Shown here: in pieces, positions 1 to 64,000 of the stretch
Position numbering within the stretch: the stretch's first letter is position 1
How the letters are laid out: each line of letters opens with the position of its first letter
Origin: Opitutaceae bacterium
Lineage (GTDB): Bacteria; Verrucomicrobiota; Verrucomicrobiia; Opitutales; Opitutaceae
Length of the DNA: 64,000 nucleotides
Direction of reading: 5' to 3'
Assembly: GCA_044226505.1 (NCBI GenBank)
Contig: JBGAGU010000002.1
Span: 686,559-750,558 of the forward strand
Program-made: the position numbers and the translations under genes
The notes under the pieces: generated by a model
Told to the model about the DNA's origin: nothing
Seen by the model: only the letters and a program-made list of their open reading frames with translations
Databases searched by the model: none

Positions 1-507
1 TTCGGGCAGCGGAAACGTGCCCTCGAAGTCCACCGGGTTCTGCGTGGCAAAGACCATGAACGGCGCGCCGACCGCATGCGACTCGCCGTCGACCGTCACC
101 CGCGCGCGGTCCATCACCTCGAGCAGGGCGGACTGCGTCTTCGGGGTGGTGCGGTTGATTTCATCGGCCAGCACGATGTGGGCGAAAACCGGGCCTTTCT
201 TGAAAACGAATTCCTTCACCGTGTCGTCGTAGACGGCCACGCCGGTGACGTCGCCGGGCAGCAGGTCGCTGGTGAATTGCACGCGCGAGAACGAGCAGTC
301 CATCGAGCGGGCGAGCGAATACGCCAGGGTGGTCTTGCCCACGCCGGGCAAATCCTCGATCAGCAGGTGGCCGCCGGCGACCAGGCAGATCAGCACCTGA
401 TCGATCACGTCGTCCTTGCCGCGAATGGAGGCCCGCATGTTCTCGCGCAGGCGATCGATGCAACCCTTGGCTTCTGCGATCCGCGCGGCCGGCAGGAAAT
501 CACTCAT
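1..507 (-). CDS. MoxR-like AAA+ ATPase (N-terminal 169 aa; gene continues beyond window start)
   Basis: Own minus-strand translation from ATG at 505-507: [20 protein letters not shown]...[21 protein letters not shown] (Walker A)...[22 protein letters not shown] (Walker B / AAA_3 signature). It is absent from the ORF track because it runs off the window edge. Confidence 0.85.
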
Positions 508-609
508 GGGCCGCGAGCTTGCCGGATGCCTCCGCAGCGTCAAACCGACGTTGGCGCCGGCCTTGGCAAGCAATACTTAGACGGCTCCTCCGTGTCTCCC
601 GCCCCGCGC

Positions 610-1308
610 TCAAGCGAGGATTTCCAGCAGCCGCACGAAGAGCCGGTTCACCTTCGCCTGGTTGTCCTTCACGAGGTCCTTGAACTTGGCGAAGTCGATT
701 TCCGTGCCCTCGAGGCCGTTCGCGTAGTTGTCGATCAGGGCGAGGCTGTTGTAGCGCAGGCCGGCCTCGGTGCACAGGTCGGCCTCGTGCGCCGCCGTCA
801 TCCCAATCACGTCGCCCCAGTGCTGCACGATCTTGATCTCGGCTTTCGTCTCAAAACGGGGCCCGCGCATCTGCACGTAGACTTTTCCCGGGTGAATCGT
901 GAACTCGGGCGCGAGCGCGGGGACAATTTTCGGGATGAGATTGTTGGCCATGCCGGGCGCCCCGCCCTTCAGCTCGGTGTCGAAAAATGTCGCCGGGCCC
1001 TGCTGCAACCCGACGTAGTCGCTGCAGGAGACGAAGGTGCCGGGCGGCAGCTCCTTCTTCAGCGAGCCCACGGAGTTGAGCGACACGATGTCCTGGTAGC
1101 CGAGCTGCGCGAGCGCCGCGATGTTGGCGCGGTAGTTGATCGAATGCGGCGGCAACGGAAAGGCGTAGCCATGGCGGTTGATCAGCACGAAATCGCCCTT
1201 GGCCTTGTAGGTCACGGCCCCGTGCTTGGTCTCGACCGTCTTCACCTCCCACGCCGAGAAGAGCGTGGAGTTGACGATGCTCGTGCCACTGATGAACGCG
1301 ACTTTCAT
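610..1308 (-). CDS. Purine nucleoside / 5'-methylthioadenosine phosphorylase family protein
   Basis: 232-aa ORF with a PNP/MTAP-like pattern: INRHGYAFPLPPHSINYRANIAALAQLGY, MRGPRFETKAEI, GDVIGMTAAHEA. Confidence 0.8.
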   Translation of the reverse strand: MKVAFISGTSIVNSTLFSAWEVKTVETKHGAVTYKAKGDFVLINRHGYAFPLPPHSINYRANIAALAQLGYQDIVSLNSVGSLKKELPPGTFVSCSDYVGLQQGPATFFDTELKGGAPGMANNLIPKIVPALAPEFTIHPGKVYVQMRGPRFETKAEIKIVQHWGDVIGMTAAHEADLCTEAGLRYNSLALIDNYANGLEGTEIDFAKFKDLVKDNQAKVNRLFVRLLEILA

Positions 1309-1398
1309 GCTGGCGACTCACGCGGGCGCCACCAGCGATGACAACGCGAAAACTTGCGACGCGCCGCCACGCGGAGTGAAGTCACGCGCGCCGCCGCC

Positions 1399-2361
1399 AT
1401 GCCCCTCATCGACCTCCCCCTGCCCGAACTGCTCGAGTATCCCGGACGCAACCCGCGGCCCGCCGACCACGACGCCTATTGGGCCGCCGCGCTCGCCGAG
1501 CTCGATGCCACGCCACCCCGCCCCGAGCTGCGGCCGAGCGGCGCGATTGCGCCGCGCAACGTCGAGGCCTTTGACCTGCTCTTCACCGGCGTGGGCGACG
1601 CGCGCATCTACGCGAAATACCTCCGTCCGCGCGGCGCGGGCAAGCACCCCGCCGTGCTCCAGTTTCACGGCTACGCCGGCCACACGGGCGACTGGCTCGA
1701 CAAGCTCGGCTGGCCCGCCGAGGGCTTCTGCTACGCCGCGATGGACTGCCGCGGCCAGGGCGGGCGCTCCGAGGACAGCGGCCGCGTGCTCGGCACCACG
1801 CTGCGCGGCCACATCATCCGCGGCCTCGACGATCCGGATCCGCGGCGCCTCGCGTTTCGGCAGATTTTCTTGGACACGGTGCAGCTCGCGCGCGTGGTGA
1901 TGAGCTTCGCCGAGGTCGATGCGGGGCGAGTCGGTTGCTTCGGCGCGTCGCAGGGCGGCGCGCTCTCGCTCGCGTGCGCGGCGCTCGAGCCTCGCATCCG
2001 CCGCACCGCGCCGGTCTTCCCCTTCCTGTGCGACTACCAGCGCGTCTGGGAAATGGATCAGGCCAAGGACGCCTACGAGGAGCTGCGCCTCTATTTCCGC
2101 CACCACGACCCGCGCCACGAACGCGAGGCGGAGGTCTTCACGAAGCTCGGCTACATCGACGTGCAGCACCTCGCGCCGCGCATCCGCGCCGAGACGCTCA
2201 TGTTCACGAGCCTGATGGACACCATCTGCCCGCCCAGCTCGCAGTTCGCCGCCTACAACAAGATCAAGGCGAAGAAAAATCACGTCCTCTACCCCGACTT
2301 CGGCCACGAGACCCTACCCGGGCAGATTGACCGGACATTCGCGTTTATGCAGGGGCTGTGA
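1399..2361 (+). CDS. Acetyl xylan esterase / cephalosporin-C deacetylase (CE7, AXE1 family)
   Basis: ORF 1354..2361, with the start moved to ATG 1399 (MPLIDLPLPELLEYPG). Shows VLQFHGYAGHTGDW, the nucleophile elbow CFGASQGGALSLA and a C-terminal YPDFGHE. Confidence 0.85.
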   Translation: MPLIDLPLPELLEYPGRNPRPADHDAYWAAALAELDATPPRPELRPSGAIAPRNVEAFDLLFTGVGDARIYAKYLRPRGAGKHPAVLQFHGYAGHTGDWLDKLGWPAEGFCYAAMDCRGQGGRSEDSGRVLGTTLRGHIIRGLDDPDPRRLAFRQIFLDTVQLARVVMSFAEVDAGRVGCFGASQGGALSLACAALEPRIRRTAPVFPFLCDYQRVWEMDQAKDAYEELRLYFRHHDPRHEREAEVFTKLGYIDVQHLAPRIRAETLMFTSLMDTICPPSSQFAAYNKIKAKKNHVLYPDFGHETLPGQIDRTFAFMQGL

Positions 2362-2426
2362 CGCAACGCGCCGCCACAGGCGGCTTGTCAACGCCCTCAC
2401 CGAGGCCCAAGGTCGCGCCTCGCTGC

Positions 2427-3170
2427 ATGTCCGCTCCCGCCGAAAACGTCCCGCAACACGTCGCCATCATCATGGATGGCAACGGCCGCTGGGCGAAGCA
2501 ACGCGGCCTGCCGCGCATCGAGGGGCACCGGCGCGGCGTCGAGACCGTGCGCACCACCACGTTTGCCGCCCGCGACCTCGGCGTGCGAATGCTCACGCTC
2601 TACGCCTTTTCCATCGAGAATTGGAAGCGCCCGCAGGACGAGGTTGGCGCGCTCATGGGCCTGCTGGAGTATTACCTGAAGAAGGAGCTCGAGACCTTCG
2701 TCCGCGACCGCGTGCGCCTGCGCACGATCGGCCGCACCGAGGAGCTGCCGGCCGGCGTGCAGAAGCTGCTCCGCGTCACGATGGAGGAGACCAAGCACTT
2801 CACCGACTACACGCTCGTCCTCGCGCTCAACTACGGTGCGCGCACCGAGATCGTCGACGCCGCGCGCGCCTACGCGGCGGCGGTCGCCGCCGGCAAGGAG
2901 AAGCTCAACGACAACTCGTGGGCGACCTTCAGCCGCTACCTCTACACGGGCGACATGCCCGACCCCGACCTCGTGATTCGCACCTCGGGCGAGACGCGCA
3001 TCAGCAATTTCCTGCTCCCGCAGGCGGCCTACGCGGAGTTCATTTTCACCAAGGTGCTTTGGCCCGACTTCACGAAGGCCGACCTCGCCGCGGCGATCGC
3101 GGAGTTCAGCCGCCGCGAGCGGCGCTTCGGCCTCACGAGCGAGCAATTGAAGCCGGCGGCGGCCAAGTAG
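2427..3170 (+). CDS. uppS: Undecaprenyl (di-trans,poly-cis-decaprenylcistransferase) diphosphate synthase
   Basis: HVAIIMDGNGRWAKQRGLPR and IRTSGETRISNFLLPQAAYAEF signatures. ATG 2427 gives a typical N-terminus; the ORF track starts at GTG 2358. Confidence 0.9.
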   Translation: MSAPAENVPQHVAIIMDGNGRWAKQRGLPRIEGHRRGVETVRTTTFAARDLGVRMLTLYAFSIENWKRPQDEVGALMGLLEYYLKKELETFVRDRVRLRTIGRTEELPAGVQKLLRVTMEETKHFTDYTLVLALNYGARTEIVDAARAYAAAVAAGKEKLNDNSWATFSRYLYTGDMPDPDLVIRTSGETRISNFLLPQAAYAEFIFTKVLWPDFTKADLAAAIAEFSRRERRFGLTSEQLKPAAAK

Positions 3171-3206
3171 GCCCCGGCGGCAAACTCGACCGACTGTCCG
3201 ACCCGC

Positions 3207-4037
3207 ATGGGCAAACGCATCTTCAGCACGGTCGCGCTCTGGATCATCGTCGGTTGCGCGCTGTGGTTCTTCCGCACCACGGGCGCGCTCGTGCTCATCG
3301 GGCTCATCTCCGTGCTGACGCTCCGCGAGTTCTACGCGCTCATGCAGGCCTCGGGCTACGATCCGTTTGAGAAGTTCGGGCTCACCTTCGGCGCGCTCAT
3401 CACCTTGTCGCCGTGGATCGAGGCGAAGGTCGGCTGGCCGCTCTCGTGGCTCATCCCGCTGGCCGTGATCGTGTTTGCGGTGCGGCTGCTCGGCGAGCGC
3501 ACGCCGGACAAGCGCGTGGAGTCGCTGGCCTCGACACTGTTCGGCCTCGTGTATGTCGCGCTCCTGCTGAAATACCTCACGGCCATCGTCACGCCGCTGC
3601 CGGGCGACACCATCACGGCGGATGCACGGCTGCTCCTCTGCCTGTGGCTCGTGGCAGTGACGAAGTTCTGCGACACCGGCGCGCTGCTGAGCGGCATGGC
3701 GTTCGGGAAACACAAGATGTCGCCGCAGATCAGCCCGAAGAAGACCTGGGAAGGCGCGGTCGGCGGCGTGCTCGTCTCGATGGGCGTGGGCGCCGGCATC
3801 GCGTGGCTCGCCCGCGGGGTCTTTCCGCCGCACATGACGCCGCCCGTCGCCGCCCTCATGGCCATGCCCATCGCGATCGTGGGCATCGTGGCGGACCTCG
3901 TGGAATCGGTGCTCAAGCGCCGCGCCAACATGAAGGACTCCGGCGCGACCATCCCCGGCATCGGCGGGATGTTCGACTTGAGCGACAGCATCATCCTTGT
4001 CGCGCCGATCGGATATTATTTTTTCCGGCTGCCGTGA
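3207..4037 (+). CDS. cdsA: Phosphatidate cytidylyltransferase (CDP-diglyceride synthase)
   Basis: 276-aa polytopic membrane ORF. C-terminal CTP-transferase signature region KRRANMKDSGATIPGIGGMFDLSDS. Conserved position between uppS and dxr. Confidence 0.85.
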   Translation: MGKRIFSTVALWIIVGCALWFFRTTGALVLIGLISVLTLREFYALMQASGYDPFEKFGLTFGALITLSPWIEAKVGWPLSWLIPLAVIVFAVRLLGERTPDKRVESLASTLFGLVYVALLLKYLTAIVTPLPGDTITADARLLLCLWLVAVTKFCDTGALLSGMAFGKHKMSPQISPKKTWEGAVGGVLVSMGVGAGIAWLARGVFPPHMTPPVAALMAMPIAIVGIVADLVESVLKRRANMKDSGATIPGIGGMFDLSDSIILVAPIGYYFFRLP

Positions 4038-5248
4038 GCCGCCCCGCGACCAGCCCCGATCCGGCGCCGCGCCGGAAGCGCGTCGTCCTCCTCGGCGCCA
4101 CCGGCTCGATCGGCGAAAATACGCTGCGCGTGCTCGCCGCGCACCGCGACAAACTGGAGCTCGTCGGCATCGCGGCGCGCGCCAACTGGGAGAAGCTCGC
4201 CGGCATCGCGCGGCAATTCGGCGTGCGCCACGTGGGCGTCTTTGACGACACCGCCTTCGCCGCCGCGCGCGCCAACGCCGCGGCGTTTCCCGCGGGAACC
4301 CGCATCGTGGGCGGACTCGCCGGCCTCACCGAGCTCGCGCAGCTCCCCGCCGCCGACATCGTGCTCGTCGCGGTCGTCGGCACCACCGGCCTCGAGCCCG
4401 CGCTCGCCGCGCTCGCGGCCGGCAAGGACCTCGCGCTCGCCTCGAAGGAGATCCTCGTGCTCGCCGGGAAATTCGTGATGGCCGAAGCGCGAAAGCGCGG
4501 CGCCAAGCTCCTCCCCGTCGACAGCGAGCACAACGCGGTCTTCCAGTGCCTCGAGGGGCACCCGCACGCCGGCGTGCGCCGCATCGTGCTCACGGCCAGC
4601 GGCGGGGCGTTTCGCGACCTGCCTGCCGAAAGGCTCGCGCACGTCACGCCCGCCGACGCGCTGAAGCACCCCAACTGGGCGATGGGCCCGAAAATCACCG
4701 TCGACTCGGCGACGCTCGCCAACAAGGGCCTCGAGCTCATCGAGGCGCAGTGCCTATTCGGGCTGGCGCCGGCGCAATGCACCGCCGTGCTGCACCCGCA
4801 GAGCATCGTGCACTGCCTCGTCGAGTTCACCGACGGCGCGATGCTCGCCCAGCTCTGCCCGCCGTCGATGACATTTCCGATTCAGCACGCCCTGCTCCAC
4901 CCCGAGCGCGCGCCGGGCGTGGATGCGGCGCTGGATTTCACGCGCCTGCTGGGGCTGGAGTTCCGCCCCGTGGATGAGGGGCGCTTCCCGATGCTGCGGC
5001 TGGCCAAGGAGGCCATGGCTGCCGGCGGCGTCGCCCCCGCCGTCTACAACGCCGCCAATGAAGTGGCCGTCGCGGCCTTTCTCCGGGGCGTAATTCCCTT
5101 CCTTGCGATTCCGCGGGTAGTCGAGCAAGGTCTCGCCAGCATCAAAAACTTTGAACCCACCGATTTGCCCGCGGTCGTCGCGGTGGATCGGGAAAGCCGC
5201 CGGGTCGCCACCGCTCTCGTTTCCTCGAAACAAATCCCACCTCTGTGA
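4034..5248 (+). CDS. dxr: 1-deoxy-D-xylulose 5-phosphate reductoisomerase
   Basis: Lies in the frame of ORF 3413..5248. GTG 4034 overlaps the cdsA stop (GTGA). Shows VVLLGATGSIGENTL (NADPH site), LPVDSEHNAVFQCL and NKGLELIEA. Confidence 0.9.
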   Translation: MSRPATSPDPAPRRKRVVLLGATGSIGENTLRVLAAHRDKLELVGIAARANWEKLAGIARQFGVRHVGVFDDTAFAAARANAAAFPAGTRIVGGLAGLTELAQLPAADIVLVAVVGTTGLEPALAALAAGKDLALASKEILVLAGKFVMAEARKRGAKLLPVDSEHNAVFQCLEGHPHAGVRRIVLTASGGAFRDLPAERLAHVTPADALKHPNWAMGPKITVDSATLANKGLELIEAQCLFGLAPAQCTAVLHPQSIVHCLVEFTDGAMLAQLCPPSMTFPIQHALLHPERAPGVDAALDFTRLLGLEFRPVDEGRFPMLRLAKEAMAAGGVAPAVYNAANEVAVAAFLRGVIPFLAIPRVVEQGLASIKNFEPTDLPAVVAVDRESRRVATALVSSKQIPPL

Positions 5249-6651
5249 TCGATCTCCTTAGCGCCATCGCCTCCAACGTCTGGGCTGTCTTCCTGGTTGT
5301 GCTGCTTTTCGGCGGCTCAATCTTTGTCCACGAGCTCGGGCACTTCCTCGCCGCCCGCCGCCGTGGCGCGAAGGTGGAGCGGTTTTCCATCGGCTTTGGC
5401 CCGCCCATCTGGTCGCGGCGCGCCAAGGACGGCGTGGAATACCGTGTCTCGTGGTTTCCTTTGGGCGGCTACGTGCTGCTGCCCCAGCTCGCCGACCTCG
5501 GCGCCATCGAGGGCGCCAGCGAGACCGACGTCGCCAAGCTCCCGCCCGTCTCCTACGCCACCAAGATGATCGTCTTTGGGGCCGGTGCGTTCTTCAACAT
5601 CCTCTTCGCCCTCGGCCTGGCCTGCATCGTCTGGTTCGTCGGCCAGCCCACCGAAGGCGACTCGACCACCGTCGCCGAGGTCGTCCCGACGGTCAAAAAC
5701 GCCGATGGCAAGGACGTGCCGAGCCCCGCGGTGAAGGCCGGCCTGCGCGTGGGGGACGTGATTCTCGAGGTCGACGGCGAGGAGGTCGAGACCTTCTCCG
5801 AGGTGCGCGAGCGCATCGCGCTCAGCAGCGGCTGGTCGAAGGACGGCGAGCGCCAGATCGTGTTCAAGGTCCGGCGCGGCAACGAGGTGCTTGAACTGCC
5901 CATCAATCCCGTGATCAGCGGCCGGGAAAAACTCCGGGTGGTCGGCTTCGTCGCCGAGCAAAAGCTCATCGTCGGTGCCATTAACGCAGGGTCCGCGGTG
6001 CAGCGCGCGGGCCTCCAGATCGAGGATGTCATCGTGTCGGTGAACGACACCGCCGTGCGCACCGGCGGCCAGCTGGTCACGGCGCTCAAGGCCGCGCCAA
6101 AGACATTCCGGCTCGGCGTGAAGCGCGGCGATCAGGCGCTCGCTCTCACCGTCGAGCGCACCCCCGACGCCAAGGACAATGTCGACGTCGGGATCCTCGC
6201 GTTCAAGAGCGGCATCATTTTCACCTATCCGGATCCGCTCGAGCAGGTCGGCAACGCCGTGCGCATGACCGTGCGCAACCTGGGGGCGGTGCTCAACCGC
6301 CGCTCCGACGTAAACGTGTCCCACTTCACCGGCCCAATCGGGATCATCAGCAGCTTCTTCGACGTGGCGCGGGCCGGCATCCCGTTTGCGCTGTGGTTCA
6401 CCATCATCGTCAACGTGAACCTCGCGATTTTCAACCTGCTGCCGCTGCCCATCCTCGACGGCGGACAGATGCTCTTCGCCACCATCGCGCGCCTCCGGGG
6501 CCGGCCCTTGCCGCTCAATTTCATCATGGCCGCGCAGAGCGTATTTCTGGTCCTGCTCCTCTCGATGATTCTCTACGTGAGCTTTTTCGACGTGCGGCGG
6601 CGCCTGGACTGGAGATCGGAACCCGCTCCCGCGGCCGCCCCGGCGAAGTAA
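5245..6651 (+). CDS. rseP: RIP site-2 zinc metalloprotease (M50) with PDZ domains
   Basis: HELGHFLAARRRG (HExxH), two PDZ-like segments, and NLLPLPILDGG near the C-terminus. GTG start overlaps the dxr stop. Confidence 0.9.
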   Translation: MIDLLSAIASNVWAVFLVVLLFGGSIFVHELGHFLAARRRGAKVERFSIGFGPPIWSRRAKDGVEYRVSWFPLGGYVLLPQLADLGAIEGASETDVAKLPPVSYATKMIVFGAGAFFNILFALGLACIVWFVGQPTEGDSTTVAEVVPTVKNADGKDVPSPAVKAGLRVGDVILEVDGEEVETFSEVRERIALSSGWSKDGERQIVFKVRRGNEVLELPINPVISGREKLRVVGFVAEQKLIVGAINAGSAVQRAGLQIEDVIVSVNDTAVRTGGQLVTALKAAPKTFRLGVKRGDQALALTVERTPDAKDNVDVGILAFKSGIIFTYPDPLEQVGNAVRMTVRNLGAVLNRRSDVNVSHFTGPIGIISSFFDVARAGIPFALWFTIIVNVNLAIFNLLPLPILDGGQMLFATIARLRGRPLPLNFIMAAQSVFLVLLLSMILYVSFFDVRRRLDWRSEPAPAAAPAK

Positions 6652-6713
6652 TCCGAACCGGCGGCAGCGCAGCTTGAAAGGCGCGCCGCGCCGACAACAC
6701 TGCGGACCTCGCC

Positions 6714-8762
<2,049 letters not shown>

Positions 8763-8944
8763 CCATCCGGCGCCCGTATTCGCGGGGCTGCGCGCGACGC
8801 CGTATCGCAACCCACCGCACCCCCGGGGAACGGCTTCCCAAGCCACGCGCCATGTCGTAATTTTTTTCCTATTACATCATGCCTTGGCGCGGATTCGCGC
8901 GCCGGATTTTCTCCCGCCGTGGCAACCCAAAAATCGCCGGAAGT

Positions 8945-8978
8945 TGTGCGCGATCGCATGTGAACAAGTTGTGGGAAA
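8945..8978. promoter_or_regulatory. Cluster of weak DnaA-box-like sites (TGTGCGCGA, TGTGAACAA, TGTGGGAAA) with a repeated AAGTTGTG motif
   Basis: Read directly. TGTGAACAA is at 8959-8967 and TGTGGGAAA at 8970-8978; each has 2 mismatches to the reverse complement of TTATCCACA. An AT-rich tract lies at 8858-8880 nearby. Confidence 0.3.
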
Positions 8979-9243
8979 GTTGGCCTTGAAACGCATTTTT
9001 GGTTCGCAGTTATTGCCCCCTCGTCCACGCCTGAACCGCCCCCGGACTGTTCTTTCCCATGTCGCATGAGCTTGGCTCCTCGACGCCCGTAGCAACACCA
9101 CTCGCTAGCCGTTTTCCGCCAACGTTTTCCGTTTCCATCTCACCCAGCCCTTTTGCCGTTGGCGGCGACCCACTACTTTCGTTGCCGCGAACGCAGACAG
9201 GATCGGCCCCTTCGGCATGATGGAGCACCCTTCGGCGGAGCAG

Positions 9244-9252
9244 TGTGAATAA
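9244..9252 (-). promoter_or_regulatory. DnaA box (TTATTCACA, 8/9 match to TTATCCACA) just upstream of the dnaA ATG
   Basis: The plus strand reads TGTGAATAA at 9244-9252, 23 nt upstream of ATG 9275. This is consistent with dnaA autoregulation. Confidence 0.45.
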
Positions 9253-9274
9253 ACCTGCCATCCCTCGCCTGTCC

Positions 9275-10666
9275 ATGACCTCCACGTCCCTCTCCCCCAG
9301 CTTATGGGAAACGGTGAAGTGCGACTTCAAGTCGCTCTTCCCGGAGGACGTTTTCCAGATGTGGTTCGAACCCGTCGTGTGCCTCGAGGCCTCCGCCGAC
9401 TCCATCACGCTGGGTGTCCCGAATGACTTCGCCGCGATCTGGATTCACGACAACTACCTCGACCTCATCACCCAGCGCCTGCGCATCACCGCGGGCCGGA
9501 TGGTCAATGTCACGCTGCGCAAGACCGAGGCTCCCGTCCGCCCGGCCGCCGCCGCCCCGGCCACCCGCGCCCACACCGAGCTGACGCGGGTCCGCGCGGG
9601 CACCGCGCGGCGTGCGCCGCGCTCCGAAGACCGCGGCGCGGCCACCGCCACGCTCAATCCGCGCAACACGTTCGAGACCTTTGTCGTCGGCGCCAACAAC
9701 CAGATGGCGCATGCCGCCGCGATGGCCGTCGCACAGGCGCCCGCGCAGGCCTACAATCCGCTTTTCCTCTACGGCGATACCGGCCTCGGCAAGACCCACC
9801 TGATGCACGCCATCGGGCACACCGTCCTCCGCCACAACCCCGACGCCCGCGTCGCCTACCTCTCGACCGAGAAGTTCACCAACGAGTTCATCCAGGCGCT
9901 GCAGGAAAACGCCCTCACCCGCTTCCGGCAGCGCTATCGCCATGTGGACATCCTCCTGATCGACGACGTCCAGTTCCTCGCCGGCAAGGAGCGCATCCAG
10001 GAGGAGTTCTTCCACACCTTCAACGACCTCTTCGAGTCCGGCCGGCAAATCGTCCTCTCCAGCGACCGGCGCGCGAGCGAGATCGCCAAGCTCGAGTCGC
10101 GCTTGGTCTCGCGCTTCGAGTGGGGCCTGCCCGCCGATATCCAGGCGCCCGACCTCGAGACCCGCCTCGCCATCCTTCGCACCAAGGCGCAAACGCTCAA
10201 CTGCGCGCTGCCCGACGCGATCCTGAATTTCATCGCGCAGAACATCACGCGCAACATCCGCCGCCTTGAAGGCGCGCTGCTCAAGGTCTCCAGCTACTCC
10301 GCCCTGACAAGCAAGCCCATCGACCTGCCGACCGCGGAGCGCCTCCTGCACGACGTGCTGATGGAGCAGGCGCAAAACGTCCTCACCATCGAGGTCATCC
10401 AGAAACGCGTCGCCGATCACTTCCAGATCCGCCACAGCGACATGACCAGCAAGCGCCGGCCCAGCAACATCGCCTTCCCCCGGCAGGTCGCGATGTATCT
10501 CTCGCGCACGCTCACCAAGCATTCCCTCCAGGAAATCGGCGATGCCTTCGGCGGCCGTGACCACGGCACCGTCATCCACGCCTGCAAGACCGTCGACAAC
10601 ATGTGCGAGCAGGACACCTCGACGCGCAACAGCGTGGACTTCCTGAAGGCCCAGCTCTCGAAGTGA
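9275..10666 (+). CDS. dnaA: Chromosomal replication initiator protein DnaA
   Basis: LWETVKCDFKSLF N-terminal domain, Walker A GDTGLGKTHLM, LLIDDVQFL, and the C-terminal DNA-binding region RQVAMYLSRTLT...LQEIGDAFGGRDHGTVIHA. The ORF track starts at GTG 9245; ATG 9275 is preferred. Confidence 0.95.
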   Translation: MTSTSLSPSLWETVKCDFKSLFPEDVFQMWFEPVVCLEASADSITLGVPNDFAAIWIHDNYLDLITQRLRITAGRMVNVTLRKTEAPVRPAAAAPATRAHTELTRVRAGTARRAPRSEDRGAATATLNPRNTFETFVVGANNQMAHAAAMAVAQAPAQAYNPLFLYGDTGLGKTHLMHAIGHTVLRHNPDARVAYLSTEKFTNEFIQALQENALTRFRQRYRHVDILLIDDVQFLAGKERIQEEFFHTFNDLFESGRQIVLSSDRRASEIAKLESRLVSRFEWGLPADIQAPDLETRLAILRTKAQTLNCALPDAILNFIAQNITRNIRRLEGALLKVSSYSALTSKPIDLPTAERLLHDVLMEQAQNVLTIEVIQKRVADHFQIRHSDMTSKRRPSNIAFPRQVAMYLSRTLTKHSLQEIGDAFGGRDHGTVIHACKTVDNMCEQDTSTRNSVDFLKAQLSK

Positions 10667-10716
10667 GTCGCCGCGGCGCCGAGCCGGCCGGCCGGCACCG
10701 CGCCAGGTGACAGTTG

Positions 10717-10746
10717 AAACCAGCGCCGAGTCGCGCTAGCTGGTTT
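10717..10746 (+). terminator. Possible hairpin terminator after dnaA
   Basis: AAACCAGCG...CGC(TA)GCTGGTTT imperfect stem followed by GATT. The U-tract is weak. Confidence 0.3.
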
Positions 10747-10786
10747 GATTCCTCACCCTTCGCCATCTCAACCTTCACTCCCTCGC

Positions 10787-11401
10787 ATGTCCCTCACTCC
10801 TGAGCAAAAGGCCGCCGTCGCCTCCTGGGTCGCCGCTGGCGACGGCCTCTCCGCGGTGCAGAAAAAACTCGGCGAACAGTTCAAGCTCTCGCTCACCTAT
10901 CGCGACGTGCGCTTCCTCGTCGACGACCTCAACCTCGAGCTCAAGGACGCGGCCCCCAAGGTCGACGCAAGTGATGTCACCAAGGCCCAGCCCGCCGCCG
11001 CCGGGACCGCGTCGCCCCAGCCAAAGCCGGCTGCGGCCGCGGAAAAGAAGGGCTTCCTCGACAAGGCCAAGGAAAAGCTCGGCCTCGCCAAGGACGAGCC
11101 CGCCGAACCCGACCCCGAATTCTCCGACGGCCCCGATCCGCTCGAGGAGGACGAGGCCGGCGCCCTGCCGCCCGGCCTCGCCAACGTAAAGGTCGAGGTC
11201 GACAAGAAGACCCTCATCCCCGGCGCCATCGCGAGCGGCAGCGTGACCTTCAGCGACGGCGTCACCGGCAACTGGATCGTCGATCAATACGGCCGCCCCG
11301 GCTTCACCAAGATCAGCAAGGAAGGCTACCGCCCGTCGCCCGACGACGCGCAGGCCTTCATGCAGGAGCTGAACCTCGCGCTGCAAAAGCTGGGGTATTG
11401 A
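10787..11401 (+). CDS. Hypothetical protein (small N-terminal domain, Pro/Ala/Glu-rich linker, C-terminal domain)
   Basis: ORF 10745..11401, with ATG 10787 giving MSLTPEQKAAVASWVAAGDG. Codon usage resembles its neighbours. No family recognised. Confidence 0.5.
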   Translation: MSLTPEQKAAVASWVAAGDGLSAVQKKLGEQFKLSLTYRDVRFLVDDLNLELKDAAPKVDASDVTKAQPAAAGTASPQPKPAAAAEKKGFLDKAKEKLGLAKDEPAEPDPEFSDGPDPLEEDEAGALPPGLANVKVEVDKKTLIPGAIASGSVTFSDGVTGNWIVDQYGRPGFTKISKEGYRPSPDDAQAFMQELNLALQKLGY

Positions 11402-11416
11402 GCGCGCACTTTCCGC

Positions 11417-12163
11417 GTGAGCCGTGCAACCAGAGTTCTCGCGGCGGTGATGATGGCATTGTTGTTGGCGCTGGGTCTCTGGTTGTTGCGTCCCGTTCAC
11501 AGCTCGAAATCCATCACGGAAACACCCAGTCCGGAAATTGCTGCCAAGGCAAAGGTCGCCGAAGTGCCGGCCCAACCTGCTGCTTCCGCCGTCACGACGA
11601 TGCCTGGGACAGGTGAAGGCGGCAAAGCGATCCCCTTTCCCGCCGTCCCTGTGCCAGAACCTCTCACCGGCATCGGTCAAATCGCGCCCACGATCCGGGT
11701 CCAAGCGTGGAAAAATTTAGGGCGGGCCACAATCGGCTCCGCCATCCAATCTCAATTCCACGCCATCGCTACGGGCGACACCGACTACCTCCAGCAATCC
11801 ACGGTGCTTGATCCCGTTGCCCGGCGCGTGGTGGCCTCGATGCATGAGCAAACCTCGGCGAGCATCCGTGCACAATATCCCACGCCGGAGAGCTTCGCTG
11901 CGTTCCTTTTGGCAAGCCGTCCGGCCATGGAGGGATACATCCTCATGACCTCAACCCAGGAGTCTCCGGACGATGTCCGTGTTGCGGTCGGGACTTTGGC
12001 TGCAGGCGAAGGCAAATTTCGTGGTGAAAGACAGCAATTCCGTCGCGCATCCGACGGCACATTCCAACGCGTGATCGGGTCCGCCGAGCTCAGCTACTGG
12101 CGCGACATGCTGAAATGGGACAAGGAGCTATCGCGTTCGCGGGTCTGGACCGCCGCCAAGTGA
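11417..12163 (+). CDS. Hypothetical protein with N-terminal signal/anchor helix
   Basis: 248-aa ORF starting MSRATRVLAAVMMALLLALGLWLL. No recognisable family. Confidence 0.5.
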   Translation: MSRATRVLAAVMMALLLALGLWLLRPVHSSKSITETPSPEIAAKAKVAEVPAQPAASAVTTMPGTGEGGKAIPFPAVPVPEPLTGIGQIAPTIRVQAWKNLGRATIGSAIQSQFHAIATGDTDYLQQSTVLDPVARRVVASMHEQTSASIRAQYPTPESFAAFLLASRPAMEGYILMTSTQESPDDVRVAVGTLAAGEGKFRGERQQFRRASDGTFQRVIGSAELSYWRDMLKWDKELSRSRVWTAAK

Positions 12164-12332
12164 CCATCGCTTGATTCCCAAGACGGATAAGGACGTGTTC
12201 CGATCCGCAGCTTCCCCGAAACAATTCAATCTCATCGAGCACGGGGACGGGCAAATCGCACGCGTCGACCAATTTCAATCCGGCCTCCCCGCTGGCGAGA
12301 AGAGGTCGAAGCTTTTCCCACGCTGCCGCTCG

Positions 12333-12743
12333 TCACGCCGCCTCCTGCCCGCTCATGCGGGCGATGGCCGAGCGAAATTCGTCTGTCGCGAAGGGCTTCC
12401 CGAGGCGCGCGAGGCGGCGCTCGCGCAGGAAATTCTGGAAGTCCTCGTTCACGACGTCCCCGGTCATGAACACCACCCGCCACGCCGCCGCCTCGTTCCG
12501 CGCCCGCAGCTCCTCGTAGCACCGCCCGCCGTTCAGGCCGGGCGTGGCCGTGGCGGGCACCGGCAGCTCGATGCCTGTGTTCTCCTCGCCGCGCAGGCCG
12601 GCTCGGATGAGGTCGTCCGCCGCTTGGGCAAAATCGTCATTGGTGGCCGTCGCGCCGGGCGCCGGCGGGACATCGCGCACGCTCCCCACGATCGTTCCGG
12701 CCGCGTGCCGCACGTGGAAGAAAGAGCGCCGGCAGCGCTGCAT
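12333..12743 (-). pseudogene. Response-regulator receiver-domain remnant (C-terminal half recognisable, N-terminal phospho-acceptor region not)
   Basis: PGLNGGRCYEELRARNEAAAWRVVFMTGDVVNEDFQNFLRERRLARLGKPFATDEFRSAIARM matches the REC alpha3-beta4-alpha4-beta5 pattern (MPGxxG...vvfmTG...KPF). The first roughly 60 aa show no DD pocket. Confidence 0.35.
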
Positions 12744-12837
12744 TCAGGGCTCGGGACGATGCGTTCATTTCAGAACCTCACCCCAGCGCGGACGATAAAA
12801 GCCGCGAGACTATGCCTAGAAGCGCTCACACCCTACA

Positions 12838-12976
12838 GGCTGTCATGCACTTCTCGTAAGCGCGTGCGTGCAGCAGGGCAGGTCTGTGACCTGCCCTCGG
12901 CCACTCAGCGCGCGAAGGGCGGGTCAAAGACCCACCCCACCGCGGGCAGCCGCTGTCCACAAGTGCATGACAGTCC
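12838..12976. repeat. 139-nt structured element: 13-15 nt terminal inverted repeat enclosing two related GC hairpins (candidate ncRNA or MITE-like element)
   Basis: GGCTGTCATGCACTT (12838-12852) pairs with AAGTGCATGACAGTCC (12961-12976). Hairpin 1 is GGGCAGGTC-tgt-GACCTGCCC (12876-12896). Hairpin 2 is GGGCGGGTC-aaa-GACCCACCC (12917-12937). Confidence 0.4.
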
Positions 12977-13123
12977 CTCCGCGCGCGTCTTCAAAATTTT
13001 CTTTCATCTTGAGCGCAGCGAAAAATCTACGGCCACGAACGTGATGCCACCCTCGCGCACGTGGATTCTTCGCCGCGCCCAGAATGGCAATTGGGAAGCT
13101 GAAGGGGGCTTTGAAGCCACGCC

Positions 13124-15562
<2,439 letters not shown>

Positions 15563-16017
15563 TTAACTTTTGGACCATGCCTCAGCATTCAATTCACCTG
15601 ATTGGCGGAGCCGACTAAGAGACCGCCACTGTCATTACCGATGAGCGCGATGAGCTTTGTCACATCACATTTCGATTTCGTGAGCGCAGCGTTTCCGCGA
15701 GTGCAGCAGACTTCTTCGAGGCTCTTGCGCAGGTTCGGATTCAGTTAGAGCCAGACCACCTGATACCTTTCTGCTACGGCGCGAGCTTGAATGTGTTTCC
15801 CTCAGGTATGTCGCGCAGCATGGGGTCAGGACTGAAGGCGTATCGGCTGACCATGAAACGTCAGGCGCTCACAAAGGACTTAGTGTTTATCTTTGATTCA
15901 GGCCCGGATGTCATTCCGGCGTCCGTTACTCGACAGAAGGAGTATTTCGATAGCTGGATTGCATCACTCAAAGTCTAACCCGGAGGCAACGAACTCACCG
16001 CGGGCTGAAGCACCGCG

Positions 16018-18207
16018 CTACTTGCCCGACTCGATTTGCTGCAGCCACGCGCGCGCCTGCGTGTGATCGGGTTTTTGCTGGAGGGCGGTGCGCAGCGCAC
16101 GCAGGGCCTCGTCGCGGCGGCCGAGGCGCGCGAGGGCGAGGCCGAGGTTGGCGTGGGCGTCGGGATTCACGGGCTTGAGCGCGAGGGCACGCTGGAAGTT
16201 GTCCGCGGCCTCGGCGAATTTCTCCTGCCGGAGGAGGAGCGTGCCGGCTTGGAAAAACGCGAAACCGTCGCCGGGCTTCAGCTCGGCGGCGCGGCGGTAG
16301 TGGCGGATGGCGGCGTCAGGCTCGCCGAGCATGGCGCAGACGTTGCCGAGGTTGTTGAGCGCGCTGGCGTTGCCGGGCGCGAGGCGGAGCGACTGCTCGA
16401 GGCGGGCCTTGGCCTCGGCGGGGCGGCCCTGCATCGCGAGCACGACGGCGGAGCCGTTGAGGGCGTTGGCGTGATCGGGCTGGCGCGCGAGCACGAAGGC
16501 GTAGTGCTCCATCGCCTCGGGGAGCTGGCCGAGATCGGAGAGCGCGTTGGCGAGGTTGTTGCGCACCTCGAGGTGCTCCGGCTGCTGCGCGAGCGCGGCG
16601 CGATAATGCGGGATCGCCTCGGCGGGGCGGCCGATCTCGGCGAGGGCGTGGCCGAGGTTGTTGTTGGCGGTGAAGTAGCCGGGGTTGATCGCGAGCGAGG
16701 CGCGGTAGTCGGCGATGGCCTCGGCGATCTGGCCGGACTTGAAGAGGAAGAGGCCACGGTTGTCGTGCGCGATGTAGTTGCGCTCGGTCACCTGCAGCGC
16801 GTGGTCGAAGAGCGTGAACGAGTTTTTCCACACGCCGATCTGATTCCATGTGCGCGCGGCGCCGGCGAGGAGCACGACGCCCGCGACGGCGAGCCCCCAG
16901 CGTCGCGCACCGGGCGTGGCCGAAACGGCCCACGCGCGTGCCGTCCACAGCACCGCGATCTGCACGCCGAGCATCGGCAGGTAGGTGTAGCGATCGGCCA
17001 TTGCCTGGAGGCCGACCTGCACGAGCCCGATCACCGGCACGAGCATGCCGAGGAACCACAGCCAGCCGATCAGCACCCACGGCCGGCGGCGGCGCTGCCA
17101 GAGCGCGAGCGCCGTGAGCGCCACGACGATGACAAGGCAGGCGACGACCTTGCGCGCAGGCCACTCGCCCGGGTGCGGATAAATCGCCGCAAGGTCAAAG
17201 GGCCACGCGAGCTGGCCGAGGTAGCGCACGACGGAGACAAAGGCGTTGGCAAGGCGGTCCGGAAAACTGAGCGCCTGCGTCACTGAGCCGCCGCCGCGCT
17301 GGACGAGATACGTCACGTAGGATGAGGCGGCGGCGAGGGCGAAGAAGGGGATTTTTTCCAGGATGACGCCCGACAACGGCTCGCCTTTTTCACCGCCAAG
17401 CCGGCGCAGCGGCCAGACATCCAACAGCAGCAGCACGCACGGCAGCGTGACGAGCATGGGCTTGGCCATGAGGCCGAGGGCGAAAAACAGCATCGCCGCG
17501 CCATACCAGAGCCACGGGCGCCCGACGGCCTTTGGCCCGGTGGCGGAAGCCGTGACGCCTTTGGGGCTGCGGCCCGTCGCGACCGACGAAATGCTCACGC
17601 GCTCCGCCGCGGAAGAGATCGCCCGCGCGTAGCGCGCATACGCGAGCAGCGTCGCGAAGAAAAACAAACCGCTGAGCACATCCTTGCGCTCGGAGACCCA
17701 CGCGACCGACTCCACGCGCAGCGGATGCCACGCAAACCACGCGGCGCAGAGCGCGCTCGTCCCCAGCGCGCCCGTGAGCCGCCGCAGCGCGAGGAAGGCC
17801 AGCGCGGCATTCAGCGCGTGGAGCAGCACGCTCGTGGCGTGGTGGCCGCGGGGATCGTTGCCAAAGAGCGACGCGTCGAGCTGGTGCGAGAGCCACGTGA
17901 GCGGATGCCAGTTGGACTGCTCGCCCGAGCGCAACGCCCACGCGATGCCGTCGCCCGAGAGACCGGCCTGCACGTGCGGGTTCTCCGTCACATAGCCGGG
18001 GTCGTCGTAGTTGACGAAGTCGCCGCCGATGGCGCGGGAAAAGAGGAGGGCCGTCGCAACAAAGAGCCCGACGGCGAGCCACGCGGTCCAAGGCGAGGCG
18101 GTGACGGCCGGTGCCGCCGCGGGCGCCGCAGGGGAAGCATCCCGCGACGCCGATGAAGGCCGAGGGGGCTTTTCCGGAGGGGCGGGCGGCGAAGATTTTT
18201 TCTTCAT
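16018..18207 (-). CDS. Membrane protein with PMT/TMTC-like (DUF1736-type) glycosyltransferase-like N-domain and C-terminal TPR repeats
   Basis: ATG 18207 (MKKKSSPPAPPEK) lies within the 902-aa read-through ORF. It has many TM helices (NWHPLTWLSHQLD, RVESVAWVSERKDVLSGLFFF). These are followed by 8 or more TPR units (AIADYRASLAINPGYFTANNNLG and similar). Confidence 0.85.
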   Translation of the reverse strand: MKKKSSPPAPPEKPPRPSSASRDASPAAPAAAPAVTASPWTAWLAVGLFVATALLFSRAIGGDFVNYDDPGYVTENPHVQAGLSGDGIAWALRSGEQSNWHPLTWLSHQLDASLFGNDPRGHHATSVLLHALNAALAFLALRRLTGALGTSALCAAWFAWHPLRVESVAWVSERKDVLSGLFFFATLLAYARYARAISSAAERVSISSVATGRSPKGVTASATGPKAVGRPWLWYGAAMLFFALGLMAKPMLVTLPCVLLLLDVWPLRRLGGEKGEPLSGVILEKIPFFALAAASSYVTYLVQRGGGSVTQALSFPDRLANAFVSVVRYLGQLAWPFDLAAIYPHPGEWPARKVVACLVIVVALTALALWQRRRRPWVLIGWLWFLGMLVPVIGLVQVGLQAMADRYTYLPMLGVQIAVLWTARAWAVSATPGARRWGLAVAGVVLLAGAARTWNQIGVWKNSFTLFDHALQVTERNYIAHDNRGLFLFKSGQIAEAIADYRASLAINPGYFTANNNLGHALAEIGRPAEAIPHYRAALAQQPEHLEVRNNLANALSDLGQLPEAMEHYAFVLARQPDHANALNGSAVVLAMQGRPAEAKARLEQSLRLAPGNASALNNLGNVCAMLGEPDAAIRHYRRAAELKPGDGFAFFQAGTLLLRQEKFAEAADNFQRALALKPVNPDAHANLGLALARLGRRDEALRALRTALQQKPDHTQARAWLQQIESGK

Positions 18208-18656
18208 GCCGCCTTGCGCCGCCCAAGCGGCGCCTCCAGCAGCCGGCGGTAGGGCGCGCACCACAGGTAGAGCGACACCGCAAGCATCGCCCCCGACGTG
18301 TCGGCCACCCAGTCGGCAAACTCGCAGTTGCGCCCCGGCACGAAGCTCTGGTGCCACTCGTCGCTCGCCCCGTAGGCGGAGACGAGCAGCACGGCGGCGC
18401 CCGCCCCGCGCCAGCCGCCGCCCCCAAAGGCGCGCAACACCAGCGAGGCGAGCAGCCCGTAGGCGCAAAAGTGCGCGAGCTTGTCGTTGACCTGGATGCC
18501 CCCCGGCGCGGCGACCACGGAGCGGCTCGAGGCATGGAAGATCACCGCGGCCACGAGCAGCGGCCATCCCCAGCGGGCGATTCGCGCGGCACCGCGGCGA
18601 TTCCTCCCGCCGGCATCGGGCGGCGGCTCGGCGTTGGGCGGGCGGTGATCCGGCAT
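18204..18656 (-). CDS. VanZ family membrane protein
   Basis: 150-aa ORF with NDKLAHFCAYGLLASL and SDEWHQSFVPGRNCEFADWVADTSG. Its stop overlaps the downstream ATG (ATGA). Confidence 0.75.
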   Translation of the reverse strand: MPDHRPPNAEPPPDAGGRNRRGAARIARWGWPLLVAAVIFHASSRSVVAAPGGIQVNDKLAHFCAYGLLASLVLRAFGGGGWRGAGAAVLLVSAYGASDEWHQSFVPGRNCEFADWVADTSGAMLAVSLYLWCAPYRRLLEAPLGRRKAA

Positions 18657-18677
18657 TCCGGGCGGGAGCGGGGAAAA

Positions 18678-18754
<77 letters not shown>

Positions 18755-18969
18755 AACAAGGAGCGGTGAAGAAGACCTTCCCTGCACGATGACGCAAGTG
18801 CTATTTCGGGCCTGGAATGGTTGGAGCCGTGGCGCCTTCGCCGCGGCTCGGACCAAACGAGACGAAGGCGTCGCGTCCCCGGCTCCAATCCACCCGCCCT
18901 GCGAACCTGCCCGCCATTTTCTCCGTGCCCCGCGCGGCCCGCGTGGTTCATCGTGCGGCCTCATCTCCC

Positions 18970-19755
18970 ATGCAAATCGGCTTCTGCACCGACCCCGCCA
19001 CGCTCGCCTCCCTGCCCGCGCGCCCCGACTGCGACTTTATCGAGGGCCACGTCGTCAATTTCCTCCTGCCCGAGGCGCCCGACGCCGACTTCGCGCCGCA
19101 TGCCGCCGCGCTGGCCGCCTGCGGCTGCCCGATGCCCGCCGCCAACGTGCTCCTGCCCGCCGCGCTCAAGTGCAGCGGCCCCGACATCGACTACGCGCGC
19201 CTCGACCGCTACGCGCAGGTCGTCTTCCGCCGCTGCCAGCAAATCGGGATCAAGTTCATCGTCTTCGGCAGCGCCGGCGCGCGCATGGTGCCGCCGGGCT
19301 TCCTGATCTCCAAGGCGTTTGAGCAATACGTCGACATCCTGCGGCAGTTCGCGCCGCTCGCGGAGGAGAACGGCGTGACCCTCGTCGTCGAGCCGCTCAA
19401 CCGCGGCGAGTGCAACCTCGTCAACACCGTGCTCGAGGGCGCCGAGGCCGTGCGCCGCGCCAACCACAACGCGGTGAAGCTGCTCGTGGACATCTTCCAC
19501 ATGCTCCGCAACGGCGAGTCGCCCGACGACATCGTGAAGGTCGGCCCGCTCATCCGCCACGCGCACATCGCCGAAAACAAGGACCGCGCCGCCCCCGGCG
19601 TGAACGGCGAGAATCTCCGCCCCTACCTGCGCGCCCTGCGCAAGACCGGCTACAACGACCGCCTCGCCCTCGAGCCCATCTGGACCGATCTGCCGAATCA
19701 GATCGGCCCCGCGCTGAAGGAACTGCGCCGCCAGCTCGCGGACTCCGGGTATTGA
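18970..19755 (+). CDS. Sugar phosphate isomerase/epimerase (xylose isomerase-like TIM barrel)
   Basis: ATG 18970 (MQIGFCTD) in the frame of ORF 18817..19755. Shows LVVEPLNRGECNLVNT, LLVDIFHM and RHAHIAEN metal-ligand-type motifs. Confidence 0.8.
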   Translation: MQIGFCTDPATLASLPARPDCDFIEGHVVNFLLPEAPDADFAPHAAALAACGCPMPAANVLLPAALKCSGPDIDYARLDRYAQVVFRRCQQIGIKFIVFGSAGARMVPPGFLISKAFEQYVDILRQFAPLAEENGVTLVVEPLNRGECNLVNTVLEGAEAVRRANHNAVKLLVDIFHMLRNGESPDDIVKVGPLIRHAHIAENKDRAAPGVNGENLRPYLRALRKTGYNDRLALEPIWTDLPNQIGPALKELRRQLADSGY

Positions 19756-19954
19756 AGGGGCGCGTCGACCCCAACGCGCTTTTCATCCGCCCCGCATCGC
19801 CCCGCCCAGCGCGCCCTGGATCCCACGGCGGCTTGAGGTCAAGCCGCTCCGCCTTGAGCCGCGGCCTCTCGTCGGACTGAACGGCCTCGCGCACCCTCGC
19901 CTCGGGCCTCGCGCGCCTGCACGCTTGTCATCCACTTCCACCACGCCCCGCCCC

Positions 19955-22900
19955 ATGTGCCGTTCGCTTCTTCGCGCGTTGCGCTCGCCCGCCTTCCTCG
20001 CGCTCTTCGCGTGCGCCGTTCCCCTCCACGCCCAGCTCACTTGGAGCGTCTTCAACGAGACCACCACGACCCCCGCGCCCGCTTCCACCGCCTCGAATGG
20101 CGTCGCCCTCAGCGTGCCCGCGGGACAACGCGCCACGCTCGTCGCCAACAACCTCGCGCCGATCGATCTCACGCGCGACGGCACGGAGGCCTACGTCACG
20201 ATAAGCTTCAAGGTCTCGGGCGGCCTCTCCGGCATCGCCGCGGGCACGCGCGCGATCGGCTTCGGGTTGTTCAACCACAACGGCACCGCCGCCGACTACG
20301 CCGACGACGCCGGCTACTTCACGTGGCTCAACGGCCGCAACACCGGCAGCCTCATCGAGCAGCGCCGCCGGCTGGGCGACGGCACCTCGCCCTCGTTGCT
20401 CAATCCGACCGGCACCGCGTTCAACAACCTGTCCACCGGCCAAGCCTCGCCCACGCCCGGTTCGCTCAACGACGGCAACATCTACTCGCTCACGATCCAC
20501 CTCATGAGCCGCGGCGGCGCGATCTCGTTTGGCAATACCAGCGCCAACACGACCGGCGGGGGCGTCATCCTCGACGGCCCCGGCATCCGCGCGATCACGT
20601 TTTCCAATCCCGACGCGCCGGCCTCCGCCTTCGTCTTCAACGAAATCGGCTTCATGTTTCTCAACACGACGAACGCCGCGCAGACGCTCACGATCATCTC
20701 CGTCACCTCGTCGAGCAACTCCCTCGTCCCCATCAACCCTCCGGTCATCACCGCGCAGCCGGTCGCTACCAGCCTCAATCCCGGCCAAGCCGGCTCGCTT
20801 TCGGTCGGAGTCACGGGCACGCCGCCGCTTACCTACCAGTGGCGCAAGGACGGCGCGAATGTCGCCGGCGCCACCGGCGCGACGCTGAATTTTGCGAACG
20901 CCGCCGCTGGTGACGCCGGCAACTATTCCGTCGTCGTCACCAATGCCTACGGCTCCGTCACCTCGAGCGCCGCCGCCCTCAACGTCACCGTTTCGCCGAT
21001 CCCGCCGACGATCACGCAGCATCCGGCGTCCGCGACCGTGAATGTCGGCGACCGCGCGACGTTTTCCGCGGCGGGCTACGGCAGCGCGCCGCTCACGTTC
21101 CAGTGGGCGAAGAACGGCACCGACATCGCGGGCGCGACCGGCACGAGCTACACCATCGCGAGCGTCACCGCCGCCGACGCCGGCAGTTACACCGTGCGTC
21201 TCGCGAACAACGTGCCGACGCTCGTCGCCGTCGTCAGCAACCCCGCCGTCCTCGGCGTCAACACCGCGCCCGCCATCACCACGCAGCCCGCGAGCGTCAC
21301 GACCACCGCGGGGCAGAGCACGAGCTTCACCGTCGCCGCCACCGGCAGCCCCACGCCCATTTACCAATGGTCGCGCAACGGCTCCGCCCTCGCGGGCGCG
21401 ACCAACGCCACGCTCACCATCGCCAACGCCCAGCTCGCCGACACCGGCGTCTACACCGTCGCACTTATCAATGATGTCGGCTCCGTCACCAGCGCGCCCG
21501 CCGTGCTCGCGATTCCATCCACGATGGCTATCACGACGACCGCGCCCGCGGCGGTTGGCGCCGTCAACCTCGACGCGCCGCTCGCGCTCACGTTCGACCG
21601 CCCGCCAGTCGCAGGCCGCACGGGCCGCATCCGCGTCTTCAAGGCCAGCGACGACACCGTCGCCGACACGCTCGACCTCGGCGCAGCGCTCCAGCAGCGC
21701 ACCGTCGGCACCAACGCCACGCTCTACAATTTCATCCCCGTCACGATCAGCGGCAACACGGCGACCTTTTATATGCGCGTCACGCTCGCGCCCGGCACCG
21801 CCTACTATGCGCAGATCGAGCCAAGCGCGATCCTCGACAGCGCGGGTGGCTCGTTCACCGGCATCTCCGACAAGACCACGTGGCGTTTCACGACGAAGGC
21901 CGGCGGCCCCGCCAACCCCGCCGCCCTCACCGTCGCCGCCGATGGCTCCGGCGACTTCAACACCGTGCAGGGCGCGATTGATTCCGTGCCGGCCAACAAT
22001 GCCTCGCGCGTCGTCATCACCGTGAAGCGCGGCACCTACAACGAGCTCGTCTACCTCGGCGCCACGCGGCCCTTCATCACCATCCGCGGCGAGGACCGCG
22101 CGCAGACGATCGTCGGCTACGCCAACAACAACAATCTCAACGGCACGACGGCCACGCGCGCCGCCTTCAGCATCACCGCCAACGACACGATCCTCGAGAC
22201 GATCACCGTCCGCAACCCGACGTCGCAAGGCGGTTCGCAGGCCGAGGCGGTGTTCACCGGCGCGCAACGCGTGCTCCTGAGCCGCGTGAATCTCCGCAGC
22301 CGGCAGGACACGCTGCTCTGCGCCACCGGCACGTTGCTCGTCACCGACTCCTACATCGAGGGCAACACCGACTTCATCTGGGGCTCCGCCGCCGCGTATT
22401 TCAACCGCTGCGAGCTGCGCGGCCTCGACACCGCCGGGCAGGAGGGCTTCTACACGCAGTCGCGCACCGGCCAGAACCAGATCGGCTTCGTCTTCGTCGA
22501 GTGCCGGCTCACCGGCGAGCCCGCCGCGCGCAACTACTACCTCGGCCGCATCGATCCCAACCCGGGCAACTTCCCCTTCAGCCAAGCCGTGTGGATCGAC
22601 TGCGCGATGGGCCCGCACATCTTGCCCGTCGGCTGGCAGCTCAACAACGCCACCACGTCCGCCACCGTGCAGGAATGGGAATACCAAAGCACCGATCTCG
22701 CGGGCGCGACGCTCGACGTGCGCTCCCGCCACGCTTCCTCCCGACAAATCGACACCGCGACCGCCGCGCGGTATCGCGACCCGGCGTTCGTGCTCGGCGG
22801 CTGGAGCCCGCAGGTTGCGGCCGCGATCGAGGTGCCGCCCGCCGCGACCACGTTTCTCAACGGCTCCAACGCACATCTCACCGTGCAGGCCACGGGCTTC

Positions 22901-24460
22901 CCCGCGCCGAGCGTGCAGTGGTTTTGGAACGGCGCGCCCATCGCTGGCGCGACTGCGGCCACGCTCAGCCTCCCCGCGATCTCCGCGGCGGACGCGGGCG
23001 CGTATCATGTCGTCGTCTCAGGCGCGGCGGGGAACCTTGCGAGCGCCCCCGTCAGCGTGGGCGTGCGACGCGGGGAGTTTGCGGGGGTGTATTTCGCCGG
23101 CCAGCAGCTTAACTTCACGGTCCCTAACATCTGCCTTTACGTGCGCGACGATGGCACGGGCGTCGCCTTTCGGCACGGGGCCGACAGTTGCGACGTGACC
23201 CGCGCGTTGGTCGTCGATGCGCAGGGTAACTTCGACGTCCGCACGCTCGGCGCGCCCGTTCTTCCCTTTCGCGGCCGAATCGCGGCCGACGGCACGGTCA
23301 CCGGCGAATATTTCGGCGGCGGCTTCTCCGGACGCAGGGATGATCCGGCCGGCCCCGCGCAAGCGCTCGCCGGTTATTACCTGACGGGCGTCGCCGATGG
23401 ATCGGCCATAACGAGTTTTGTCGTCGGCGCGTCGGGCACCGTGTTTGTGTGCCACGAATCCGGACCACGCTGGGACGGCGGAGTCGGCCGGCTCTCCGCC
23501 AACTCGACGTTCGGCGTCACCATGGTGCTCGGCGGGATCGTCACGGCGACGTTTGCGTCCGATGGCAGCTCCGCCAATGCCCGGGTCATTTACAACGGCG
23601 GCACTCAGCCCGGGCCGTTTGTCTCCAGCGGCAGCAACGATCGCCTCGCCCATCGGCAAAGGCTCGGGCAACTCTCCGCGCGCGTGCAGGTCGGCGCGAC
23701 CTCGCCGGCCATCGCGGGATTTGTCGTGCGCGGCGACCGGCCGCTAACGGCCCTCGTGCGTGCGATCGGTCCAACCTTGGGCGCCTTCAATGTCCCCGGC
23801 TTCCTCACCAATCCCCGGTTGGAGTTTTTCCGCGGCGCGGATCGGCTCGCGCTCAACGCCGGTTGGGGCACGGCCTCCAACGCCGCGGAGATCGCTCAGG
23901 CCTCCGCGGCCTCCGGCGCATTCGCCCTGCCCTCGGGATCGGCGGACTCCGCGGTGCTCGTCACGCTGAACCCCGGCGCCTATTCCGCCGTGGTCAGCAG
24001 CGCGAGCGGCGTGACGTCGGGCGTCGCTTTGATCGAGGTTTATGATCTTTCGCGCGGCGATGCCGGCCAGCGGCTCGTCAACCTCTCCGCCCGCGGCAGC
24101 GTCGGCCCCGGTGCGGGCGCCCTGATCACGGGGCTCAATGTGGCAAGCATCCAGCCCAAGCGCATGCTGCTTCGTGCCCTCGGTCCGACCCTCGCCCCCT
24201 ACGGCGTGGCAAATGCGCTGCCGCGGCCCGTGCTCTCGCTCTTCCGCGGTTCCCGCCTGTTGGTTTCCAACGAGGGCTGGCGCGCCGACTTCGCCACCTC
24301 CAACACAACGAGCGCCAGCACCGAGCTCGATCTTCCACCTCTTTTCGATGCGGAATCCGCCCTGCTCGTGAACCTGCCCGCCGGCAACTACACCGCCGTC
24401 GTCACCGGCTCCGGCGTGACGGCCGGCACCGCCCTTGTGGAGATTTATGAGCTGCCCTAG
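19955..24460 (+). CDS. Secreted multidomain protein: N-terminal domain, Ig-like (I-set) repeats, pectinesterase (CE8), a further Ig-like repeat, and tandem C-terminal modules of unknown function
   Basis: Signal peptide MCRSLLRALRSPAFLALFACAVPLHAQ. Repeats of the type YQWRKDGANVAGATGATLNFANAAAGDAGNYSVVVTNAYGSVTS. CE8 motifs GSGDFNTVQGAIDSVP, QAEAVFTGAQRV..RSRQDTLL and GNTDFIWGS. Confidence 0.85.
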   Translation: MCRSLLRALRSPAFLALFACAVPLHAQLTWSVFNETTTTPAPASTASNGVALSVPAGQRATLVANNLAPIDLTRDGTEAYVTISFKVSGGLSGIAAGTRAIGFGLFNHNGTAADYADDAGYFTWLNGRNTGSLIEQRRRLGDGTSPSLLNPTGTAFNNLSTGQASPTPGSLNDGNIYSLTIHLMSRGGAISFGNTSANTTGGGVILDGPGIRAITFSNPDAPASAFVFNEIGFMFLNTTNAAQTLTIISVTSSSNSLVPINPPVITAQPVATSLNPGQAGSLSVGVTGTPPLTYQWRKDGANVAGATGATLNFANAAAGDAGNYSVVVTNAYGSVTSSAAALNVTVSPIPPTITQHPASATVNVGDRATFSAAGYGSAPLTFQWAKNGTDIAGATGTSYTIASVTAADAGSYTVRLANNVPTLVAVVSNPAVLGVNTAPAITTQPASVTTTAGQSTSFTVAATGSPTPIYQWSRNGSALAGATNATLTIANAQLADTGVYTVALINDVGSVTSAPAVLAIPSTMAITTTAPAAVGAVNLDAPLALTFDRPPVAGRTGRIRVFKASDDTVADTLDLGAALQQRTVGTNATLYNFIPVTISGNTATFYMRVTLAPGTAYYAQIEPSAILDSAGGSFTGISDKTTWRFTTKAGGPANPAALTVAADGSGDFNTVQGAIDSVPANNASRVVITVKRGTYNELVYLGATRPFITIRGEDRAQTIVGYANNNNLNGTTATRAAFSITANDTILETITVRNPTSQGGSQAEAVFTGAQRVLLSRVNLRSRQDTLLCATGTLLVTDSYIEGNTDFIWGSAAAYFNRCELRGLDTAGQEGFYTQSRTGQNQIGFVFVECRLTGEPAARNYYLGRIDPNPGNFPFSQAVWIDCAMGPHILPVGWQLNNATTSATVQEWEYQSTDLAGATLDVRSRHASSRQIDTATAARYRDPAFVLGGWSPQVAAAIEVPPAATTFLNGSNAHLTVQATGFPAPSVQWFWNGAPIAGATAATLSLPAISAADAGAYHVVVSGAAGNLASAPVSVGVRRGEFAGVYFAGQQLNFTVPNICLYVRDDGTGVAFRHGADSCDVTRALVVDAQGNFDVRTLGAPVLPFRGRIAADGTVTGEYFGGGFSGRRDDPAGPAQALAGYYLTGVADGSAITSFVVGASGTVFVCHESGPRWDGGVGRLSANSTFGVTMVLGGIVTATFASDGSSANARVIYNGGTQPGPFVSSGSNDRLAHRQRLGQLSARVQVGATSPAIAGFVVRGDRPLTALVRAIGPTLGAFNVPGFLTNPRLEFFRGADRLALNAGWGTASNAAEIAQASAASGAFALPSGSADSAVLVTLNPGAYSAVVSSASGVTSGVALIEVYDLSRGDAGQRLVNLSARGSVGPGAGALITGLNVASIQPKRMLLRALGPTLAPYGVANALPRPVLSLFRGSRLLVSNEGWRADFATSNTTSASTELDLPPLFDAESALLVNLPAGNYTAVVTGSGVTAGTALVEIYELP

Positions 24461-24496
24461 TTGCCCCTCCCGCCCGGCCCTCTTTCTTCGCCTCGC

Positions 24497-25912
24497 ATGA
24501 AAACCCTCCGCCTGTCCTTGCTTTGCCTGCTCGCGCCGTTTGCCGCGCTCCCCGCCGCCGAGATCGGCTGGGACTCGGCCCCCGCCATCCTCGCGCGCAT
24601 CAAGGCCCCGCAGTTTCCCGCGCGCGATTTCGCCATCACCAGCTACGGCGCGACGGCGGGCGGCGCGGATTGCACCGCGGCCATCGCGCAGGCCATCGCG
24701 GCGGCGCACGCCGCGGGCGGCGGGCGCGTCGTCGTGCCGGCGGGCGTGTTTCACACCGGCGCCGTGCACCTGAAGAGCAACGTCAACCTCCACGTCGCCG
24801 AGGGCGCCACGCTGAAGTTCATTTTCGATCCCGCGAAATATCCGCTCGTCCTCACGCGCTGGGAAGGCACCGAGTGCATGAACTACTCGGCGCTCATCTA
24901 CGCGTTCGAGCAGGAGAACATCGCCGTGACCGGCAAGGGCACGCTCGACGGCTCCGCGAATTTCGAGACGTGGTGGGCCTGGAACCGCAAGCAGCCCGGC
25001 CAGCCCACCAAGCAGGTGCCCGCCCGCAACAAGCTCGTGGATCAGGGCGAGGCCGGCGTGCCCGTCGCGCAGCGCGTGCACGGCGACGGCGGTTTCCTGC
25101 GGCCCAACTTCGTCCAGCCCTACCGCTGCAAGAACGTCCTCATCGAGGGCGTCACGATCATCAACTCGCCCATGTGGGAGTTGAACCCGGTGCTCTGCAC
25201 CAACGTCACCGTGCGCGGCGTGACCGTCAATTCCCACGGTCCCAACAACGACGGCTGCGATCCCGAGTCGTGCCGCGACGTGCTGATTGAGGACTGCGTC
25301 TTCGACACCGGCGACGACTGCATCGCCATCAAGTCCGGCCGCAACAACGACGGCCGCCGCGTCAACGTTCCCTCGGAAAACCTGATCATCCGCCGCTGCG
25401 TGATGAAGGACGGCCACGGCGGCGTCGTGCTCGGCAGCGAGATCTCCGGCGGCGTGCGCAACGTCTTCGTCGAGGACTGCCAGATGGACAGCCCGCACCT
25501 CGAGCGCGCGCTGCGCTTCAAATCCAACGCCCAGCGCGGCGGCGTGCTGGAAAACGTCTTCCTGCGCAACGTGACCATCGGCCGCGTGACCGAGGCGATC
25601 CTCACGATCGATCTGATCTACGAGGAGGGCGCGCGCGGCCCGCACCAGCCGATCGTGCGCAACGTCTCGCTCGAGAAGGTCACCAGCCAGAGCAGCCCGC
25701 GCGTGATGTGGATCGCCGGTTTTCCCGCCGCGATCATCGACAACATCCGGTTTGCCGACTGCACGTTTCGCGGCGTGGAGGCCACCGAGGTCGTGATGCA
25801 CGCCGGCTCGATCTCGATGCGCAACGTCGCCATCGAGCCGCTGAAGGCCGTGAAGGGCGCGAACTCGATCTCCGCGCCGGAGCCCAAGGCCGGGAAGAAG
25901 GAGAAGAAGTGA
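24497..25912 (+). CDS. Glycoside hydrolase family 28 (polygalacturonase / exo-poly-alpha-galacturonosidase-like)
   Basis: Signal peptide MKTLRLSLLCLLAPFAALPAAE. GH28 motifs NNDGCDP, GDDCIAIKSG, GHGGVVLGSE and RALRFKSN. Confidence 0.85.
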   Translation: MKTLRLSLLCLLAPFAALPAAEIGWDSAPAILARIKAPQFPARDFAITSYGATAGGADCTAAIAQAIAAAHAAGGGRVVVPAGVFHTGAVHLKSNVNLHVAEGATLKFIFDPAKYPLVLTRWEGTECMNYSALIYAFEQENIAVTGKGTLDGSANFETWWAWNRKQPGQPTKQVPARNKLVDQGEAGVPVAQRVHGDGGFLRPNFVQPYRCKNVLIEGVTIINSPMWELNPVLCTNVTVRGVTVNSHGPNNDGCDPESCRDVLIEDCVFDTGDDCIAIKSGRNNDGRRVNVPSENLIIRRCVMKDGHGGVVLGSEISGGVRNVFVEDCQMDSPHLERALRFKSNAQRGGVLENVFLRNVTIGRVTEAILTIDLIYEEGARGPHQPIVRNVSLEKVTSQSSPRVMWIAGFPAAIIDNIRFADCTFRGVEATEVVMHAGSISMRNVAIEPLKAVKGANSISAPEPKAGKKEKK

Positions 25913-27354
25913 ATCTTCGCGCCTCGGGCGGGCCGTGCGCCCCGCGCGCGGCCGAGCAACGTCCGTGCTCCCCCATCGGCCGCCCGCGGAGCGGCCGGCC
26001 CACCTTCGGGCGCTTCGCGCTCGCCGCCGCTTTCGTCACCGCTGCCCTCACCGCCGCGCCTGCGCCGCTGCCGTTCCAGCCGGACATCGTGGTCGCCGCG
26101 GACGGCTCCGGCGATTTCAAGACCATCCACGAGGCGGTGCAGTCCGTGCCCAGGAACAACCGCGAGCGCCGCGTGATCCTCGTGAAAAGCGGCGTTTACA
26201 CCGAGCGCGTCCGGGTCGACGCCGCGTGCATCACGCTGCGCGGCGAGAGCCGCGCCGGCACGCGCCTCGAGTTCTCCCGCGCCAACACGGCGCCGCGCGA
26301 CGCCCTCGGCGTGGGCGTGCTCAACCTCAGCGCGACCGCGCACGACTTCGTCCTGGAGAATCTCACCGTGAGGAACACCCACGGCCAGCTCGGCATCCAC
26401 GCCTTTGCCATCTATGGCCGCGCCGATCGCACCGTGATTCAGGACTGCGACGTGCTGAGCCAGGGCAACGACACGCTGTCGCTCTGGCGCGGCCGCGCGG
26501 AAAATGCCGCCGAGGACGCCGGCACGGAGGCGGCCGCACCTGGCGGATTGCCCGTCCTCGCCGACGGCGGACGCTACTATCACGCGCGGCTCAACGTCTG
26601 CGGCTCCGTCGATTTCATCTGCCCGCGCGGCTGGTGCTACCTCGCCGACTCGACGATCACGCAGTTGAACCCGGGCGCCACCGCGTCCATGTGGCACGAC
26701 GGGAGCAACATCGCCGACAAGAAGTTCGTGCTGCGCGGCTGCCGCTTCGACGGCCCGCCCGGCTGGCAGCTCGCGCGCCGCCATCACGACGGGCATTTCT
26801 ACTTCATCGACTGCTCGTTCGCCGCGACGATGCGCGACCAGCCGCCCTATCGCGTGATCTACCCGCTCAACGGCGGCACGCCGACGGAAGCCGACAAGAA
26901 GCGCAACGCCGACTACGATCGCACCAACGTCTTCGGTGACCGGAATTATTTCTTCAACAGCCACCGGGCCGGCGGCGACTACGCGTGGCACCGCGACAAC
27001 CTTGCCTCCGCCCCCGGCGCGCCGCGCCCTGACCAGATCACGGCGAAGTGGACCTTCGCCGGCACCTGGGATCCCGAGCGCACCGACGGGCCGCGCATCG
27101 TCCGCCTCGTTCCCAGCGGCGATTCGATGGAGGTGGTTTTCAGCGAGAGCGTGACGGTGAAAGGCACGCCGCGCTTGCGGCTGCGCCCCGGCGGCACCGC
27201 GCGCTACGCGTCCGGCAGCGGCGGCACGGCGCTGCGCTTCCGACTCGTCGATCCCGCGGCGGCGCCCGCCGCGACACTCGATCTTGCCGGCGGCGCGATC
27301 ATCGCCACCGAAGCCGGCGCCAACCTGCGCCCCGCCGATCTCACGCTGCCGTAG
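25909..27354 (+). CDS. Pectinesterase-like protein (divergent CE8)
   Basis: DIVVAADGSGDFKTIHEAVQSVP, HAFAIYGRADRTVIQDCDVLSQGNDTLSLW and GSVDFICPRG. The proposed GTG 25909 overlaps the GH28 stop, so the start is uncertain. Confidence 0.75.
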   Translation: MNLRASGGPCAPRAAEQRPCSPIGRPRSGRPTFGRFALAAAFVTAALTAAPAPLPFQPDIVVAADGSGDFKTIHEAVQSVPRNNRERRVILVKSGVYTERVRVDAACITLRGESRAGTRLEFSRANTAPRDALGVGVLNLSATAHDFVLENLTVRNTHGQLGIHAFAIYGRADRTVIQDCDVLSQGNDTLSLWRGRAENAAEDAGTEAAAPGGLPVLADGGRYYHARLNVCGSVDFICPRGWCYLADSTITQLNPGATASMWHDGSNIADKKFVLRGCRFDGPPGWQLARRHHDGHFYFIDCSFAATMRDQPPYRVIYPLNGGTPTEADKKRNADYDRTNVFGDRNYFFNSHRAGGDYAWHRDNLASAPGAPRPDQITAKWTFAGTWDPERTDGPRIVRLVPSGDSMEVVFSESVTVKGTPRLRLRPGGTARYASGSGGTALRFRLVDPAAAPAATLDLAGGAIIATEAGANLRPADLTLP

Positions 27355-27379
27355 CGGCGTGTCTCACCCCCTTCCCCTC

Positions 27380-28762
27380 ATGCGTCCCATCTGCGCGCTT
27401 TCCGCTGTTGCGTCCGCCGCCCTCATCGCCGCCGGCCTCGCCACCGCCGCCGAGATCGAAATTCCGGTTCCCCCCATCGCCACGCCCATCCGCGGCCTCC
27501 CCGGTCCCGCCGATCTGCCGGCGCGCGCGGCCTTGCCTGACGTGCTCGCGATGAACGACGGCACGCGCGTGACCACGGCCGCGCAGTGGCCCGCACGTCG
27601 TGCCGAGATTCTACGCACGCTCGAATACTACGCCGTCGGCCAGGCCCCGCCCGCCCCGGGCAACGTCAAGGGCCGCGTCGTGAAGACGCAGCCGCTCGCG
27701 GGGGGCAAGTTCACCTATCGGCTCGTGCACCTGACGTTTGGCCCGGGTGAGAAGCTCGCGCTCGACATCGGCCTCTACACGCCCCTGGGCGCAGGGCCTT
27801 TTCCCGCCGTCATCGCACCCGCCGGCACGCCACCCGGCGCGACGCCGTTGCCGCGGCTGCCCAACGGCCCCACGCAGGGCAAGGGCGTCAACGTCCTGCT
27901 TGTCGTCGGCGGCGGCGTGCCATCGCCCGGCGCCGAGATTCCCGGCGCCGGCCGCGGCCCCGCTGATCCCGAGCGCATCGCTGCGAGCAACGCCGCGCTC
28001 GCGCGCGGCTACGCCTACGTGACGTTCAACAACAACGACTGCGGCGAAGACACCACGCTGCGCGAGGCCGACGGGAGCTGGTCGTTTCGCACCACGCGGT
28101 TCTTCCCGGCGTATCCCGGCTACGACTGGGGCCTGCTGCGCGCCTGGGCCTGGGGCGTCTCGCGCATCGTCGACTACCTGGTCACCGATCCGCTCATCGA
28201 CGGGAAAAAATTGATCGTCACCGGCGCCTCGCGCACCGGCAAATCCGCGATGGTCGCGGCGGCCTTCGACGAGCGCCTGGCCATGGGTGCGCCGGTCGTC
28301 ACCGGCGGCGGCGGCATCGGCGCGCACCGTTTCGCCGGCCCGCACCGCAGCGAGACGCTCGATCTGATGGTGACGAAATATCCCAACTGGTTTTCGCCCC
28401 ACCTGCACGCGTTCCGCGGCCAAAAAGAAAAGCTGCCCTTCGACGAGCATTGGTTCCTCGCCGCCTGCGCACCGCGGGCGTTCCTCGCGCTCGAGGGCGA
28501 CGCCGACGTGATCTCGTGTCCCGAGGCCGTGCGCCAATCCTTGCTCGGGGCCAAGCCCGCCTACGCGCTCTTCGGCGCCGAGGCCAAGCTCGGCGTCAAC
28601 TACGCGCCACACGGCCACGCCTTCACCGCCGACGACTGGTCCGCGATGCTCGACTTCGCGGACAAGCACCTGCTCGGCAAGAAGGTTGATCGCGCCTTCG
28701 ACCGTTTTCCCGCCGAGGCCGAGCTCGACGCCGCGCTCGCCCGCGGCCCCGCGAGGAAATAG
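27380..28762 (+). CDS. Glucuronoyl esterase-like carbohydrate esterase (CE15)
   Basis: Signal peptide MRPICALSAVASAALIAAGLATA. CE15-type nucleophile motif VTGASRTGKSAMVAA (G-x-S-R-x-G-K) and a C-terminal HGHAF. Confidence 0.7.
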   Translation: MRPICALSAVASAALIAAGLATAAEIEIPVPPIATPIRGLPGPADLPARAALPDVLAMNDGTRVTTAAQWPARRAEILRTLEYYAVGQAPPAPGNVKGRVVKTQPLAGGKFTYRLVHLTFGPGEKLALDIGLYTPLGAGPFPAVIAPAGTPPGATPLPRLPNGPTQGKGVNVLLVVGGGVPSPGAEIPGAGRGPADPERIAASNAALARGYAYVTFNNNDCGEDTTLREADGSWSFRTTRFFPAYPGYDWGLLRAWAWGVSRIVDYLVTDPLIDGKKLIVTGASRTGKSAMVAAAFDERLAMGAPVVTGGGGIGAHRFAGPHRSETLDLMVTKYPNWFSPHLHAFRGQKEKLPFDEHWFLAACAPRAFLALEGDADVISCPEAVRQSLLGAKPAYALFGAEAKLGVNYAPHGHAFTADDWSAMLDFADKHLLGKKVDRAFDRFPAEAELDAALARGPARK

Positions 28763-28828
28763 TCGCGCGGCCGCGCGACCGGGCAGCTCTGACCGTCCGG
28801 GTAGAAACCGCCCTCGCGGAAAATCGGC

Positions 28829-31582
28829 TTGGCACCACGAAGGACCGTCATCCGTCTTGTCGGGCGGTCTCCAGTGCAACTCCGGCCCACCCCTCCGATC
28901 CGTCCTTCAATTCGTCCGGTCCTGCTTCGCTTCGTCGCGGTGGCAGGGGCCGTCCTTGCCGAGGCAAGCGGCCGATCGGCGGACGCCGGCGCCGACGAGT
29001 TTGAACGCGTGACGAGGCCGCTGCTGGTCAAATACTGCTACGATTGCCATGGTGACGGCCACGCCAAGGGCGGCGTGGCGTTCGACAAAATCAGCGCGGC
29101 CGACGGGCTGCACGACACCAAGCTGTGGCTGCGCGTCCTGAGAAACGTGCGCTCCGGCCTCATGCCGCCGAGCGATGCGGCCGACCCCCTCCCCGCGGCC
29201 GAGGCGGAAAAGCTGATGGCCTGGGTGAAGCAAGGGGCGTTCATGCTCGACCCCGCGCGGCCGGATCCGGGACGGGTGACGGTGCGGCGGCTCAACCGCA
29301 CCGAATATCGCAACACCGTCCGCGATCTCACGGGCGTCGATTTTGACGCGCACAAGGAGTTCCCCGCCGACGACACCGGCCACGGCTTCGACAACATCGG
29401 CGACGTGCTGAGCGTCTCCCCGCTGCTGCTCGAAAAATACCTCGACGCAGCCCAGTCGATCGTCGCGCGCACCGTGCCCACGCAGCCGCGCGTCGTCGCC
29501 GAGACACTCGTGCCCGGGGTGAAATTCGCGACGCTCAAGATCGACACGACAGTGCCCGAGCCGCCGAAGCCCGCCGTGGCGGAGCCGGCCGCGGCCGAGG
29601 TCCCCGCGCCCGCGGCCGGAAAGGGTTTCCGTCGCGGCGCCGGTCGCGGCCCGCCCCCGCCGCCGCCGCCGCAACGCCCGGCGCCAAATCCCGTCGGCGA
29701 CGCGCTCGAGCTCTCCTACTACACGCCCGTGACCGTCGAGGCGCGGCGCAACGTGACGCAGGCCGGGCAGTATCAGGTGGAGCTGGAACTGCGCGCGTTT
29801 GAGCGCTACGTGGACGACGTCTTCGATCAAAACAAGTGCCGCCTCCGCTTCTCGATCGACGGCGCTCAGGTGCTCGATCGGGTATTCGTGCGCGAGGGCG
29901 GAAAGAAATTCGAGTTCCCCTACGACCGCACCCTCGCCGCCGGCGAGCATACCTTCACGGTCGAGATTGTCCCGGATGCACCGCAGCCGCAGGTCCGCGC
30001 GCTGCGCCTGCGCGTCGAGGGCGTGACGCTGCGCGGGCCGATGGAGGAGAAGTTCTGGGTGCGGCCCAAGGGCTACGAGAAGGTCTTCCCCCGCGATCCC
30101 CCGGCGGACGCGGCCGGCCGCCGCACCTATGCACGCGAGCTGCTCGCGCCCTTTGCGAGCCGCGCGTTCCGCCGGACCGTTGATGCCGCCACGCTCGACC
30201 GCCTGGTCGACCTTGCGCAGTCCATCTACTCCCAGCCGAAGAACCATTTTGAGGCGGGAATCGCGCAGGCGATGGTGGCCGTGCTCGCCTCCCCCCGCTT
30301 CATCTTCCGCGAGGAGGAGACGCTGCCACCCGCCGCCGGCGAGGCGCACCCGCGGATCGATGAGTTCGCGCTGGCCTCCCGGCTCTCGTATTTCTTCTGG
30401 TCCTCGATGCCCGACGCGGAGCTGACGCGCCTCGCCCGCGAGGGCCGGCTGCGCGTCGAGCTGCCTGCGCAGATCAAGCGGCTGCTCGCGGACAAACGCT
30501 CGAACGAACTGGTGCGCAATTTCACGGGCCAGTGGCTGCAGGCGCGCGACATCCTGAGCGTGCCGCTCACCGCCAACGACATCTACCTGCGCGACCATCC
30601 CAGTCCGGCCTACGAGCAGGCGCGCCTGACGTTTGCCAAGCTCGCGGGCAAGCCCCGCGAGGCGCGCACCCCCGAGGAGGCCGAGAAGATGTCAGCCGCG
30701 CGGACGGCGTTCGCCGAGTTCAACCGCCAGCCCAAGCCCCAGCTCACCGACTCCCTGCGCCGCGCGATGCAGGAGGAAACCGAGCTGGCGTTTGCCCACG
30801 TCGTGCGCGAAGACCGCAGCCTCCTGGAGCTGCTGCGGAGCGACTACACGTTCCTCAACGAGGAGCTCGCGCAGCACTACGGGATCGACGGCGTGACCGG
30901 CCGCCAGATGCGGCGCGTGGAGCTGCCCCAAGGCAGCCCCCGCGGCGGGGTGCTCACCCAGGGCACCGTGCTGGCCGTCACGTCCAACCCCACGCGCACG
31001 TCGCCGGTCAAGCGCGGCGTGTTCATCCTCGAGGCGATCCTCGGCGCGCCGCCGCCGCCGCCGCCGCCCAACATCCCCGCGCTCGAGGAAGCCGCGCCCG
31101 CAGGCCAGGCCCGCAAACTCGGCCCCCGCGAGATGCTCGCGCTCCACGCCAAGGAGCCGGTCTGCGCCTCGTGCCACCTGCGCATGGATCCGCTGGGCCT
31201 CGCGCTGGAGAATTTCAACGCCATGGGCATGTGGCGCACCACCGAGCTTGACCAGCCGGTGGATCCGGCCGGCCAGCTTTTCACCGGCGAGAAGTTCCGC
31301 GACGTGCGCGAGCTCAAGGACGTGCTCGTGACGGCGCGCCGCCGCGATTTCTACTACTGCCTCGCGGAAAAACTGCTGACCTACGCCCTCGGCCGCGGTG
31401 TCGACTACTACGACGTCACGACCCTCGATCGCATCGTCGGCGATCTCGAGGCCACGGGCGGCAAGCCCTCCGCGCTGATAAATGGCATCGTCAACTCCGC
31501 TGCTTTCCAACAGCGTCGGAGCCCGCCCGCCCGCCTCGCTCAGGCCGCTCCCGGCGCCGCCGCCCCGGCGCGCCTTGAATAG
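28829..31582 (+). CDS. Planctomycete-type cytochrome-c-domain protein (DUF1587/1592/1595/1588/1585 architecture)
   Basis: Heme-binding-like CYDCHGDGHAKGG near the N-terminus and a long conserved body (FTGQWLQARD, SNPTRTSPVKRGVFILE, CASCHLRMDPLG). Paired with a DUF1552 gene downstream. The TTG start from the ORF track is uncertain. Confidence 0.8.
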   Translation: MAPRRTVIRLVGRSPVQLRPTPPIRPSIRPVLLRFVAVAGAVLAEASGRSADAGADEFERVTRPLLVKYCYDCHGDGHAKGGVAFDKISAADGLHDTKLWLRVLRNVRSGLMPPSDAADPLPAAEAEKLMAWVKQGAFMLDPARPDPGRVTVRRLNRTEYRNTVRDLTGVDFDAHKEFPADDTGHGFDNIGDVLSVSPLLLEKYLDAAQSIVARTVPTQPRVVAETLVPGVKFATLKIDTTVPEPPKPAVAEPAAAEVPAPAAGKGFRRGAGRGPPPPPPPQRPAPNPVGDALELSYYTPVTVEARRNVTQAGQYQVELELRAFERYVDDVFDQNKCRLRFSIDGAQVLDRVFVREGGKKFEFPYDRTLAAGEHTFTVEIVPDAPQPQVRALRLRVEGVTLRGPMEEKFWVRPKGYEKVFPRDPPADAAGRRTYARELLAPFASRAFRRTVDAATLDRLVDLAQSIYSQPKNHFEAGIAQAMVAVLASPRFIFREEETLPPAAGEAHPRIDEFALASRLSYFFWSSMPDAELTRLAREGRLRVELPAQIKRLLADKRSNELVRNFTGQWLQARDILSVPLTANDIYLRDHPSPAYEQARLTFAKLAGKPREARTPEEAEKMSAARTAFAEFNRQPKPQLTDSLRRAMQEETELAFAHVVREDRSLLELLRSDYTFLNEELAQHYGIDGVTGRQMRRVELPQGSPRGGVLTQGTVLAVTSNPTRTSPVKRGVFILEAILGAPPPPPPPNIPALEEAAPAGQARKLGPREMLALHAKEPVCASCHLRMDPLGLALENFNAMGMWRTTELDQPVDPAGQLFTGEKFRDVRELKDVLVTARRRDFYYCLAEKLLTYALGRGVDYYDVTTLDRIVGDLEATGGKPSALINGIVNSAAFQQRRSPPARLAQAAPGAAAPARLE

Positions 31583-31618
31583 CCACTCCGCTTTCGTCCC
31601 GCCCAGCCCTTCCGCCCC

Positions 31619-33025
31619 ATGAGAAACACCGCGCCCCAAGGCCCCGCCCATGCCAGCACCAGCCCGGCGCTCAGCCGCCGCCAGTTCCTCCGTGGCGTCG
31701 GCGCCACGGTGGCGCTGCCCGCCTTCGCCTCGTTGCTGCCGGCGCGCGCGTTCGCCGCCGCGGCGAGCGCCGCGCCGCTCGGCGTGACCGCCACGGGCGC
31801 GCCGCTGCGCACGGCCTTTGTCTTCTTTCCCAACGGCGCGATTCCCGCCGCCTGGTGGCCCGAGGCGGGCGCGACCGCGTCGGACTTTGCCTTCAACTCT
31901 ACCCTCGCCGCGCTCGATCCCCTGCGCCGCAGCGTGCAGGTGCTGGGCGGCCTCGATCACGCCAATGCCGTCGGGGGCCCCGATGGCGCGGGCGACCATG
32001 CCCGCGGCAACGGCGTCTTCCTCACCGGCGTGCGCCTCAACAAGAGCGCGACCGACATCCGCGCCGGCGTCTCCATCGACCAGGCCATCGCCAGCCAGAT
32101 TGGCCACCTCACGCGCCTGCCCTCGCTCGAGCTCACCTGCGACTCCACGCGCAGGTCTGGCGACTGCGACTCCGGCTACTCCTGCGCCTACCAATACAAC
32201 CTCTCCTGGAAGGACGCCCGCACCCCGCTGCCCCCAGAAAGCAACCCGCGCCTCGTCTTCGAGCGCCTCTTCGGCCCCGGCGCCCACGGCGAGCGCATCG
32301 CCGGCGCGCAGCGCCGCATCGCCGAGCGCCGGTCCGTGCTCGACTTCGTGCTCGACGACACGCGGCGCATGGCCGGCCGCCTCGACTCCGCGGATCGGGC
32401 CAAGCTCGAACAGTATCTCACCGGCATCCGCGAGGTGGAGCTGCGCATCCAGCGCGCCGAGCAATTCGGCCCCAACGCCGATCCCGATCGCCCCACGCCC
32501 CCGGGCATCCCCGCCAGCCAGGCCGACTACGTGGACCTCATGTATGACATGATGCTCCTCGCCTTCCAGACCGACTCCACGCGCACCGCGACGCTCCTCC
32601 TCGGCCACGACGGCGACAACCGCTCGTTCTCCGAGATCGGCATTTCGGAAGGCCACCACGATCTCTCGCACCATCAGGACAACGCCGAGCGCATCGAGAA
32701 GCTGAAGCAAATCGACAAGTGGTATGTCGATCGCTTCGCCGCCTTCCTCACGCGCCTCGATGCCACCAAGGACGTGGACGGCCGCTCGCTGCTGCACAAC
32801 TCGCGCATCGTCTATGGCAGCGGCAACGCGGACTCCAACCGCCACACGCACAACAACCTTCCCGTGCTGCTCGCCGGCCACGGCGGCGGCCTGCTCACGC
32901 CCGGTCGCTACGTGAAGCACGGCGCGAAGCCGATGAGCAACCTCTTCCTCAGCCTCGCCGACCAGGCCGGCGTGAAGCGCCTCGAGCGTTTCGGCGATTC
33001 GACCGGCCGGCTGGCCGACGTTTAG
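31619..33025 (+). CDS. DUF1552 family protein (Tat-signal; partner of DUF1592 proteins)
   Basis: LSRRQFLRGVGATVALPAFASL Tat-like signal and GHHDLSHHQDN (the H-x-x-SHH motif typical of DUF1552). Confidence 0.8.
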   Translation: MRNTAPQGPAHASTSPALSRRQFLRGVGATVALPAFASLLPARAFAAAASAAPLGVTATGAPLRTAFVFFPNGAIPAAWWPEAGATASDFAFNSTLAALDPLRRSVQVLGGLDHANAVGGPDGAGDHARGNGVFLTGVRLNKSATDIRAGVSIDQAIASQIGHLTRLPSLELTCDSTRRSGDCDSGYSCAYQYNLSWKDARTPLPPESNPRLVFERLFGPGAHGERIAGAQRRIAERRSVLDFVLDDTRRMAGRLDSADRAKLEQYLTGIREVELRIQRAEQFGPNADPDRPTPPGIPASQADYVDLMYDMMLLAFQTDSTRTATLLLGHDGDNRSFSEIGISEGHHDLSHHQDNAERIEKLKQIDKWYVDRFAAFLTRLDATKDVDGRSLLHNSRIVYGSGNADSNRHTHNNLPVLLAGHGGGLLTPGRYVKHGAKPMSNLFLSLADQAGVKRLERFGDSTGRLADV

Positions 33026-33067
33026 TTCGCCCCCCGCCGCCGCGGGCGTCCCCGCCCGCGCCCCGCA

Positions 33068-34624
33068 ATGGAGCGGCGGCTTTCCCGCCGCCGTTCAAAG
33101 GCCGCCTCGCGCGACTTGAAGCTTGGAACCATGCGCCCGCCCAGCGCATCCTCGCCGCATCGTCTCCCGATGCGCTGGCTTCCTGCAACCCGCCGCCTTG
33201 GCGTGCCTGCCGTCCTGCTCGCCGTCGCGCTCGGCGTGTGCGGATGGCAATGGGCCGAGCATCGCGCCTTTGCGCGCTCCGCGGTGCAAACGCTGGTCAA
33301 CCGGGGCCGCGACATCACGTCGACTCTGGGCGTGGTCGTGCGCTCCCAGCGTCGCTACGGCCTCATCGTTTCCAAGGATCGCATCGAATCCGCCCTCCAG
33401 GATCTCGTCCGCCCCGGCGAACTCGAGTCCATCGCGATCCTCGGCGCCACGGGCGAAACGATCGCCAGCGCCGGCGGCCCCATCCCGGTGACGCCCGACA
33501 TGCTGCGCGCGCCCGGGCCGCATTGGCGCGACCGCACCGTCACCCTCATGAACCTCATGGACCTGGGGTTCAACGCGTCGGACGCCGCCGCCCGCCCCGC
33601 GCCCGCGATCGTCGTGAGCGATCCGCGCGCGTTTCGCCCGGGCCAGACCCGCCGAAGCGCCGAGGCTGGCGTCGCCCCCAAGGCGGGCGAGAACTCCGAG
33701 GCCGCCGCCGCGCGCACGCCGTTCGGGCGCCCCTCATGGATGAGCCGGGAGGACTACGATGCCGTCATCCAAAAGCAGGGCATGCACAGCCTCGTGGTTT
33801 CCCTTTCCACGGACGAGATGCACCGGGCCGTCAACAGCGACCTCCTGCTCCGCTCCCTCGTCGGCCTCCTCGCCTTGGGCGCCGCGGTGCTCTCGACCCT
33901 CGCGTGGCGCAACGTCGTGCGCAACTCCGAGCTCCAGATTCGGCTCGTGAAGGCCGGCGAGATGAACGCCCGCCTCAGCGAGATGAACTTCGCCGCCGCC
34001 GGCCTCGCCCACGAGACCCGCAATCCCCTCAACCTCATCCGCGGCCTCGCCCACCTCATCGCCGCCGAGCCCGCCACGCCGCCCCGGCTCAAGGCGCATG
34101 CCGCCGGCATCCTTGAGGAGGCCGACCGCGTCACGGTCCAGCTCAACGAGTTCATCAACTACTCCAAGCCCCGCGAGGTCCATGCCGTGCCGGTGGAGGT
34201 GTCGCGTCTCGTCGCGGACGTCGCCCGCACGCTGCAACCCGACCTCGAGGAGAAAAAAATCGTGTTCACGCCGCCGGCCCCGCTCACCATCGCCGCGGAT
34301 CCGCCGCTGCTGCGGCAGGCGCTGTTCAATCTCATCCTCAACGCCGTGCAGGCGGCCGACCCCGGCGGCCGCATCGAGGCGCGCTGGTCCGTCAGCGGCG
34401 ATGGCGAGGCCACGCTCGAAATCCGCGACGACGGTCCCGGCGTGCCCGCGGCCGAGCGCACCAACATCTTCAAGCCCTACGTGACCATGCGCCCCAAGGG
34501 CGCGGGCCTCGGCCTCGCGATTGTGCAGCAAATCGTCTCCGCCCACCGTTGGGAAATCGCCTGCCTCGCGCACGAGCCCCGCGGCGCGATTTTTCGCATC
34601 AGCCACCTGAAGCTCGCCGCATGA
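33068..34624 (+). CDS. Sensor histidine kinase (two TM segments, periplasmic domain, HisKA + HATPase_c)
   Basis: H-box FAAAGLAHETRNPLN, N-box LFNLILNAVQA, and G-boxes IRDDGPGV and GAGLGLAIV. The start could instead be ATG 33131. Confidence 0.85.
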   Translation: MERRLSRRRSKAASRDLKLGTMRPPSASSPHRLPMRWLPATRRLGVPAVLLAVALGVCGWQWAEHRAFARSAVQTLVNRGRDITSTLGVVVRSQRRYGLIVSKDRIESALQDLVRPGELESIAILGATGETIASAGGPIPVTPDMLRAPGPHWRDRTVTLMNLMDLGFNASDAAARPAPAIVVSDPRAFRPGQTRRSAEAGVAPKAGENSEAAAARTPFGRPSWMSREDYDAVIQKQGMHSLVVSLSTDEMHRAVNSDLLLRSLVGLLALGAAVLSTLAWRNVVRNSELQIRLVKAGEMNARLSEMNFAAAGLAHETRNPLNLIRGLAHLIAAEPATPPRLKAHAAGILEEADRVTVQLNEFINYSKPREVHAVPVEVSRLVADVARTLQPDLEEKKIVFTPPAPLTIAADPPLLRQALFNLILNAVQAADPGGRIEARWSVSGDGEATLEIRDDGPGVPAAERTNIFKPYVTMRPKGAGLGLAIVQQIVSAHRWEIACLAHEPRGAIFRISHLKLAA

Positions 34625-34712
34625 AGCCGCCCAGCAGCGGCGGGCGTCCCCGCCCGCCGATCCAGGATCTCCGCCCAACCCCCGCGGGCCGGCACGCCCG
34701 CCGCCGCAAAGC

Positions 34713-36059
34713 GTGAAGACCGCCCGCATCCTCATCGTCGACGACGACCACGGGCAGCGCAGCGTGCTCGAGTCGTTCCTGCGCGGCCATGGCTACGAGA
34801 CGCAGTCGGCCGCCTCTGGCGAGGCGGCGCTCCAGTTGCTCGCCGACCGCCCGTTTGCGATGATGATCAGCGATGTCCGCATGCCCGGCCTCTCGGGCCT
34901 CGAGACGCTGCGCCGGGTGCGGCAGCGCGACACCACGCTGCCCGTCCTGCTCATCACGGCGTTTGCCGACATCCGCAGCGCCGTCACCGCCATGCGCGAC
35001 GGCGCCGTGAACTACCTCGCCAAGCCCATCGACCTCGACGAGCTCCTCGCCACCGTCCGCATCGCCCTCGATCCCGGCGGCGCGCCGGCCACGCCCGACC
35101 GGGCGATGCCACCGCTGCCTTCCGGCGTGATCGCCGCCAGCCCGCTCATGCTGGCGGTCCTGCGCGACGCCGCCGTGATCGCGCGCACCGACGCGCGCGT
35201 GCTCATCACGGGCGAGAGCGGCGCCGGCAAGGAGGTCCTCGCCGACGTGATCCATGCCTGGAGCCCGCGCGCCGCGCGCCCGCTCGTGAAGGTCGCGTGC
35301 GGCGCGAGCCCCGAGCGCGAGTTGGAGAGCGAACTCTTCGGCCACGAGCGCGGCGCGTTTCCCGCCGCCACGCAGCGGCGCCTCGGCCGCATCGAGGAGG
35401 CCGCCGGCGGCACGCTCTTCCTCGACGAGATCGGCGACCTGCCCGCCGCCGTGCAGGCCAAGCTCCTCGGCCTGATCAACGACGGCACCTTCCGCCGCCT
35501 CGGCGCCACGCGCGATCAGAAGGCCGACGTCCGCCTCATCGCCGCCACGCACCGCGACCTCGAGGCGCAGATCGCCGCGGGGAAGTTCCGCGAGGATCTC
35601 TTCCACCGCCTCAACGCGATGGAGCTGCACGTGCCGCCGCTGCGCGAGCGCCCTGAGGACATCCAGCCGCTCGCCGCGCACTTCATCGCGCTCGCCTCGC
35701 GGCAAAGGCCGCGCTTTTCCGCGACGGTGGCCGCCGCGCTCGCCCGCCACGCCTGGCCCGGCAATGTCCACGAGCTGCGCAACGCCATGGAGCGCGCCGC
35801 CCTCCTCTCTCGCGGCGAAATCGTGCTGCCCGAGCACCTGCCCGCGCGCCTGATGGAGGCCGCGGCCGTGCCCGTCGCCGCCGAGTCGCAGCGCCTCGAG
35901 CAAATCGAGCGCGAGGCGATCCTGCGCGCGCTGCGGAAGAACAATTTCAACCGCACGGAGACCGCCAAGGAACTCGCCATCAGCCGCCGCGCCCTCACCT
36001 ACAAGCTCCAACGCCTGCGGGCCGAGGGCACGCCGGTGGACCCGGTGACGGCGGAGTGA
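34713..36059 (+). CDS. Sigma-54-dependent response regulator (NtrC family: REC + AAA+ + Fis-type HTH)
   Basis: REC domain ([24 protein letters not shown]). Walker A GESGAGKE, an [12 protein letters not shown] (GAFTGA-like) loop and Walker [11 protein letters not shown]-terminal [19 protein letters not shown]. Confidence 0.9.
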
Positions 36060-36064
36060 CGATC

Positions 36065-37567
36065 ATGAATCGTTCAAGAAATTGCGCGATGCGGCAGGCA
36101 GGAGCGCGCCCGCTTCGACGACCTCTCGCCCTCGCCGCGCTATTCCTTCTCCTTGCTCTCTTCTCCCTCCTACCGGCCGCCGAGCCGCGCGCCCGCCCCA
36201 ACATCCTCTTCATCGCCGCCGACGATCTCGGGAATGTGATCGGCAGCGCGGACCATCCGCTCGTGCGGACGCCGCACCTCGACCGGCTGGCGCGCACGGG
36301 CGTCCACTTCACGCGCGCCTACAACCAGATTCCCCTCTGCAACCCGAGCCGCGCCTCGCTCCTCACCGGCCTGCGGCCCGACATGATCGGCGTGCATGAT
36401 CTCGAGCGGCATTTCCGCTCGGCCGTGCCCGACGCGATCACGCTGCCGCAGGCGTTTCGCCGCGCGGGCTGGTGGGCGGGGCGCGTCGGGAAAATCTTCC
36501 ACTACGACGTGCCCGCGCAGATCGGCACGGCCGGCCTTGACGATCCGCCGTCGTGGGACGCGACCATCAACCCGAAGGGCCGCGACATCGCCGACGAAAG
36601 GCTCATCGCCAACCCCACGCCCGGAAAACCGATCAGCGCCGCGCTGAGCTGGCTCGCCGCCGACGGCGACGACACCGAGCAGACCGACGGGATGATCGCC
36701 ACCGAGGCGATCCGGCTGATGGGCGAGCAGCGCGACCGGCCGTTTTTCCTCGGCGTCGGCTTCTTCCGCCCGCACACGCCGTTCGTCGCGCCGCGGAAAT
36801 ACTTCGATCTCTACCCGCTGGAAAAAATCCGCCTGCCCCGCGCGCCCGCCCGCGACCGCGCTGACATCCCGCCGATCGCCTTCGCGCACAACAACCCGAC
36901 GCCCAACTACGGCCTCGATGAGGCGACGTGCCGCCGCGCGCTGCAGGCGTATTACGCCTGCGTGTCCTTCCTCGACGCGCAGGTCGGCCGCGTGCTCGAC
37001 GCGCTGGACCGCCTCGGCCTCGCGGAGAGCACCCTCGTCGTCTTCTGGAGCGACCACGGCTACCACCTCGGCGAGCACGGCGGCGCGTGGCAGAAACGCA
37101 CGCTCTTCGAGGAATCCGCCCGGACACCCTTGCTCATCCGCGCCCCGCGCGCCACCGGCAACGGCCGCGCGTGCGAGCGGATCGTCGAGTTCATCGACAT
37201 TTTCCCGACCCTCGCCGAGCTCGCCGCGATCCCCGTCCCGCCGAAGCTGGCGGGCCGCAGCCTCGCGCCGCTGCTCGCTGATCCACGGCGCGCCTGGGAG
37301 GGAGCGGCCTTCACGCAAATCCTCCGCCCGGGCGAAGGCTCGCCCGTGATGGGCCGCAGCGTGCGCACCGCTCGCTGGCGCTACACCGAGTGGGCCGGCG
37401 GCGCCGCGGGCGCCGAGCTCTACGACCACACCGCGGACCCGCACGAGTTCACGAACCTCGCCGCCGATCCCGCCCAGGCCGGCGTGCGCGCCGAGCTGCG
37501 CGCGCGTCTCGAGGGCCGCGTGCGCGCCGACGCGCCGGCAGGCGGTTTCAATCCGGCCCGGCTGTAG
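36065..37567 (+). CDS. Sulfatase (formylglycine-dependent; iduronate-2-sulfatase-like)
   Basis: [11 protein letters not shown] and the sulfatase signature [13 protein letters not shown] (C-x-P-x-R), preceded by a signal peptide. Confidence 0.9.
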
Positions 37568-37632
37568 CGGCGCGCGCCGGCGGCGCCGACGCCCCGCCAT
37601 TCGCGGGCGCTCGCGGCGGCCGCGGACGTCAC

Positions 37633-39042
37633 CTACGCCAGGATTTCCTTCACGACCCTGCCGTGCACATCGGTGAGGCGGTAGCGGCGGCCCTGGAACT
37701 TGTAGGTCAGCCGCTCGTGATCGAGGCCGAAGAGGTGCAGCAGCGTCGCGTGCAGGTCGTGGATGTGGACGGGATCCTTGGCGATGTTGTAGCCGAACTC
37801 GTCGGTCTCGCCGTGCACGTGCCCGGCCTTCACGCCGCCGCCGGCCATCCAGATCGTGAAGCAGCGCGGGTGGTGGTCGCGGCCAAAATTGGTCTCGGTC
37901 ATCAGGCCCTGGCAGTAGTTGGTGCGGCCAAACTCGCCGCCCCACACGACGAGCGTGTCGTCGAGCAGGCCGCGCTGCCTGAGGTCCGCGACGAGCGCGG
38001 CCGACGCGCGGTCGGTCTGCGCGGTCTCGCGCCTGATGCCGGCGGGCAGGCCGCCGTGATGATCCCAGTCCTGGTGGTAGAGCTGGATGAAGCGCACGCC
38101 GCGCTCGGCGAGGCGGCGCGCGAGCAGGCAGTTGTAGGCATAGGTGCCCGGCGTGCGCGCGTCGGGTCCGTAGCTGTCGACCACGGCGGCCGGCTCGCGG
38201 GAAAGATCGGTGACCTCGGGCACGCTCGTCTGGAGGTTGAACGCCATCTCGTAGTTCGCGATGCGCGCGTTGATCGCGGCGTCGGGCGTGCCCTCGAACT
38301 GATGGTCGTGCAGCTCGCGCAGGCGGTCGAGCGCGAGGCGCCGGCTCTCGGGCGAGATGCCCGCGGGGTTGCCGAGGTAGAGCACGGGATCGGCGCCGGA
38401 GCGAAAGCGCACGCCCTGGTGCCTGGCCGGCAGGAAGCCCGAGCCCCACAGGTGCGACATGAGCGGCTGGCCCTTCTTGTCCTTTGTGAGGAGGACCACG
38501 AACGCCGGCAGGTTCTCGCGCTCGCTGCCAAGCCCGTAGTCGAGCCAGGCGCCGAAGCTCGGCCGCCCGGGAATCTGCGAGCCCGTCTGCATGAACGTCA
38601 CGCCCGGCCCGTGGTTGATCGACTCGGTGAACATCGAGCGCACAAAGCACAGCTCGTCGGCGACCTTCGCGGTGCGCGGGAGCAGCTCGCTCACCCACGC
38701 GCCCGCGCGGCCATGCTGCGCGAACGCGAACGGCGAGCCGGCGATCGGAATCGAGCTTTGGTTGCCCGACATGCCCGTGAGCCGCTGGCCGCGCCGCACG
38801 CTGTCGGGCAGCTGCTCGCCGTGCCGCTGGTTGAGCACCGGCTTGTGATCGAAAAGGTCGAGCTGCGAGGGGCCGCCCGACTGGAAAAGGTAGATGATGC
38901 GCTTGGCCTTCGGCGCGAAGTGCGGCTTGCCCAGCGGCGAATCCACGCTCTCCGCGGCGCCCGCCCGGCCGCCCAGCAGCTCGGCCAGCGCGATGCCCCC
39001 GAGCCCCAGGGCGAATCGATTGAGGCATTCGCGGCGGCTCAT
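37633..39042 (-). CDS. DUF1501 family protein (sulfatase-fold, Tat signal)
   Basis: ATG 39042 gives MSRRECLNRFALGLGGIALAELLG. Typical DUF1501 body (GGPSQLDLFD, GGEFGRT, DHH). Lies downstream of a DUF1553 gene. Confidence 0.85.
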   Translation of the reverse strand: MSRRECLNRFALGLGGIALAELLGGRAGAAESVDSPLGKPHFAPKAKRIIYLFQSGGPSQLDLFDHKPVLNQRHGEQLPDSVRRGQRLTGMSGNQSSIPIAGSPFAFAQHGRAGAWVSELLPRTAKVADELCFVRSMFTESINHGPGVTFMQTGSQIPGRPSFGAWLDYGLGSERENLPAFVVLLTKDKKGQPLMSHLWGSGFLPARHQGVRFRSGADPVLYLGNPAGISPESRRLALDRLRELHDHQFEGTPDAAINARIANYEMAFNLQTSVPEVTDLSREPAAVVDSYGPDARTPGTYAYNCLLARRLAERGVRFIQLYHQDWDHHGGLPAGIRRETAQTDRASAALVADLRQRGLLDDTLVVWGGEFGRTNYCQGLMTETNFGRDHHPRCFTIWMAGGGVKAGHVHGETDEFGYNIAKDPVHIHDLHATLLHLFGLDHERLTYKFQGRRYRLTDVHGRVVKEILA

Positions 39043-39130
39043 CGCGAACCAAGGCTCGCCGCCCGTGCAAACAGGAGGGTGAGGGGCGGCGGGTTTCATG
39101 GCAGCAGGGGATGCGGGCGGAACCGGGTGT

Positions 39131-42100
39131 TCATCGCTTCATCGAAAACAGATCGTGGTTCATCAGGGTGTTGGCCAGCGTGGCGACGGCGGCAATCTCG
39201 GGGGCGGGCAGCCTGGCCTCGGCCGGACGGTCGCCGATTTTCAGGTAAGCCGCGGCCTGCTCGGGATGCTTGTCGAACCACTCGCGCTGCTCGTTGAGCA
39301 GCCGCATGAGGATGCGCTGCTCGGCGGCATCGGGCGCGCGGCCGAGCAGCCTGAGAAAAGCGTCGCCCACGAGCGCCTCGTCGTTGCCGGCATGCGCGCG
39401 GGCGAGGCTCTCGGCGAGCACGCGCGCGGCCTCGGTGAACTGCGGGCCGTTGAGGAGCACGAGCGCATGGAGCGCGGTGCTCGTCGTGTCGCGCTTCGCG
39501 ACGCACACGACGCGCTTGGGCACGTCGAAGGCCTCGAGCACGGGGGCCGGGCCGTTGCGCCGCCAGTAGGTGTAGAGGCTGCGCCGGTGGAGCGCGTCGC
39601 CCTTGCCCGCGGGCTCCGGCTTGAACGACTCCGGGATGTCATAGGTGAAGACGGGCGGGCCGCCGATCTGCTCGACGAGCAGGCCGCTGGCCGCGAGCGC
39701 CTGGTCGCGGATCATCTCCGCGGGAAGCCGGTGGCTCGGCCCGCGGGCCAGGCGGATATTGTCCGGATCCTCGGCGAGCGCCTCGGCCGCGACGGCGCTG
39801 CGCTGGCGATAGGTGCGCGAGGTGACGATCAGCTTGAGCAAGGCCTTCACGTCCCAGCCGGAGCGCACGAATTCCCCGGCGAGCCAGTCGAGCAGCGCCC
39901 CATGCTCGGGGCGCTCGCCCTGCGTGCCAAAGTCGTCGGCCGTCTTCACGAGGCCCCGGCCGAAAAGCGCCTGCCAGAAACGGTTCACCGTCACGCGAGC
40001 CAGCAGCGGGTGATCCGGCGCGGTGAGCCAGCGGGCGAGGCCGAGGCGGTTGCGCGGCTGATCGGCGGGAAACGGCGGCAGCACCGCGGGGGTGCCGGCG
40101 CTCACGCGTTCGCCGCGCTGATCGTAGTCGCCGCGCTTCAGCACGAAGGCGGGCTTGGGCTGCGGCAGCTCGCGCATGACCATGAGATCCTTGGCGGCGT
40201 CGGCGAGCTTCGTCACCGCGGCGCGCGCGGCGGCCAGCTCGGCGGCCTGGCCGACCCAGGCCTCGTCGTGGCGCGCGAGGTAGTAGTCGAAGGCCGACTC
40301 CGGCTCCATCCCGAGCGTGACGCCGGGCGCGGCAAGCTCGCGGATTTCCGGGACAGTGAGCGCCCGGCCAAAAACGCGCAGGTCATCGACCAGCCCGCCC
40401 TTGAAGCCGCGATCACGGAACCGTTCGCCGATGGCGATGAAGTCGCCGCCGCCGCCGGTGATGTCCTTGGTCAGATTGTCACGGATGATCTCGGTGCGCG
40501 CGGGCCGGCCGTTGACGAAGAGGTGCAGCCCCGCGGCGCGGCTCGAGCCGTCGTTCACCACCGTGACATGGACCCACTGCCCGACCGGCACGGGCTCGGT
40601 CGCGCGAATCGAAATGGCGTCGCCCGGCCAAAAGTGGATCAGCGACCACTTGAGCCGGCCCTCCTCGATCAAGAGCTCGTAGCCGCGGCTCGCGGCGTCG
40701 GTCCACGCCCGGGAGCGGTGCAGGACTACCGCGCGCTCCTTCACGTCGGGCGTCTGCATCCAAAGGGAAATCGTGAAGGGGTCATGGCGGTGGAAATTGC
40801 CAAGCCGTGTGTTGATGGGGTGATCGCCAGTCAGCCTGACCGCAAGGCCGGAGCGCCCGGAGCGGCCGGGGACGGAGTTGTTTTCCTTGGGCGTCGAGGC
40901 GTAGTCGCCGGCCTTGGCCGTGTTGGCGAACCGTTGGGCGCCGCGAAGTTTTTCGGTGGCCTCGGCACCCGGCTCGTCGGCCGGCGGCGGCGCGCCGTCC
41001 TTGGCTGACTTCGGCGCGGGCGGGGGCACCGGCTCAGGTTCGTCGAAGGTAAAGTTCGCCAGCTCGCCGAAAGGCACGACAGGCGCGGCGGCGTTGGCCC
41101 TGAACCACGCGGCAAAAGTCCCGCGGCGCGCGTCGCGCAGCGCGGAGAGCTTGAGCTCCGCCTCGCGCACGGCCGCGAGCGCCGCCGCATAGGCGTCCTT
41201 TTGCGCCGTCGTCTGCACCCACATGGCGGGCGTGGGCGCGGACGACGTGAAGTAGGAGTAGAGCCCGGCCTCGTCGATGTTCTGGAAAAACGCCGCGAGC
41301 GAATAGAACTCCTTCTGCGCGATCGGATCGAACTTGTGGTCGTGGCATCGGGCGCACTCGAGCGTGAGGCCGAGGAACGCGGTCCCGAAGGTGGTCACGC
41401 GATCGTTCACGTAGTTGACGCGATACTCCTCCTCGACGGACCCGCCTTCGCTCTCCATCGCATGCAGGCGGTTGAAGGCTGTCGCGAGCACCTGCTCATC
41501 CGTGGCCTTCGGCAACAGATCGCCGGCCAGCTGCCAGGTGACGAATTTGTCCCACGGCAGGTTTTCGTTGAACGCCTTGATCACCCAATCGCGCCACGGC
41601 CACATGTCGCGCGGGCGATCGACCTGGAAACCGTAGCTGTCGGCGTAGCGCGCCACATCCAGCCAGTCCGCGGTCATGCGTTCGCCGTAGCGCGGTGAAC
41701 CGAGGAGCCGGTCGACCACGCGGCCATAAGCCTCCGCCGAGTTGTCGGCCGCAAACGCCGCGATCTCGCCCGGCGCGGGCGGCAGGCCGGTGAGGTCGAA
41801 GGACACGCGGCGGATGAGCGTCGCCGGATCCGCCTCGGGCTGGAGGCGGCGACCGGCCGAGGCGAGCCTGGCCTGCACAAACGCGTCGATGGGATGCGGC
41901 AATGCGGCGAGGGCCACGGCCGGGGCGTCCGGCTTTTCGGCCTCGCCCTTTTGCGCCGTCTCCGGATCCTCCGGGGCCGGGACGGCGACAGGCTTCAGGC
42001 GCTCGAAGGCCCAGTGCCCGCGATACTCCGCGCCCTCGTCGATCCAGCGGCGGAGCGTGTCGATCTGCTGCGGCGTGAGGCGGGCGAGCTTCGAGCTCGG

Positions 42101-42484
42101 GGGCGGCATCACCTCGTCGTCCTCCGTGCTCGTGACACGGAAGATCAGCTCGCTCTGGGCGCTCTTGCCCGGGACGACGGGGCGCACGCCGTCCTTCTCG
42201 CGACGCGAGCCCTCCGCGGTGTCGAGGCGGAGCTTGGCCTTGCGTCCGGACTCGTCCGGCCCGTGACAGCGAAAACACGTGTCCGAGAGAATCGGCCGCA
42301 CCTCGCGGTCGAAATCGACCGCGGCGCGTGCGCCGGGCGCCAAGGCGCCGGCGAGCAAGAGAACGGGGAGGACGCGGAGAAACACGCGGACCCCACGATG
42401 CGAACGCACCCGCGGCGTGCAAGGCCCCAGCGTGGGAACGGCGCGGCGCAAGCCGGGCCGCCCGAACCCACGTTTGGCTCGCAT
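39131..42484 (-). CDS. PSCyt/DUF1549/LamG/DUF1553 protein
   Basis: Cytochrome-like [19 protein letters not shown], a DUF1549 region and [11 protein letters not shown]. Contains a Laminin-G-like insert ([10 protein letters not shown]...[10 protein letters not shown]...LFVNG) and a DUF1553 C-terminus. Start uncertain: ATG 42484 or GTG near 42409. Confidence 0.85.
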
Positions 42485-42518
42485 CACGCGCGCGGGGCGT
42501 TGAGATCGCGCCGTTTCC

Positions 42519-43337
42519 ATGCGCTCCGCCGTCACCGTGTCGCTCGTGCCCGAGGCCAAGGCCGGGCCGTTCGTGTTTCACACCGGGCTCGCCGACGCCT
42601 GCGCCCGCGCCGCCGCGCTGGGATTCGACGCGGTGGAGATTTTTCCGCCGTCGGCGGCGGCGCTCGACGCGCGAGAAATTCAGGCGCTTCTCTCGCTCCA
42701 CCGCCTCCGCGTCGCCGCCGTCGGGACGGGCGCCGGCTGGCTCGTGCGCAAGCTGTCGCTCACCTCGCCCGAGGCCGCCGTGCGGCGCGACGCGCGCGCC
42801 TTCATCGGCGAGGTCGTGGATGTGGCCGGGAGCCTGGGCGCACCCGCCATCATCGGATCGATGCAAGGGCGCTGGGAGGGCGCGGCCTCGCGCGAGCAGG
42901 CGCTCGCGTGGCTGGCCGAGGCGCTGGCCGAGCTCGGCGCGCGCGCCTCGCGGCACGGCGTGCCGCTCCTCTACGAGCCCCTGAACCGCTACGAGACCAA
43001 TCTCCTCAACCGCCTCGACGAGACCGCAGCGTGGCTGCGGTCGCGCCGGATCGCGAATGTGCGCATCCTGGCCGATCTGTTTCACATGAACATCGAGGAG
43101 GCCGACTCCGCCGCCGCGCTGCGCGAGGCGGGCGACCTCGTGGGCCATGTGCATTTCGCCGACTCCAACCGCCGCGCCATCGGCCTCGGCCAGACGCGCG
43201 TCGCGCCGATCATCGCGGCGCTGCGCGCCATCGGCTACAACGGCTGCCTCTCAGCCGAGATTTTCCCGCTGCCCGATGCGGCCACCGCCGCCGCGCAGAC
43301 GATCAAGGCGTTCAAGCAGGCGCTCGCCGCCAGCTGA
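42519..43337 (+). CDS. Sugar phosphate isomerase/epimerase (xylose isomerase-like TIM barrel)
   Basis: GFDAVEIFPP, LLYEPLNRYETNLL, LADLFHMNIEE and GHVHFADSNR. Confidence 0.8.
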   Translation: MRSAVTVSLVPEAKAGPFVFHTGLADACARAAALGFDAVEIFPPSAAALDAREIQALLSLHRLRVAAVGTGAGWLVRKLSLTSPEAAVRRDARAFIGEVVDVAGSLGAPAIIGSMQGRWEGAASREQALAWLAEALAELGARASRHGVPLLYEPLNRYETNLLNRLDETAAWLRSRRIANVRILADLFHMNIEEADSAAALREAGDLVGHVHFADSNRRAIGLGQTRVAPIIAALRAIGYNGCLSAEIFPLPDAATAAAQTIKAFKQALAAS

Positions 43338-43344
43338 TCTTTCC

Positions 43345-43794
43345 ATGCTCAAGACCACCCTCACCCACCCCGAGATTCTGCGCGTCCTCGCCCGCGCCGG
43401 GCACCACGCCAAAATCCTCATCGCCGACGGCCACTACCCGGCCTCGACGAAGCGCGGGCCCCACGCCGAGCTCGTCTCGCTGAATCTCACGCCCGGCGTC
43501 GTCACTTGCGCGCAGGCGCTCCGCGCGGTGCTGAGCGCCGTGTCCATCGACGCCATCAACACCATGGGCATCCCCGCGGACGACGCCTACGCCAGCCACG
43601 GCGAGCCACCCGCCTGGAAGGAGTTCCGAACCATCCTCGACCAGACCGGAAACGCCGCGCGCAAGCTCGAACCCATCTCAAAGTGGGACTTCTACGCGGC
43701 CGTCGAAAGCAAAGACCACGTCCTCACGATTCAGACCGCCGACACCGCGCTCTGGGCCAACGTCCTCCTCACGATCGGCGTGCGCACGAGCTGA
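43345..43794 (+). CDS. RbsD/FucU family sugar mutarotase
   Basis: ATG 43345 gives MLKTTLTHPEILRVLARAGHHAKILIADGHYP...WANVLLTIGV. This resembles the RbsD/FucU N- and C-terminal patterns. Confidence 0.75.
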   Translation: MLKTTLTHPEILRVLARAGHHAKILIADGHYPASTKRGPHAELVSLNLTPGVVTCAQALRAVLSAVSIDAINTMGIPADDAYASHGEPPAWKEFRTILDQTGNAARKLEPISKWDFYAAVESKDHVLTIQTADTALWANVLLTIGVRTS

Positions 43795-43902
43795 TCGGAG
43801 AACCACGGATGGACCCACGATGGAGTTCAACCCCGCGAGCCCCGGGACATTTGTGTCTATCCGGGCCCGGCGGTGGTTGAGTTCTGATTGTCCCGTTTAC
43901 CC

Positions 43903-44835
43903 ATGCAAACCCGCCGCCTCGGTCAGACCAACCTCCAGGTCCCCATCCTCAGCTTTGGCGCCAGCTCGCTCGGCGCGGAGTTCCGCAGCGTGACGCTCGA
44001 CGAGGCGCTCGGCAGCGTGCGCGTCGCGCTCGACTGCGGGCTCAACCTCATCGACACGTCGCCGTTCTACGGCCGCGGCATGAGCGAGGTGCTGCTCGGG
44101 ATCGCGCTCAAGGGCGTGCCGCGCGACCGCTACCTGCTCTGCACGAAGCTCGGCCGCTACGATCTCGCGCACTTCGACTTCTCGGCCAAGCGCGTCGCCG
44201 AGAGCGTCGATGTCTCGCTCTATCGCCTCGGCACCGACCACCTCGACATCGTGCTCTGCCACGACATCGAGTTTGTCCCGATGCAGCAGATCGTCGACGA
44301 GACGCTGCCCGCGCTCCGCAAGCTCCAGCAGAGCGGAAAAGTCCGCTACCTCGGCTTCAGCGGCTACCCGATGAAGATTTTCAAGTTCATCCTCGAACAG
44401 GCGCGCGTGGACTGCGTGCTCAGCTACAACCAATTCACGCTGCAAAACACGCGCTTCGCCGACGAGATCGTGCCCTATCTCGGCGCCAAGGGCGTCGGCG
44501 CGATGAACGCCGGGCCGTTCAGCGCCCGCTTGCTCACCAACGCCCCGCTCCCCGCGTGGCTCAAGGAGCCGGAGAACGTGAAGGCCGCCGCCCGCGCCGC
44601 CGCCGCGCTCTGCGCCAGCCGCGGCGTGGACATCGCGAAGCTCGCGTTGCAATTCTCGCTCTCCCACCCCGCCATCGCGACGACCGTCGCCGGCAGCGCC
44701 AACCCGCAGAACATCCGCAACTGGGCCAAGTGGGCCGCCGAGCCGATCGACCGCCAGCTCCTCGCCGAAGTGCAGGCGATCTTCGCGCCGGTGAAAAACA
44801 TCGGGCACAAGGAAGGGCTGGCGGAGAACAACTGA
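43903..44835 (+). CDS. Aldo/keto reductase (possibly aldose 1-dehydrogenase type)
   Basis: MQTRRLGQTNLQVPILSFGASSLG, IDTSPFYGRGMSE, DIVLCHD and GFSGY. Confidence 0.85.
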   Translation: MQTRRLGQTNLQVPILSFGASSLGAEFRSVTLDEALGSVRVALDCGLNLIDTSPFYGRGMSEVLLGIALKGVPRDRYLLCTKLGRYDLAHFDFSAKRVAESVDVSLYRLGTDHLDIVLCHDIEFVPMQQIVDETLPALRKLQQSGKVRYLGFSGYPMKIFKFILEQARVDCVLSYNQFTLQNTRFADEIVPYLGAKGVGAMNAGPFSARLLTNAPLPAWLKEPENVKAAARAAAALCASRGVDIAKLALQFSLSHPAIATTVAGSANPQNIRNWAKWAAEPIDRQLLAEVQAIFAPVKNIGHKEGLAENN

Positions 44836-44860
44836 ACCCGCGACTCTCGACCTATCCGCC

Positions 44861-45889
44861 GTGAAAGCCCTCCTCCTCGAAAAACCGCAGCACTTCGTCC
44901 CGCTCGATTTGCCCGAGCCCGCCGCGCCCCACGCCGGCGAGGCGCTCGTGCGCATCCATCGCATCGGGATTTGCGGGACCGACTACGGCGGTTTTCTCGG
45001 CAAGATGCCGTTCTACTCCTACCCGCGCATCCCGGGCCACGAGCTGGGCGTCGAGGTGCTCGCGGTCGGCGCCGGCGTCACCAACGTGCGGCCTGGCGAC
45101 CGGTGCTCGGTCGAGCCCTACATCAACTGCCAGAAATGCTACTCGTGCCGCCGCGGCCTCACCAACTGCTGCGAGGCGCACCAGACGCTCGGCGTCATGT
45201 GCGACGGCGGGATGCGCGAGCGGATGATTCTCCCGGCGCGCAAGCTCCACGTCTCGGCCCGGCTCTCGTTTGAGCAGCTCGCGCTGGTCGAGACGCTCGC
45301 CATCGGCTGCCACGCCGTCGACCGCGCGGGCGTGAAGGCCGGGGAAAACGTGCTCGTGATCGGCGCGGGCCCCATCGGGCTGAGCGCGGTGGAGTTTGTG
45401 AAGGTCGCGGGCGCGACGTGCATCGTGATGGACGTGAACGAGACCCGCCTTGCGTTTTGCCGTGAGCGCATGGGCGTGCCGCACACGATCGCCGTGCGCG
45501 GCGACGGCGCGGAGCTGGAAGCACTGCGCGCCATCACCCACGGCCAGCTCGCCGACGTGGTGATCGACGCGACGGGGAGCGCCAAGTCGATGAGCCATGC
45601 GCTCAACTACGCCGCCTACGGCGGGCGCATCGCGTTTGTCGGCATCACCCAGCAGGAGCTCCAGTTCCCCCAGGCGCCGGCGATGCACCGCCGCGAGCTC
45701 ACGCTCCTCGGGTCACGCAACGCGCTCACACGCGACTTCGCGCGCATCATCAAGCTGATCGAGGACGGCGTGATCGACACCGGCCCGTGGATCACCCACC
45801 GCGCGGGATTCGACGAGATGGTCGCGCAATTCCCCGCATGGCTGCGGCCCGAATCGGGCGTGATCAAGGCGATCGTGGCCCTCACGTAG
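44861..45889 (+). CDS. Zinc-dependent alcohol/polyol dehydrogenase (MDR family)
   Basis: ICGTDYGG, GHELGVEV, the structural-Zn Cys cluster CQKCYSCRRGLTNCC, and the Rossmann motif VIGAGPIGL. Confidence 0.85.
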   Translation: MKALLLEKPQHFVPLDLPEPAAPHAGEALVRIHRIGICGTDYGGFLGKMPFYSYPRIPGHELGVEVLAVGAGVTNVRPGDRCSVEPYINCQKCYSCRRGLTNCCEAHQTLGVMCDGGMRERMILPARKLHVSARLSFEQLALVETLAIGCHAVDRAGVKAGENVLVIGAGPIGLSAVEFVKVAGATCIVMDVNETRLAFCRERMGVPHTIAVRGDGAELEALRAITHGQLADVVIDATGSAKSMSHALNYAAYGGRIAFVGITQQELQFPQAPAMHRRELTLLGSRNALTRDFARIIKLIEDGVIDTGPWITHRAGFDEMVAQFPAWLRPESGVIKAIVALT

Positions 45890-45908
45890 CGCGCCGCGCA
45901 CGACCCGA

Positions 45909-45993
45909 TGGTGCCCGGACGCGGACTCGAACCGCGATGCTGTTAGGCACAGGCTTCTGAGACCTGCGTGTCTACCAATTCCACCATCCGGGC
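45909..45993 (-). tRNA. tRNA-Leu (anticodon CAG), long variable arm, CCA encoded
   Basis: Hand-folded. Acceptor GCCCGGA/TCCGGGC, anticodon arm CAGGT-CUCAGAA-GCCTG, long variable arm, T-arm GCGG-TTCGAGT-CCGC, then A-CCA. Confidence 0.9.
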
Positions 45994-46084
45994 AAAATCG
46001 GACGGGCAAGAGACACGCGGCCCCCGCGAGGCGCAAGAAAATTGATTTCCCCTCCCGGTGCCACGACGGCACACTGCGCGCCCC

Positions 46085-46723
46085 ATGAAAAAAGACGCCA
46101 TCCTCTCGAAGATTCGCGCCGAGAAAGTCATCGCGCTCATCCGCGCCGATTCGCCCGACGGGCTGCTCGACTGCGCGCGCGCGCTCGCCGCCGGCGGGCT
46201 CACGAGCATCGAGCTGACGATGACGACGCCCGGGGCGATCCGGATGCTGGAAAAGGCGACGGCGGAGCTGCCCGATTTCCTGTTTGGACTCGGCACCGTG
46301 CTCGACGCCGAGACGGCGCGCATCGGGATTCTCGCCGGCGCGAAGTTCATCGTGACGCCCGCGCTGCGGCCGGAGGTGATCACGCTGTGCCAGCGCTACA
46401 GCGTGCCGGTGTTCAGCGGGGCCTTCACGCCAACGGAGATCATCGCCGCGTGGGAGGCGGGCGCGGATGCGGCGAAGATTTTCCCGGCGGAATTCTTCGG
46501 TCCGGGCTACATCAAGTCGGTCAAGGCCCCCCTGCCCCAGGTGGAAATGGTGCCGACGGGCGGCGTAAACGAAAACAACGTCGGCGAGTTTCTGAAGGCC
46601 GGCGCGTTTGCCACGGCGGCCGGCAGCTCGCTGGTCGAGGCCAAGGCGTTCAAGGAAAAGAACTGGGCCGCCATCACCGCAAAGGCGAAGGCGTTTGCCG
46701 CAGCCGTCGCGGCGGCCAAGTAG
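46085..46723 (+). CDS. eda: 2-dehydro-3-deoxy-phosphogluconate / 4-hydroxy-2-oxoglutarate aldolase family
   Basis: ATG 46085 gives MKKDAILSKIRAEKVIALIR. Shows IELTMTTPGA, GAKFIVTP, KIFPA and VPTGGV. Confidence 0.8.
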   Translation: MKKDAILSKIRAEKVIALIRADSPDGLLDCARALAAGGLTSIELTMTTPGAIRMLEKATAELPDFLFGLGTVLDAETARIGILAGAKFIVTPALRPEVITLCQRYSVPVFSGAFTPTEIIAAWEAGADAAKIFPAEFFGPGYIKSVKAPLPQVEMVPTGGVNENNVGEFLKAGAFATAAGSSLVEAKAFKEKNWAAITAKAKAFAAAVAAAK

Positions 46724-46747
46724 CCTCGGCCGGGAGCGGGAGGAATC

Positions 46748-47071
46748 GTGCGCCGCCCGCCCGAATGCGTCGTCTTCGTCGCCCGCACGCACTGGATCGT
46801 GGGCGCGGCGATCGCGCTCGCGATCCTGCCGATGCATTGGATCGGGCGGCGGCTGCCGGGATTTGAGCTCGGGCAGCACGCCTACCTGATCGTGGGCGGG
46901 CTGGCTTTGTTCTACGGGCTGGCCGGTCTGCTGGTGTGGCTGGGCGCCCCGCTCGGCCGCGCGGCCAGCCGGGTGTGCAGCTTGATTTACCTGCCACGGC
47001 CACAGTTCGGATCGCTCATCTGGGAGACGATGAACCGTCCCGATTTTCAGGCGCATTTCATCCGGCGCTAG
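46748..47071 (+). CDS. Hypothetical small membrane protein
   Basis: 107-aa ORF with two predicted hydrophobic helices. No family recognised. Its 3' end overlaps the convergent gene by 14 nt. Confidence 0.3.
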   Translation: MRRPPECVVFVARTHWIVGAAIALAILPMHWIGRRLPGFELGQHAYLIVGGLALFYGLAGLLVWLGAPLGRAASRVCSLIYLPRPQFGSLIWETMNRPDFQAHFIRR

Positions 47072-47876
47072 GCGGAGGCGGGAGGTATTTCGCGATGTCA
47101 GGCAAGCGCTTCATGCGGCGGCCCGCGGCATCGCGCACGAGATAGGGATCGACGGCCAGCGTGGCCTCGATCTCCTCCTCAGCGTCGCCGGACTCATCGT
47201 CCTCGTCGACGATTTCGCCGTCGGCATCCGTCAAGACCCAGTCCTGCTCGGCATCGAAAATATGCGACATGCGGCGGGCCTCGGGCTCCAGAATCAGAGC
47301 CGGGTTCTTCACTCGTCCGTCCTTCACCGGCTCAAACAGGCACGGGAAATACTGGTTCTTGAAGTGGCCGATGAAGTCGCTGAGCCACTTGTTGGCCACG
47401 CCTTCCCGGTGGTTGAGGAGCGCGACGTCGGAGAAATGGATGCAGGCCTCGAACCAGCCAAACAGCGCGGAGTGCTGCTCGGCGAGCCGGCAATCCACGA
47501 CGCACAACACGCGGGCCAACTCCGCACCCTGCGCATCGAGCCACGCCTTGAAGGCCTCGATTTGATCAATGGGGTTGGATGCGCCGTCGGTGACAAAAAA
47601 AAACGGGCCGGAGGCGTCGGCCAGCGGGGCATGAATCGAAGAGTCGTGCCACTCCCATCGCCGGGCACCCGGAAACACCGGGCCAGACAGCGGTGCCTCC
47701 GACGCCGGCAGAAAGACACAGGCCCGGCTATCGTCGCCCAATCCAGTTTCGATAAGGTCGGCCAAAATCTTCCTGCGGCCGGATCCGGCGCTGCCAAGAA
47801 TGAGGTAGACGCTTGGTTTCACAGAGTTCACCCGCCCATCACGGCACGCAGTGCGGAACGGTGCAATGCAGCTCAT
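47058..47876 (-). CDS. Hypothetical protein with CobW/COG0523-like layout, degenerate P-loop and acidic C-terminal tail
   Basis: VYLILGSAGSGRRKILADLI has a Walker-A-like shape but GRR in place of GK[ST]. Acidic stretch DEDDESGDAEEEIE. Start uncertain (ATG 47876 or an internal GTG). Confidence 0.5.
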   Translation of the reverse strand: MSCIAPFRTACRDGRVNSVKPSVYLILGSAGSGRRKILADLIETGLGDDSRACVFLPASEAPLSGPVFPGARRWEWHDSSIHAPLADASGPFFFVTDGASNPIDQIEAFKAWLDAQGAELARVLCVVDCRLAEQHSALFGWFEACIHFSDVALLNHREGVANKWLSDFIGHFKNQYFPCLFEPVKDGRVKNPALILEPEARRMSHIFDAEQDWVLTDADGEIVDEDDESGDAEEEIEATLAVDPYLVRDAAGRRMKRLPDIAKYLPPPPSAG

Positions 47877-47937
47877 GCAGGATGAAATCGGCCGGACAGG
47901 CCAACCTCACGCCGAAACGGGACGCGTCCAGCGCCGA

Positions 47938-49149
47938 TCAAGGGCACGCCACGGCAGGCTTGCGCCGGCGCATGATCACCGTTGCCAGCACGCCAGCGCC
48001 AAGAACCAGTGCATACGCGGCGGGCTCGGGCACGGGCGAAACAAAGCCGTTGGAGTCAATTTGCGCGGCGATGCCGTCGAAGGAAATGGCCGCCAATTGC
48101 GCTCCGCTAAGAGCATTGCTGCTCGTGCCGAAGCGCAGCGTGTCGCCACCGGCGCTGCTGTAGTTGGAAACCGTCAGGGTGCCGGCCCACGTCTGGCCAC
48201 TTGAGTTGGCGAACACGAGCGCGCTCGCACCCAGACCGCTGCCAAAATCGATGGTGCTGCTCGCCCCCATGCTCAACGGCGCCGAACCGAAATTCTGACT
48301 GAACGCACCGCCGGAGATCTGCAGTGTGCCGCCGCCAAGCGTCAAGGAAGCCGGGCTGGAAAACACATTGCTGGCGGCAAGCCGCAGCGTGCCGCCGGCG
48401 TTAATCACCAGCGCGCCAGTAGCGTTCGCCGCGGCGCCGAAGGCCAGCACGCCGCCATTGACCGTGGTGCCGCCGGTGTAGGTGTTGGCAGCGCTCAGCA
48501 CCCACGTGCCCGTGCCAGATTTGATCACACTGCCGGACGCCCCGGAAATCGCGGTGGCGATCGTGGACCCCGTGCCCGGGCCGTCCAAGGTGAGAGTATT
48601 GGCGCCGATAGAGAGGCTGGGGGTCAGGTTGCCAATCGAGATCGTGCTTTCCGTGTAGAAACTGGTGCTCGTCGCGAGGGCCAGGCTCAGATTGGCGCTA
48701 TTGAACGTGAGGGCGCGTGACGAGTCGTAGTTAACTAGACCGCTCGCGCCCAAGGTGAGCGTGGTTCCGCTTGCCGCGGAAAACGTCAGCGCACCCGCGC
48801 CATTGACCATTTGAATTCCGCCGACGCTGACGCTGGACGTAATCACCGGGCTGTTTGCAAACGAGCTTTGCGCGAAAAATGCGACGTCGTTTGCACCGGG
48901 CACGCCAGACCCGCCAAACCAGCTGCTGTTGGAATTGAAGTTATTCGAAGAGTCGTTCCAGACGAACGTCGCCCCCGAAACTCGCATACTAGCCAGAAAA
49001 AACATCAGCAACGGCGTTGCCGCGACAGTCGAGAGTCGGAGCCATCCACTCCGCCAGCTCCACCGCGTAAGTCTGCCGCCACCCGGCCACAGCCCTGCCC
49101 CTACAACATTACGCTCTCGGAGCGCGGCATCGTGGGATTCATGGGACAC
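47938..49149 (-). CDS. PEP-CTERM-anchored protein with autotransporter-associated beta-strand (PATR) repeats
   Basis: Repeats of the type GTGTWVLSAANTYTGGTTVNGGVLAFG. The C-terminus VSPVPEPAAYALVLGAGVLATVIMRRRK is VPEP + TM helix + basic cluster, i.e. a PEP-CTERM sorting signal. Confidence 0.75.
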   Translation of the reverse strand: MSHESHDAALRERNVVGAGLWPGGGRLTRWSWRSGWLRLSTVAATPLLMFFLASMRVSGATFVWNDSSNNFNSNSSWFGGSGVPGANDVAFFAQSSFANSPVITSSVSVGGIQMVNGAGALTFSAASGTTLTLGASGLVNYDSSRALTFNSANLSLALATSTSFYTESTISIGNLTPSLSIGANTLTLDGPGTGSTIATAISGASGSVIKSGTGTWVLSAANTYTGGTTVNGGVLAFGAAANATGALVINAGGTLRLAASNVFSSPASLTLGGGTLQISGGAFSQNFGSAPLSMGASSTIDFGSGLGASALVFANSSGQTWAGTLTVSNYSSAGGDTLRFGTSSNALSGAQLAAISFDGIAAQIDSNGFVSPVPEPAAYALVLGAGVLATVIMRRRKPAVACP

Positions 49150-49304
49150 GGCCTAGTTAGACACGACTGACTGACCCCATGAAAAGCCAGAAATTGGTCT
49201 TCCTTTCCAAGTGCTAGTATTTTGACGGACCTACACGCCACACCACTCGTTTGAGACTGCTGGCGGCAACCTTGATTCATTCTCGACCCGCGGGCGCAGG
49301 GTAT

Positions 49305-49336
49305 AAAAAAACTGCGCCAGCTTTTGGCTGGCGCAG
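49305..49336 (-). terminator. Rho-independent terminator of the VPDSG-CTERM gene
   Basis: Perfect 10-bp stem CTGCGCCAGC/GCTGGCGCAG with a 5-nt loop. On the minus strand it is followed by T7 (plus-strand A-run 49305-49311). It lies 31 nt downstream of the stop at 49367. Confidence 0.8.
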
Positions 49337-49366
49337 CATAAGAAACCTAGACTATCCGACCGCTTA

Positions 49367-49942
49367 TTAGGCCTTGCGCTTGGCAAACCACGCCAGACCC
49401 AAGAGGGCGAGGCCGAGGAAAGCCGCGGTCGAGCCACCGTCCGGAGCGGGAACGCCCGAGGAAGCGGAGAAGGTCGAGTTGACGTTCGTGCCGCTGCCGG
49501 CCGCGTTCTGGAAGGTCGACTCCCAAGTGCCCGCAGTATTGTCGAAACCAGCGCCACTGATGGTGCCGAAGGCGAAGAAGCCGATGCTGGTGGCAGAGTT
49601 CGACGTTTCGAAGATGCTGGTGACGTTGAAGGTGAAGCCACCGACGCTCCAAACAAGCGGACCAGGGCTGACAGTTACCACATTGCCAGCCTGATTGGTG
49701 AGCAGGCTCGTCGCCGTCGTGACCGCCGTGCCGGTGCTGATACCCGCGAAGCTGCCTGAACCCGGCCCAAGCGTCGTGGTCGAACCGAAGGTGAGAACAT
49801 TGTTCGAGGTCAAGAGATTGCCATTCGCGGCCGTATAAGTGCCGGCGAAATTAAGCTGGCCAGTGATCGGAACGGCGAAGGCCGCACCGGAAAGCCCAAG
49901 CGCGAAGCCGAGCGTGCTGATGGATTTGATGATGGATTTCAT
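49367..49942 (-). CDS. Small secreted protein with VPDSG-CTERM-type sorting signal
   Basis: ATG 49942 gives MKSIIKSISTLGFALGLSGAAFA (signal peptide). The C-terminus VPAPDGGSTAAFLGLALLGLAWFAKRKA is (V)PDGGS + TM helix + basic tail. Confidence 0.75.
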   Translation of the reverse strand: MKSIIKSISTLGFALGLSGAAFAVPITGQLNFAGTYTAANGNLLTSNNVLTFGSTTTLGPGSGSFAGISTGTAVTTATSLLTNQAGNVVTVSPGPLVWSVGGFTFNVTSIFETSNSATSIGFFAFGTISGAGFDNTAGTWESTFQNAAGSGTNVNSTFSASSGVPAPDGGSTAAFLGLALLGLAWFAKRKA

Positions 49943-49992
49943 GGAAACAAGTTGGGTTGTTCGTTGATGAAGTTGACCGACATCGACAGAAT

Positions 49993-50008
49993 AGCGAGGC
50001 GTGTGCCA
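49993..50008 (-). promoter_or_regulatory. Sigma-54 (-24/-12) promoter-like element upstream of the VPDSG-CTERM gene
   Basis: The minus strand reads cTTGGCAC-acgcc-TCGCTat, with GG-N10-GC spacing correct and one mismatch to TGGCAC-N5-TTGCW. It lies about 50 nt upstream of ATG 49942 in an AT-richer intergenic region. Confidence 0.45.
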
Positions 50009-50420
50009 AGTGAAAAAATCCATCAACACGAATCATAAATCACTATCCATCATATTTTAGAAATTCAGTAAATCAAAATGAGCCGACCTTGGCCATTCAC
50101 GATTTTGTAAGGTAAATCGACACTTCTGCCCAAGAACTTCGCATGCATGGCGCCTTGAGCATTGTGAGATATCCCAGAGTCCTCAGGTCCATGCACGAGA
50201 ATAGCGCATTCCGCCCGTCAAGATAGACGGCGAACTTCAATTCATCCAGTCCTTGGCGCTGAGGCGGCGTTTCCTGACTTGACCGAAAAGCAAGTTCATG
50301 GCGCATTCACCACCCCACGGATCAGGTGGGGTCGACGCGGCATCAGCGATGCATCACAAATCAAGAACCTGAGCCACTTCCCATCCGGAGCATACTCCCA
50401 CACCGAGCACACCAGTTCCC

Positions 50421-50436
50421 TGGCCCGCCACCTGCA
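50421..50436 (+). promoter_or_regulatory. Sigma-54 (-24/-12) promoter-like element upstream of the priming sugar transferase
   Basis: TGGCCC-gccac-CTGCA, with GG-N10-GC spacing correct and two mismatches to consensus. It lies about 33 nt upstream of the GTG at 50469. Confidence 0.35.
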
Positions 50437-50468
50437 GACAACCTCCTTGAATCACTCGGCTTTACCCA

Positions 50469-51245
50469 GTGCCCGCACTTAGCACCAGCCCCCTCGCAAA
50501 ACTGTCGTCCGCCGGCAGCGTCGCTCCACTTCCCGCGTGGAAGCGAGCCCTTGACTTGGCCTGCTGCTGTCTGGCCCTGCCGGCGCTGGCACTGGGCACA
50601 CTGCTCATCTCCGTGCTAATCGCCTTCGTTTCACCTGGACCCATTTTCTTCCGGCAGGAGCGCGTCGGTCTCAGGGGCCGGAGGTTTCGCCTTTTTAAGT
50701 TCCGCACCATGCATATGGGCGCAGCGACCTCTCAACATCAGGCGTATTTCGCGACGCTTATGGCCACAGGGGCGCCCATGCAGAAACTGGATGCAAAAGG
50801 AGATTCACGGCTTATCCCCGGTGGATGGTTGATTCGCGCCACCGGTCTCGATGAATTGCCCCAGATCATCAATGTCTTGCGCGGGGAGATGAGCGTGGTC
50901 GGCCCCCGCCCTTGTTTGGCCTACGAATACGAAAACTACACTTCGGCCCAGCGGCGACGCTTCCGATCTGTGCCAGGGCTGACCGGACTTTGGCAGGTTT
51001 CGGGCAAGAACCAAACCTCCTTCGGACGCATGATCCGACTGGACGTCTACTACTCGGCGAAAAAATCCCTCTGGCTCGACCTCAAGATTCTAGGCCTAAC
51101 CCTCCCCGCCATCGTTCGCCAAGTGGTCCAGATGATGGCTGCTCGCCGCAAATCCGATCGGCAACCCCTACCGGCTGAAGCTTTGTCTGATGCGCCGCCC
51201 ACGCGGTTGTCAGCGAGAAAGGGCCGGGTAACCACAACGCCTTGA
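50469..51245 (+). CDS. Polyprenyl-phosphate sugar phosphotransferase (bacterial sugar transferase, WbaP/ExoY C-terminal-domain type)
   Basis: SPGPIFFRQERVGLRGRRFRLFKFRTM, DELPQIINVLRGEMSVVGPRP and PGLTGLWQVSG. Confidence 0.9.
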   Translation: MPALSTSPLAKLSSAGSVAPLPAWKRALDLACCCLALPALALGTLLISVLIAFVSPGPIFFRQERVGLRGRRFRLFKFRTMHMGAATSQHQAYFATLMATGAPMQKLDAKGDSRLIPGGWLIRATGLDELPQIINVLRGEMSVVGPRPCLAYEYENYTSAQRRRFRSVPGLTGLWQVSGKNQTSFGRMIRLDVYYSAKKSLWLDLKILGLTLPAIVRQVVQMMAARRKSDRQPLPAEALSDAPPTRLSARKGRVTTTP

Positions 51246-51606
51246 CGAGGGTGGCAGGTGCCCGCGCAGCGCACTTCCCGTCAGCTACGAACCAACGGTA
51301 ACCAAATGCGCGCTTTGCGCATGATTTGCCCCTCTTTGCCGTTTCTACGCGTGGTTTTGCCCCTAACTCAGGCGAGGTTTCTGCGACCCGCGATCGCGTC
51401 CCCCCGGGGAGCCGCTGTAAAGGAACTTTGAGTCTCCGGCCGCTCTAAGCCAGCAACTCAGGGTGCGCGAGGGGCATCCGATAGCGATTGGTTCAGCGTC
51501 AACCCGCTCAAACATTAGCATTTTAGCACAAGTCGAGCATCCCCCCGGATCTGATCTCTCCGCTTCGGAATTCTTCCCGCGAAAATCAGGGTCCACCTTC
51601 TATTTT

Positions 51607-52707
51607 ATGCCGGCAAGAGCCCAATCGCCCCGCGAGTCGGCCCATGCCGTCGGAAAAAGCGCAGGCACGGTCAGCCCAGCCGATCCGACGGTAGCTCCCG
51701 ATTGGAATCGGACCATCGGCGCGCTGGGCGGGGCGACCTTTTTCCACACAAGCAACTGGGCAAACGTCCTTTCTCAGACCTATGGCTTTACCCCTGCCTA
51801 TCTCTGGCACATCAACGACGCTGGCGAGCGGTCAGTGATGCCAGCGATGGAGACATCGCAGTGGCTCTTTGGCCGACGCGGTGTTTCGCTACCCTTCACT
51901 GACGAATCCCCTGCTCTGCTGGCGGATGCAGCTGCGATTCGACCCTTGGTTGATGCGACCTTGCGCCAAGGTGCGAGCCGAGCGTGGACGAGCTGGGAAT
52001 TCCATGGCGACCGCCGGTCGCTCGGCATCGAGGACGCCCCTGCCTCGCTATCCTACTTCGGCCATGCGCTTGCCCTGAAAGGTAGCTCCGAGGAACTCTT
52101 CGCCAAGATTGACGGCACCGCGCGGACCGCAATCCGGAAGGCGATCAACCTTGGCGTGTCGGTCGAATTCTCGAACGAGCTCGCCGACCTCCGGGTTTTC
52201 TACGACCAGCTTTGCCGCACCCGCCGCAAACATGGCCTGCCACCGCAGCCATTTCGATTTTTCACCTCCATCCATCGTCACGCGCTTTCAGCCGGGCATG
52301 GCACCGTGGCAATCGCGCGGCGGGGTGGCATCCCCGTGGCCAGCGCCATCTTTTTCCATTTTGGTGCGAGCGCCATCTACAAATTTGCGGCCTCGGATCC
52401 GCTGGCCCGCGAGTCGCAAGCCAACCACCTCGTGCTGTGGCGAGCGATCGAACGCTACGCCAAGGACGGTTTTCATCGCCTCGATTTTGGACGCACATCG
52501 CGGAACAACGACGGCCTGAGGCGCTTCAAGCTGGCATGGCGTCCCACCGAATATGACCTCGACTACACCCGCTATGATTTCCGCCGCGAAGGCTTCGTTG
52601 CAGGCGGAAACGAGCGGACGACCGGATGGCACACCCGCGTCTTCCGACTGCTTCCTCCGTTCGTCTCACGACTGATTGGCGCCATCGCCTACAAGCACAT
52701 GGCCTGA
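51607..52707 (+). CDS. FemAB-like / GNAT (PF13480-type) protein of the kind associated with PEP-CTERM EPS loci
   Basis: ATG 51607 (MPARAQS). Shows FFHTSNWANVLSQTYGFTPAYLW, VSLPFTDESPALL, GTVAIARRGGIPVASAIFFHFGASAIYKFAASD and LDFGRTSRNNDGLRRFKLAW. The family was recognised by pattern only. Confidence 0.7.
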   Translation: MPARAQSPRESAHAVGKSAGTVSPADPTVAPDWNRTIGALGGATFFHTSNWANVLSQTYGFTPAYLWHINDAGERSVMPAMETSQWLFGRRGVSLPFTDESPALLADAAAIRPLVDATLRQGASRAWTSWEFHGDRRSLGIEDAPASLSYFGHALALKGSSEELFAKIDGTARTAIRKAINLGVSVEFSNELADLRVFYDQLCRTRRKHGLPPQPFRFFTSIHRHALSAGHGTVAIARRGGIPVASAIFFHFGASAIYKFAASDPLARESQANHLVLWRAIERYAKDGFHRLDFGRTSRNNDGLRRFKLAWRPTEYDLDYTRYDFRREGFVAGGNERTTGWHTRVFRLLPPFVSRLIGAIAYKHMA

Positions 52708-52784
52708 ACATTCTTCACGTTACACCCGCCTTCAGTTACCGATTTCACCAACCGAGCATGCTTCCCAGGGAAGCCTAAAGCACC

Positions 52785-55013
52785 ATGACAAACCAAACCA
52801 TCCCGGCGGCCCAGAATCTCAATCTCGGGGACATCTACTACATCCTTTTCCGCCATAAGTGGAAAATTCTCCTGTGCTCACTCGCCGGCATCGGCATCGG
52901 CGTCGCCCTCTACAAGACCGAGTCGCCGCCCTTTCAGTCGGAGGCGATGCTCCTCGTGCGCTACATCGTGACTCCCAACACGCCATCCGCTCCAAACCCG
53001 AATGGCCAGAACACCAATGGGGTGAAATCCGCCGACGAACGCGGCGCGACCATCATGAACACCGAGATGACGATCCTGAACAGCGCGGATCTCGCCAAGG
53101 TTGTGGCGGAAATCTACGGGCCCGAGAAAATCCTCGCCAAGACAGGCGGCGGCAAAGACCTGGGCGCAGCCACCGCAGCCGTCCACAACGGACTGCGTGT
53201 TGTGGTGCCGCAGTCCAGCACCGTGCTGCAACTCACCTTTCGTCACCCTGACCCCGACCTCGTCCAACCACTACTCCAAGTCATCATCGAGCAGTATCTC
53301 AAAAAGCATCTCGAGATCCACGGCGCCGGAGGCCTCCTGTCCGAGCAGCAACAGCAGGCTATGGATAGCACGCAACTCCGCCTCAACCAAGCCGAGGACG
53401 AGCTTCGCCGCGCTTTGACTGCTATTGGCGTCACCTCCATAGAAAACGCCAAGGAAGCGGTTGCCGGCCAGATGGCCAGCAATCGCCGCGAGGTCATGAG
53501 CTACGAGACGGAAGTCGCCGGGCGCATCGCCATCCTCGAGGAATTGAAGAAGCGTCTGGAGACTTCGAAGACTCCACCACCGGAGGCCCCCAAGGAGCCC
53601 GAGATCCCCCAGAAGATAATCGACGATCACAAGATCCTCACGATGCGTGTCGGCCGACTCCAGCAGCTTGAGCAGGAGTTGCTTGCGCAGTTCACGCCGG
53701 AAACCATCCGGGTGAAGCTTGCCCAAAGCCAACTCGCGGAAGCCGAAGTCGCGTTGAACAAGCTGCGAGAGCAATACCCTCAGCTCGTGAAGTCCATCCG
53801 GCAGGACCGCGTCATCGGTCCCGACATGGACGCCAGCGAGGCCTCCTCGATTGTGGTGCAAGTTGCGGCCTACAAGGCGAAAATCAAGGAACTCGATACC
53901 CAATATGAGCGGCTCCGTGCCGAAGCCGGGAAATACGAGCGGGCGGAGGCCAACATCCAGGATTTGAAGCGCAAGCGCGACGCAGCTTTCGCGGCCTACA
54001 CCACCGTCAACCAGATAACCGAAACAAACCGCTTCAACCGAGAGATCGGCGCCATCGGCAAGGTTGCAAACATCAACACCGTCCAGTCTCCCTCGCCCTC
54101 GTTCCGCGAGCCCATCAACGTCCGCCGGTCCGCTCTGTTCGCCGTCGCTGGCATTATCGCCGGTCTGGCCTGGGCTTTCCTCGTCGAGCTCTACCTCGAC
54201 CGCTCCGTGCGTCGGCCTCAGGATCTCACGCGCATGCTGCGCGCGCCGCTCTTTCTCACCATCCCGCGGCTGAAGCTAGACCCTCAGCCGCTGGCGCTCG
54301 AAGCGACCGCGAAACCCGCCGACGGGGCGGCATCAACCTCCACGGAGCTCGTCCCGGCCAAGCCGGCCAAGCGCCGCCGCCGCACCCATTCGCTCCAGCC
54401 CTTCCACGAAACCCTGCGCGATCGCCTCATCGGATATTTCGAGAGCCGCAATCTCACCCACAAGCCCAAGCTTGTTGCCGTCACCGGCCTCGGCCACGAG
54501 GCGGGCGTCACGACGACGGCTGCGGGGTTGGCCCGCAGCCTCTCGGAAACCGGCGAGGGCAACGTCCTCCTCGTCGACATGACGGTGGGCGAAGGCGCCG
54601 CCAAGCACTTCGTCAAGGGCCGCGAGGCGTGCGGCCTCGACGAACTCCTGGAGGCGCGCAGCCAGGGCCATGTGCAGGACAACCTCTACGTCGTCACCGA
54701 GAACAACAACAGCGAGCGTCTCTCGCGCAACATGCCGCAGCGCTTCGCGCGTTTGATTCCCAAGCTGAAAGCCAGCGACTTCGACTACATCATCTTCGAC
54801 ATGCCACCGGTCAGCCAGCTCAGCATTACCCCGCGCCTCGCGGGCTACATGGACATGGTGCTGCTGGTCGTGGAGTCTGAATCCACCGACCGCGACCTCG
54901 TCCAGGGCGCGTGCAACCTGCTTGCGGAGTCCAAGGCCCATGTCGGCGTGGTCCTCAACAAGACGCGCAACTACGTCCCGGGAAAGCTCAGCCCGGAACT
55001 GCTCGCCACTTGA
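52785..55013 (+). CDS. Polysaccharide co-polymerase (Wzz/GumC-type chain-length determinant) fused to a BY-kinase-like P-loop domain with a degenerate Walker A
   Basis: N-terminal Wzz region with a TM helix (WKILLCSLAGIGIGVALY), long coiled coils and a second TM helix (ALFAVAGIIAGLAWAFLV). The C-terminal domain has VAVTGLGHEAGVTTTAAGLA (no Lys), VLLVDM and DYIIFDMPP. Confidence 0.85.
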   Translation: MTNQTIPAAQNLNLGDIYYILFRHKWKILLCSLAGIGIGVALYKTESPPFQSEAMLLVRYIVTPNTPSAPNPNGQNTNGVKSADERGATIMNTEMTILNSADLAKVVAEIYGPEKILAKTGGGKDLGAATAAVHNGLRVVVPQSSTVLQLTFRHPDPDLVQPLLQVIIEQYLKKHLEIHGAGGLLSEQQQQAMDSTQLRLNQAEDELRRALTAIGVTSIENAKEAVAGQMASNRREVMSYETEVAGRIAILEELKKRLETSKTPPPEAPKEPEIPQKIIDDHKILTMRVGRLQQLEQELLAQFTPETIRVKLAQSQLAEAEVALNKLREQYPQLVKSIRQDRVIGPDMDASEASSIVVQVAAYKAKIKELDTQYERLRAEAGKYERAEANIQDLKRKRDAAFAAYTTVNQITETNRFNREIGAIGKVANINTVQSPSPSFREPINVRRSALFAVAGIIAGLAWAFLVELYLDRSVRRPQDLTRMLRAPLFLTIPRLKLDPQPLALEATAKPADGAASTSTELVPAKPAKRRRRTHSLQPFHETLRDRLIGYFESRNLTHKPKLVAVTGLGHEAGVTTTAAGLARSLSETGEGNVLLVDMTVGEGAAKHFVKGREACGLDELLEARSQGHVQDNLYVVTENNNSERLSRNMPQRFARLIPKLKASDFDYIIFDMPPVSQLSITPRLAGYMDMVLLVVESESTDRDLVQGACNLLAESKAHVGVVLNKTRNYVPGKLSPELLAT

Positions 55014-55056
55014 ACCCACCGCCCGATTTACCGCCGCCCGCGTTTGCCCGCTCTCG

Positions 55057-57240
55057 ATGCTGAAGAGCCACCAAAAGTTCTACTATGCGCTCAAGCCATT
55101 CCTTCCCTGGCGGCTGAGGATGGCGTTGCGGCGCGTCGCCGCCCGCCGCATCCAGCGCGCATCCAGCACAACCTGGCCAACCGATCCCGCTACGCGGCTT
55201 GCCCCTGACGGCTGGCCCGGCTGGCCCGAAGGGAAAAAATTCGCCGTTGTGCTCACGCACGACGTCGAGGGACCCGCGGGCTTGGAAAAATGCCGCCCGC
55301 TTTTTTCCCTCGAGCGCTCCCTTGGTTTCCGCAGCTCCTTCAACTTCATCCCCGAAGGCGACTATCGGGTGTCACCCGACCTTCGCGCGGAACTGGAGGC
55401 CGCGGGCTTTGAGGTGGGCGTCCATGATTTGCGGCACGATGGAAAGCTCTTCCAGTCCCACGCGCGCTTTCGGGAAAATGCGCGCCGAATCAACCAATAT
55501 GTCCGCGAATGGGGCGCCTCCGGCTATCGCTCCGGCTTCATGTTGCGCAACCTCGACTGGCTGCACGACCTCGACATCCGCTACGACTCCTCGACGTTCG
55601 ATACGGATCCCTTCGAGCTGCAGCCGGACGGGGCGGGCACCATCTTCCCGTTCTGGGTAACGCCGCCGCCCTCGGGCGCGGGCTCCATGTCGCCGTTTGC
55701 CACGAGTGAAAACGCCGCCGCGGCGCGCGGCGGTTACGTCGAGCTCCCCTACACCCTGCCTCAGGACTCAACGCTGTTCCTGGTCCTGCGCGAGAAGTCG
55801 CCCGAGACTTGGATTCGCAAGCTCGATTGGATCGTCGCGCAAGGCGGCATGGTGCTTATGAACGTGCATCCCGACTATGTCCGCTTCGACGGCGAGGCCG
55901 AGTCGTCGCGCACCTACCCGGTGGGGTTTTACGCGCAGGTGCTGGAACACATCCGCCGCAACTACGCCGGGCAGTATTGGCAGGCCCTGCCGCGCGAGGT
56001 CGCGCAGTTCACTGCGTCGATGGCCACCAGGCCCACGCGCCGGCGGGCACGGCGCGTCTGCATGGTCACCCATTCATTCTATGAGAGCGACAATCGCGTG
56101 ACCCGCTATGCCGAGGCGCTGGCCGCTCGCGGCGACCACGTCGACGTCGTCGCGCTGAGGCGTTCCGCCAGCCTCCCGGCACAGGAGGTCATCGAAGGCG
56201 TCAGCGTTGTGCGACTGCAGGATCGGTTCGGCAAGAACGAACAGTCAAAGCTCTCCTACCTCTGGCCGCTCGTGCGGTTCCTGTTCCGCTCCGCGAGTTG
56301 GATCACCTGCCAGAACCGCCAGCAACGCTACGACCTCGTGCACGTGCACAACATGCCGGATTTCCTCATCTTCGCGGCCTGGCACCCGCGGTTGACCGGG
56401 GCCAGGATCATCCTGGATATCCACGACATCGTGCCCGAGTTCTACGCCAGCAAGTTCAGCCGCGGGAAGTCCTCCATCACCATCTCCGCGCTCAAGCTCG
56501 TGGAACGCTGGTCGGCGCACTTTGCCCACCATGTGATCGTCTCGAACCACCTTTGGTTGGAAAAATTCCGCGCCCGCACGCACATGGAGGATCGCTGCTC
56601 GGTCTTCATCAACAACGTCGACTCCCGCATCTTTCAGCCCCAGCCGCGCACGCGGACCGACGACAAACTGATCGTCATCTTCCCCGGCGGACTCCAGTGG
56701 CACCAGGGCCTCGACATCGCGCTCGACGCCTTCGCCACCGTGAAGGCGCGGTTGCCGCAGGCTGAGTTCCACATCTACGGCGACGGCAACATGAAGCCCT
56801 CCCTGGTCGAGCAGGCCCAGCGGCTCGGCTTCAATGGCAGCGTCAAATTTTTCGAGCCCGTGGGCGTGCGCCAAGTCGCGCGCATCATGGCCGCCGCTGA
56901 TCTCGGCATCGTGCCCAAGCGCGCCGATTCCTTCGGCAACGAGGCCTACAGCACGAAGATCATGGAGTTCATGTCGGTCGGAATTCCGGTCGTCATTTCC
57001 CGCACCAAGATCGATCAATTTTATTTCAACGACTCGGTCGTGCGCTTCTTCGACTCGGGCAACGCCGCCGCGCTGGCCGAAGGCATGATCGAGGTCCTCG
57101 AAAATCCCGAGCGCCGGCGGCGCATGGTCGCCAACGCGCTCGCCTATTCCGACGAGCACAGCTGGAAGCGTCGCAAGACCGACTATCTGCGCATCGCCGA
57201 CGACCTCATCGCCGGCACGCCCCCCAAGCCCGCCACATGA
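55057..57240 (+). CDS. Fusion protein: polysaccharide deacetylase-like N-domain + GT4 glycosyltransferase C-domain
   Basis: ATG 55057 (MLKSHQKFYY). N-domain shows FAVVLTHDVEGPAG, FNFIPEG and VGVHDLRHDG. C-domain shows VCMVTHSFYESDNRVTRYAEALA, VHVHNMPDFL, FPGGLQWHQGLD and the GT4 E-x7-E motif GNEAYSTKIMEFMSVGIPVV. Confidence 0.8.
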   Translation: MLKSHQKFYYALKPFLPWRLRMALRRVAARRIQRASSTTWPTDPATRLAPDGWPGWPEGKKFAVVLTHDVEGPAGLEKCRPLFSLERSLGFRSSFNFIPEGDYRVSPDLRAELEAAGFEVGVHDLRHDGKLFQSHARFRENARRINQYVREWGASGYRSGFMLRNLDWLHDLDIRYDSSTFDTDPFELQPDGAGTIFPFWVTPPPSGAGSMSPFATSENAAAARGGYVELPYTLPQDSTLFLVLREKSPETWIRKLDWIVAQGGMVLMNVHPDYVRFDGEAESSRTYPVGFYAQVLEHIRRNYAGQYWQALPREVAQFTASMATRPTRRRARRVCMVTHSFYESDNRVTRYAEALAARGDHVDVVALRRSASLPAQEVIEGVSVVRLQDRFGKNEQSKLSYLWPLVRFLFRSASWITCQNRQQRYDLVHVHNMPDFLIFAAWHPRLTGARIILDIHDIVPEFYASKFSRGKSSITISALKLVERWSAHFAHHVIVSNHLWLEKFRARTHMEDRCSVFINNVDSRIFQPQPRTRTDDKLIVIFPGGLQWHQGLDIALDAFATVKARLPQAEFHIYGDGNMKPSLVEQAQRLGFNGSVKFFEPVGVRQVARIMAAADLGIVPKRADSFGNEAYSTKIMEFMSVGIPVVISRTKIDQFYFNDSVVRFFDSGNAAALAEGMIEVLENPERRRRMVANALAYSDEHSWKRRKTDYLRIADDLIAGTPPKPAT

Positions 57241-58436
57241 AAGCCCGCATCGAACAGAGCCTTCTCGGCGTGCAACGATGGGTCGAGGCCCGCGGCTACC
57301 GCGGCTACGATCCGGGCGACGGCCTCACCTCCTTCCTGCGCCCGCTCACGTTCGGGCACCTGTTCGCCGAGCGCCTGCTTCAGCAGGCGATCTGGAAATC
57401 CCCGATTAACATCCGCCCGCTCGTGGGCGTGAAGCCGCTCGATTCCACCAAGGGCCGTGGCTTCATGGCCTGGGGCCACGCCCTTCTGCACCAAGCCACT
57501 GGTGACGACAGTCACCGCGCGAAAGCGTTCGCGTGCCTCGACTGGCTGGACCACGCGCGCGAGGCCGGCTACGCGGGCCACTGCTGGGGCAACCACTTCG
57601 ACTTCTCCACGCGCAGCGGCTGCATGAAAGCCCATACGCCCACCATCGTGTGGTCGGGCCTCATCGGCCAGGCGTTTGTCGCCGCCTACGAGCGCTTCCG
57701 CGAGCCGCGCCACCTCGAGATCGCCGACAGCATCTGCCGGTGGATCCTCACGCTGCCGCGCGAGACCACGCCCACCGGGGCCTGCCTCAGCTACACCGGC
57801 GTCTTCCAAAACTCCGTCCACAACTCCAACCTCCTCGGCGCGGCGCTCCTCGCGAAGACCGGCCGCCTGACGGGCAACACCCGCTACCTCGAGGTCGCGC
57901 GCGACGCCGCCCGCTACAGTTGCGAGCGGCTCCGCCCCGACGGCTCGTGGTGGTATGGCGAGGACCCGAAATACCACTGGATCGATAACTTTCACACGGC
58001 CTACAACCTCGACAGCCTCCGCCGCTACATCGACGCCACGGGCGACCGCTCCTTCGACTCGCACCTCGCGCGCGGCTACGAGTATTTCAAGGCGACCTTT
58101 TTCGAACCTTCGGGCCGCCCGCGTTACTACCACGACCGCACCTATCCCGTGGACATCCAGTGCGCCTCGCAGGCCATCGACACCTTCGCCTTCTTCTCCG
58201 ATCGCGATCCGGCCGCGCTGTCTGTCGCGATGAAGGTCGCCGACTGGACCATCTCGAACATGCAGGACCGCACCGGCTACTTCTATTATCGCGAGTATCC
58301 GCTGATGAAGGCGCGCACGCCCTACTTTCACTGGGGCCAGGCGACGATGTTCAAGGCGCTCTCGCACCTGCTGGTGAAGCTCGGCCCCGCCGGGACCGCC
58401 GCCCGCGAGCCGGCTTTCGCCGCCACCGCCTCATGA
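57237..58436 (+). CDS. Hypothetical protein, probably an all-alpha (alpha/alpha-toroid-like) EPS-modifying enzyme
   Basis: 399-aa ORF translationally coupled to its neighbours (ATGA overlaps on both sides). Shows GHCWGNHFDFSTRSG, NSNLLGAALLA, DGSWWYGED and WIDNFHTAYNLDSL. The fold assignment is a guess. Confidence 0.55.
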   Translation: MKARIEQSLLGVQRWVEARGYRGYDPGDGLTSFLRPLTFGHLFAERLLQQAIWKSPINIRPLVGVKPLDSTKGRGFMAWGHALLHQATGDDSHRAKAFACLDWLDHAREAGYAGHCWGNHFDFSTRSGCMKAHTPTIVWSGLIGQAFVAAYERFREPRHLEIADSICRWILTLPRETTPTGACLSYTGVFQNSVHNSNLLGAALLAKTGRLTGNTRYLEVARDAARYSCERLRPDGSWWYGEDPKYHWIDNFHTAYNLDSLRRYIDATGDRSFDSHLARGYEYFKATFFEPSGRPRYYHDRTYPVDIQCASQAIDTFAFFSDRDPAALSVAMKVADWTISNMQDRTGYFYYREYPLMKARTPYFHWGQATMFKALSHLLVKLGPAGTAAREPAFAATAS

Positions 58437-59371
58437 GCGCCCGCCTGAAATACGTGCTCGTCACGCCCGCGCGCAACGAGGCCGCCTTCATCGAGGGCAC
58501 CATCAAATCCGTCGTCGCCCAGACCGCGCGCCCGGAAAAGTGGGTCATCGTCAGCGACGGCTCCAGCGACGGCACCGACGATATCGTGAAGCGCCACGCC
58601 GCCCAGCACCCGTGGATCGAGCTCCTGCGGATGCCGGAGCACCGCGACCGCACCTTTGCCGCCAAGGCCAACTGCTTCGCCGCCGGCTTTGCGCGCCTGG
58701 CCGGCACCGACTACGACCTCGTGGGCAACCTCGACGCCGACATCACGATGGGCCCCGACTACTACGAGTTCCTGCTCGCGCGCTTCGCGGAACGCCCGCG
58801 GCTCGGCGTCGCCGGCACGCCCTTTGTCGAGGACGAGTCGAAACCGCACGAGCACAGCTACGCGCACGGCTCGGCGAACCTCACGCACGTCTCCGGAGCG
58901 TGCCAGATTTTCCGCAAGCCGTGCTTCGCCGAGGTCGGGGGCTACGTCCCGATCAAGGGCGGCGCGATCGACTGGATTGCGGTCACGACCGCACGCATGA
59001 AGGGCTGGGAAACGCGCACCTTCCTCGAGCGCGTTTGCTTTCACCATCGGAAGATCGGCACGGGCAACCACAGCCCGCTCATGGCTCGATTCCACTACGG
59101 GCGAAAAGCCTACTACGTCGGCGGCCACCCGTTGTGGGAGACACTGCGCGGGCTGTTCCAATTCCGCGAGGCGCCATTCCTCATCGGCTCGGTCTGGTTC
59201 GTGGCCGGCTACTGGTGGGCGTGCCTCACGCGGATGCCGCGCCCGGTGTCCCGCGAGCTGATGGCGTTTCATCGCGGCGAACAGATGGCGCGGCTGCGCC
59301 AGCTCCTGCGGCTCGAAAAGAAACCCGCGCCTCCGACGACACCCGGGGCGATGTCCGGCACGCGAGCATGA
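58433..59371 (+). CDS. Glycosyltransferase family 2
   Basis: ATG 58433 (MSARLKYVLVTPARNEAAFIEGTIKSVVAQT), VIVSDGSSDGTDDIV and a DxD-like NLDADI. Confidence 0.85.
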   Translation: MSARLKYVLVTPARNEAAFIEGTIKSVVAQTARPEKWVIVSDGSSDGTDDIVKRHAAQHPWIELLRMPEHRDRTFAAKANCFAAGFARLAGTDYDLVGNLDADITMGPDYYEFLLARFAERPRLGVAGTPFVEDESKPHEHSYAHGSANLTHVSGACQIFRKPCFAEVGGYVPIKGGAIDWIAVTTARMKGWETRTFLERVCFHHRKIGTGNHSPLMARFHYGRKAYYVGGHPLWETLRGLFQFREAPFLIGSVWFVAGYWWACLTRMPRPVSRELMAFHRGEQMARLRQLLRLEKKPAPPTTPGAMSGTRA

Positions 59372-60309
59372 TCACCCCGGCACCCGGCACCACCAAGGAC
59401 GGCGCGCCGGATGCGATTCAACCGCATCTCAGCGTCTGTATCTGCACCTTCAAGCGTCCCGTGCTGCTGCGGCGGCTGCTCGAGGAGCTGGAGAAGCAGG
59501 AAACCGGCGGGGCGTTCAGCTATTCGATCGTCGTCGCGGACAACGACGCGACCCGATCCGCCGAAGCGCTCGTCGCAGAGTTTGCCGCGCGCTCGCCCGG
59601 TCGTGTCACCTACTGCTGCGAGCCCACGCAGAACATCGCCCTCGTGCGCAACCGCGCGATCGCGCACGCCCGCGGCGACTTTCTCGTCTTCATCGACGAC
59701 GACGAGTTTCCCGTGCCCGCGTGGCTCGCGGAGCTTTGGAAAACCTGCGAGTCGCACCGCGTCTCCGGCGTGCTCGGCCCCGTGCGGCCGCACTTCGATT
59801 CACCGCCGCCGGCGTGGCTCATCAGGGGCCGGTTTTGCGAGCGCCCCGAGTTTCCCACCGGGACGCCGCTCGCGTGGTCGCAGTGCCGCACGGGCAATGT
59901 GCTGTTCCGGCGTGCCATTCTGCCGGCGGATACCCCGCCGTTTCGCGAGCAGTTCGGCACCGGCGGCGAGGACGTCGATTTCTTCCAGCGCATGAGCGCC
60001 GCCGGCGCAAAGTTCATCTGGTGCAATGAGGCGGTCGCCTACGAGACCGTGCCGCCCTCGCGCTGGACGCGCAGCTACATGCTGCGGCGCGCCCTGCTCC
60101 GGGGTAAAAACAGCCTGAAGATTGGCCGGGGCCGTCTCCTGCTGATGGTGAAGTCCCTCGTGGCCGTGCCACTCTACGGCATCGTGCTGCCTTTTTCGCT
60201 GCTCGCCGGCCACCACCGCTTCATGCACCTCCTCATCCGGTGCTGCGATCACGTGGGCCGATTGCTGGCCGCCGTCGGGCTTCATCCGATGGAAGCGCGG
60301 CCGATGTAA
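59368..60309 (+). CDS. Glycosyltransferase family 2
   Basis: ATG 59368. Shows LSVCICTFKRPVLLRRLLEEL, IVVADNDATRSA, FIDDDEFP and GGEDVDFF, with a C-terminal TM segment. Confidence 0.85.
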   Translation: MITPAPGTTKDGAPDAIQPHLSVCICTFKRPVLLRRLLEELEKQETGGAFSYSIVVADNDATRSAEALVAEFAARSPGRVTYCCEPTQNIALVRNRAIAHARGDFLVFIDDDEFPVPAWLAELWKTCESHRVSGVLGPVRPHFDSPPPAWLIRGRFCERPEFPTGTPLAWSQCRTGNVLFRRAILPADTPPFREQFGTGGEDVDFFQRMSAAGAKFIWCNEAVAYETVPPSRWTRSYMLRRALLRGKNSLKIGRGRLLLMVKSLVAVPLYGIVLPFSLLAGHHRFMHLLIRCCDHVGRLLAAVGLHPMEARPM

Positions 60310-60348
60310 CTCCTTCAGCGCCCGCCCACTTTGCTCGCCTCCATCTCC

Positions 60349-61341
60349 ATGCCGAACGCCGATACCGCCCAACCCGAGGCATCGCCCCGAAGGACGGCCG
60401 CACCTGCACTTGAGTTCGAAGGGCGGCGCATCGTCTGTTCCGCCGGGCGGCTTCGGATCGCGTCCATCTTTGACGAGGTCTGGCTCGATCTCCCGCCACT
60501 CGCCAACCCCTTTGCGCTGCTCGACGCGGTCGAGCGCTCGGCGATCCAGGCCGATCTCTTTACCTTTGCCCAGTCGCTCCCCGAAGTCGCGGTGGCCTAT
60601 CCGGATCTTCACGTCGACCACGACAACCTCGCCGTCGGCGACACCTCGAACTTCAAGGCTTGGTGGGAAGGGCTGCCGCAGGAATCGCGGAAAAACTGCC
60701 GCAAAGCCCAAAAACGCGGCGTGACCGTGCGCCGCGCGGAGTTCGACGACGCGCTCGTCGCCGGCATCAAGGCGATCTACGACGAGACGCCGATTCGCCA
60801 AGGCCGGCGTTTTCCCCACTACGGCAAGGATCTCGCGACGGTGCGCGCCGAGAACGCGAGCTACGCGGAGCGCAGCCGGTTCATCGGCGCGTTTCTCGGG
60901 ACGCAGCTGATCGGCTTCATCAAGATGGTCTACTGCGGCCGAACCGCCCGCATCATGCAGATCATCGCGCGCAACGACCACTATGAGAAGCATCCCACGA
61001 ACGCGCTGCTGGCGGCCGCGATGGAGCAATGCTCAAAAGACTCCATCGATCGGCTGATCTACGGGCAGTATGTCTATGGCCGGAAGCGCAACAGCAGCGT
61101 GACGGAGTTCAAGCGCCGCAACGGTTTCATCGAGGTGCTCTTGCCGCGCTACTACATTCCCCTCACCGCCAAGGGTCGCCTTGCCCTGGCCACCGGGCTG
61201 CACCGTGGCCTGGCCGCCAACCTGCCCGAGCCTGTGACGAACTTCCTGCTGGACTCACGCGCCTTCGTTTACGACAAGTTCGGCCCGAAATTTTCGGGCG
61301 GGCGCGCCCCTTCATCCGCATCGCAGCGGGCCGCCTCATGA
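60349..61341 (+). CDS. Second FemAB-like / GNAT (PF13480-type) protein
   Basis: ORF 60331..61341 (TTG start); ATG 60349 preferred. Shows FKAWWEGLPQESRKNCRKAQKRGVTVR, IYDETPIRQGRRFPHYG, FIGAFLGTQLIGFIKMVYCGRTARIMQI and SVTEFKRRNGF. Confidence 0.65.
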   Translation: MPNADTAQPEASPRRTAAPALEFEGRRIVCSAGRLRIASIFDEVWLDLPPLANPFALLDAVERSAIQADLFTFAQSLPEVAVAYPDLHVDHDNLAVGDTSNFKAWWEGLPQESRKNCRKAQKRGVTVRRAEFDDALVAGIKAIYDETPIRQGRRFPHYGKDLATVRAENASYAERSRFIGAFLGTQLIGFIKMVYCGRTARIMQIIARNDHYEKHPTNALLAAAMEQCSKDSIDRLIYGQYVYGRKRNSSVTEFKRRNGFIEVLLPRYYIPLTAKGRLALATGLHRGLAANLPEPVTNFLLDSRAFVYDKFGPKFSGGRAPSSASQRAAS

Positions 61342-61350
61342 AATTCTTTC

Positions 61351-61425
61351 GCCGGTGTAGCTCAACGTTAGAGTGGCCGAATTGTATTCGGCAGATGGAG
61401 TGTTCGATTCCTCCCGCCGGCTCCA
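61351..61425 (+). tRNA. Non-canonical tRNA-Thr(UGU)-like gene (bulged T-stem, D-loop without GG), CCA encoded; possibly a specialised tRNA or a tRNA pseudogene
   Basis: Hand-folded sequence GCCGGTG-TA-GCTC-AACGTTA-GAGT-G-GCCGA-ATTGTAT-TCGGC-AGAT-GGAG(T)G-TTCGATT-CCTCC-CGCCGGC-T-CCA. The anticodon stem is a perfect 5 bp with U33 and A37. U8, A14, A21, the T54-A58 loop and C61 are canonical. An extra U is bulged in the T-stem, and the 7-nt D-loop lacks G18G19. It is followed by T6. Confidence 0.6.
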
Positions 61426-61476
61426 TTTTTTCCCCCACCGCTGCCGCCGCAGTGTGATGGCACGGCCGATGTCCCC

Positions 61477-63300
61477 ATGCCCGGCTTCGCAGGCATCCTC
61501 GGCTCCCGCACCCAGAATCCAGCTTCTCGCATCGAGGCCGGAGCGATGGCACAGGCATTGGCCGACGGAACCGAGGGACCCTCGGCCACCGGGAGCTTTT
61601 CCATCGATCGCGAGCAGGCGACGCTGACGTGGGTGCGACGGGTCACCGATCAGGAAAGCACCGCGTGGAATCGAACCCGGGACATCCTGCTCATATTCAA
61701 CGGCCGTGATTTCGACTTGCCGGAGAAGGCCAAGGCCCTCTGCGCCCGCGGCCGCTCCTGCACCACCGACGCCGAGGTTCTCGTGCACTGTTATGAGGAG
61801 GAAGGAGATTCCTTTGTCTCGCGTCTCAACGGTCGATTCACCGGCGTGATTGTCGACCAGCGCGCCGGCAAGGTCCTTTTGTTCAACGATCGTTTTGGCG
61901 CCGGGCGGGTGTATGTCCACGCCGCATCCGACGGGATCCGGTTTGCCACCGAAGCCAAGGCGCTCCTCGCCGCTTACCCGAGCCTGCGCCGCGTCGATCC
62001 CCGCGGACTGGGGGAGTTTTTCTCCGTAGGCTGCGTGCTGCAGGATCGCACGCTTTTTCCCGACATCGCTTTGTTGCCGGCCGGATCGCTCTGGACGCTC
62101 CATGCCGATGGGCGCGCCGAGCGCCGCCGGTATTTCTCACCCGAGGCATGGGAACAGCAAACCCCGCTCGAGCCGGAGGACTTCGGCACGCAGCTCACCG
62201 AGCTCTTCGCGCGCCTGGTGCCGCGTTACCATCGCGAGGCCGGGCAGGTCGCGATGTCGATGACCGGGGGCCTCGACAGTCGCATGATTCTTGCCTGGGC
62301 CAGGGCCCGGCCCGGCGAGTTGCCGTGCTACACCTTTGGCGGCCCCTACCGCGATTGCGCCGACGTTCAGCTGGCCCGCCGCCTCGCCAAACTCGCGGCG
62401 CAGCCGCACCATACCATACCGATTGGCCCGGACTTTTTCGCCCAGTTTGCTTCCCTCGCGGCGCGCACCGTGCAGTTGAGCGACGGAACGATGGATGTCT
62501 CCGGCGCGGTTGAACTCTACGCCAACCGCCTCGCCCGGCAAATTGCCCCGGTGCGCCTGACCGGCAACTACGGCTCGGAGATCCTGCGGGCCAATGTTGC
62601 CTTTCGGCCTCGCGCCCTCGACCGCGCGTTGTTCGCTCCGGAATTCCTCCCGCAGCTCGACGCGGCGGCGGAAACCTACCGCGCCGAGGCCGCGGGCCAC
62701 CGTCTGTCATTCATCGCGTTCAAGCAGGTGCCGTGGCACCACCACGCGCGCCTCTCGATCGAGGCCGCGGTGCTGGAGCCGCGCTCGCCGTTCCTCGACA
62801 ACGCGCTTGTGGCGCTGGCCTATCGCACGCCGCCGGCCCTGGCGCGCAGCCCCGTGCCCGCATTGCGCACGACTGCGGCCGGCAATCCCGCCTTCGCGTC
62901 CGTCCCCACCGATCGCGCCCTGCGGCTCGGTCGCTCGCCGGCGCTCGCACACCGCTGGCAGGAGTTCACCGCCAAAGCCGAATACGCGTGGGATTACGGC
63001 ATGCCCCCGTGGCTCGTGCGCGCCGATCGTCTGCTGCGCCCGCTGCGGCCGGAGCGGCTCTTTCTCGGCCGACACAAGTTCTATCATTTTCGCACCTGGT
63101 ATCGCGACCAACTCGGCCCCGAAATCGCCAGCCGGCCCTTTGGGCTTTCGCGCCTTCCCGCGTGCTACGCCGCCGGCGTCCCGCGAATGATTGCACGGGA
63201 CCACGCGGCCGGCCGGAAAAACTTCACGCTCGATCTGCACCGCCTGCTCACGCTGGACTGCCTTGATAAGTTCCTCGCCGAACCGCCATGCCGCAACTGA
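61477..63300 (+). CDS. Asparagine synthetase (AsnB)-family amidoligase lacking the N-terminal catalytic cysteine
   Basis: The N-terminus is MPGFAGILG, versus the canonical MCGIAG. Ntn-like domain (DAEVLVHCYEEEG, RLNGRFTGVIVD) and a synthetase-domain PP-loop (AMSMTGGLDSRMILAW). Confidence 0.85.
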   Translation: MPGFAGILGSRTQNPASRIEAGAMAQALADGTEGPSATGSFSIDREQATLTWVRRVTDQESTAWNRTRDILLIFNGRDFDLPEKAKALCARGRSCTTDAEVLVHCYEEEGDSFVSRLNGRFTGVIVDQRAGKVLLFNDRFGAGRVYVHAASDGIRFATEAKALLAAYPSLRRVDPRGLGEFFSVGCVLQDRTLFPDIALLPAGSLWTLHADGRAERRRYFSPEAWEQQTPLEPEDFGTQLTELFARLVPRYHREAGQVAMSMTGGLDSRMILAWARARPGELPCYTFGGPYRDCADVQLARRLAKLAAQPHHTIPIGPDFFAQFASLAARTVQLSDGTMDVSGAVELYANRLARQIAPVRLTGNYGSEILRANVAFRPRALDRALFAPEFLPQLDAAAETYRAEAAGHRLSFIAFKQVPWHHHARLSIEAAVLEPRSPFLDNALVALAYRTPPALARSPVPALRTTAAGNPAFASVPTDRALRLGRSPALAHRWQEFTAKAEYAWDYGMPPWLVRADRLLRPLRPERLFLGRHKFYHFRTWYRDQLGPEIASRPFGLSRLPACYAAGVPRMIARDHAAGRKNFTLDLHRLLTLDCLDKFLAEPPCRN

Positions 63301-64000
63301 TCCAATTCGGTTTCCTGCTGTTCGCCGCGTGGCTCATCCGGCGCGACATTGCGATGCGCCCTGGCCTTTCCCGGGCCATCTGGATTCCCACCATCTGGGT
63401 TTTCATCATAGCCTCGCGCCCGCTCTCCGCTTGGATCGGTTTCGGCGGCGCGACGGACACGCTCGACGGGAGCCCGATGGACCGGCTGTTCTACATGGTC
63501 ATGATCGCCGCCGCGCTGGTCGCGCTTTCCAAGCGCAACCTAAACTGGGGCTGGCTGATCGGCCGCAACTGGCCCGTCCTGCTCTTCTACGCCTTCCTCC
63601 TGTTTAGCGTCCTATGGGCCAACTCGCTTGAGTCGTCCTTCAAGCGCTGGGTCAAGGAAGCCGGCAACATCTTCATCGCCCTCGTGATCTTGTCGGAGGT
63701 CGATCCGCTTCAGGCCATCCGCGCGGTCTTCGTTCGCTGCGCGATCGTGCTCGTCCCCCTGTCCGAGATTTACATCCGGTATTTCCCGGACATCGGCCGC
63801 CGCTACAACATGCACTCCGGCGAAATGGAGGCGACGGGCGTCACCACGCAGAAAAACAATCTCGGCACCATGCTCATGGTCTGCGGCATCATCTTTGTCT
63901 GGGATTGGCTCGAGCGCACCCGCTCCACCGCCACTGGCCGCACGTGGATCGATCGGGCCGTCGCCGTCGGCATCGCCAGCCTCACGATCTATTTGTTTTT
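63288..64000 (+). CDS. O-antigen ligase / Wzy-like polysaccharide polymerase membrane protein (partial, continues beyond the window)
   Basis: Own translation from ATG 63288: MPQLIQFGFLLFAAWLIRRDI...IWIPTIWVFIIASRPLSAWIGF...VLLFYAFLLFSVLWANS...TGVTTQKNNLGTMLMVCGIIFVW. It has multiple hydrophobic helices, no stop before 64000, and overlaps the asnB-like stop by 13 nt. Confidence 0.65.
   Translation, partial: MPQLIQFGFLLFAAWLIRRDIAMRPGLSRAIWIPTIWVFIIASRPLSAWIGFGGATDTLDGSPMDRLFYMVMIAAALVALSKRNLNWGWLIGRNWPVLLFYAFLLFSVLWANSLESSFKRWVKEAGNIFIALVILSEVDPLQAIRAVFVRCAIVLVPLSEIYIRYFPDIGRRYNMHSGEMEATGVTTQKNNLGTMLMVCGIIFVWDWLERTRSTATGRTWIDRAVAVGIASLTIYLF

Follow-up and report, generated by a model that had tools for sequence, protein, structure and literature searches.

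In Staphylococcus aureus, a non-proteogenic tRNAGly with altered D and T arms feeds the Fem transferases (PMC4052509; PMC7826273). Such isoacceptors of Staphylococcus are charged by the normal synthetase and kept out of translation, their G18G19 being replaced and their EF-Tu T-stem pairs being weak, and the lineage is described as confined to staphylococci (PMC7826273; PMC4052509). FemX of Weissella viridescens recognizes its tRNA by the CCA end and the first two pairs of the acceptor stem (PMC2175331). The BD-12 enzyme Orf11, which is related to Sba18 and Sbb17, uses Gly-tRNA to glycylate an amino sugar at its amine (PMC12945691). The polysaccharide VPS of Vibrio cholerae is made by a Wzx/Wzy pathway in which VpsJ epimerises a lipid-linked uronic acid and glycine is then added before further assembly; the amino acid is added by the ANL/CapK-like ligase VpsH, and the paper speaks of no tRNA or Fem-like enzyme (PMC13463779). 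HfsK of Caulobacter, a tandem-GNAT, FemX-like protein regulated by c-di-GMP, modifies the holdfast surface polysaccharide, again in a paper without mention of a tRNA (PMC5362036). That Fem-like and AsnB-like proteins occur together in EPS loci of the exosortase type has already been curated (TIGR03019 and TIGR03108), and no tRNA was found in the definitions of these two families.

The locus analyzed here occupies positions 50469-64000 of the window, i.e., the whole 64,000-nucleotide stretch of Opitutaceae DNA under analysis. ORF and profile analyses place all ten components on the + strand and in the order in which an earlier note on this DNA had named them as a co-directional string, and the ORF coordinates agree with the overlaps listed there, which are of 4 bases at 57237, 58433 and 59368 and of 13 bases at 63288. 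We propose, with a probability of roughly 0.68, that a dedicated tRNA, aminoacylated by a housekeeping synthetase, is the threonine donor with which the transferase here called Fem-like 2 decorates a lipid-linked repeat unit, and that this tRNA is probably non-translational. No description of an operon tRNA paired with a Fem-like gene for polysaccharide decoration was found in the literature; of the combination of Fem-like, AsnB-like and tRNA genes that the earlier note could match to no described locus, the Fem-like/AsnB-like pair is already curated.

The string begins with a small Bac_transf-type priming polyprenyl-phosphate sugar-phosphate transferase (50469-51245; PF02397, 181.7 bits; TIGR03025, 223 bits, under the cut-off) and Fem-like 1, a tandem-GNAT protein of the FemAB/CelD-BcsL type (51607-52707, the called start, the longest ORF beginning at 51463; PF13480, 65.6 bits; PF02388, 38.7 bits). 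It is followed by a Wzz chain-length determinant fused to a degenerate BY-kinase-like domain (52785-55013; PF02706, 31.9 bits; TIGR01007 and TIGR03018 sub-threshold), in which the Walker A motif reads GLGHEAGVT, with Val in place of Lys, and the C-terminal Tyr cluster is missing, so that its description as a pseudo-kinase Wzz is borne out. The next gene (55057-57240, the start being taken from locus L001, with 54922 as the other start) had been called a deacetylase-GT4 fusion. The GT4 glycosyltransferase half is confirmed by PF00534 and PF13579 on the C-terminal half, whereas the N-terminal extension of about 340 residues matches only PF01522, below threshold (E 0.14), and is a possible deacetylase-like domain. 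The protein at 57237-58436, previously described as an unknown all-alpha enzyme, has no Pfam or NCBIfam match. It is indeed predicted to be an (alpha/alpha)6-barrel (AF2 model, pLDDT 87, pTM 0.89) but need not be called unknown: homologues of 69-77% identity are named VpsJ by JGI, and its top Foldseek matches are cellobiose 2-epimerase and the AGE family, the same structural picture as is published for V. cholerae VpsJ (PMC13463779). It is therefore considered a putative VpsJ-like epimerase-fold protein that may act on a lipid-linked uronic acid. Two GT2 glycosyltransferases (58433-59371 and 59368-60309; PF00535, 59.6 and 72.7 bits) precede Fem-like 2, the tRNA and an AsnB-like protein, and the string ends with a Wzy_C-type polymerase (63288-64000) that is cut by the window end, its 461-residue full-length copy (L001:12940-14325) matching PF04932 at 49.7 bits.

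Other parts of the earlier note were not sustained. Sigma-54 control is unsupported: no TGG-N8-TTGC site was found between 50030 and 50468, and the sole enhancer-binding protein (34713-36059) lies about 14 kb off, with unrelated genes between. The only basis for an exosortase link is a divergent VPDSG-CTERM protein (49367-50029) that adjoins the locus and is not kept in the related loci examined, so this link is unsupported as well. The Wza, Wzx and exosortase genes that were thought perhaps to lie past 64000 are absent from the 8 kb that follow the window end in L001 and L002.

The linkage of the tRNA to Fem-like 2 was examined in both directions. In 80 genomes selected by the Fem-like 2 protein alone, which include Verrucomicrobiota, Acidobacteriota, Alpha-, Beta- and Gammaproteobacteria, Nitrospirae and Chloroflexota, a tRNA of this atypical family stands beside the gene in 56, nearly always at most a few hundred bases downstream and on the same strand. 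Conversely, among 120 metagenome contigs found only via the 3' half of the tRNA, 111 have at least 300 nt of upstream sequence, and 106 of these carry Fem-like 2 just upstream of the tRNA; of the five exceptions, two have it farther off and one has another Fem-like gene. The gene of the AsnB-like protein follows the tRNA in 57/80 genome loci and 70/94 metagenome loci. The co-occurrence check proposed earlier thus reveals a triad kept across phyla, the opposite of a placement that is unique to one strain and degenerate. The partner of the tRNA is Fem-like 2 and not Fem-like 1, which aligns only weakly with it; Fem-like 1, whose homologues all match both PF13480 and PF02388, is kept at the locus head in L204, L205 and L206, and locus L207 has Fem-like 1 only and no tRNA. 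The Fem-like 2 family comprises 354 clusters at E<=1e-30, and about a quarter of its loci, mainly in an acidobacterial group with R115, have no nearby tRNA, so Fem-like 2 is able to work without a private tRNA.

Fem-like 2 (60349-61341, with 60331 as the other start) is identical to the 330-residue protein P0001. Its sequence matches PF13480 at only 23 bits and falls under the Pfam FemAB threshold (12.7 bits vs. 24), and its AF2 model (pLDDT 87.4) has a tandem-GNAT fold, for which the best Foldseek matches are Sbb17/Sba18, FemX, A-PGS/MprF and FemA, all of them aminoacyl-tRNA-dependent transferases, with TM-scores of 0.5-0.63. F254-K255, invariant in its homologues, may be the counterpart of F304-K305 of FemX. 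Fem-like 2 is therefore a candidate aminoacyl-tRNA-dependent transferase, which would transfer the threonyl moiety of the charged tRNA to an amine in the undecaprenyl-linked repeat unit on the cytoplasmic side. The most plausible acceptor might be an amino sugar whose amino group is free, be it a de-N-acetylated sugar or a 3-amino uronic acid; the decorated unit would then be flipped and polymerized by Wzy. The suggestion that an amino acid, plausibly threonine, is attached from a tRNA before Wzy polymerization thus gains computational support from the conserved triad, the ThrRS determinant set and the Fem-like 2 fold. It is unlikely that the tRNA feeds Fem-like 2 for an acceptor other than a glycan, such as a lipid (as for MprF), a small peptide, or a protein that is secreted or sorted. 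MprF/A-PGS lipid aminoacylases are among the structural neighbors and the VPDSG-CTERM protein adjoins the locus, but Fem-like 2 has no membrane domain, that protein is not conserved, and the constant neighbors of Fem-like 2 are glycosyltransferases, Wzy, Wzz and the VpsJ-like epimerase, with deacetylase-type genes in 39/80 loci.

Threonine is indicated by the acceptor stem and anticodon. G1-C72, C2-G71, G4-C69 and G5-C68 are invariant in the tRNA family and G35-U36 is kept, all of which are bacterial ThrRS determinants; G34, which is listed with them, is never seen in the family (Table 1, PMC9976931). Because all known bacterial ThrRS determinants other than G34 are kept, the ordinary ThrRS would be expected to charge the private tRNA. 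In the five Gly-type copies of the protein-selected set, the anticodon is changed to UCC and pair 3:70 to G-C with U73 kept, which makes up the full bacterial GlyRS identity set, and the joint change of anticodon and 3:70 makes sense only as synthetase recognition; in L157 and L194, a Thr-type acceptor stem is combined with a Gly anticodon. The complete ThrRS or GlyRS sets argue for charging by the standard synthetases. Residues 115 and 119 of Fem-like 2 co-vary with tRNA identity: residue 115 is K in 131/132 Thr-tRNA loci and R in 6/8 loci with Gly anticodons, which are polyphyletic in an NJ tree. The rule correctly predicted the later-fetched L205 (Gly tRNA with R115 and I119); in L204, K115 and R119 go with a Thr tRNA. 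The cassette thus appears to have been switched to glycine in some lineages. In L098, a second FemAB-family gene is directly followed by a second atypical tRNA of Asn identity with U37, which is a sign of generality.

The AsnB-like protein (AsnB*; 61477-63300; PF13537 and PF00733; TIGR01536, 114.8 bits, cut-off 267) is the second most constant neighbor in Fem-like 2 loci. The nucleophile of AsnB enzymes that hydrolyze glutamine is an N-terminal Cys. AsnB* was rightly called Cys-less, since its N-terminus, MPGF, has no Cys2; an MPG(I/L)xGI N-terminus is kept in 50/67 homologues, and conservation extends to the PP-loop TGG[LV]D[TSG]. AsnB* would accordingly make no use of glutamine while keeping an ATP pyrophosphatase loop, and most likely forms a second amide by adenylating a carboxylate, for which the presence of the VpsJ-like epimerase may point to a uronic acid as the substrate. 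That AsnB* instead acts on a tRNA-bound species, either loading an adenylated acid itself or coupling the carboxylate of a uronic acid to the Thr-tRNA amino group, whereby Fem-like 2 would transfer a larger unit, is quite improbable. Its constant position directly after the tRNA, the loss of the nucleophile with retention of the adenylating loop, and an acceptor stem that is almost invariant across phyla, beyond known ThrRS needs alone, would fit such a role, but the synthetase sets point elsewhere and AsnB* abuts Fem-like 2 even in several tRNA-less loci. We also know of no AsnB-family enzyme that acts on a tRNA.

The tRNA (61351-61425; tRNA-Thr(UGU) by ARAGORN, 49.7 bits in Rfam with an insertion in the T stem) starts 9 nt past Fem-like 2 and ends 51 nt ahead of the AsnB* start codon, with no promoter or terminator between, so placed that it would be co-transcribed with the operon and excised by the normal tRNA-processing enzymes. 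The family model R1 gives it 99.9 bits, R1 having been built from the same sequences that it later scored. Across the family, 98.7% of cells in the cloverleaf are paired, 13/21 pairs show compensatory change and 0/500 shuffles are as good; the family is a real structured RNA whose cloverleaf is backed by covariation. Its position and the peak of conservation in the acceptor and T arms, the parts that RNase P recognizes, would also suit a cis element that has the shape of a tRNA but never receives an amino acid, and at which cleavage by RNase P/Z separates or stabilizes the Fem-like 2 and AsnB* messages. We regard this as decidedly improbable, as the anticodon stem is held by compensatory changes with G35-U36 conserved, most copies encode CCA, the Gly switch alters the anticodon and 3:70 together, and Fem-like 2 residues follow tRNA identity.

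Compared with the tRNA-Pro and tRNA-Leu of the same window, the tRNA is as odd as the earlier note had stated: its D loop (AACGUUA) has no GG, the 5' strand of the T stem has an extra base (6 nt vs. 5 nt) that forms a bulge, and the discriminator is U73. G19 is absent here and in many other copies, some copies have anticodon loops of 6 or 8 nt, and among 146 unique copies U33 occurs in just 82%, 14% have a pyrimidine at position 37, and N34 is U in 52%, C in 38%, A in 10% and G in none. To judge from these features, decoding constraints are relaxed in the family, and by analogy the bulged T stem and altered D loop probably bar the tRNA from the ribosome. The UGU anticodon would read ACA, which is rare in this GC-rich genome, and the tRNA would be co-transcribed with possible client genes. 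It is nevertheless very unlikely to be a specialized translational tRNA of the bldA kind, by which the reading of a rare Thr codon in this locus is provided or gated. Only 13/236 Thr codons of the locus are ACA, with none in Fem-like 2, AsnB* or Wzy; the anticodon may be UGU, CGU or AGU and also switches to Gly or Asn; and a pyrimidine at 37, a base other than U at 33 and loops of 6 or 8 nt do not allow efficient decoding. Close relatives have UGU, CGU or AGU at the same site (the tRNAs of L005 and L006 differ only at nt 34), and therefore the tRNA is not each genome's sole decoder of one codon. That it is an ordinary housekeeping tRNA-Thr which just happens to lie there, be it as an island integration site or another genomic landmark, is scarcely credible: its normal length and encoded CCA as seen by ARAGORN and Rfam, and the frequent marking of island borders by tRNA genes, are outweighed by a site inside a conserved operon with conserved genes on either side across phyla, a family almost confined to the vicinity of Fem-like 2, the exchange of anticodons at that site, and the T-stem bulge, G19 loss and family-wide variation at U33 and R37.

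The pairing of a tRNA with a Fem-like gene, kept across many bacterial phyla, suggests that an amino acid, usually threonine, is drawn from a private, non-translational tRNA and added to a sugar polymer. Like the tRNAGly of Staphylococcus with FmhB, FemA and FemB, the proposed system combines altered D and T arms, a GNAT-fold Fem partner and an envelope polymer. However, the staphylococcal system serves glycine and peptidoglycan, whereas the tRNA described here is mostly of Thr identity, with Gly and Asn switches, and would serve a Wzy-dependent polysaccharide; its T stem is bulged rather than weakly paired, and its hosts are Gram-negative environmental phyla. It also lies within an operon, directly after the transferase gene, and to our knowledge no linkage to fem genes is reported for the staphylococcal tRNAGly genes. 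The chemistry of Orf11 is that proposed for Fem-like 2. Sba18/Sbb17 and FemX are its best structural matches, yet share only 13-16% identity with it (TM 0.5-0.63), and, unlike what we propose, they use housekeeping tRNAs and soluble antibiotic or UDP-MurNAc-peptide substrates. HfsK shares the tandem-GNAT architecture, but no tRNA is encoded with its gene. TIGR03019 (FemAB family XrtA/PEP-CTERM-associated protein) and TIGR03108 (XrtA/PEP-CTERM system amidotransferase) are the best or near-best NCBIfam matches of Fem-like 1 and AsnB*, respectively, though far under the cut-offs (105.6 bits vs. 260 and 98.9 bits vs. 817), and Fem-like 2 does not match TIGR03019. As in the VPS system, the locus has a VpsJ-like protein and a candidate ATP-dependent amide ligase; it differs in that this ligase candidate belongs to the AsnB family and that a tRNA-dependent branch is proposed in addition.

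The string of genes claimed in the earlier note, together with its odd tRNA, is borne out by ORF coordinates and family matches, and the overlaps placed at 57237, 58433, 59368 and 63288 all agree with the ORF coordinates. From 50469 to the window end, a single co-directional string on the + strand encodes a small priming transferase of the Bac_transf type, a FemAB/Acetyltransf_6 protein (Fem-like 1, 51607-52707), a fusion of Wzz with a kinase-like domain in which the Walker A lysine is replaced (52785-55013), a GT4 enzyme that carries a long N-terminal extension, a 399-aa protein without family match (57237-58436), two GT2 enzymes, a second and far more divergent Acetyltransf_6 protein (Fem-like 2, 60349-61341), a tRNA gene (61351-61425; ARAGORN and Rfam), an AsnB-like protein whose N-terminus is MPGF, not MCG (AsnB*, 61477-63300), and a Wzy_C polymerase that is cut by the window end. 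A promoter and terminator scan within the string found none between Fem-like 2, the tRNA and AsnB*. In the Wzz fusion, the Walker A motif reads GLGHEAGVT (window 54400-54500) with Val in place of Lys, and the C-terminal tyrosine cluster is absent; these features suggest that the kinase-like domain is probably a pseudo-kinase, as had been claimed.

Past the window, contigs of the same organism (L001-L003) encode a DXD sugar transferase, a NodB-type deacetylase, an acyltransferase-3 and an MBOAT protein, followed by a TonB-receptor gene, and none of the Wzx, Wza and exosortase genes suggested to lie beyond 64000 is found on this extension. The descriptions of the locus as sigma-54-controlled and exosortase-linked are also unsupported. 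The sole enhancer-binding protein (34713-36059) sits 14 kb upstream, with a sulfatase, an oxidoreductase and other unrelated genes in between; a TGG-N8-TTGC search found no -24/-12-like site upstream of 50469, and matches to this pattern across the window are at chance level. The one hint of a sorting system is a divergent VPDSG-CTERM protein (49367-50029). An unrelated neighbourhood of the window (19925-37567) contains a pectinesterase/GH28/glucuronyl-esterase cluster, a DUF1592-family protein with a DUF1552 partner, and a sulfatase, as well as a HisKA kinase with a sigma-54 response regulator (33068-36059). In two relatives, downstream of the conserved locus, an MBOAT gene is found with genes for a protein of ~350-370 aa, a PP-binding carrier of 87-90 aa and one more gene (L204:17098-20993 and L205:17087-20996), the L204 set including an extra 46-aa ORF that is absent from the L205 set. 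This group of genes resembles a Dlt-type esterification module; at the corresponding place in the window's organism, MBOAT is followed by the TonB-receptor gene (L002).

Comparative sequence evidence strongly supports the view that the tRNA and Fem-like 2 form a dedicated tRNA/Fem-like transferase pair within Wzy-type polysaccharide loci. Fem-like 2 has >1000 homologues, which fall into 354 clusters at 50% identity (E<=1e-30). In the protein-to-tRNA direction, a genome scan with a Fem-like 2 profile gave 80 loci from Verrucomicrobiota, Acidobacteriota, Alpha-, Beta- and Gammaproteobacteria, Nitrospirae, Chloroflexota and others, in most of which ARAGORN places a tRNA directly downstream of the Fem-like 2 gene. 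When a covariance model made from the Fem-like 2-linked tRNAs is used and membership is set at no less than 76 bits, a family member is present in 56 of the 80 loci, and a truncated, opposite-strand or Asn-type copy in three more. With this model, most housekeeping tRNAs of the same DNA reach 36-54 bits, although one canonical tRNA-Gly(CCC), of L039, has 72.9 bits. An AsnB-like gene is present in 68 of the 80 loci and is directly next in 57. In the tRNA-to-protein direction, metagenomes were scanned with the 3' half of the tRNA alone (GGAGYGTTCRAWTCCTCCCGCCGGCTCCA), which gave at least 120 contigs. Among the matches listed, a same-strand Fem-like 2 homologue ends <700 nt upstream in 106 of the 111 contigs with at least 300 nt upstream, and an AsnB-like gene is found in 70 of the 94 contigs with at least 600 nt downstream. 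Among the five exceptions in these listed matches, Fem-like 2 is one gene further upstream in two, and the other three contain a truncated copy of that arrangement, a Fem-like 1-type gene and an unrelated 404-aa ORF, respectively. No tRNA is found in L207, a locus with Fem-like 1 only. Since both search directions lead to the same result, the association of the tRNA with Fem-like 2 is close to exclusive, and its conservation runs against the unique and degenerate tRNA placement that, in the earlier note, was to count against the proposed module.

Variants of this arrangement are also found. L009 (6950-7287) and L024 (6961-7199) each carry a tandem pair of Fem-like 2-linked tRNAs with a one-base difference within each locus. 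In L060, L063, L065, L069, L071, L078 and L082 (at about 6900-7000; mostly Acidobacteriota), AsnB* starts immediately after Fem-like 2 and leaves no space for a tRNA, so the two proteins stay coupled without a private tRNA. In L014, a 93-nt tRNA-like gene (5865-5957, + strand) with a long variable arm and G73 is located 44 nt upstream of Fem-like 2; its anticodon loop is irregular, with a 4-nt anticodon, gcaa, by ARAGORN, and it may be another private donor, of the serine type.

The tRNA of the window is a tRNA-Thr(UGU) of 75 nt with an encoded CCA, which begins 9 nt past the stop codon of Fem-like 2 and ends 51 nt ahead of the AsnB-like start codon. It lacks the canonical core of G18G19 and an uninterrupted 5-bp T stem: in the Rfam alignment the 5' strand of the T stem has an extra base (GGAG[U]G versus CCUCC), and the D loop, AACGUUA, is without the GG pair. 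The discriminator is U73. The tRNA-Pro and tRNA-Leu of the window are canonical in T stem, D loop and discriminator. The 6-versus-5 T stem is found in nearly all family members, and the cloverleaf including the bulged T stem is backed by a 53-sequence alignment, in which 98.7% of the cells are paired and 13 of the 21 pairs show compensatory changes, a result equalled by 0 of 500 shuffles.

The acceptor pairs G1-C72, C2-G71, G4-C69 and G5-C68 are invariant in the 53 sequences, and positions 35-36 are GU in 136 of 146 unique copies. The determinants of bacterial ThrRS are G1-C72, C2-G71, G4-C69, G5-C68, G35 and U36 (PMC9976931, Table 1), and the operon tRNA has both the cloverleaf and the ThrRS determinants of an elongator tRNA-Thr. 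The sole varying acceptor pair is 3:70, which is G-C in the five Gly-type copies found among the protein-selected loci; with the anticodon UCC and U73, these copies carry the complete bacterial GlyRS set (determinants as in PMC9976931). Features required for decoding are kept less strictly. The window's own copy has U33 and A37, and across the family neither U33, a purine at 37, a 7-nt loop nor a stable anticodon among close relatives is consistently maintained: U33 is present in 82% of the 146 unique copies, position 37 is a pyrimidine in 14%, and a few family copies have anticodon loops of 6 or 8 nt. Position 34 of the unique copies is U in 52%, C in 38%, A in 10% and never G, although GGU is a common Thr anticodon of bacteria, and the tRNAs of L005 and L006 differ at nt 34 only. 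A32 is found in 65% of the copies. A role as a rare-codon decoder is rejected on the codon counts of the locus (ACA accounts for 13 of 236 Thr codons) together with the anticodon variation in the family. The overall pattern is what would be expected for a tRNA that is still read by its synthetase and has been freed from decoding.

The AlphaFold (AF2) model of Fem-like 2 (pLDDT 87.4, pTM 0.81) consists of two tandem GNAT-type domains, as in the Fem family, and its best Foldseek matches in the PDB are Sbb17/Sba18, FemX, A-PGS/MprF and FemA (E 1e-8 to 1e-11, TM 0.5-0.63, 255-375 columns), all of which are aminoacyl-tRNA-dependent tandem-GNAT transferases. When a Fem-like 2 profile was searched against PDB sequences, generic single-domain GNATs alone matched, so the tie of Fem-like 2 to the Fem enzymes rests on the fold. 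With 12.7 bits, Fem-like 2 fails the gathering score of 24 for Pfam FemAB (PF02388), which Fem-like 1 passes at 38.7 bits; TIGR03019 (cut-off 260.35 bits) gives 105.6 bits with Fem-like 1 and no match with Fem-like 2. A relationship of the two as close paralogues is rejected, given only E 0.011 between them. In the Fem-like 2 homologues, F254-K255 is invariant within TEFKRRNGF and aligns at low probability with FK of Fem-like 1. By sequence alone, it is reminiscent of the F304/K305 pair of FemX, which holds C75 and catalyses transfer (PMC9723616). The BD-12 enzyme Orf11, which is related to Sbb17/Sba18, transfers glycine from Gly-tRNA to the amine of an amino sugar (PMC12945691).

Residues of Fem-like 2 vary with the identity of the linked tRNA. 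Among 132 loci whose tRNA is of the Thr type, 131 have Lys at residue 115; among eight with a Gly anticodon, six have Arg there. At residue 119, Arg/Lys gives way to Leu/Ile in four of the five protein-selected Gly-type loci (residues 115-119 correspond to window 60691-60705, numbered from 60349; the window's copy has Lys at 119). The Gly-type loci are scattered across the neighbour-joining tree. Applied to two loci that were fetched later, the rule is correct for both L205 (Gly-type tRNA, QESRRNVRI) and L204 (Thr-type tRNA, QESRKNVRR). Arg115 is also found in most loci without a nearby tRNA, mainly from Acidobacteriota, and these enzymes presumably use a housekeeping tRNA. Together, the near-exclusive linkage and the tracking of tRNA identity by residues 115 and 119 suggest, indirectly, that Fem-like 2 may use aminoacyl-tRNA as donor. 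A third identity is found in L098, which has, along with the Thr-type tRNA and Fem-like 2, a second ORF, a true FemAB-family member (7159-8216, - strand; 330 aa; PF02388 44 bits), that shares 10 nt with the start of another atypical tRNA, the second in the locus, of Asn identity (GUU, G73) but with U37. In L076, the order is YdjC deacetylase, Fem-like 2, Asn-like tRNA and AsnB-like gene.

Gene callers place the start of AsnB* (607 aa from 61477) at 61546. Fifty of 67 homologues share the N-terminus MPG(I/L)xGI (MPGF in the window), so 61477 is the real start, and the Cys nucleophile of the glutaminase, N-terminal in AsnB and in the TIGR03108 amidotransferase, is systematically absent from AsnB*. 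The adenylating domain keeps its PP-loop (SGGxDS) as TGGLDS at residue 263, and TGG[LV]D[TSG] is found in 115 of 131 homologues examined, the others having close variants. AsnB* misses the curated cut-offs of TIGR01536 (114.8 vs 267.1) and TIGR03108 (98.9 vs 816.9), and its closest solved relative is the hydroxyamidotransferase 7ylz. AsnB* most likely adenylates a carboxylate and couples it, as an amide, to an amine that is not ammonia released from glutamine.

The 399-aa protein, which had been called an unknown all-alpha enzyme, is VpsJ-like. Its AF2 model is an (alpha/alpha)6 barrel (pTM 0.89) that resembles cellobiose/GlcNAc 2-epimerases, with 5zhb, 7d5g and 3wkf among the top Foldseek matches, and its close homologues P0278, P0359 and P0378 are named VpsJ by JGI. 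Like VpsJ, it is an AGE/cellobiose 2-epimerase-like (alpha/alpha)6 barrel that is cytoplasmic and encoded in a Wzy-type locus. In L204, L205 and L207, WbpB-, WbpD- and WbpE-like genes (GFO_IDH_MocA oxidoreductase, Hexapep acetyltransferase and DegT aminotransferase) lie directly upstream of Fem-like 1 (L204:1-401, L205:1-1238, L207:7101-9938), and in one homologue, P0484, Fem-like 1 is fused to a hexapeptide acetyltransferase. We take these Wbp-like genes to point to a 2,3-diamino uronic acid; they are absent at this site in the window's organism and in L206. Deacetylase-type genes are found in 39 of the 80 loci, and a YdjC gene immediately precedes Fem-like 2 in about eight. These hints point weakly to a sugar amine as the most plausible acceptor and to a uronic acid as the most plausible substrate of the AsnB-like enzyme.

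We propose, with a probability of roughly two in three, that the private tRNA is charged by ThrRS, that Fem-like 2 would then move the amino acid from the private tRNA to the lipid-linked repeat unit, and that the AsnB-like enzyme would subsequently form a second amide; the remaining probability is shared among rival explanations. A far less probable scenario, which we regard as a long shot, is that the private tRNA itself serves as a covalent carrier: AsnB* would either load the tRNA or use an activated uronic acid to acylate Thr-tRNA at its amino group, after which Fem-like 2 would deliver the product and threonine would bridge two sugars. If true, this scenario would represent tRNA-templated glycan chemistry and a new class of tRNA-acting AsnB enzyme.

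Peptidoglycan, membrane lipids, protein N-termini and some antibiotics are all known to receive amino acids by non-ribosomal, tRNA-dependent transfer. To the best of our knowledge, staphylococci are essentially the only known source of tRNAs tailor-made for non-translational use. If direct transfer from the charged private tRNA by Fem-like 2 is correct, the principle would extend to exopolysaccharides through the whole family, which is carried by soil and freshwater Verrucomicrobiota, Acidobacteriota, Proteobacteria and members of other phyla. A private tRNA gene that is physically wired to its enzyme would also be a natural system for tRNA partitioning away from the ribosome and for natural switching of tRNA identity (Thr to Gly to Asn) accompanied by co-variation of residues in the enzyme. 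The cassette could serve as a genetic marker that predicts amino-acid-decorated polysaccharides and as a source of candidate tRNA/enzyme pairs for engineering, and annotators should be cautious, since the 'tRNA-Thr' genes of these phyla probably include some that are non-translational.

The proposed system is of a known kind, Fem-type tRNA-dependent transfer fed by a non-proteogenic tRNA; the coupling of a tRNA gene to a Fem-like gene in polysaccharide loci is apparently undescribed, as we found no description in the open-access literature. By fold, the VpsJ-like model agrees with the published description of VpsJ of V. cholerae, a proposed C5-epimerase of lipid-linked ManNAcA; in VPS, an ATP-dependent ligase next attaches glycine to the uronate, and no tRNA takes part (PMC13463779). 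The non-proteogenic tRNAGly of S. aureus and the operon tRNA both have changed D and T arms; the former binds EF-Tu poorly (PMC4052509, PMC7826273), and by analogy the bulged T stem and the lost G19 may plausibly keep the operon tRNA off EF-Tu as well.

Follow-up and report, generated by a model that had tools for sequence, protein, structure and literature searches.

The window, the whole 64,000-nucleotide stretch of DNA analysed here, carries an exopolysaccharide (EPS) locus on its plus strand, within which a tRNA gene is embedded. The locus opens with genes for a priming sugar transferase (Bac_transf; 50469-51245), a protein of the FemAB family, hereafter referred to as Fem1 (51463..52707; PF02388, 38.7 bits; PF13480, 65.6 bits), and a Wzz/tyrosine-kinase chain-length determinant (52785-55013). 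A conserved module follows (54922..60309), composed of a GT4 glycosyltransferase (54922-57240), a soluble 399-aa protein with no transmembrane segment (57237-58436) and two GT2 glycosyltransferases (about 58433-59371 and 59368-60309); the transferases and the chain-length determinant were assigned by NCBIfam/Pfam. The gene order of this module recurs in most related loci, including the gene calls of locus L207. For the 399-aa protein, a relaxed-threshold Pfam search returned only faint barrel-type matches, which are uninformative on the acceptor sugar. Downstream of the module lie a tandem-GNAT protein, hereafter Fem2 (60349..61341), the tRNA gene (61351..61425) and an AsnB-like gene (61477..63300), all on the plus strand. 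PEP-CTERM and VPDSG-CTERM proteins are encoded just upstream of the EPS locus on the minus strand, and the locus thus shares Fem-like, AsnB-like and PEP-CTERM proteins with the exosortase EPS loci represented by TIGR03019 and TIGR03108. Fem1 resembles TIGR03019 (XrtA/PEP-CTERM FemAB; 105.6 bits, below the cut-off) and, judged from its sequence, is a possible second user of aminoacyl-tRNA, whereas Fem2 does not match this family.

ARAGORN called the gene as tRNA-Thr(tgt) (61351-61425, plus strand) and placed the anticodon at position 33 of the call, which implies a short D arm. The gene reached 49.7 bits against Rfam RF00005 (E=1.2e-7 for the whole window; gathering threshold 29), and the other tRNAs in the window scored 54-63 bits. 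A covariance model of the family described below (R1) gave 99.9 bits, and the minimum free energy of the fold was -29.5 kcal/mol (z=-2.9 vs shuffles). By alignment to E. coli thrU, the sequence is derived from a bacterial tRNA-Thr. The cloverleaf tRNA-Thr(UGU) first read from the letters alone is thus real, and most of its described details held: an acceptor stem GCCGGUG/CGCCGGC with a single U6-G67 pair; U8, A14 and A21; a perfect anticodon stem GCCGA/UCGGC with the loop AUUGUAU (anticodon at 61383-61385); and a 3' end formed by discriminator U73, an encoded CCA and a T6 tract. The T-arm reads GGAG-U-G UUCGAUU C-CUCC, and the bulged U noted earlier (61401) shows up in the RF00005 alignment as one extra nucleotide on the 5' side of the T-stem. 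The gene accordingly lacks an uninterrupted 5-bp T-stem, and it also lacks the G18G19 dinucleotide. The D-loop (AACGUUA) has the 7 nt that were described, but the proposed loss of both guanines was correct only in part, given that the family alignment retains G18 and replaces only G19, by U.

The spacers around the tRNA are short, with 9 nt separating it from the stop of the upstream ORF (which ends at 61341) and, as first described, 51 nt from the AsnB-like ATG at 61477. No promoter or terminator of its own was predicted in a scan of the flanks, so that the T6 tract after the CCA does not count as a predicted terminator. Such an operon-embedded arrangement would also fit a tRNA-shaped cis element, that is, a site of RNase P/Z processing or a regulatory sensor by which the messages for Fem2 and the AsnB-like enzyme are kept apart or adjusted, and which never acts as a donor. 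The family data given below make this very unlikely.

Fem2, the product of the gene directly upstream, has 330 aa in public gene calls; the mechanical ORF starts at 60331 and encodes 336 aa, the public start being 6 codons further downstream, and the exact product is on record as P0001. The earlier description of this gene as FemAB-like is only marginally reflected in its sequence, which scores 23.3 bits against PF13480 (cut-off 22), has no PF02388 match and no NCBIfam name, but the predicted fold is indeed Fem-like. The AF2 model (pLDDT 81.4, pTM 0.75) was searched with Foldseek, and the top 16 matches were all aminoacyl-tRNA-dependent transferases (Sba18/Sbb17, A-PGS/MprF and FemX), the best targets being 9wqy, 9wqw, 4v35, 9goe and 1xf8 (probability 1.00, TM 0.50-0.55, E 5e-11 to 1e-8, sequence identity 12-17%). 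Fem2 is therefore predicted to have a two-GNAT-domain fold like that of FemX or MprF. Since a profile built from the Fem2 alignment found only generic GNATs among PDB sequences, the family assignment rests on this predicted fold. From the fold and the adjacent tRNA we infer that Fem2 uses aminoacyl-tRNA as its acyl donor. The enzyme could in principle use acyl-CoA instead, considering that its likeness to Fem proteins comes from a predicted fold only (TM ~0.55), with a marginal PF13480 match and generic GNATs at the sequence level.

The downstream gene encodes an AsnB-like adenylating enzyme (PF13537/PF00733, with sub-threshold TIGR01536 and TIGR03108 matches) whose N-terminus is MPGFAGI rather than MCGI, so that the glutaminase nucleophile Cys2 is missing. 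The PP-loop is kept as TGGLDS (SGGxDS motif; PF00733 match), and the nearest solved structure is the hydroxyamidotransferase 7ylz. Unlike the amidotransferase of TIGR03108, the protein has no Cys2 and scores far below the cut-off of that family (98.9 vs 816.9 bits). The AsnB-like copies in related cassettes share the N-terminus MPGI(A/V/T)GI, while MCGI is the start of the remaining AsnB paralogues of these loci. With no glutaminase cysteine, the enzyme has to rely on some amine that is not ammonia from glutamine.

We further examined 80 genomes encoding a homologue of the 336-aa gene and found a tRNA of the same type, hereafter the cassette tRNA, adjoining Fem2 in 58 of them. These belong to at least four phyla, including Verrucomicrobiota, Acidobacteriota and Proteobacteria, and one of the carriers, Horticoccus sp. 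23ND18S-11 (locus L005), is a cultured isolate. In the reverse test, metagenomes were scanned with a tRNA-only pattern that includes the T-stem bulge, and Fem2 was located directly upstream in 99 of the 102 testable loci. The median distance from the Fem2 stop to the tRNA is 49 nt, and that from the tRNA to the AsnB-like start is 61 nt. In about 70 of the 80 genome loci, the AsnB-like gene comes after Fem2 and the tRNA. Comparison of close relatives showed the tRNA as an island of identity between diverged flanks. Adjacency is kept in two loci where the tRNA lies on the opposite strand (L012 and L040), and tandem duplicates of the tRNA occur within the cassette in two others (L006 and L021). 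The tRNA is absent from about one quarter of Fem2 loci, chiefly in one acidobacterial clade, which indicates that Fem2 can work without a private tRNA. With the family covariance model, members scored 76-104 bits and canonical tRNAs at most 56 bits (E. coli tRNA-Thr and tRNA-Gly, 51-56).

The cloverleaf is also supported by covariation: 98.7% of the cells in the family alignment are paired and 13 of the 21 pairs show compensatory changes, a level reached by none of 500 shuffles (slid controls, 34-58%). This support extends to the bulge. A pyrimidine is bulged between pairs 52:62 and 53:61 in 132 of 140 distinct copies, a near-universality that rests mainly on the genome set (52 of 53 copies), the metagenome pattern itself having required the bulge. 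The conservation beside the Fem-like gene that the sequence-only reading had put forward as a check was thus found in several phyla. The same data dispose of its alternative of a decaying tRNA pseudogene, or of a remnant of a mobile-element integration site. The non-canonical bulge and the missing G19 would suit such a remnant, but these very features are conserved across phyla in a structure with compensatory changes, and the gene lies between two co-directional conserved genes and not at the edge of an island. We therefore rejected this idea on synteny and covariation.

We then compared which nucleotides are fixed and which are free among the 140 distinct copies, and found that the fixed ones are only synthetase identity nucleotides in the acceptor stem, at positions 35/36 and at U73. 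G1-C72 and C2-G71, both of which had been recognised in the window copy as ThrRS identity pairs, are invariant (identity rules as in PMC9976931), as is the discriminator U (140/140), and CCA is encoded in 117 copies. Positions 35/36 are GU in 130 copies and CC in 7. In the Gly(UCC) variants of the genome set, pair 3:70 has also switched to G-C. On these sequence grounds, the family retains ThrRS or GlyRS identity elements. Gly-type cassettes arose at least four separate times within the Fem2 tree, which contains no distinct clade for them, and enzyme-side amino-acid specificity is consequently not mappable. Conserved identity nucleotides and an encoded CCA are more than processing alone would account for, and they speak against a cis element, as do the joint change of anticodon and pair 3:70 to Gly identity and the retained adjacency of the opposite-strand copies.

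Decoding features, on the other hand, are visibly relaxed. Position 34 is U in 66 distinct copies, C in 57, A in 14 and never G. Syntenic orthologues in close relatives carry UGU, CGU or AGU anticodons, and position 34 is the sole difference between the tRNAs of loci L002 and L003. Of 137 copies, 27 (20%) no longer have U33 and 20 (15%) carry a pyrimidine at position 37, with one or the other feature missing in 32% of family members; GG at 18/19 is found in only 33 of 140. These observations bear on the possibility that the gene is an ordinary elongator tRNA-Thr(UGU) that came to lie in the operon by chance, perhaps serving ACA decoding for highly expressed EPS genes. The window copy keeps U33, UGU and A37, its T-loop is canonical and its anticodon stem normal, so that, taken alone, it could still decode ACA; its Rfam score is near those of the other tRNAs in the window. 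However, an elongator tRNA-Thr(UGU) is expected to conserve its anticodon, U33 and a purine at position 37, and the orthologues do not. The conserved T-stem bulge, the lost G19, the tandem duplicates inside the cassette and the near-absence of the tRNA away from Fem2 also argue against this explanation, which we regard as highly improbable.

Sister pairs of tRNA and enzyme were found as well. In six of six loci, a class II tRNA of the Ser-like type comes after a Fem2 paralogue. This tRNA has a 4-nt loop (tetraloop) in place of an anticodon and a T-stem bulge of its own, but keeps the SerRS elements (long variable arm and G73), which again would not be expected of a mere processing signal. In locus L101, a FemAB gene (PF02388) is followed by a tRNA-Asn with U37. 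The pairing of an anticodon-less tRNA with a paralogous enzyme favours a dedicated donor, as does the family pattern of a varying wobble base, frequent loss of U33 or purine-37, invariant synthetase identity and a near-universal bulge. Weak binding to EF-Tu and the ribosome would be in keeping with the bulged T-stem, the loss of G19 and the relaxed constraints on the anticodon loop.

These results suggest that the cassette tRNA is probably a functional tRNA that no longer takes part in translation and instead carries amino acids for the sole use of the EPS operon. The dedicated non-ribosomal donor for a Fem-like neighbour that was first proposed for the window is thereby supported at the level of sequence comparison, and the window tRNA most likely hands its amino acid to Fem2 and not to the ribosome. 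The tRNA would be transcribed with the operon and excised by normal tRNA processing. The housekeeping ThrRS would then charge it with threonine, as suggested by the conserved elements, the first acceptor pairs and G35/U36 being the sole invariant features of the acceptor and anticodon loop. The T-stem pyrimidine bulge and the lost G19-C56 elbow pair would keep the charged tRNA off EF-Tu and the ribosome, and in many relatives the loss of U33 or purine-37 would add to this exclusion. Fem2, judging from its fold and gene linkage, would recognise the body of the tRNA and move the threonyl group onto the polysaccharide repeat unit under construction, where an amino group would be the probable acceptor, as with the Fem, MprF and Sba18-type enzymes. 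A Thr to Gly identity switch would change the amino acid delivered and leave the scaffold unchanged. More speculatively, the Cys-less AsnB-like enzyme might then activate a carboxylate with ATP for coupling to a non-ammonia amine, for which the free alpha-amino group of the newly added amino acid is a candidate; the outcome would be an amino-acid bridge or an N-acyl-aminoacyl substituent.

The user of the tRNA could also be the AsnB-like enzyme, instead of or besides Fem2. It would adenylate a carboxylate, for example of a uronic acid, with the alpha-amine of Thr-tRNA as the nucleophile in a PEARL-like reaction, and Fem2 would pass the N-acylated aminoacyl group on or act elsewhere. The missing glutaminase cysteine, the retained PP-loop and the short median distance between tRNA and AsnB-like start agree with this, and in two loci (L053 and L059) the tRNA stays beside the AsnB-like gene, 2.7 kb away from Fem2; PEARL-type use of aminoacyl-tRNA is also known (review PMC12945691). 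However, linkage to Fem2 is tighter (99 of 102 metagenome loci, against 57-68 of 94 for the AsnB-like gene), and in several loci (L026, L038, L068 and L040) Fem2 and the tRNA occur and the nearest 8 kb contain no AsnB-like gene. In L053, moreover, the insertion itself brings a further FemAB gene, placed immediately before the tRNA region. AsnB-family enzymes are not known to be tRNA binders. We consider use by the AsnB-like enzyme unlikely, and Fem2 remains the preferred recipient.

The best reading of the cassette tRNA is by analogy with the cell-wall tRNA-Gly of staphylococci. Previous work described non-proteogenic tRNA-Gly with altered D and T arms and weak EF-Tu binding that are preferred by FmhB, FemA and FemB, and detected such private tRNAs only in S. 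aureus and S. epidermidis (PMC7826273). Like the staphylococcal NP1-NP3, the cassette tRNAs are extra tRNA copies with deviant D and T arms and retained synthetase identity; position 19 is not G in either, poor EF-Tu binding is shown or, as for the cassette tRNA from its sequence, expected, and the functional partner is a Fem-type aminoacyl transferase, by prediction in the case of the cassette. The two differ in amino acid (Thr with Gly, Asn and Ser-like variants, against Gly only), in hosts (Gram-negative soil and freshwater phyla against staphylococci) and in pathway (polysaccharide against peptidoglycan). They also differ in the T-arm, which has a bulged stem in the cassette and weak 49-51/63-65 pairs with a UGC/UGU T-loop in staphylococci. 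Unlike its staphylococcal counterpart, the cassette tRNA gene lies inside an operon directly after the enzyme gene, and its anticodon-loop constraints are visibly relaxed. Having arisen independently from tRNA-Thr, it is an analogue and not a homologue of the staphylococcal tRNA-Gly lineage.

Other known systems match individual parts of the cassette. The predicted two-GNAT fold of Fem2 best matches FemX/FemA, MprF/A-PGS and the streptothricin-type peptide synthases Sba18/Sbb17/Orf11, albeit at low sequence identity, and no private tRNA gene is reported beside known aminoacyl-tRNA-dependent tandem-GNAT transferases in a review (PMC12945691). For the TIGR03019 and TIGR03108 families we found no tRNA partner in the literature; a paper on a Rubrivivax EPS locus containing TIGR03019 lists FemAB and AsnB genes, and the word tRNA never occurs in it. 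Nor did we find a literature description of linkage between a tRNA gene and Fem-like or AsnB-like genes in gene clusters for polysaccharides. Non-standard acceptor/T-arms, including a single-nucleotide T-stem bulge, are shared with tRNA-Sec, selC* tRNA-Cys (A51a bulge) and allo-tRNAs, which are EF-Tu-bypassing or T-stem-bulged (PMC7609411, PMC5389517), and allo-tRNAs have Ser-like identity, as has the sister tRNA of the Fem2 paralogue. These tRNAs, however, have 8/4 or 9/3 arms and continue to decode with the help of SelB or EF-Tu, whereas the cassette tRNA has 7/5 arms plus a bulge and is tied to a transferase gene, with a Ser-like sister that has no anticodon at all.

A broader reading, to which we give about even chances, is that carrier tRNAs encoded directly after Fem-type genes form a broad unrecognised class in polysaccharide loci of Verrucomicrobiota, Acidobacteriota and Proteobacteria. 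The tRNAs of such a class would have been freed from decoding, with anticodon loss in the Ser-like branch as the extreme. The T-stem bulge would be both an anti-EF-Tu signal and a handle for the enzyme, the carrier would be programmable for Thr, Gly, Asn or Ser through its synthetase identity nucleotides, and together with the Cys-less AsnB-like ligase it would give exopolysaccharides amino-acid bridges or N-acyl-aminoacyl decorations. If true, this would add to polysaccharide biology a tRNA-dependent chemistry that has so far gone undescribed. Our findings suggest that private tRNAs evolved independently here and are common among abundant phyla of soil and fresh water, in an EPS pathway and with other amino acids. 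They offer a testable function for a large family of hypothetical tandem-GNAT proteins and for the Cys-less AsnB-like family. They also predict polysaccharides decorated or bridged with amino acids from aminoacyl-tRNA, and imply that tRNA gene counts overestimate the decoding capacity of carrier genomes. With a T-stem bulge, a lost G19 and the loss of U33, R37 or the whole anticodon, these genes may serve as natural examples of ribosome-insulated tRNAs for tRNA engineering and orthogonal systems.

ARAGORN called positions 61351-61425(+) of the window (GCCGGUGUAGCUCAACGUUAGAGUGGCCGAAUUGUAUUCGGCAGAUGGAGUGUUCGAUUCCUCCCGCCGGCUCCA) as tRNA-Thr(tgt) and placed its anticodon at position 33, and the Rfam RF00005 score of 49.7 bits (threshold 29) confirmed that the 75-nt tRNA-Thr(UGU)-like gene proposed by the sequence-only reading is real. 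On this model the gene ranks below the two ordinary tRNAs of the window (63.3 and 54.4 bits), canonical comparators from the same genome that encode tRNA-Leu(CAG) (45909-45993(-)) and tRNA-Pro(GGG) (18678-18754(-)). Its minimum free energy fold is -29.5 kcal/mol (z = -2.9). The tRNA is separated by 9 nt from the stop of the ORF upstream (60331-61341), the predicted tandem-GNAT gene Fem2, and by 51 nt from the ATG of an AsnB-like ORF downstream (61477-63300), matching the placement first described. The bulged U claimed for the T-stem was recovered in the Rfam alignment as a single insertion in the 5' strand, and the claimed absence of G18G19 held for one of the two positions: G19 is replaced by U, while G18 is present in the family alignment. 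Both U33 and A37 are kept in the window copy.

The surrounding exopolysaccharide (EPS) locus fills the window from ~47 kb onward, with genes in the order PEP-CTERM/VPDSG-CTERM proteins, priming sugar transferase, Fem1, Wzz/tyrosine kinase, GT4, a soluble 399-aa protein, two GT2 glycosyltransferases, Fem2 (336-aa ORF), tRNA, AsnB-like ORF and Wzy_C, the last seen in identical public contigs. Fem1 belongs to the FemAB family (PF02388) and resembles TIGR03019 at a score under its cut-off. PEP-CTERM/PATR and VPDSG-CTERM proteins flank the locus (47938-49149(-) and 49367-50029(-)), which is preceded by a sigma-54 response regulator and a sulfatase (34713-36059(+) and 36056-37567(+)). The family-less 399-aa protein (57237-58436) is kept just upstream in most cassettes (Fem2, tRNA and AsnB-like gene), in the order GT4 - 399-aa protein - GT2, and has only faint matches, to GH127, pectate lyase, C5-epimerase and GH88-type barrels.

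Fem2 homologues were aligned (A1), and the alignment was used to fetch 80 genome loci spanning Verrucomicrobiota, Acidobacteriota, Alpha-, Beta- and Gammaproteobacteria, Nitrospirae and Chloroflexota MAGs, many of them MAG contigs, for which single phylum labels may include binning errors. Most of these have an ARAGORN tRNA call shortly after the homologue, and nearly all of the calls place the anticodon at position 33. A covariance model built from 53 distinct tRNA copies (R1) detected the cassette tRNA in 58 of the 80 loci at 64-104 bits, including three copies unseen by ARAGORN, one of which is truncated at a contig end; canonical tRNAs, E. coli thrU, thrT and glyT among them, scored at most 56 bits. 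The loci lacking the tRNA mainly form one acidobacterial clade in a quick neighbour-joining Fem2 tree. The median spacer between the Fem2 stop and the tRNA is 49 nt, and that between the tRNA and the AsnB-like start is 61 nt. In a reciprocal scan of metagenome contigs, with a pattern holding only the T-arm and acceptor 3' strand, 120 loci were returned; 102 had 400 nt or more of upstream sequence, and 99 of these had a Fem2 homologue immediately upstream. Conservation beside Fem-like genes in relatives, the check suggested by the sequence-only reading, is thus borne out from both directions. An AsnB-like gene followed the tRNA in 57 of 94 testable metagenome loci and occurred anywhere in the locus in 68. 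When the window was compared with four Opitutaceae relatives, the tRNA stood out as a near-identical island between diverged flanks. Two loci carry tandem tRNA pairs between Fem2 and the AsnB-like gene (L006:8950-9024 and 9213-9287; L021:8961-9036 and 9124-9199). In two alphaproteobacterial loci the tRNA still adjoins Fem2 but on the opposite strand (L012:9243-9317(-), L040:7235-7309(-)), so that it requires its own promoter there.

In the 53-sequence alignment, a cloverleaf with a bulged T-stem accounted for standard pairs in 98.7% of cells, and 13 of 21 pairs showed compensatory double changes; none of 500 shuffles reached any of these measures, and sliding the 3' partner by 1-3 columns reduced pairing to 34-58%. 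A pyrimidine (U 92, C 45) forms the T-stem bulge, placed between pairs 52:62 and 53:61 in 132 of 140 distinct copies and shifted one or two pairs earlier in a few lineages; as the metagenome copies were picked by a bulge-containing pattern, independent evidence for the bulge comes from the genome set, where a 6-nt 5' strand faces a 5-nt 3' strand in 52 of 53 copies. The D-loop has 7 nt in 135 of 140 copies and keeps G18, and position 19 among the common forms is U (63), G (29), C (27) or A (8). A decaying tRNA pseudogene, the alternative offered alongside the original proposal, is ruled out by this comparative evidence.

The anticodon arm lay outside every search pattern and was counted in the 140 distinct copies. 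Anticodons were UGU (60), CGU (57), AGU (13), UCC (6) and ACC (1), giving GU at positions 35/36 in 130 copies and CC in seven. Position 34 was U, C or A and never G (alignments A2 and A3, 140 copies); GGU is a common Thr anticodon in bacteria, and A34 is unusual in bacterial tRNAs except tRNA-Arg. Two tRNAs of close relatives (L002 and L003) differ solely at position 34, C versus A, a drift that would be impossible if the tRNA had to decode a specific codon. U33 and purine 37 are near-universal in elongator tRNAs. Here U33 was replaced in 27 of 137 copies, position 37 was a pyrimidine in 20, and one or both changes occurred in 44; three copies had anticodon loops of 8-9 nt. Since the window copy retains U33 and A37, its exclusion from translation would rest on the bulge, U19 and the behaviour of its orthologues. 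Discriminator U was present in 140/140 copies and an encoded CCA in 117/140, and G1-C72 and C2-G71 were invariant in all 53 genome copies. ThrRS reads acceptor pairs and anticodon nucleotides, and bacterial GlyRS reads G1-C72, C2-G71, C35, C36 and U73 (PMC9976931); judged by sequence, the retained positions are those read by one or other enzyme. The Gly(UCC) variants of the genome set keep the scaffold, bulge and 7-nt D-loop (R1, 76-94 bits), with pair 3:70 changed to G-C, and arose at least four separate times in the quick neighbour-joining Fem2 tree, which looks like identity switching upon a fixed scaffold.

Fem2 has only a marginal PF13480 match and no NCBIfam name, its homologues are labelled 'hypothetical protein' in public sources, and sequence-level profile searches returned generic GNATs only. 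Its AF2 model is a tandem GNAT (pLDDT 81, pTM 0.75), and the best 16 PDB structure matches are all aminoacyl-tRNA-dependent transferases (Sba18/Sbb17, A-PGS/MprF, FemX), with FemA lower in the same list. The AsnB-like protein, similar to NF033535, has an intact PP-loop (TGGLDS) and begins MPGFAGI; cassette copies across phyla keep MPGI(A/V/T)GI, whereas other AsnB paralogues of the same loci begin MCGI. It thus lacks catalytic Cys2, the glutaminase nucleophile, and so must couple its adenylated carboxylate to an amine other than glutamine-derived ammonia, as do lasso-peptide cyclases and beta-lactam synthetase. Public calls of this gene start 23 codons downstream and therefore miss the conserved N-terminus.

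Related pairs occur elsewhere. At L011, a class II Ser-like tRNA (7865-7957) comes directly after a Fem2 paralogue (294 aa, 34% identity to window Fem2); the anticodon arm of this tRNA is an 8-bp stem closed by GCAA, and its T-stem bulge is on the 3' strand. The paralogue family has 410 homologues at E <= 1e-40, and the same kind of RNA, with GAAA, GCAA or GUCA loops, directly follows the gene in 5/5 further loci retrieved, two of which encode an identical protein (L201:4433-4529; L202:~4984-5078; L203 and L204:4930-5024; L205:4910-5004). These Ser-like tRNAs share a GGAGAGG acceptor, G73, a long variable arm and a one-nucleotide 3'-strand T-stem bulge; a 4-nt loop on a 7-8 bp stem replaces the anticodon loop, leaving no anticodon. 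ARAGORN labelled them tRNA-??? with '4-nt anticodons', and their sole Rfam match, to tRNA-Sec, fell below threshold. Because SerRS recognition does not involve the anticodon (PMC9976931), a Ser acceptor lacking one can still be charged. At L101 (cassette tRNA on +), a tRNA-Asn(GUU) carrying U37 (3498-3572) comes after a PF02388 FemAB ORF (2515-3507). At L072:8969-9043, a genome locus additional to the 58 that have the cassette tRNA, an Asn-type tRNA(GUU) with U37 and two T-stem mismatches follows Fem2. At L053:9051-11650, Fem2 is separated from the tRNA by an uncharacterised 358-aa ORF, an extra FemAB gene (PF02388) and a small GNAT N-acetyltransferase, an arrangement that hints at an N-acetyl-aminoacyl substituent. 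Together, the Ser-like, L101, L072 and L053 cases form a recurring pattern of a Fem-type gene followed by a tRNA unfit for decoding. A canonical-looking tRNA-Asn(GUU) also lies 30 nt upstream of Fem2 at L070:7891-7966. At L183, a tRNA that ARAGORN reads as Trp (cca) is situated 7.5 kb from the cassette, flanked on both sides by GT4 genes (10032-10106, cassette orientation); its acceptor is of Gly type (GCGGAGG, U73, CCA) and its anticodon arm is irregular.

The linkage, conservation, covariation and relaxed anticodon loop of the cassette tRNA are, on sequence grounds, best explained by a private aminoacyl carrier, and the proposed dedicated non-ribosomal donor for a Fem-like enzyme thus has strong comparative support. 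A housekeeping synthetase would charge the tRNA, the altered T and D arms would hold it off EF-Tu and the ribosome, Fem2 would add its threonine to a polysaccharide-pathway acceptor, and the Cys-less AsnB-like ligase may perform a coupled amide-forming step; we infer the expression, charging and EF-Tu exclusion of the tRNA, as well as the transfer reaction and acceptor of Fem2. Full-text literature searches returned no description of a Fem-type/tRNA cassette, and neither polysaccharides nor dedicated tRNA genes figure in a 2026 review of aminoacyl-tRNA-dependent enzymes (PMC12945691). The closest precedent for a dedicated non-ribosomal tRNA serving a Fem-type transferase is staphylococcal non-proteogenic tRNA-Gly, which has weak T-stem pairs, altered D/T loops and poor EF-Tu binding, is preferred by FmhB, FemA and FemB and, according to its authors, had not been detected outside S. 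aureus and S. epidermidis (PMC7826273). Compared with that case, the cassette tRNA would bring to dedicated Fem-type tRNAs a new pathway, new phyla, a new structural signature and an anticodon-less sister family.
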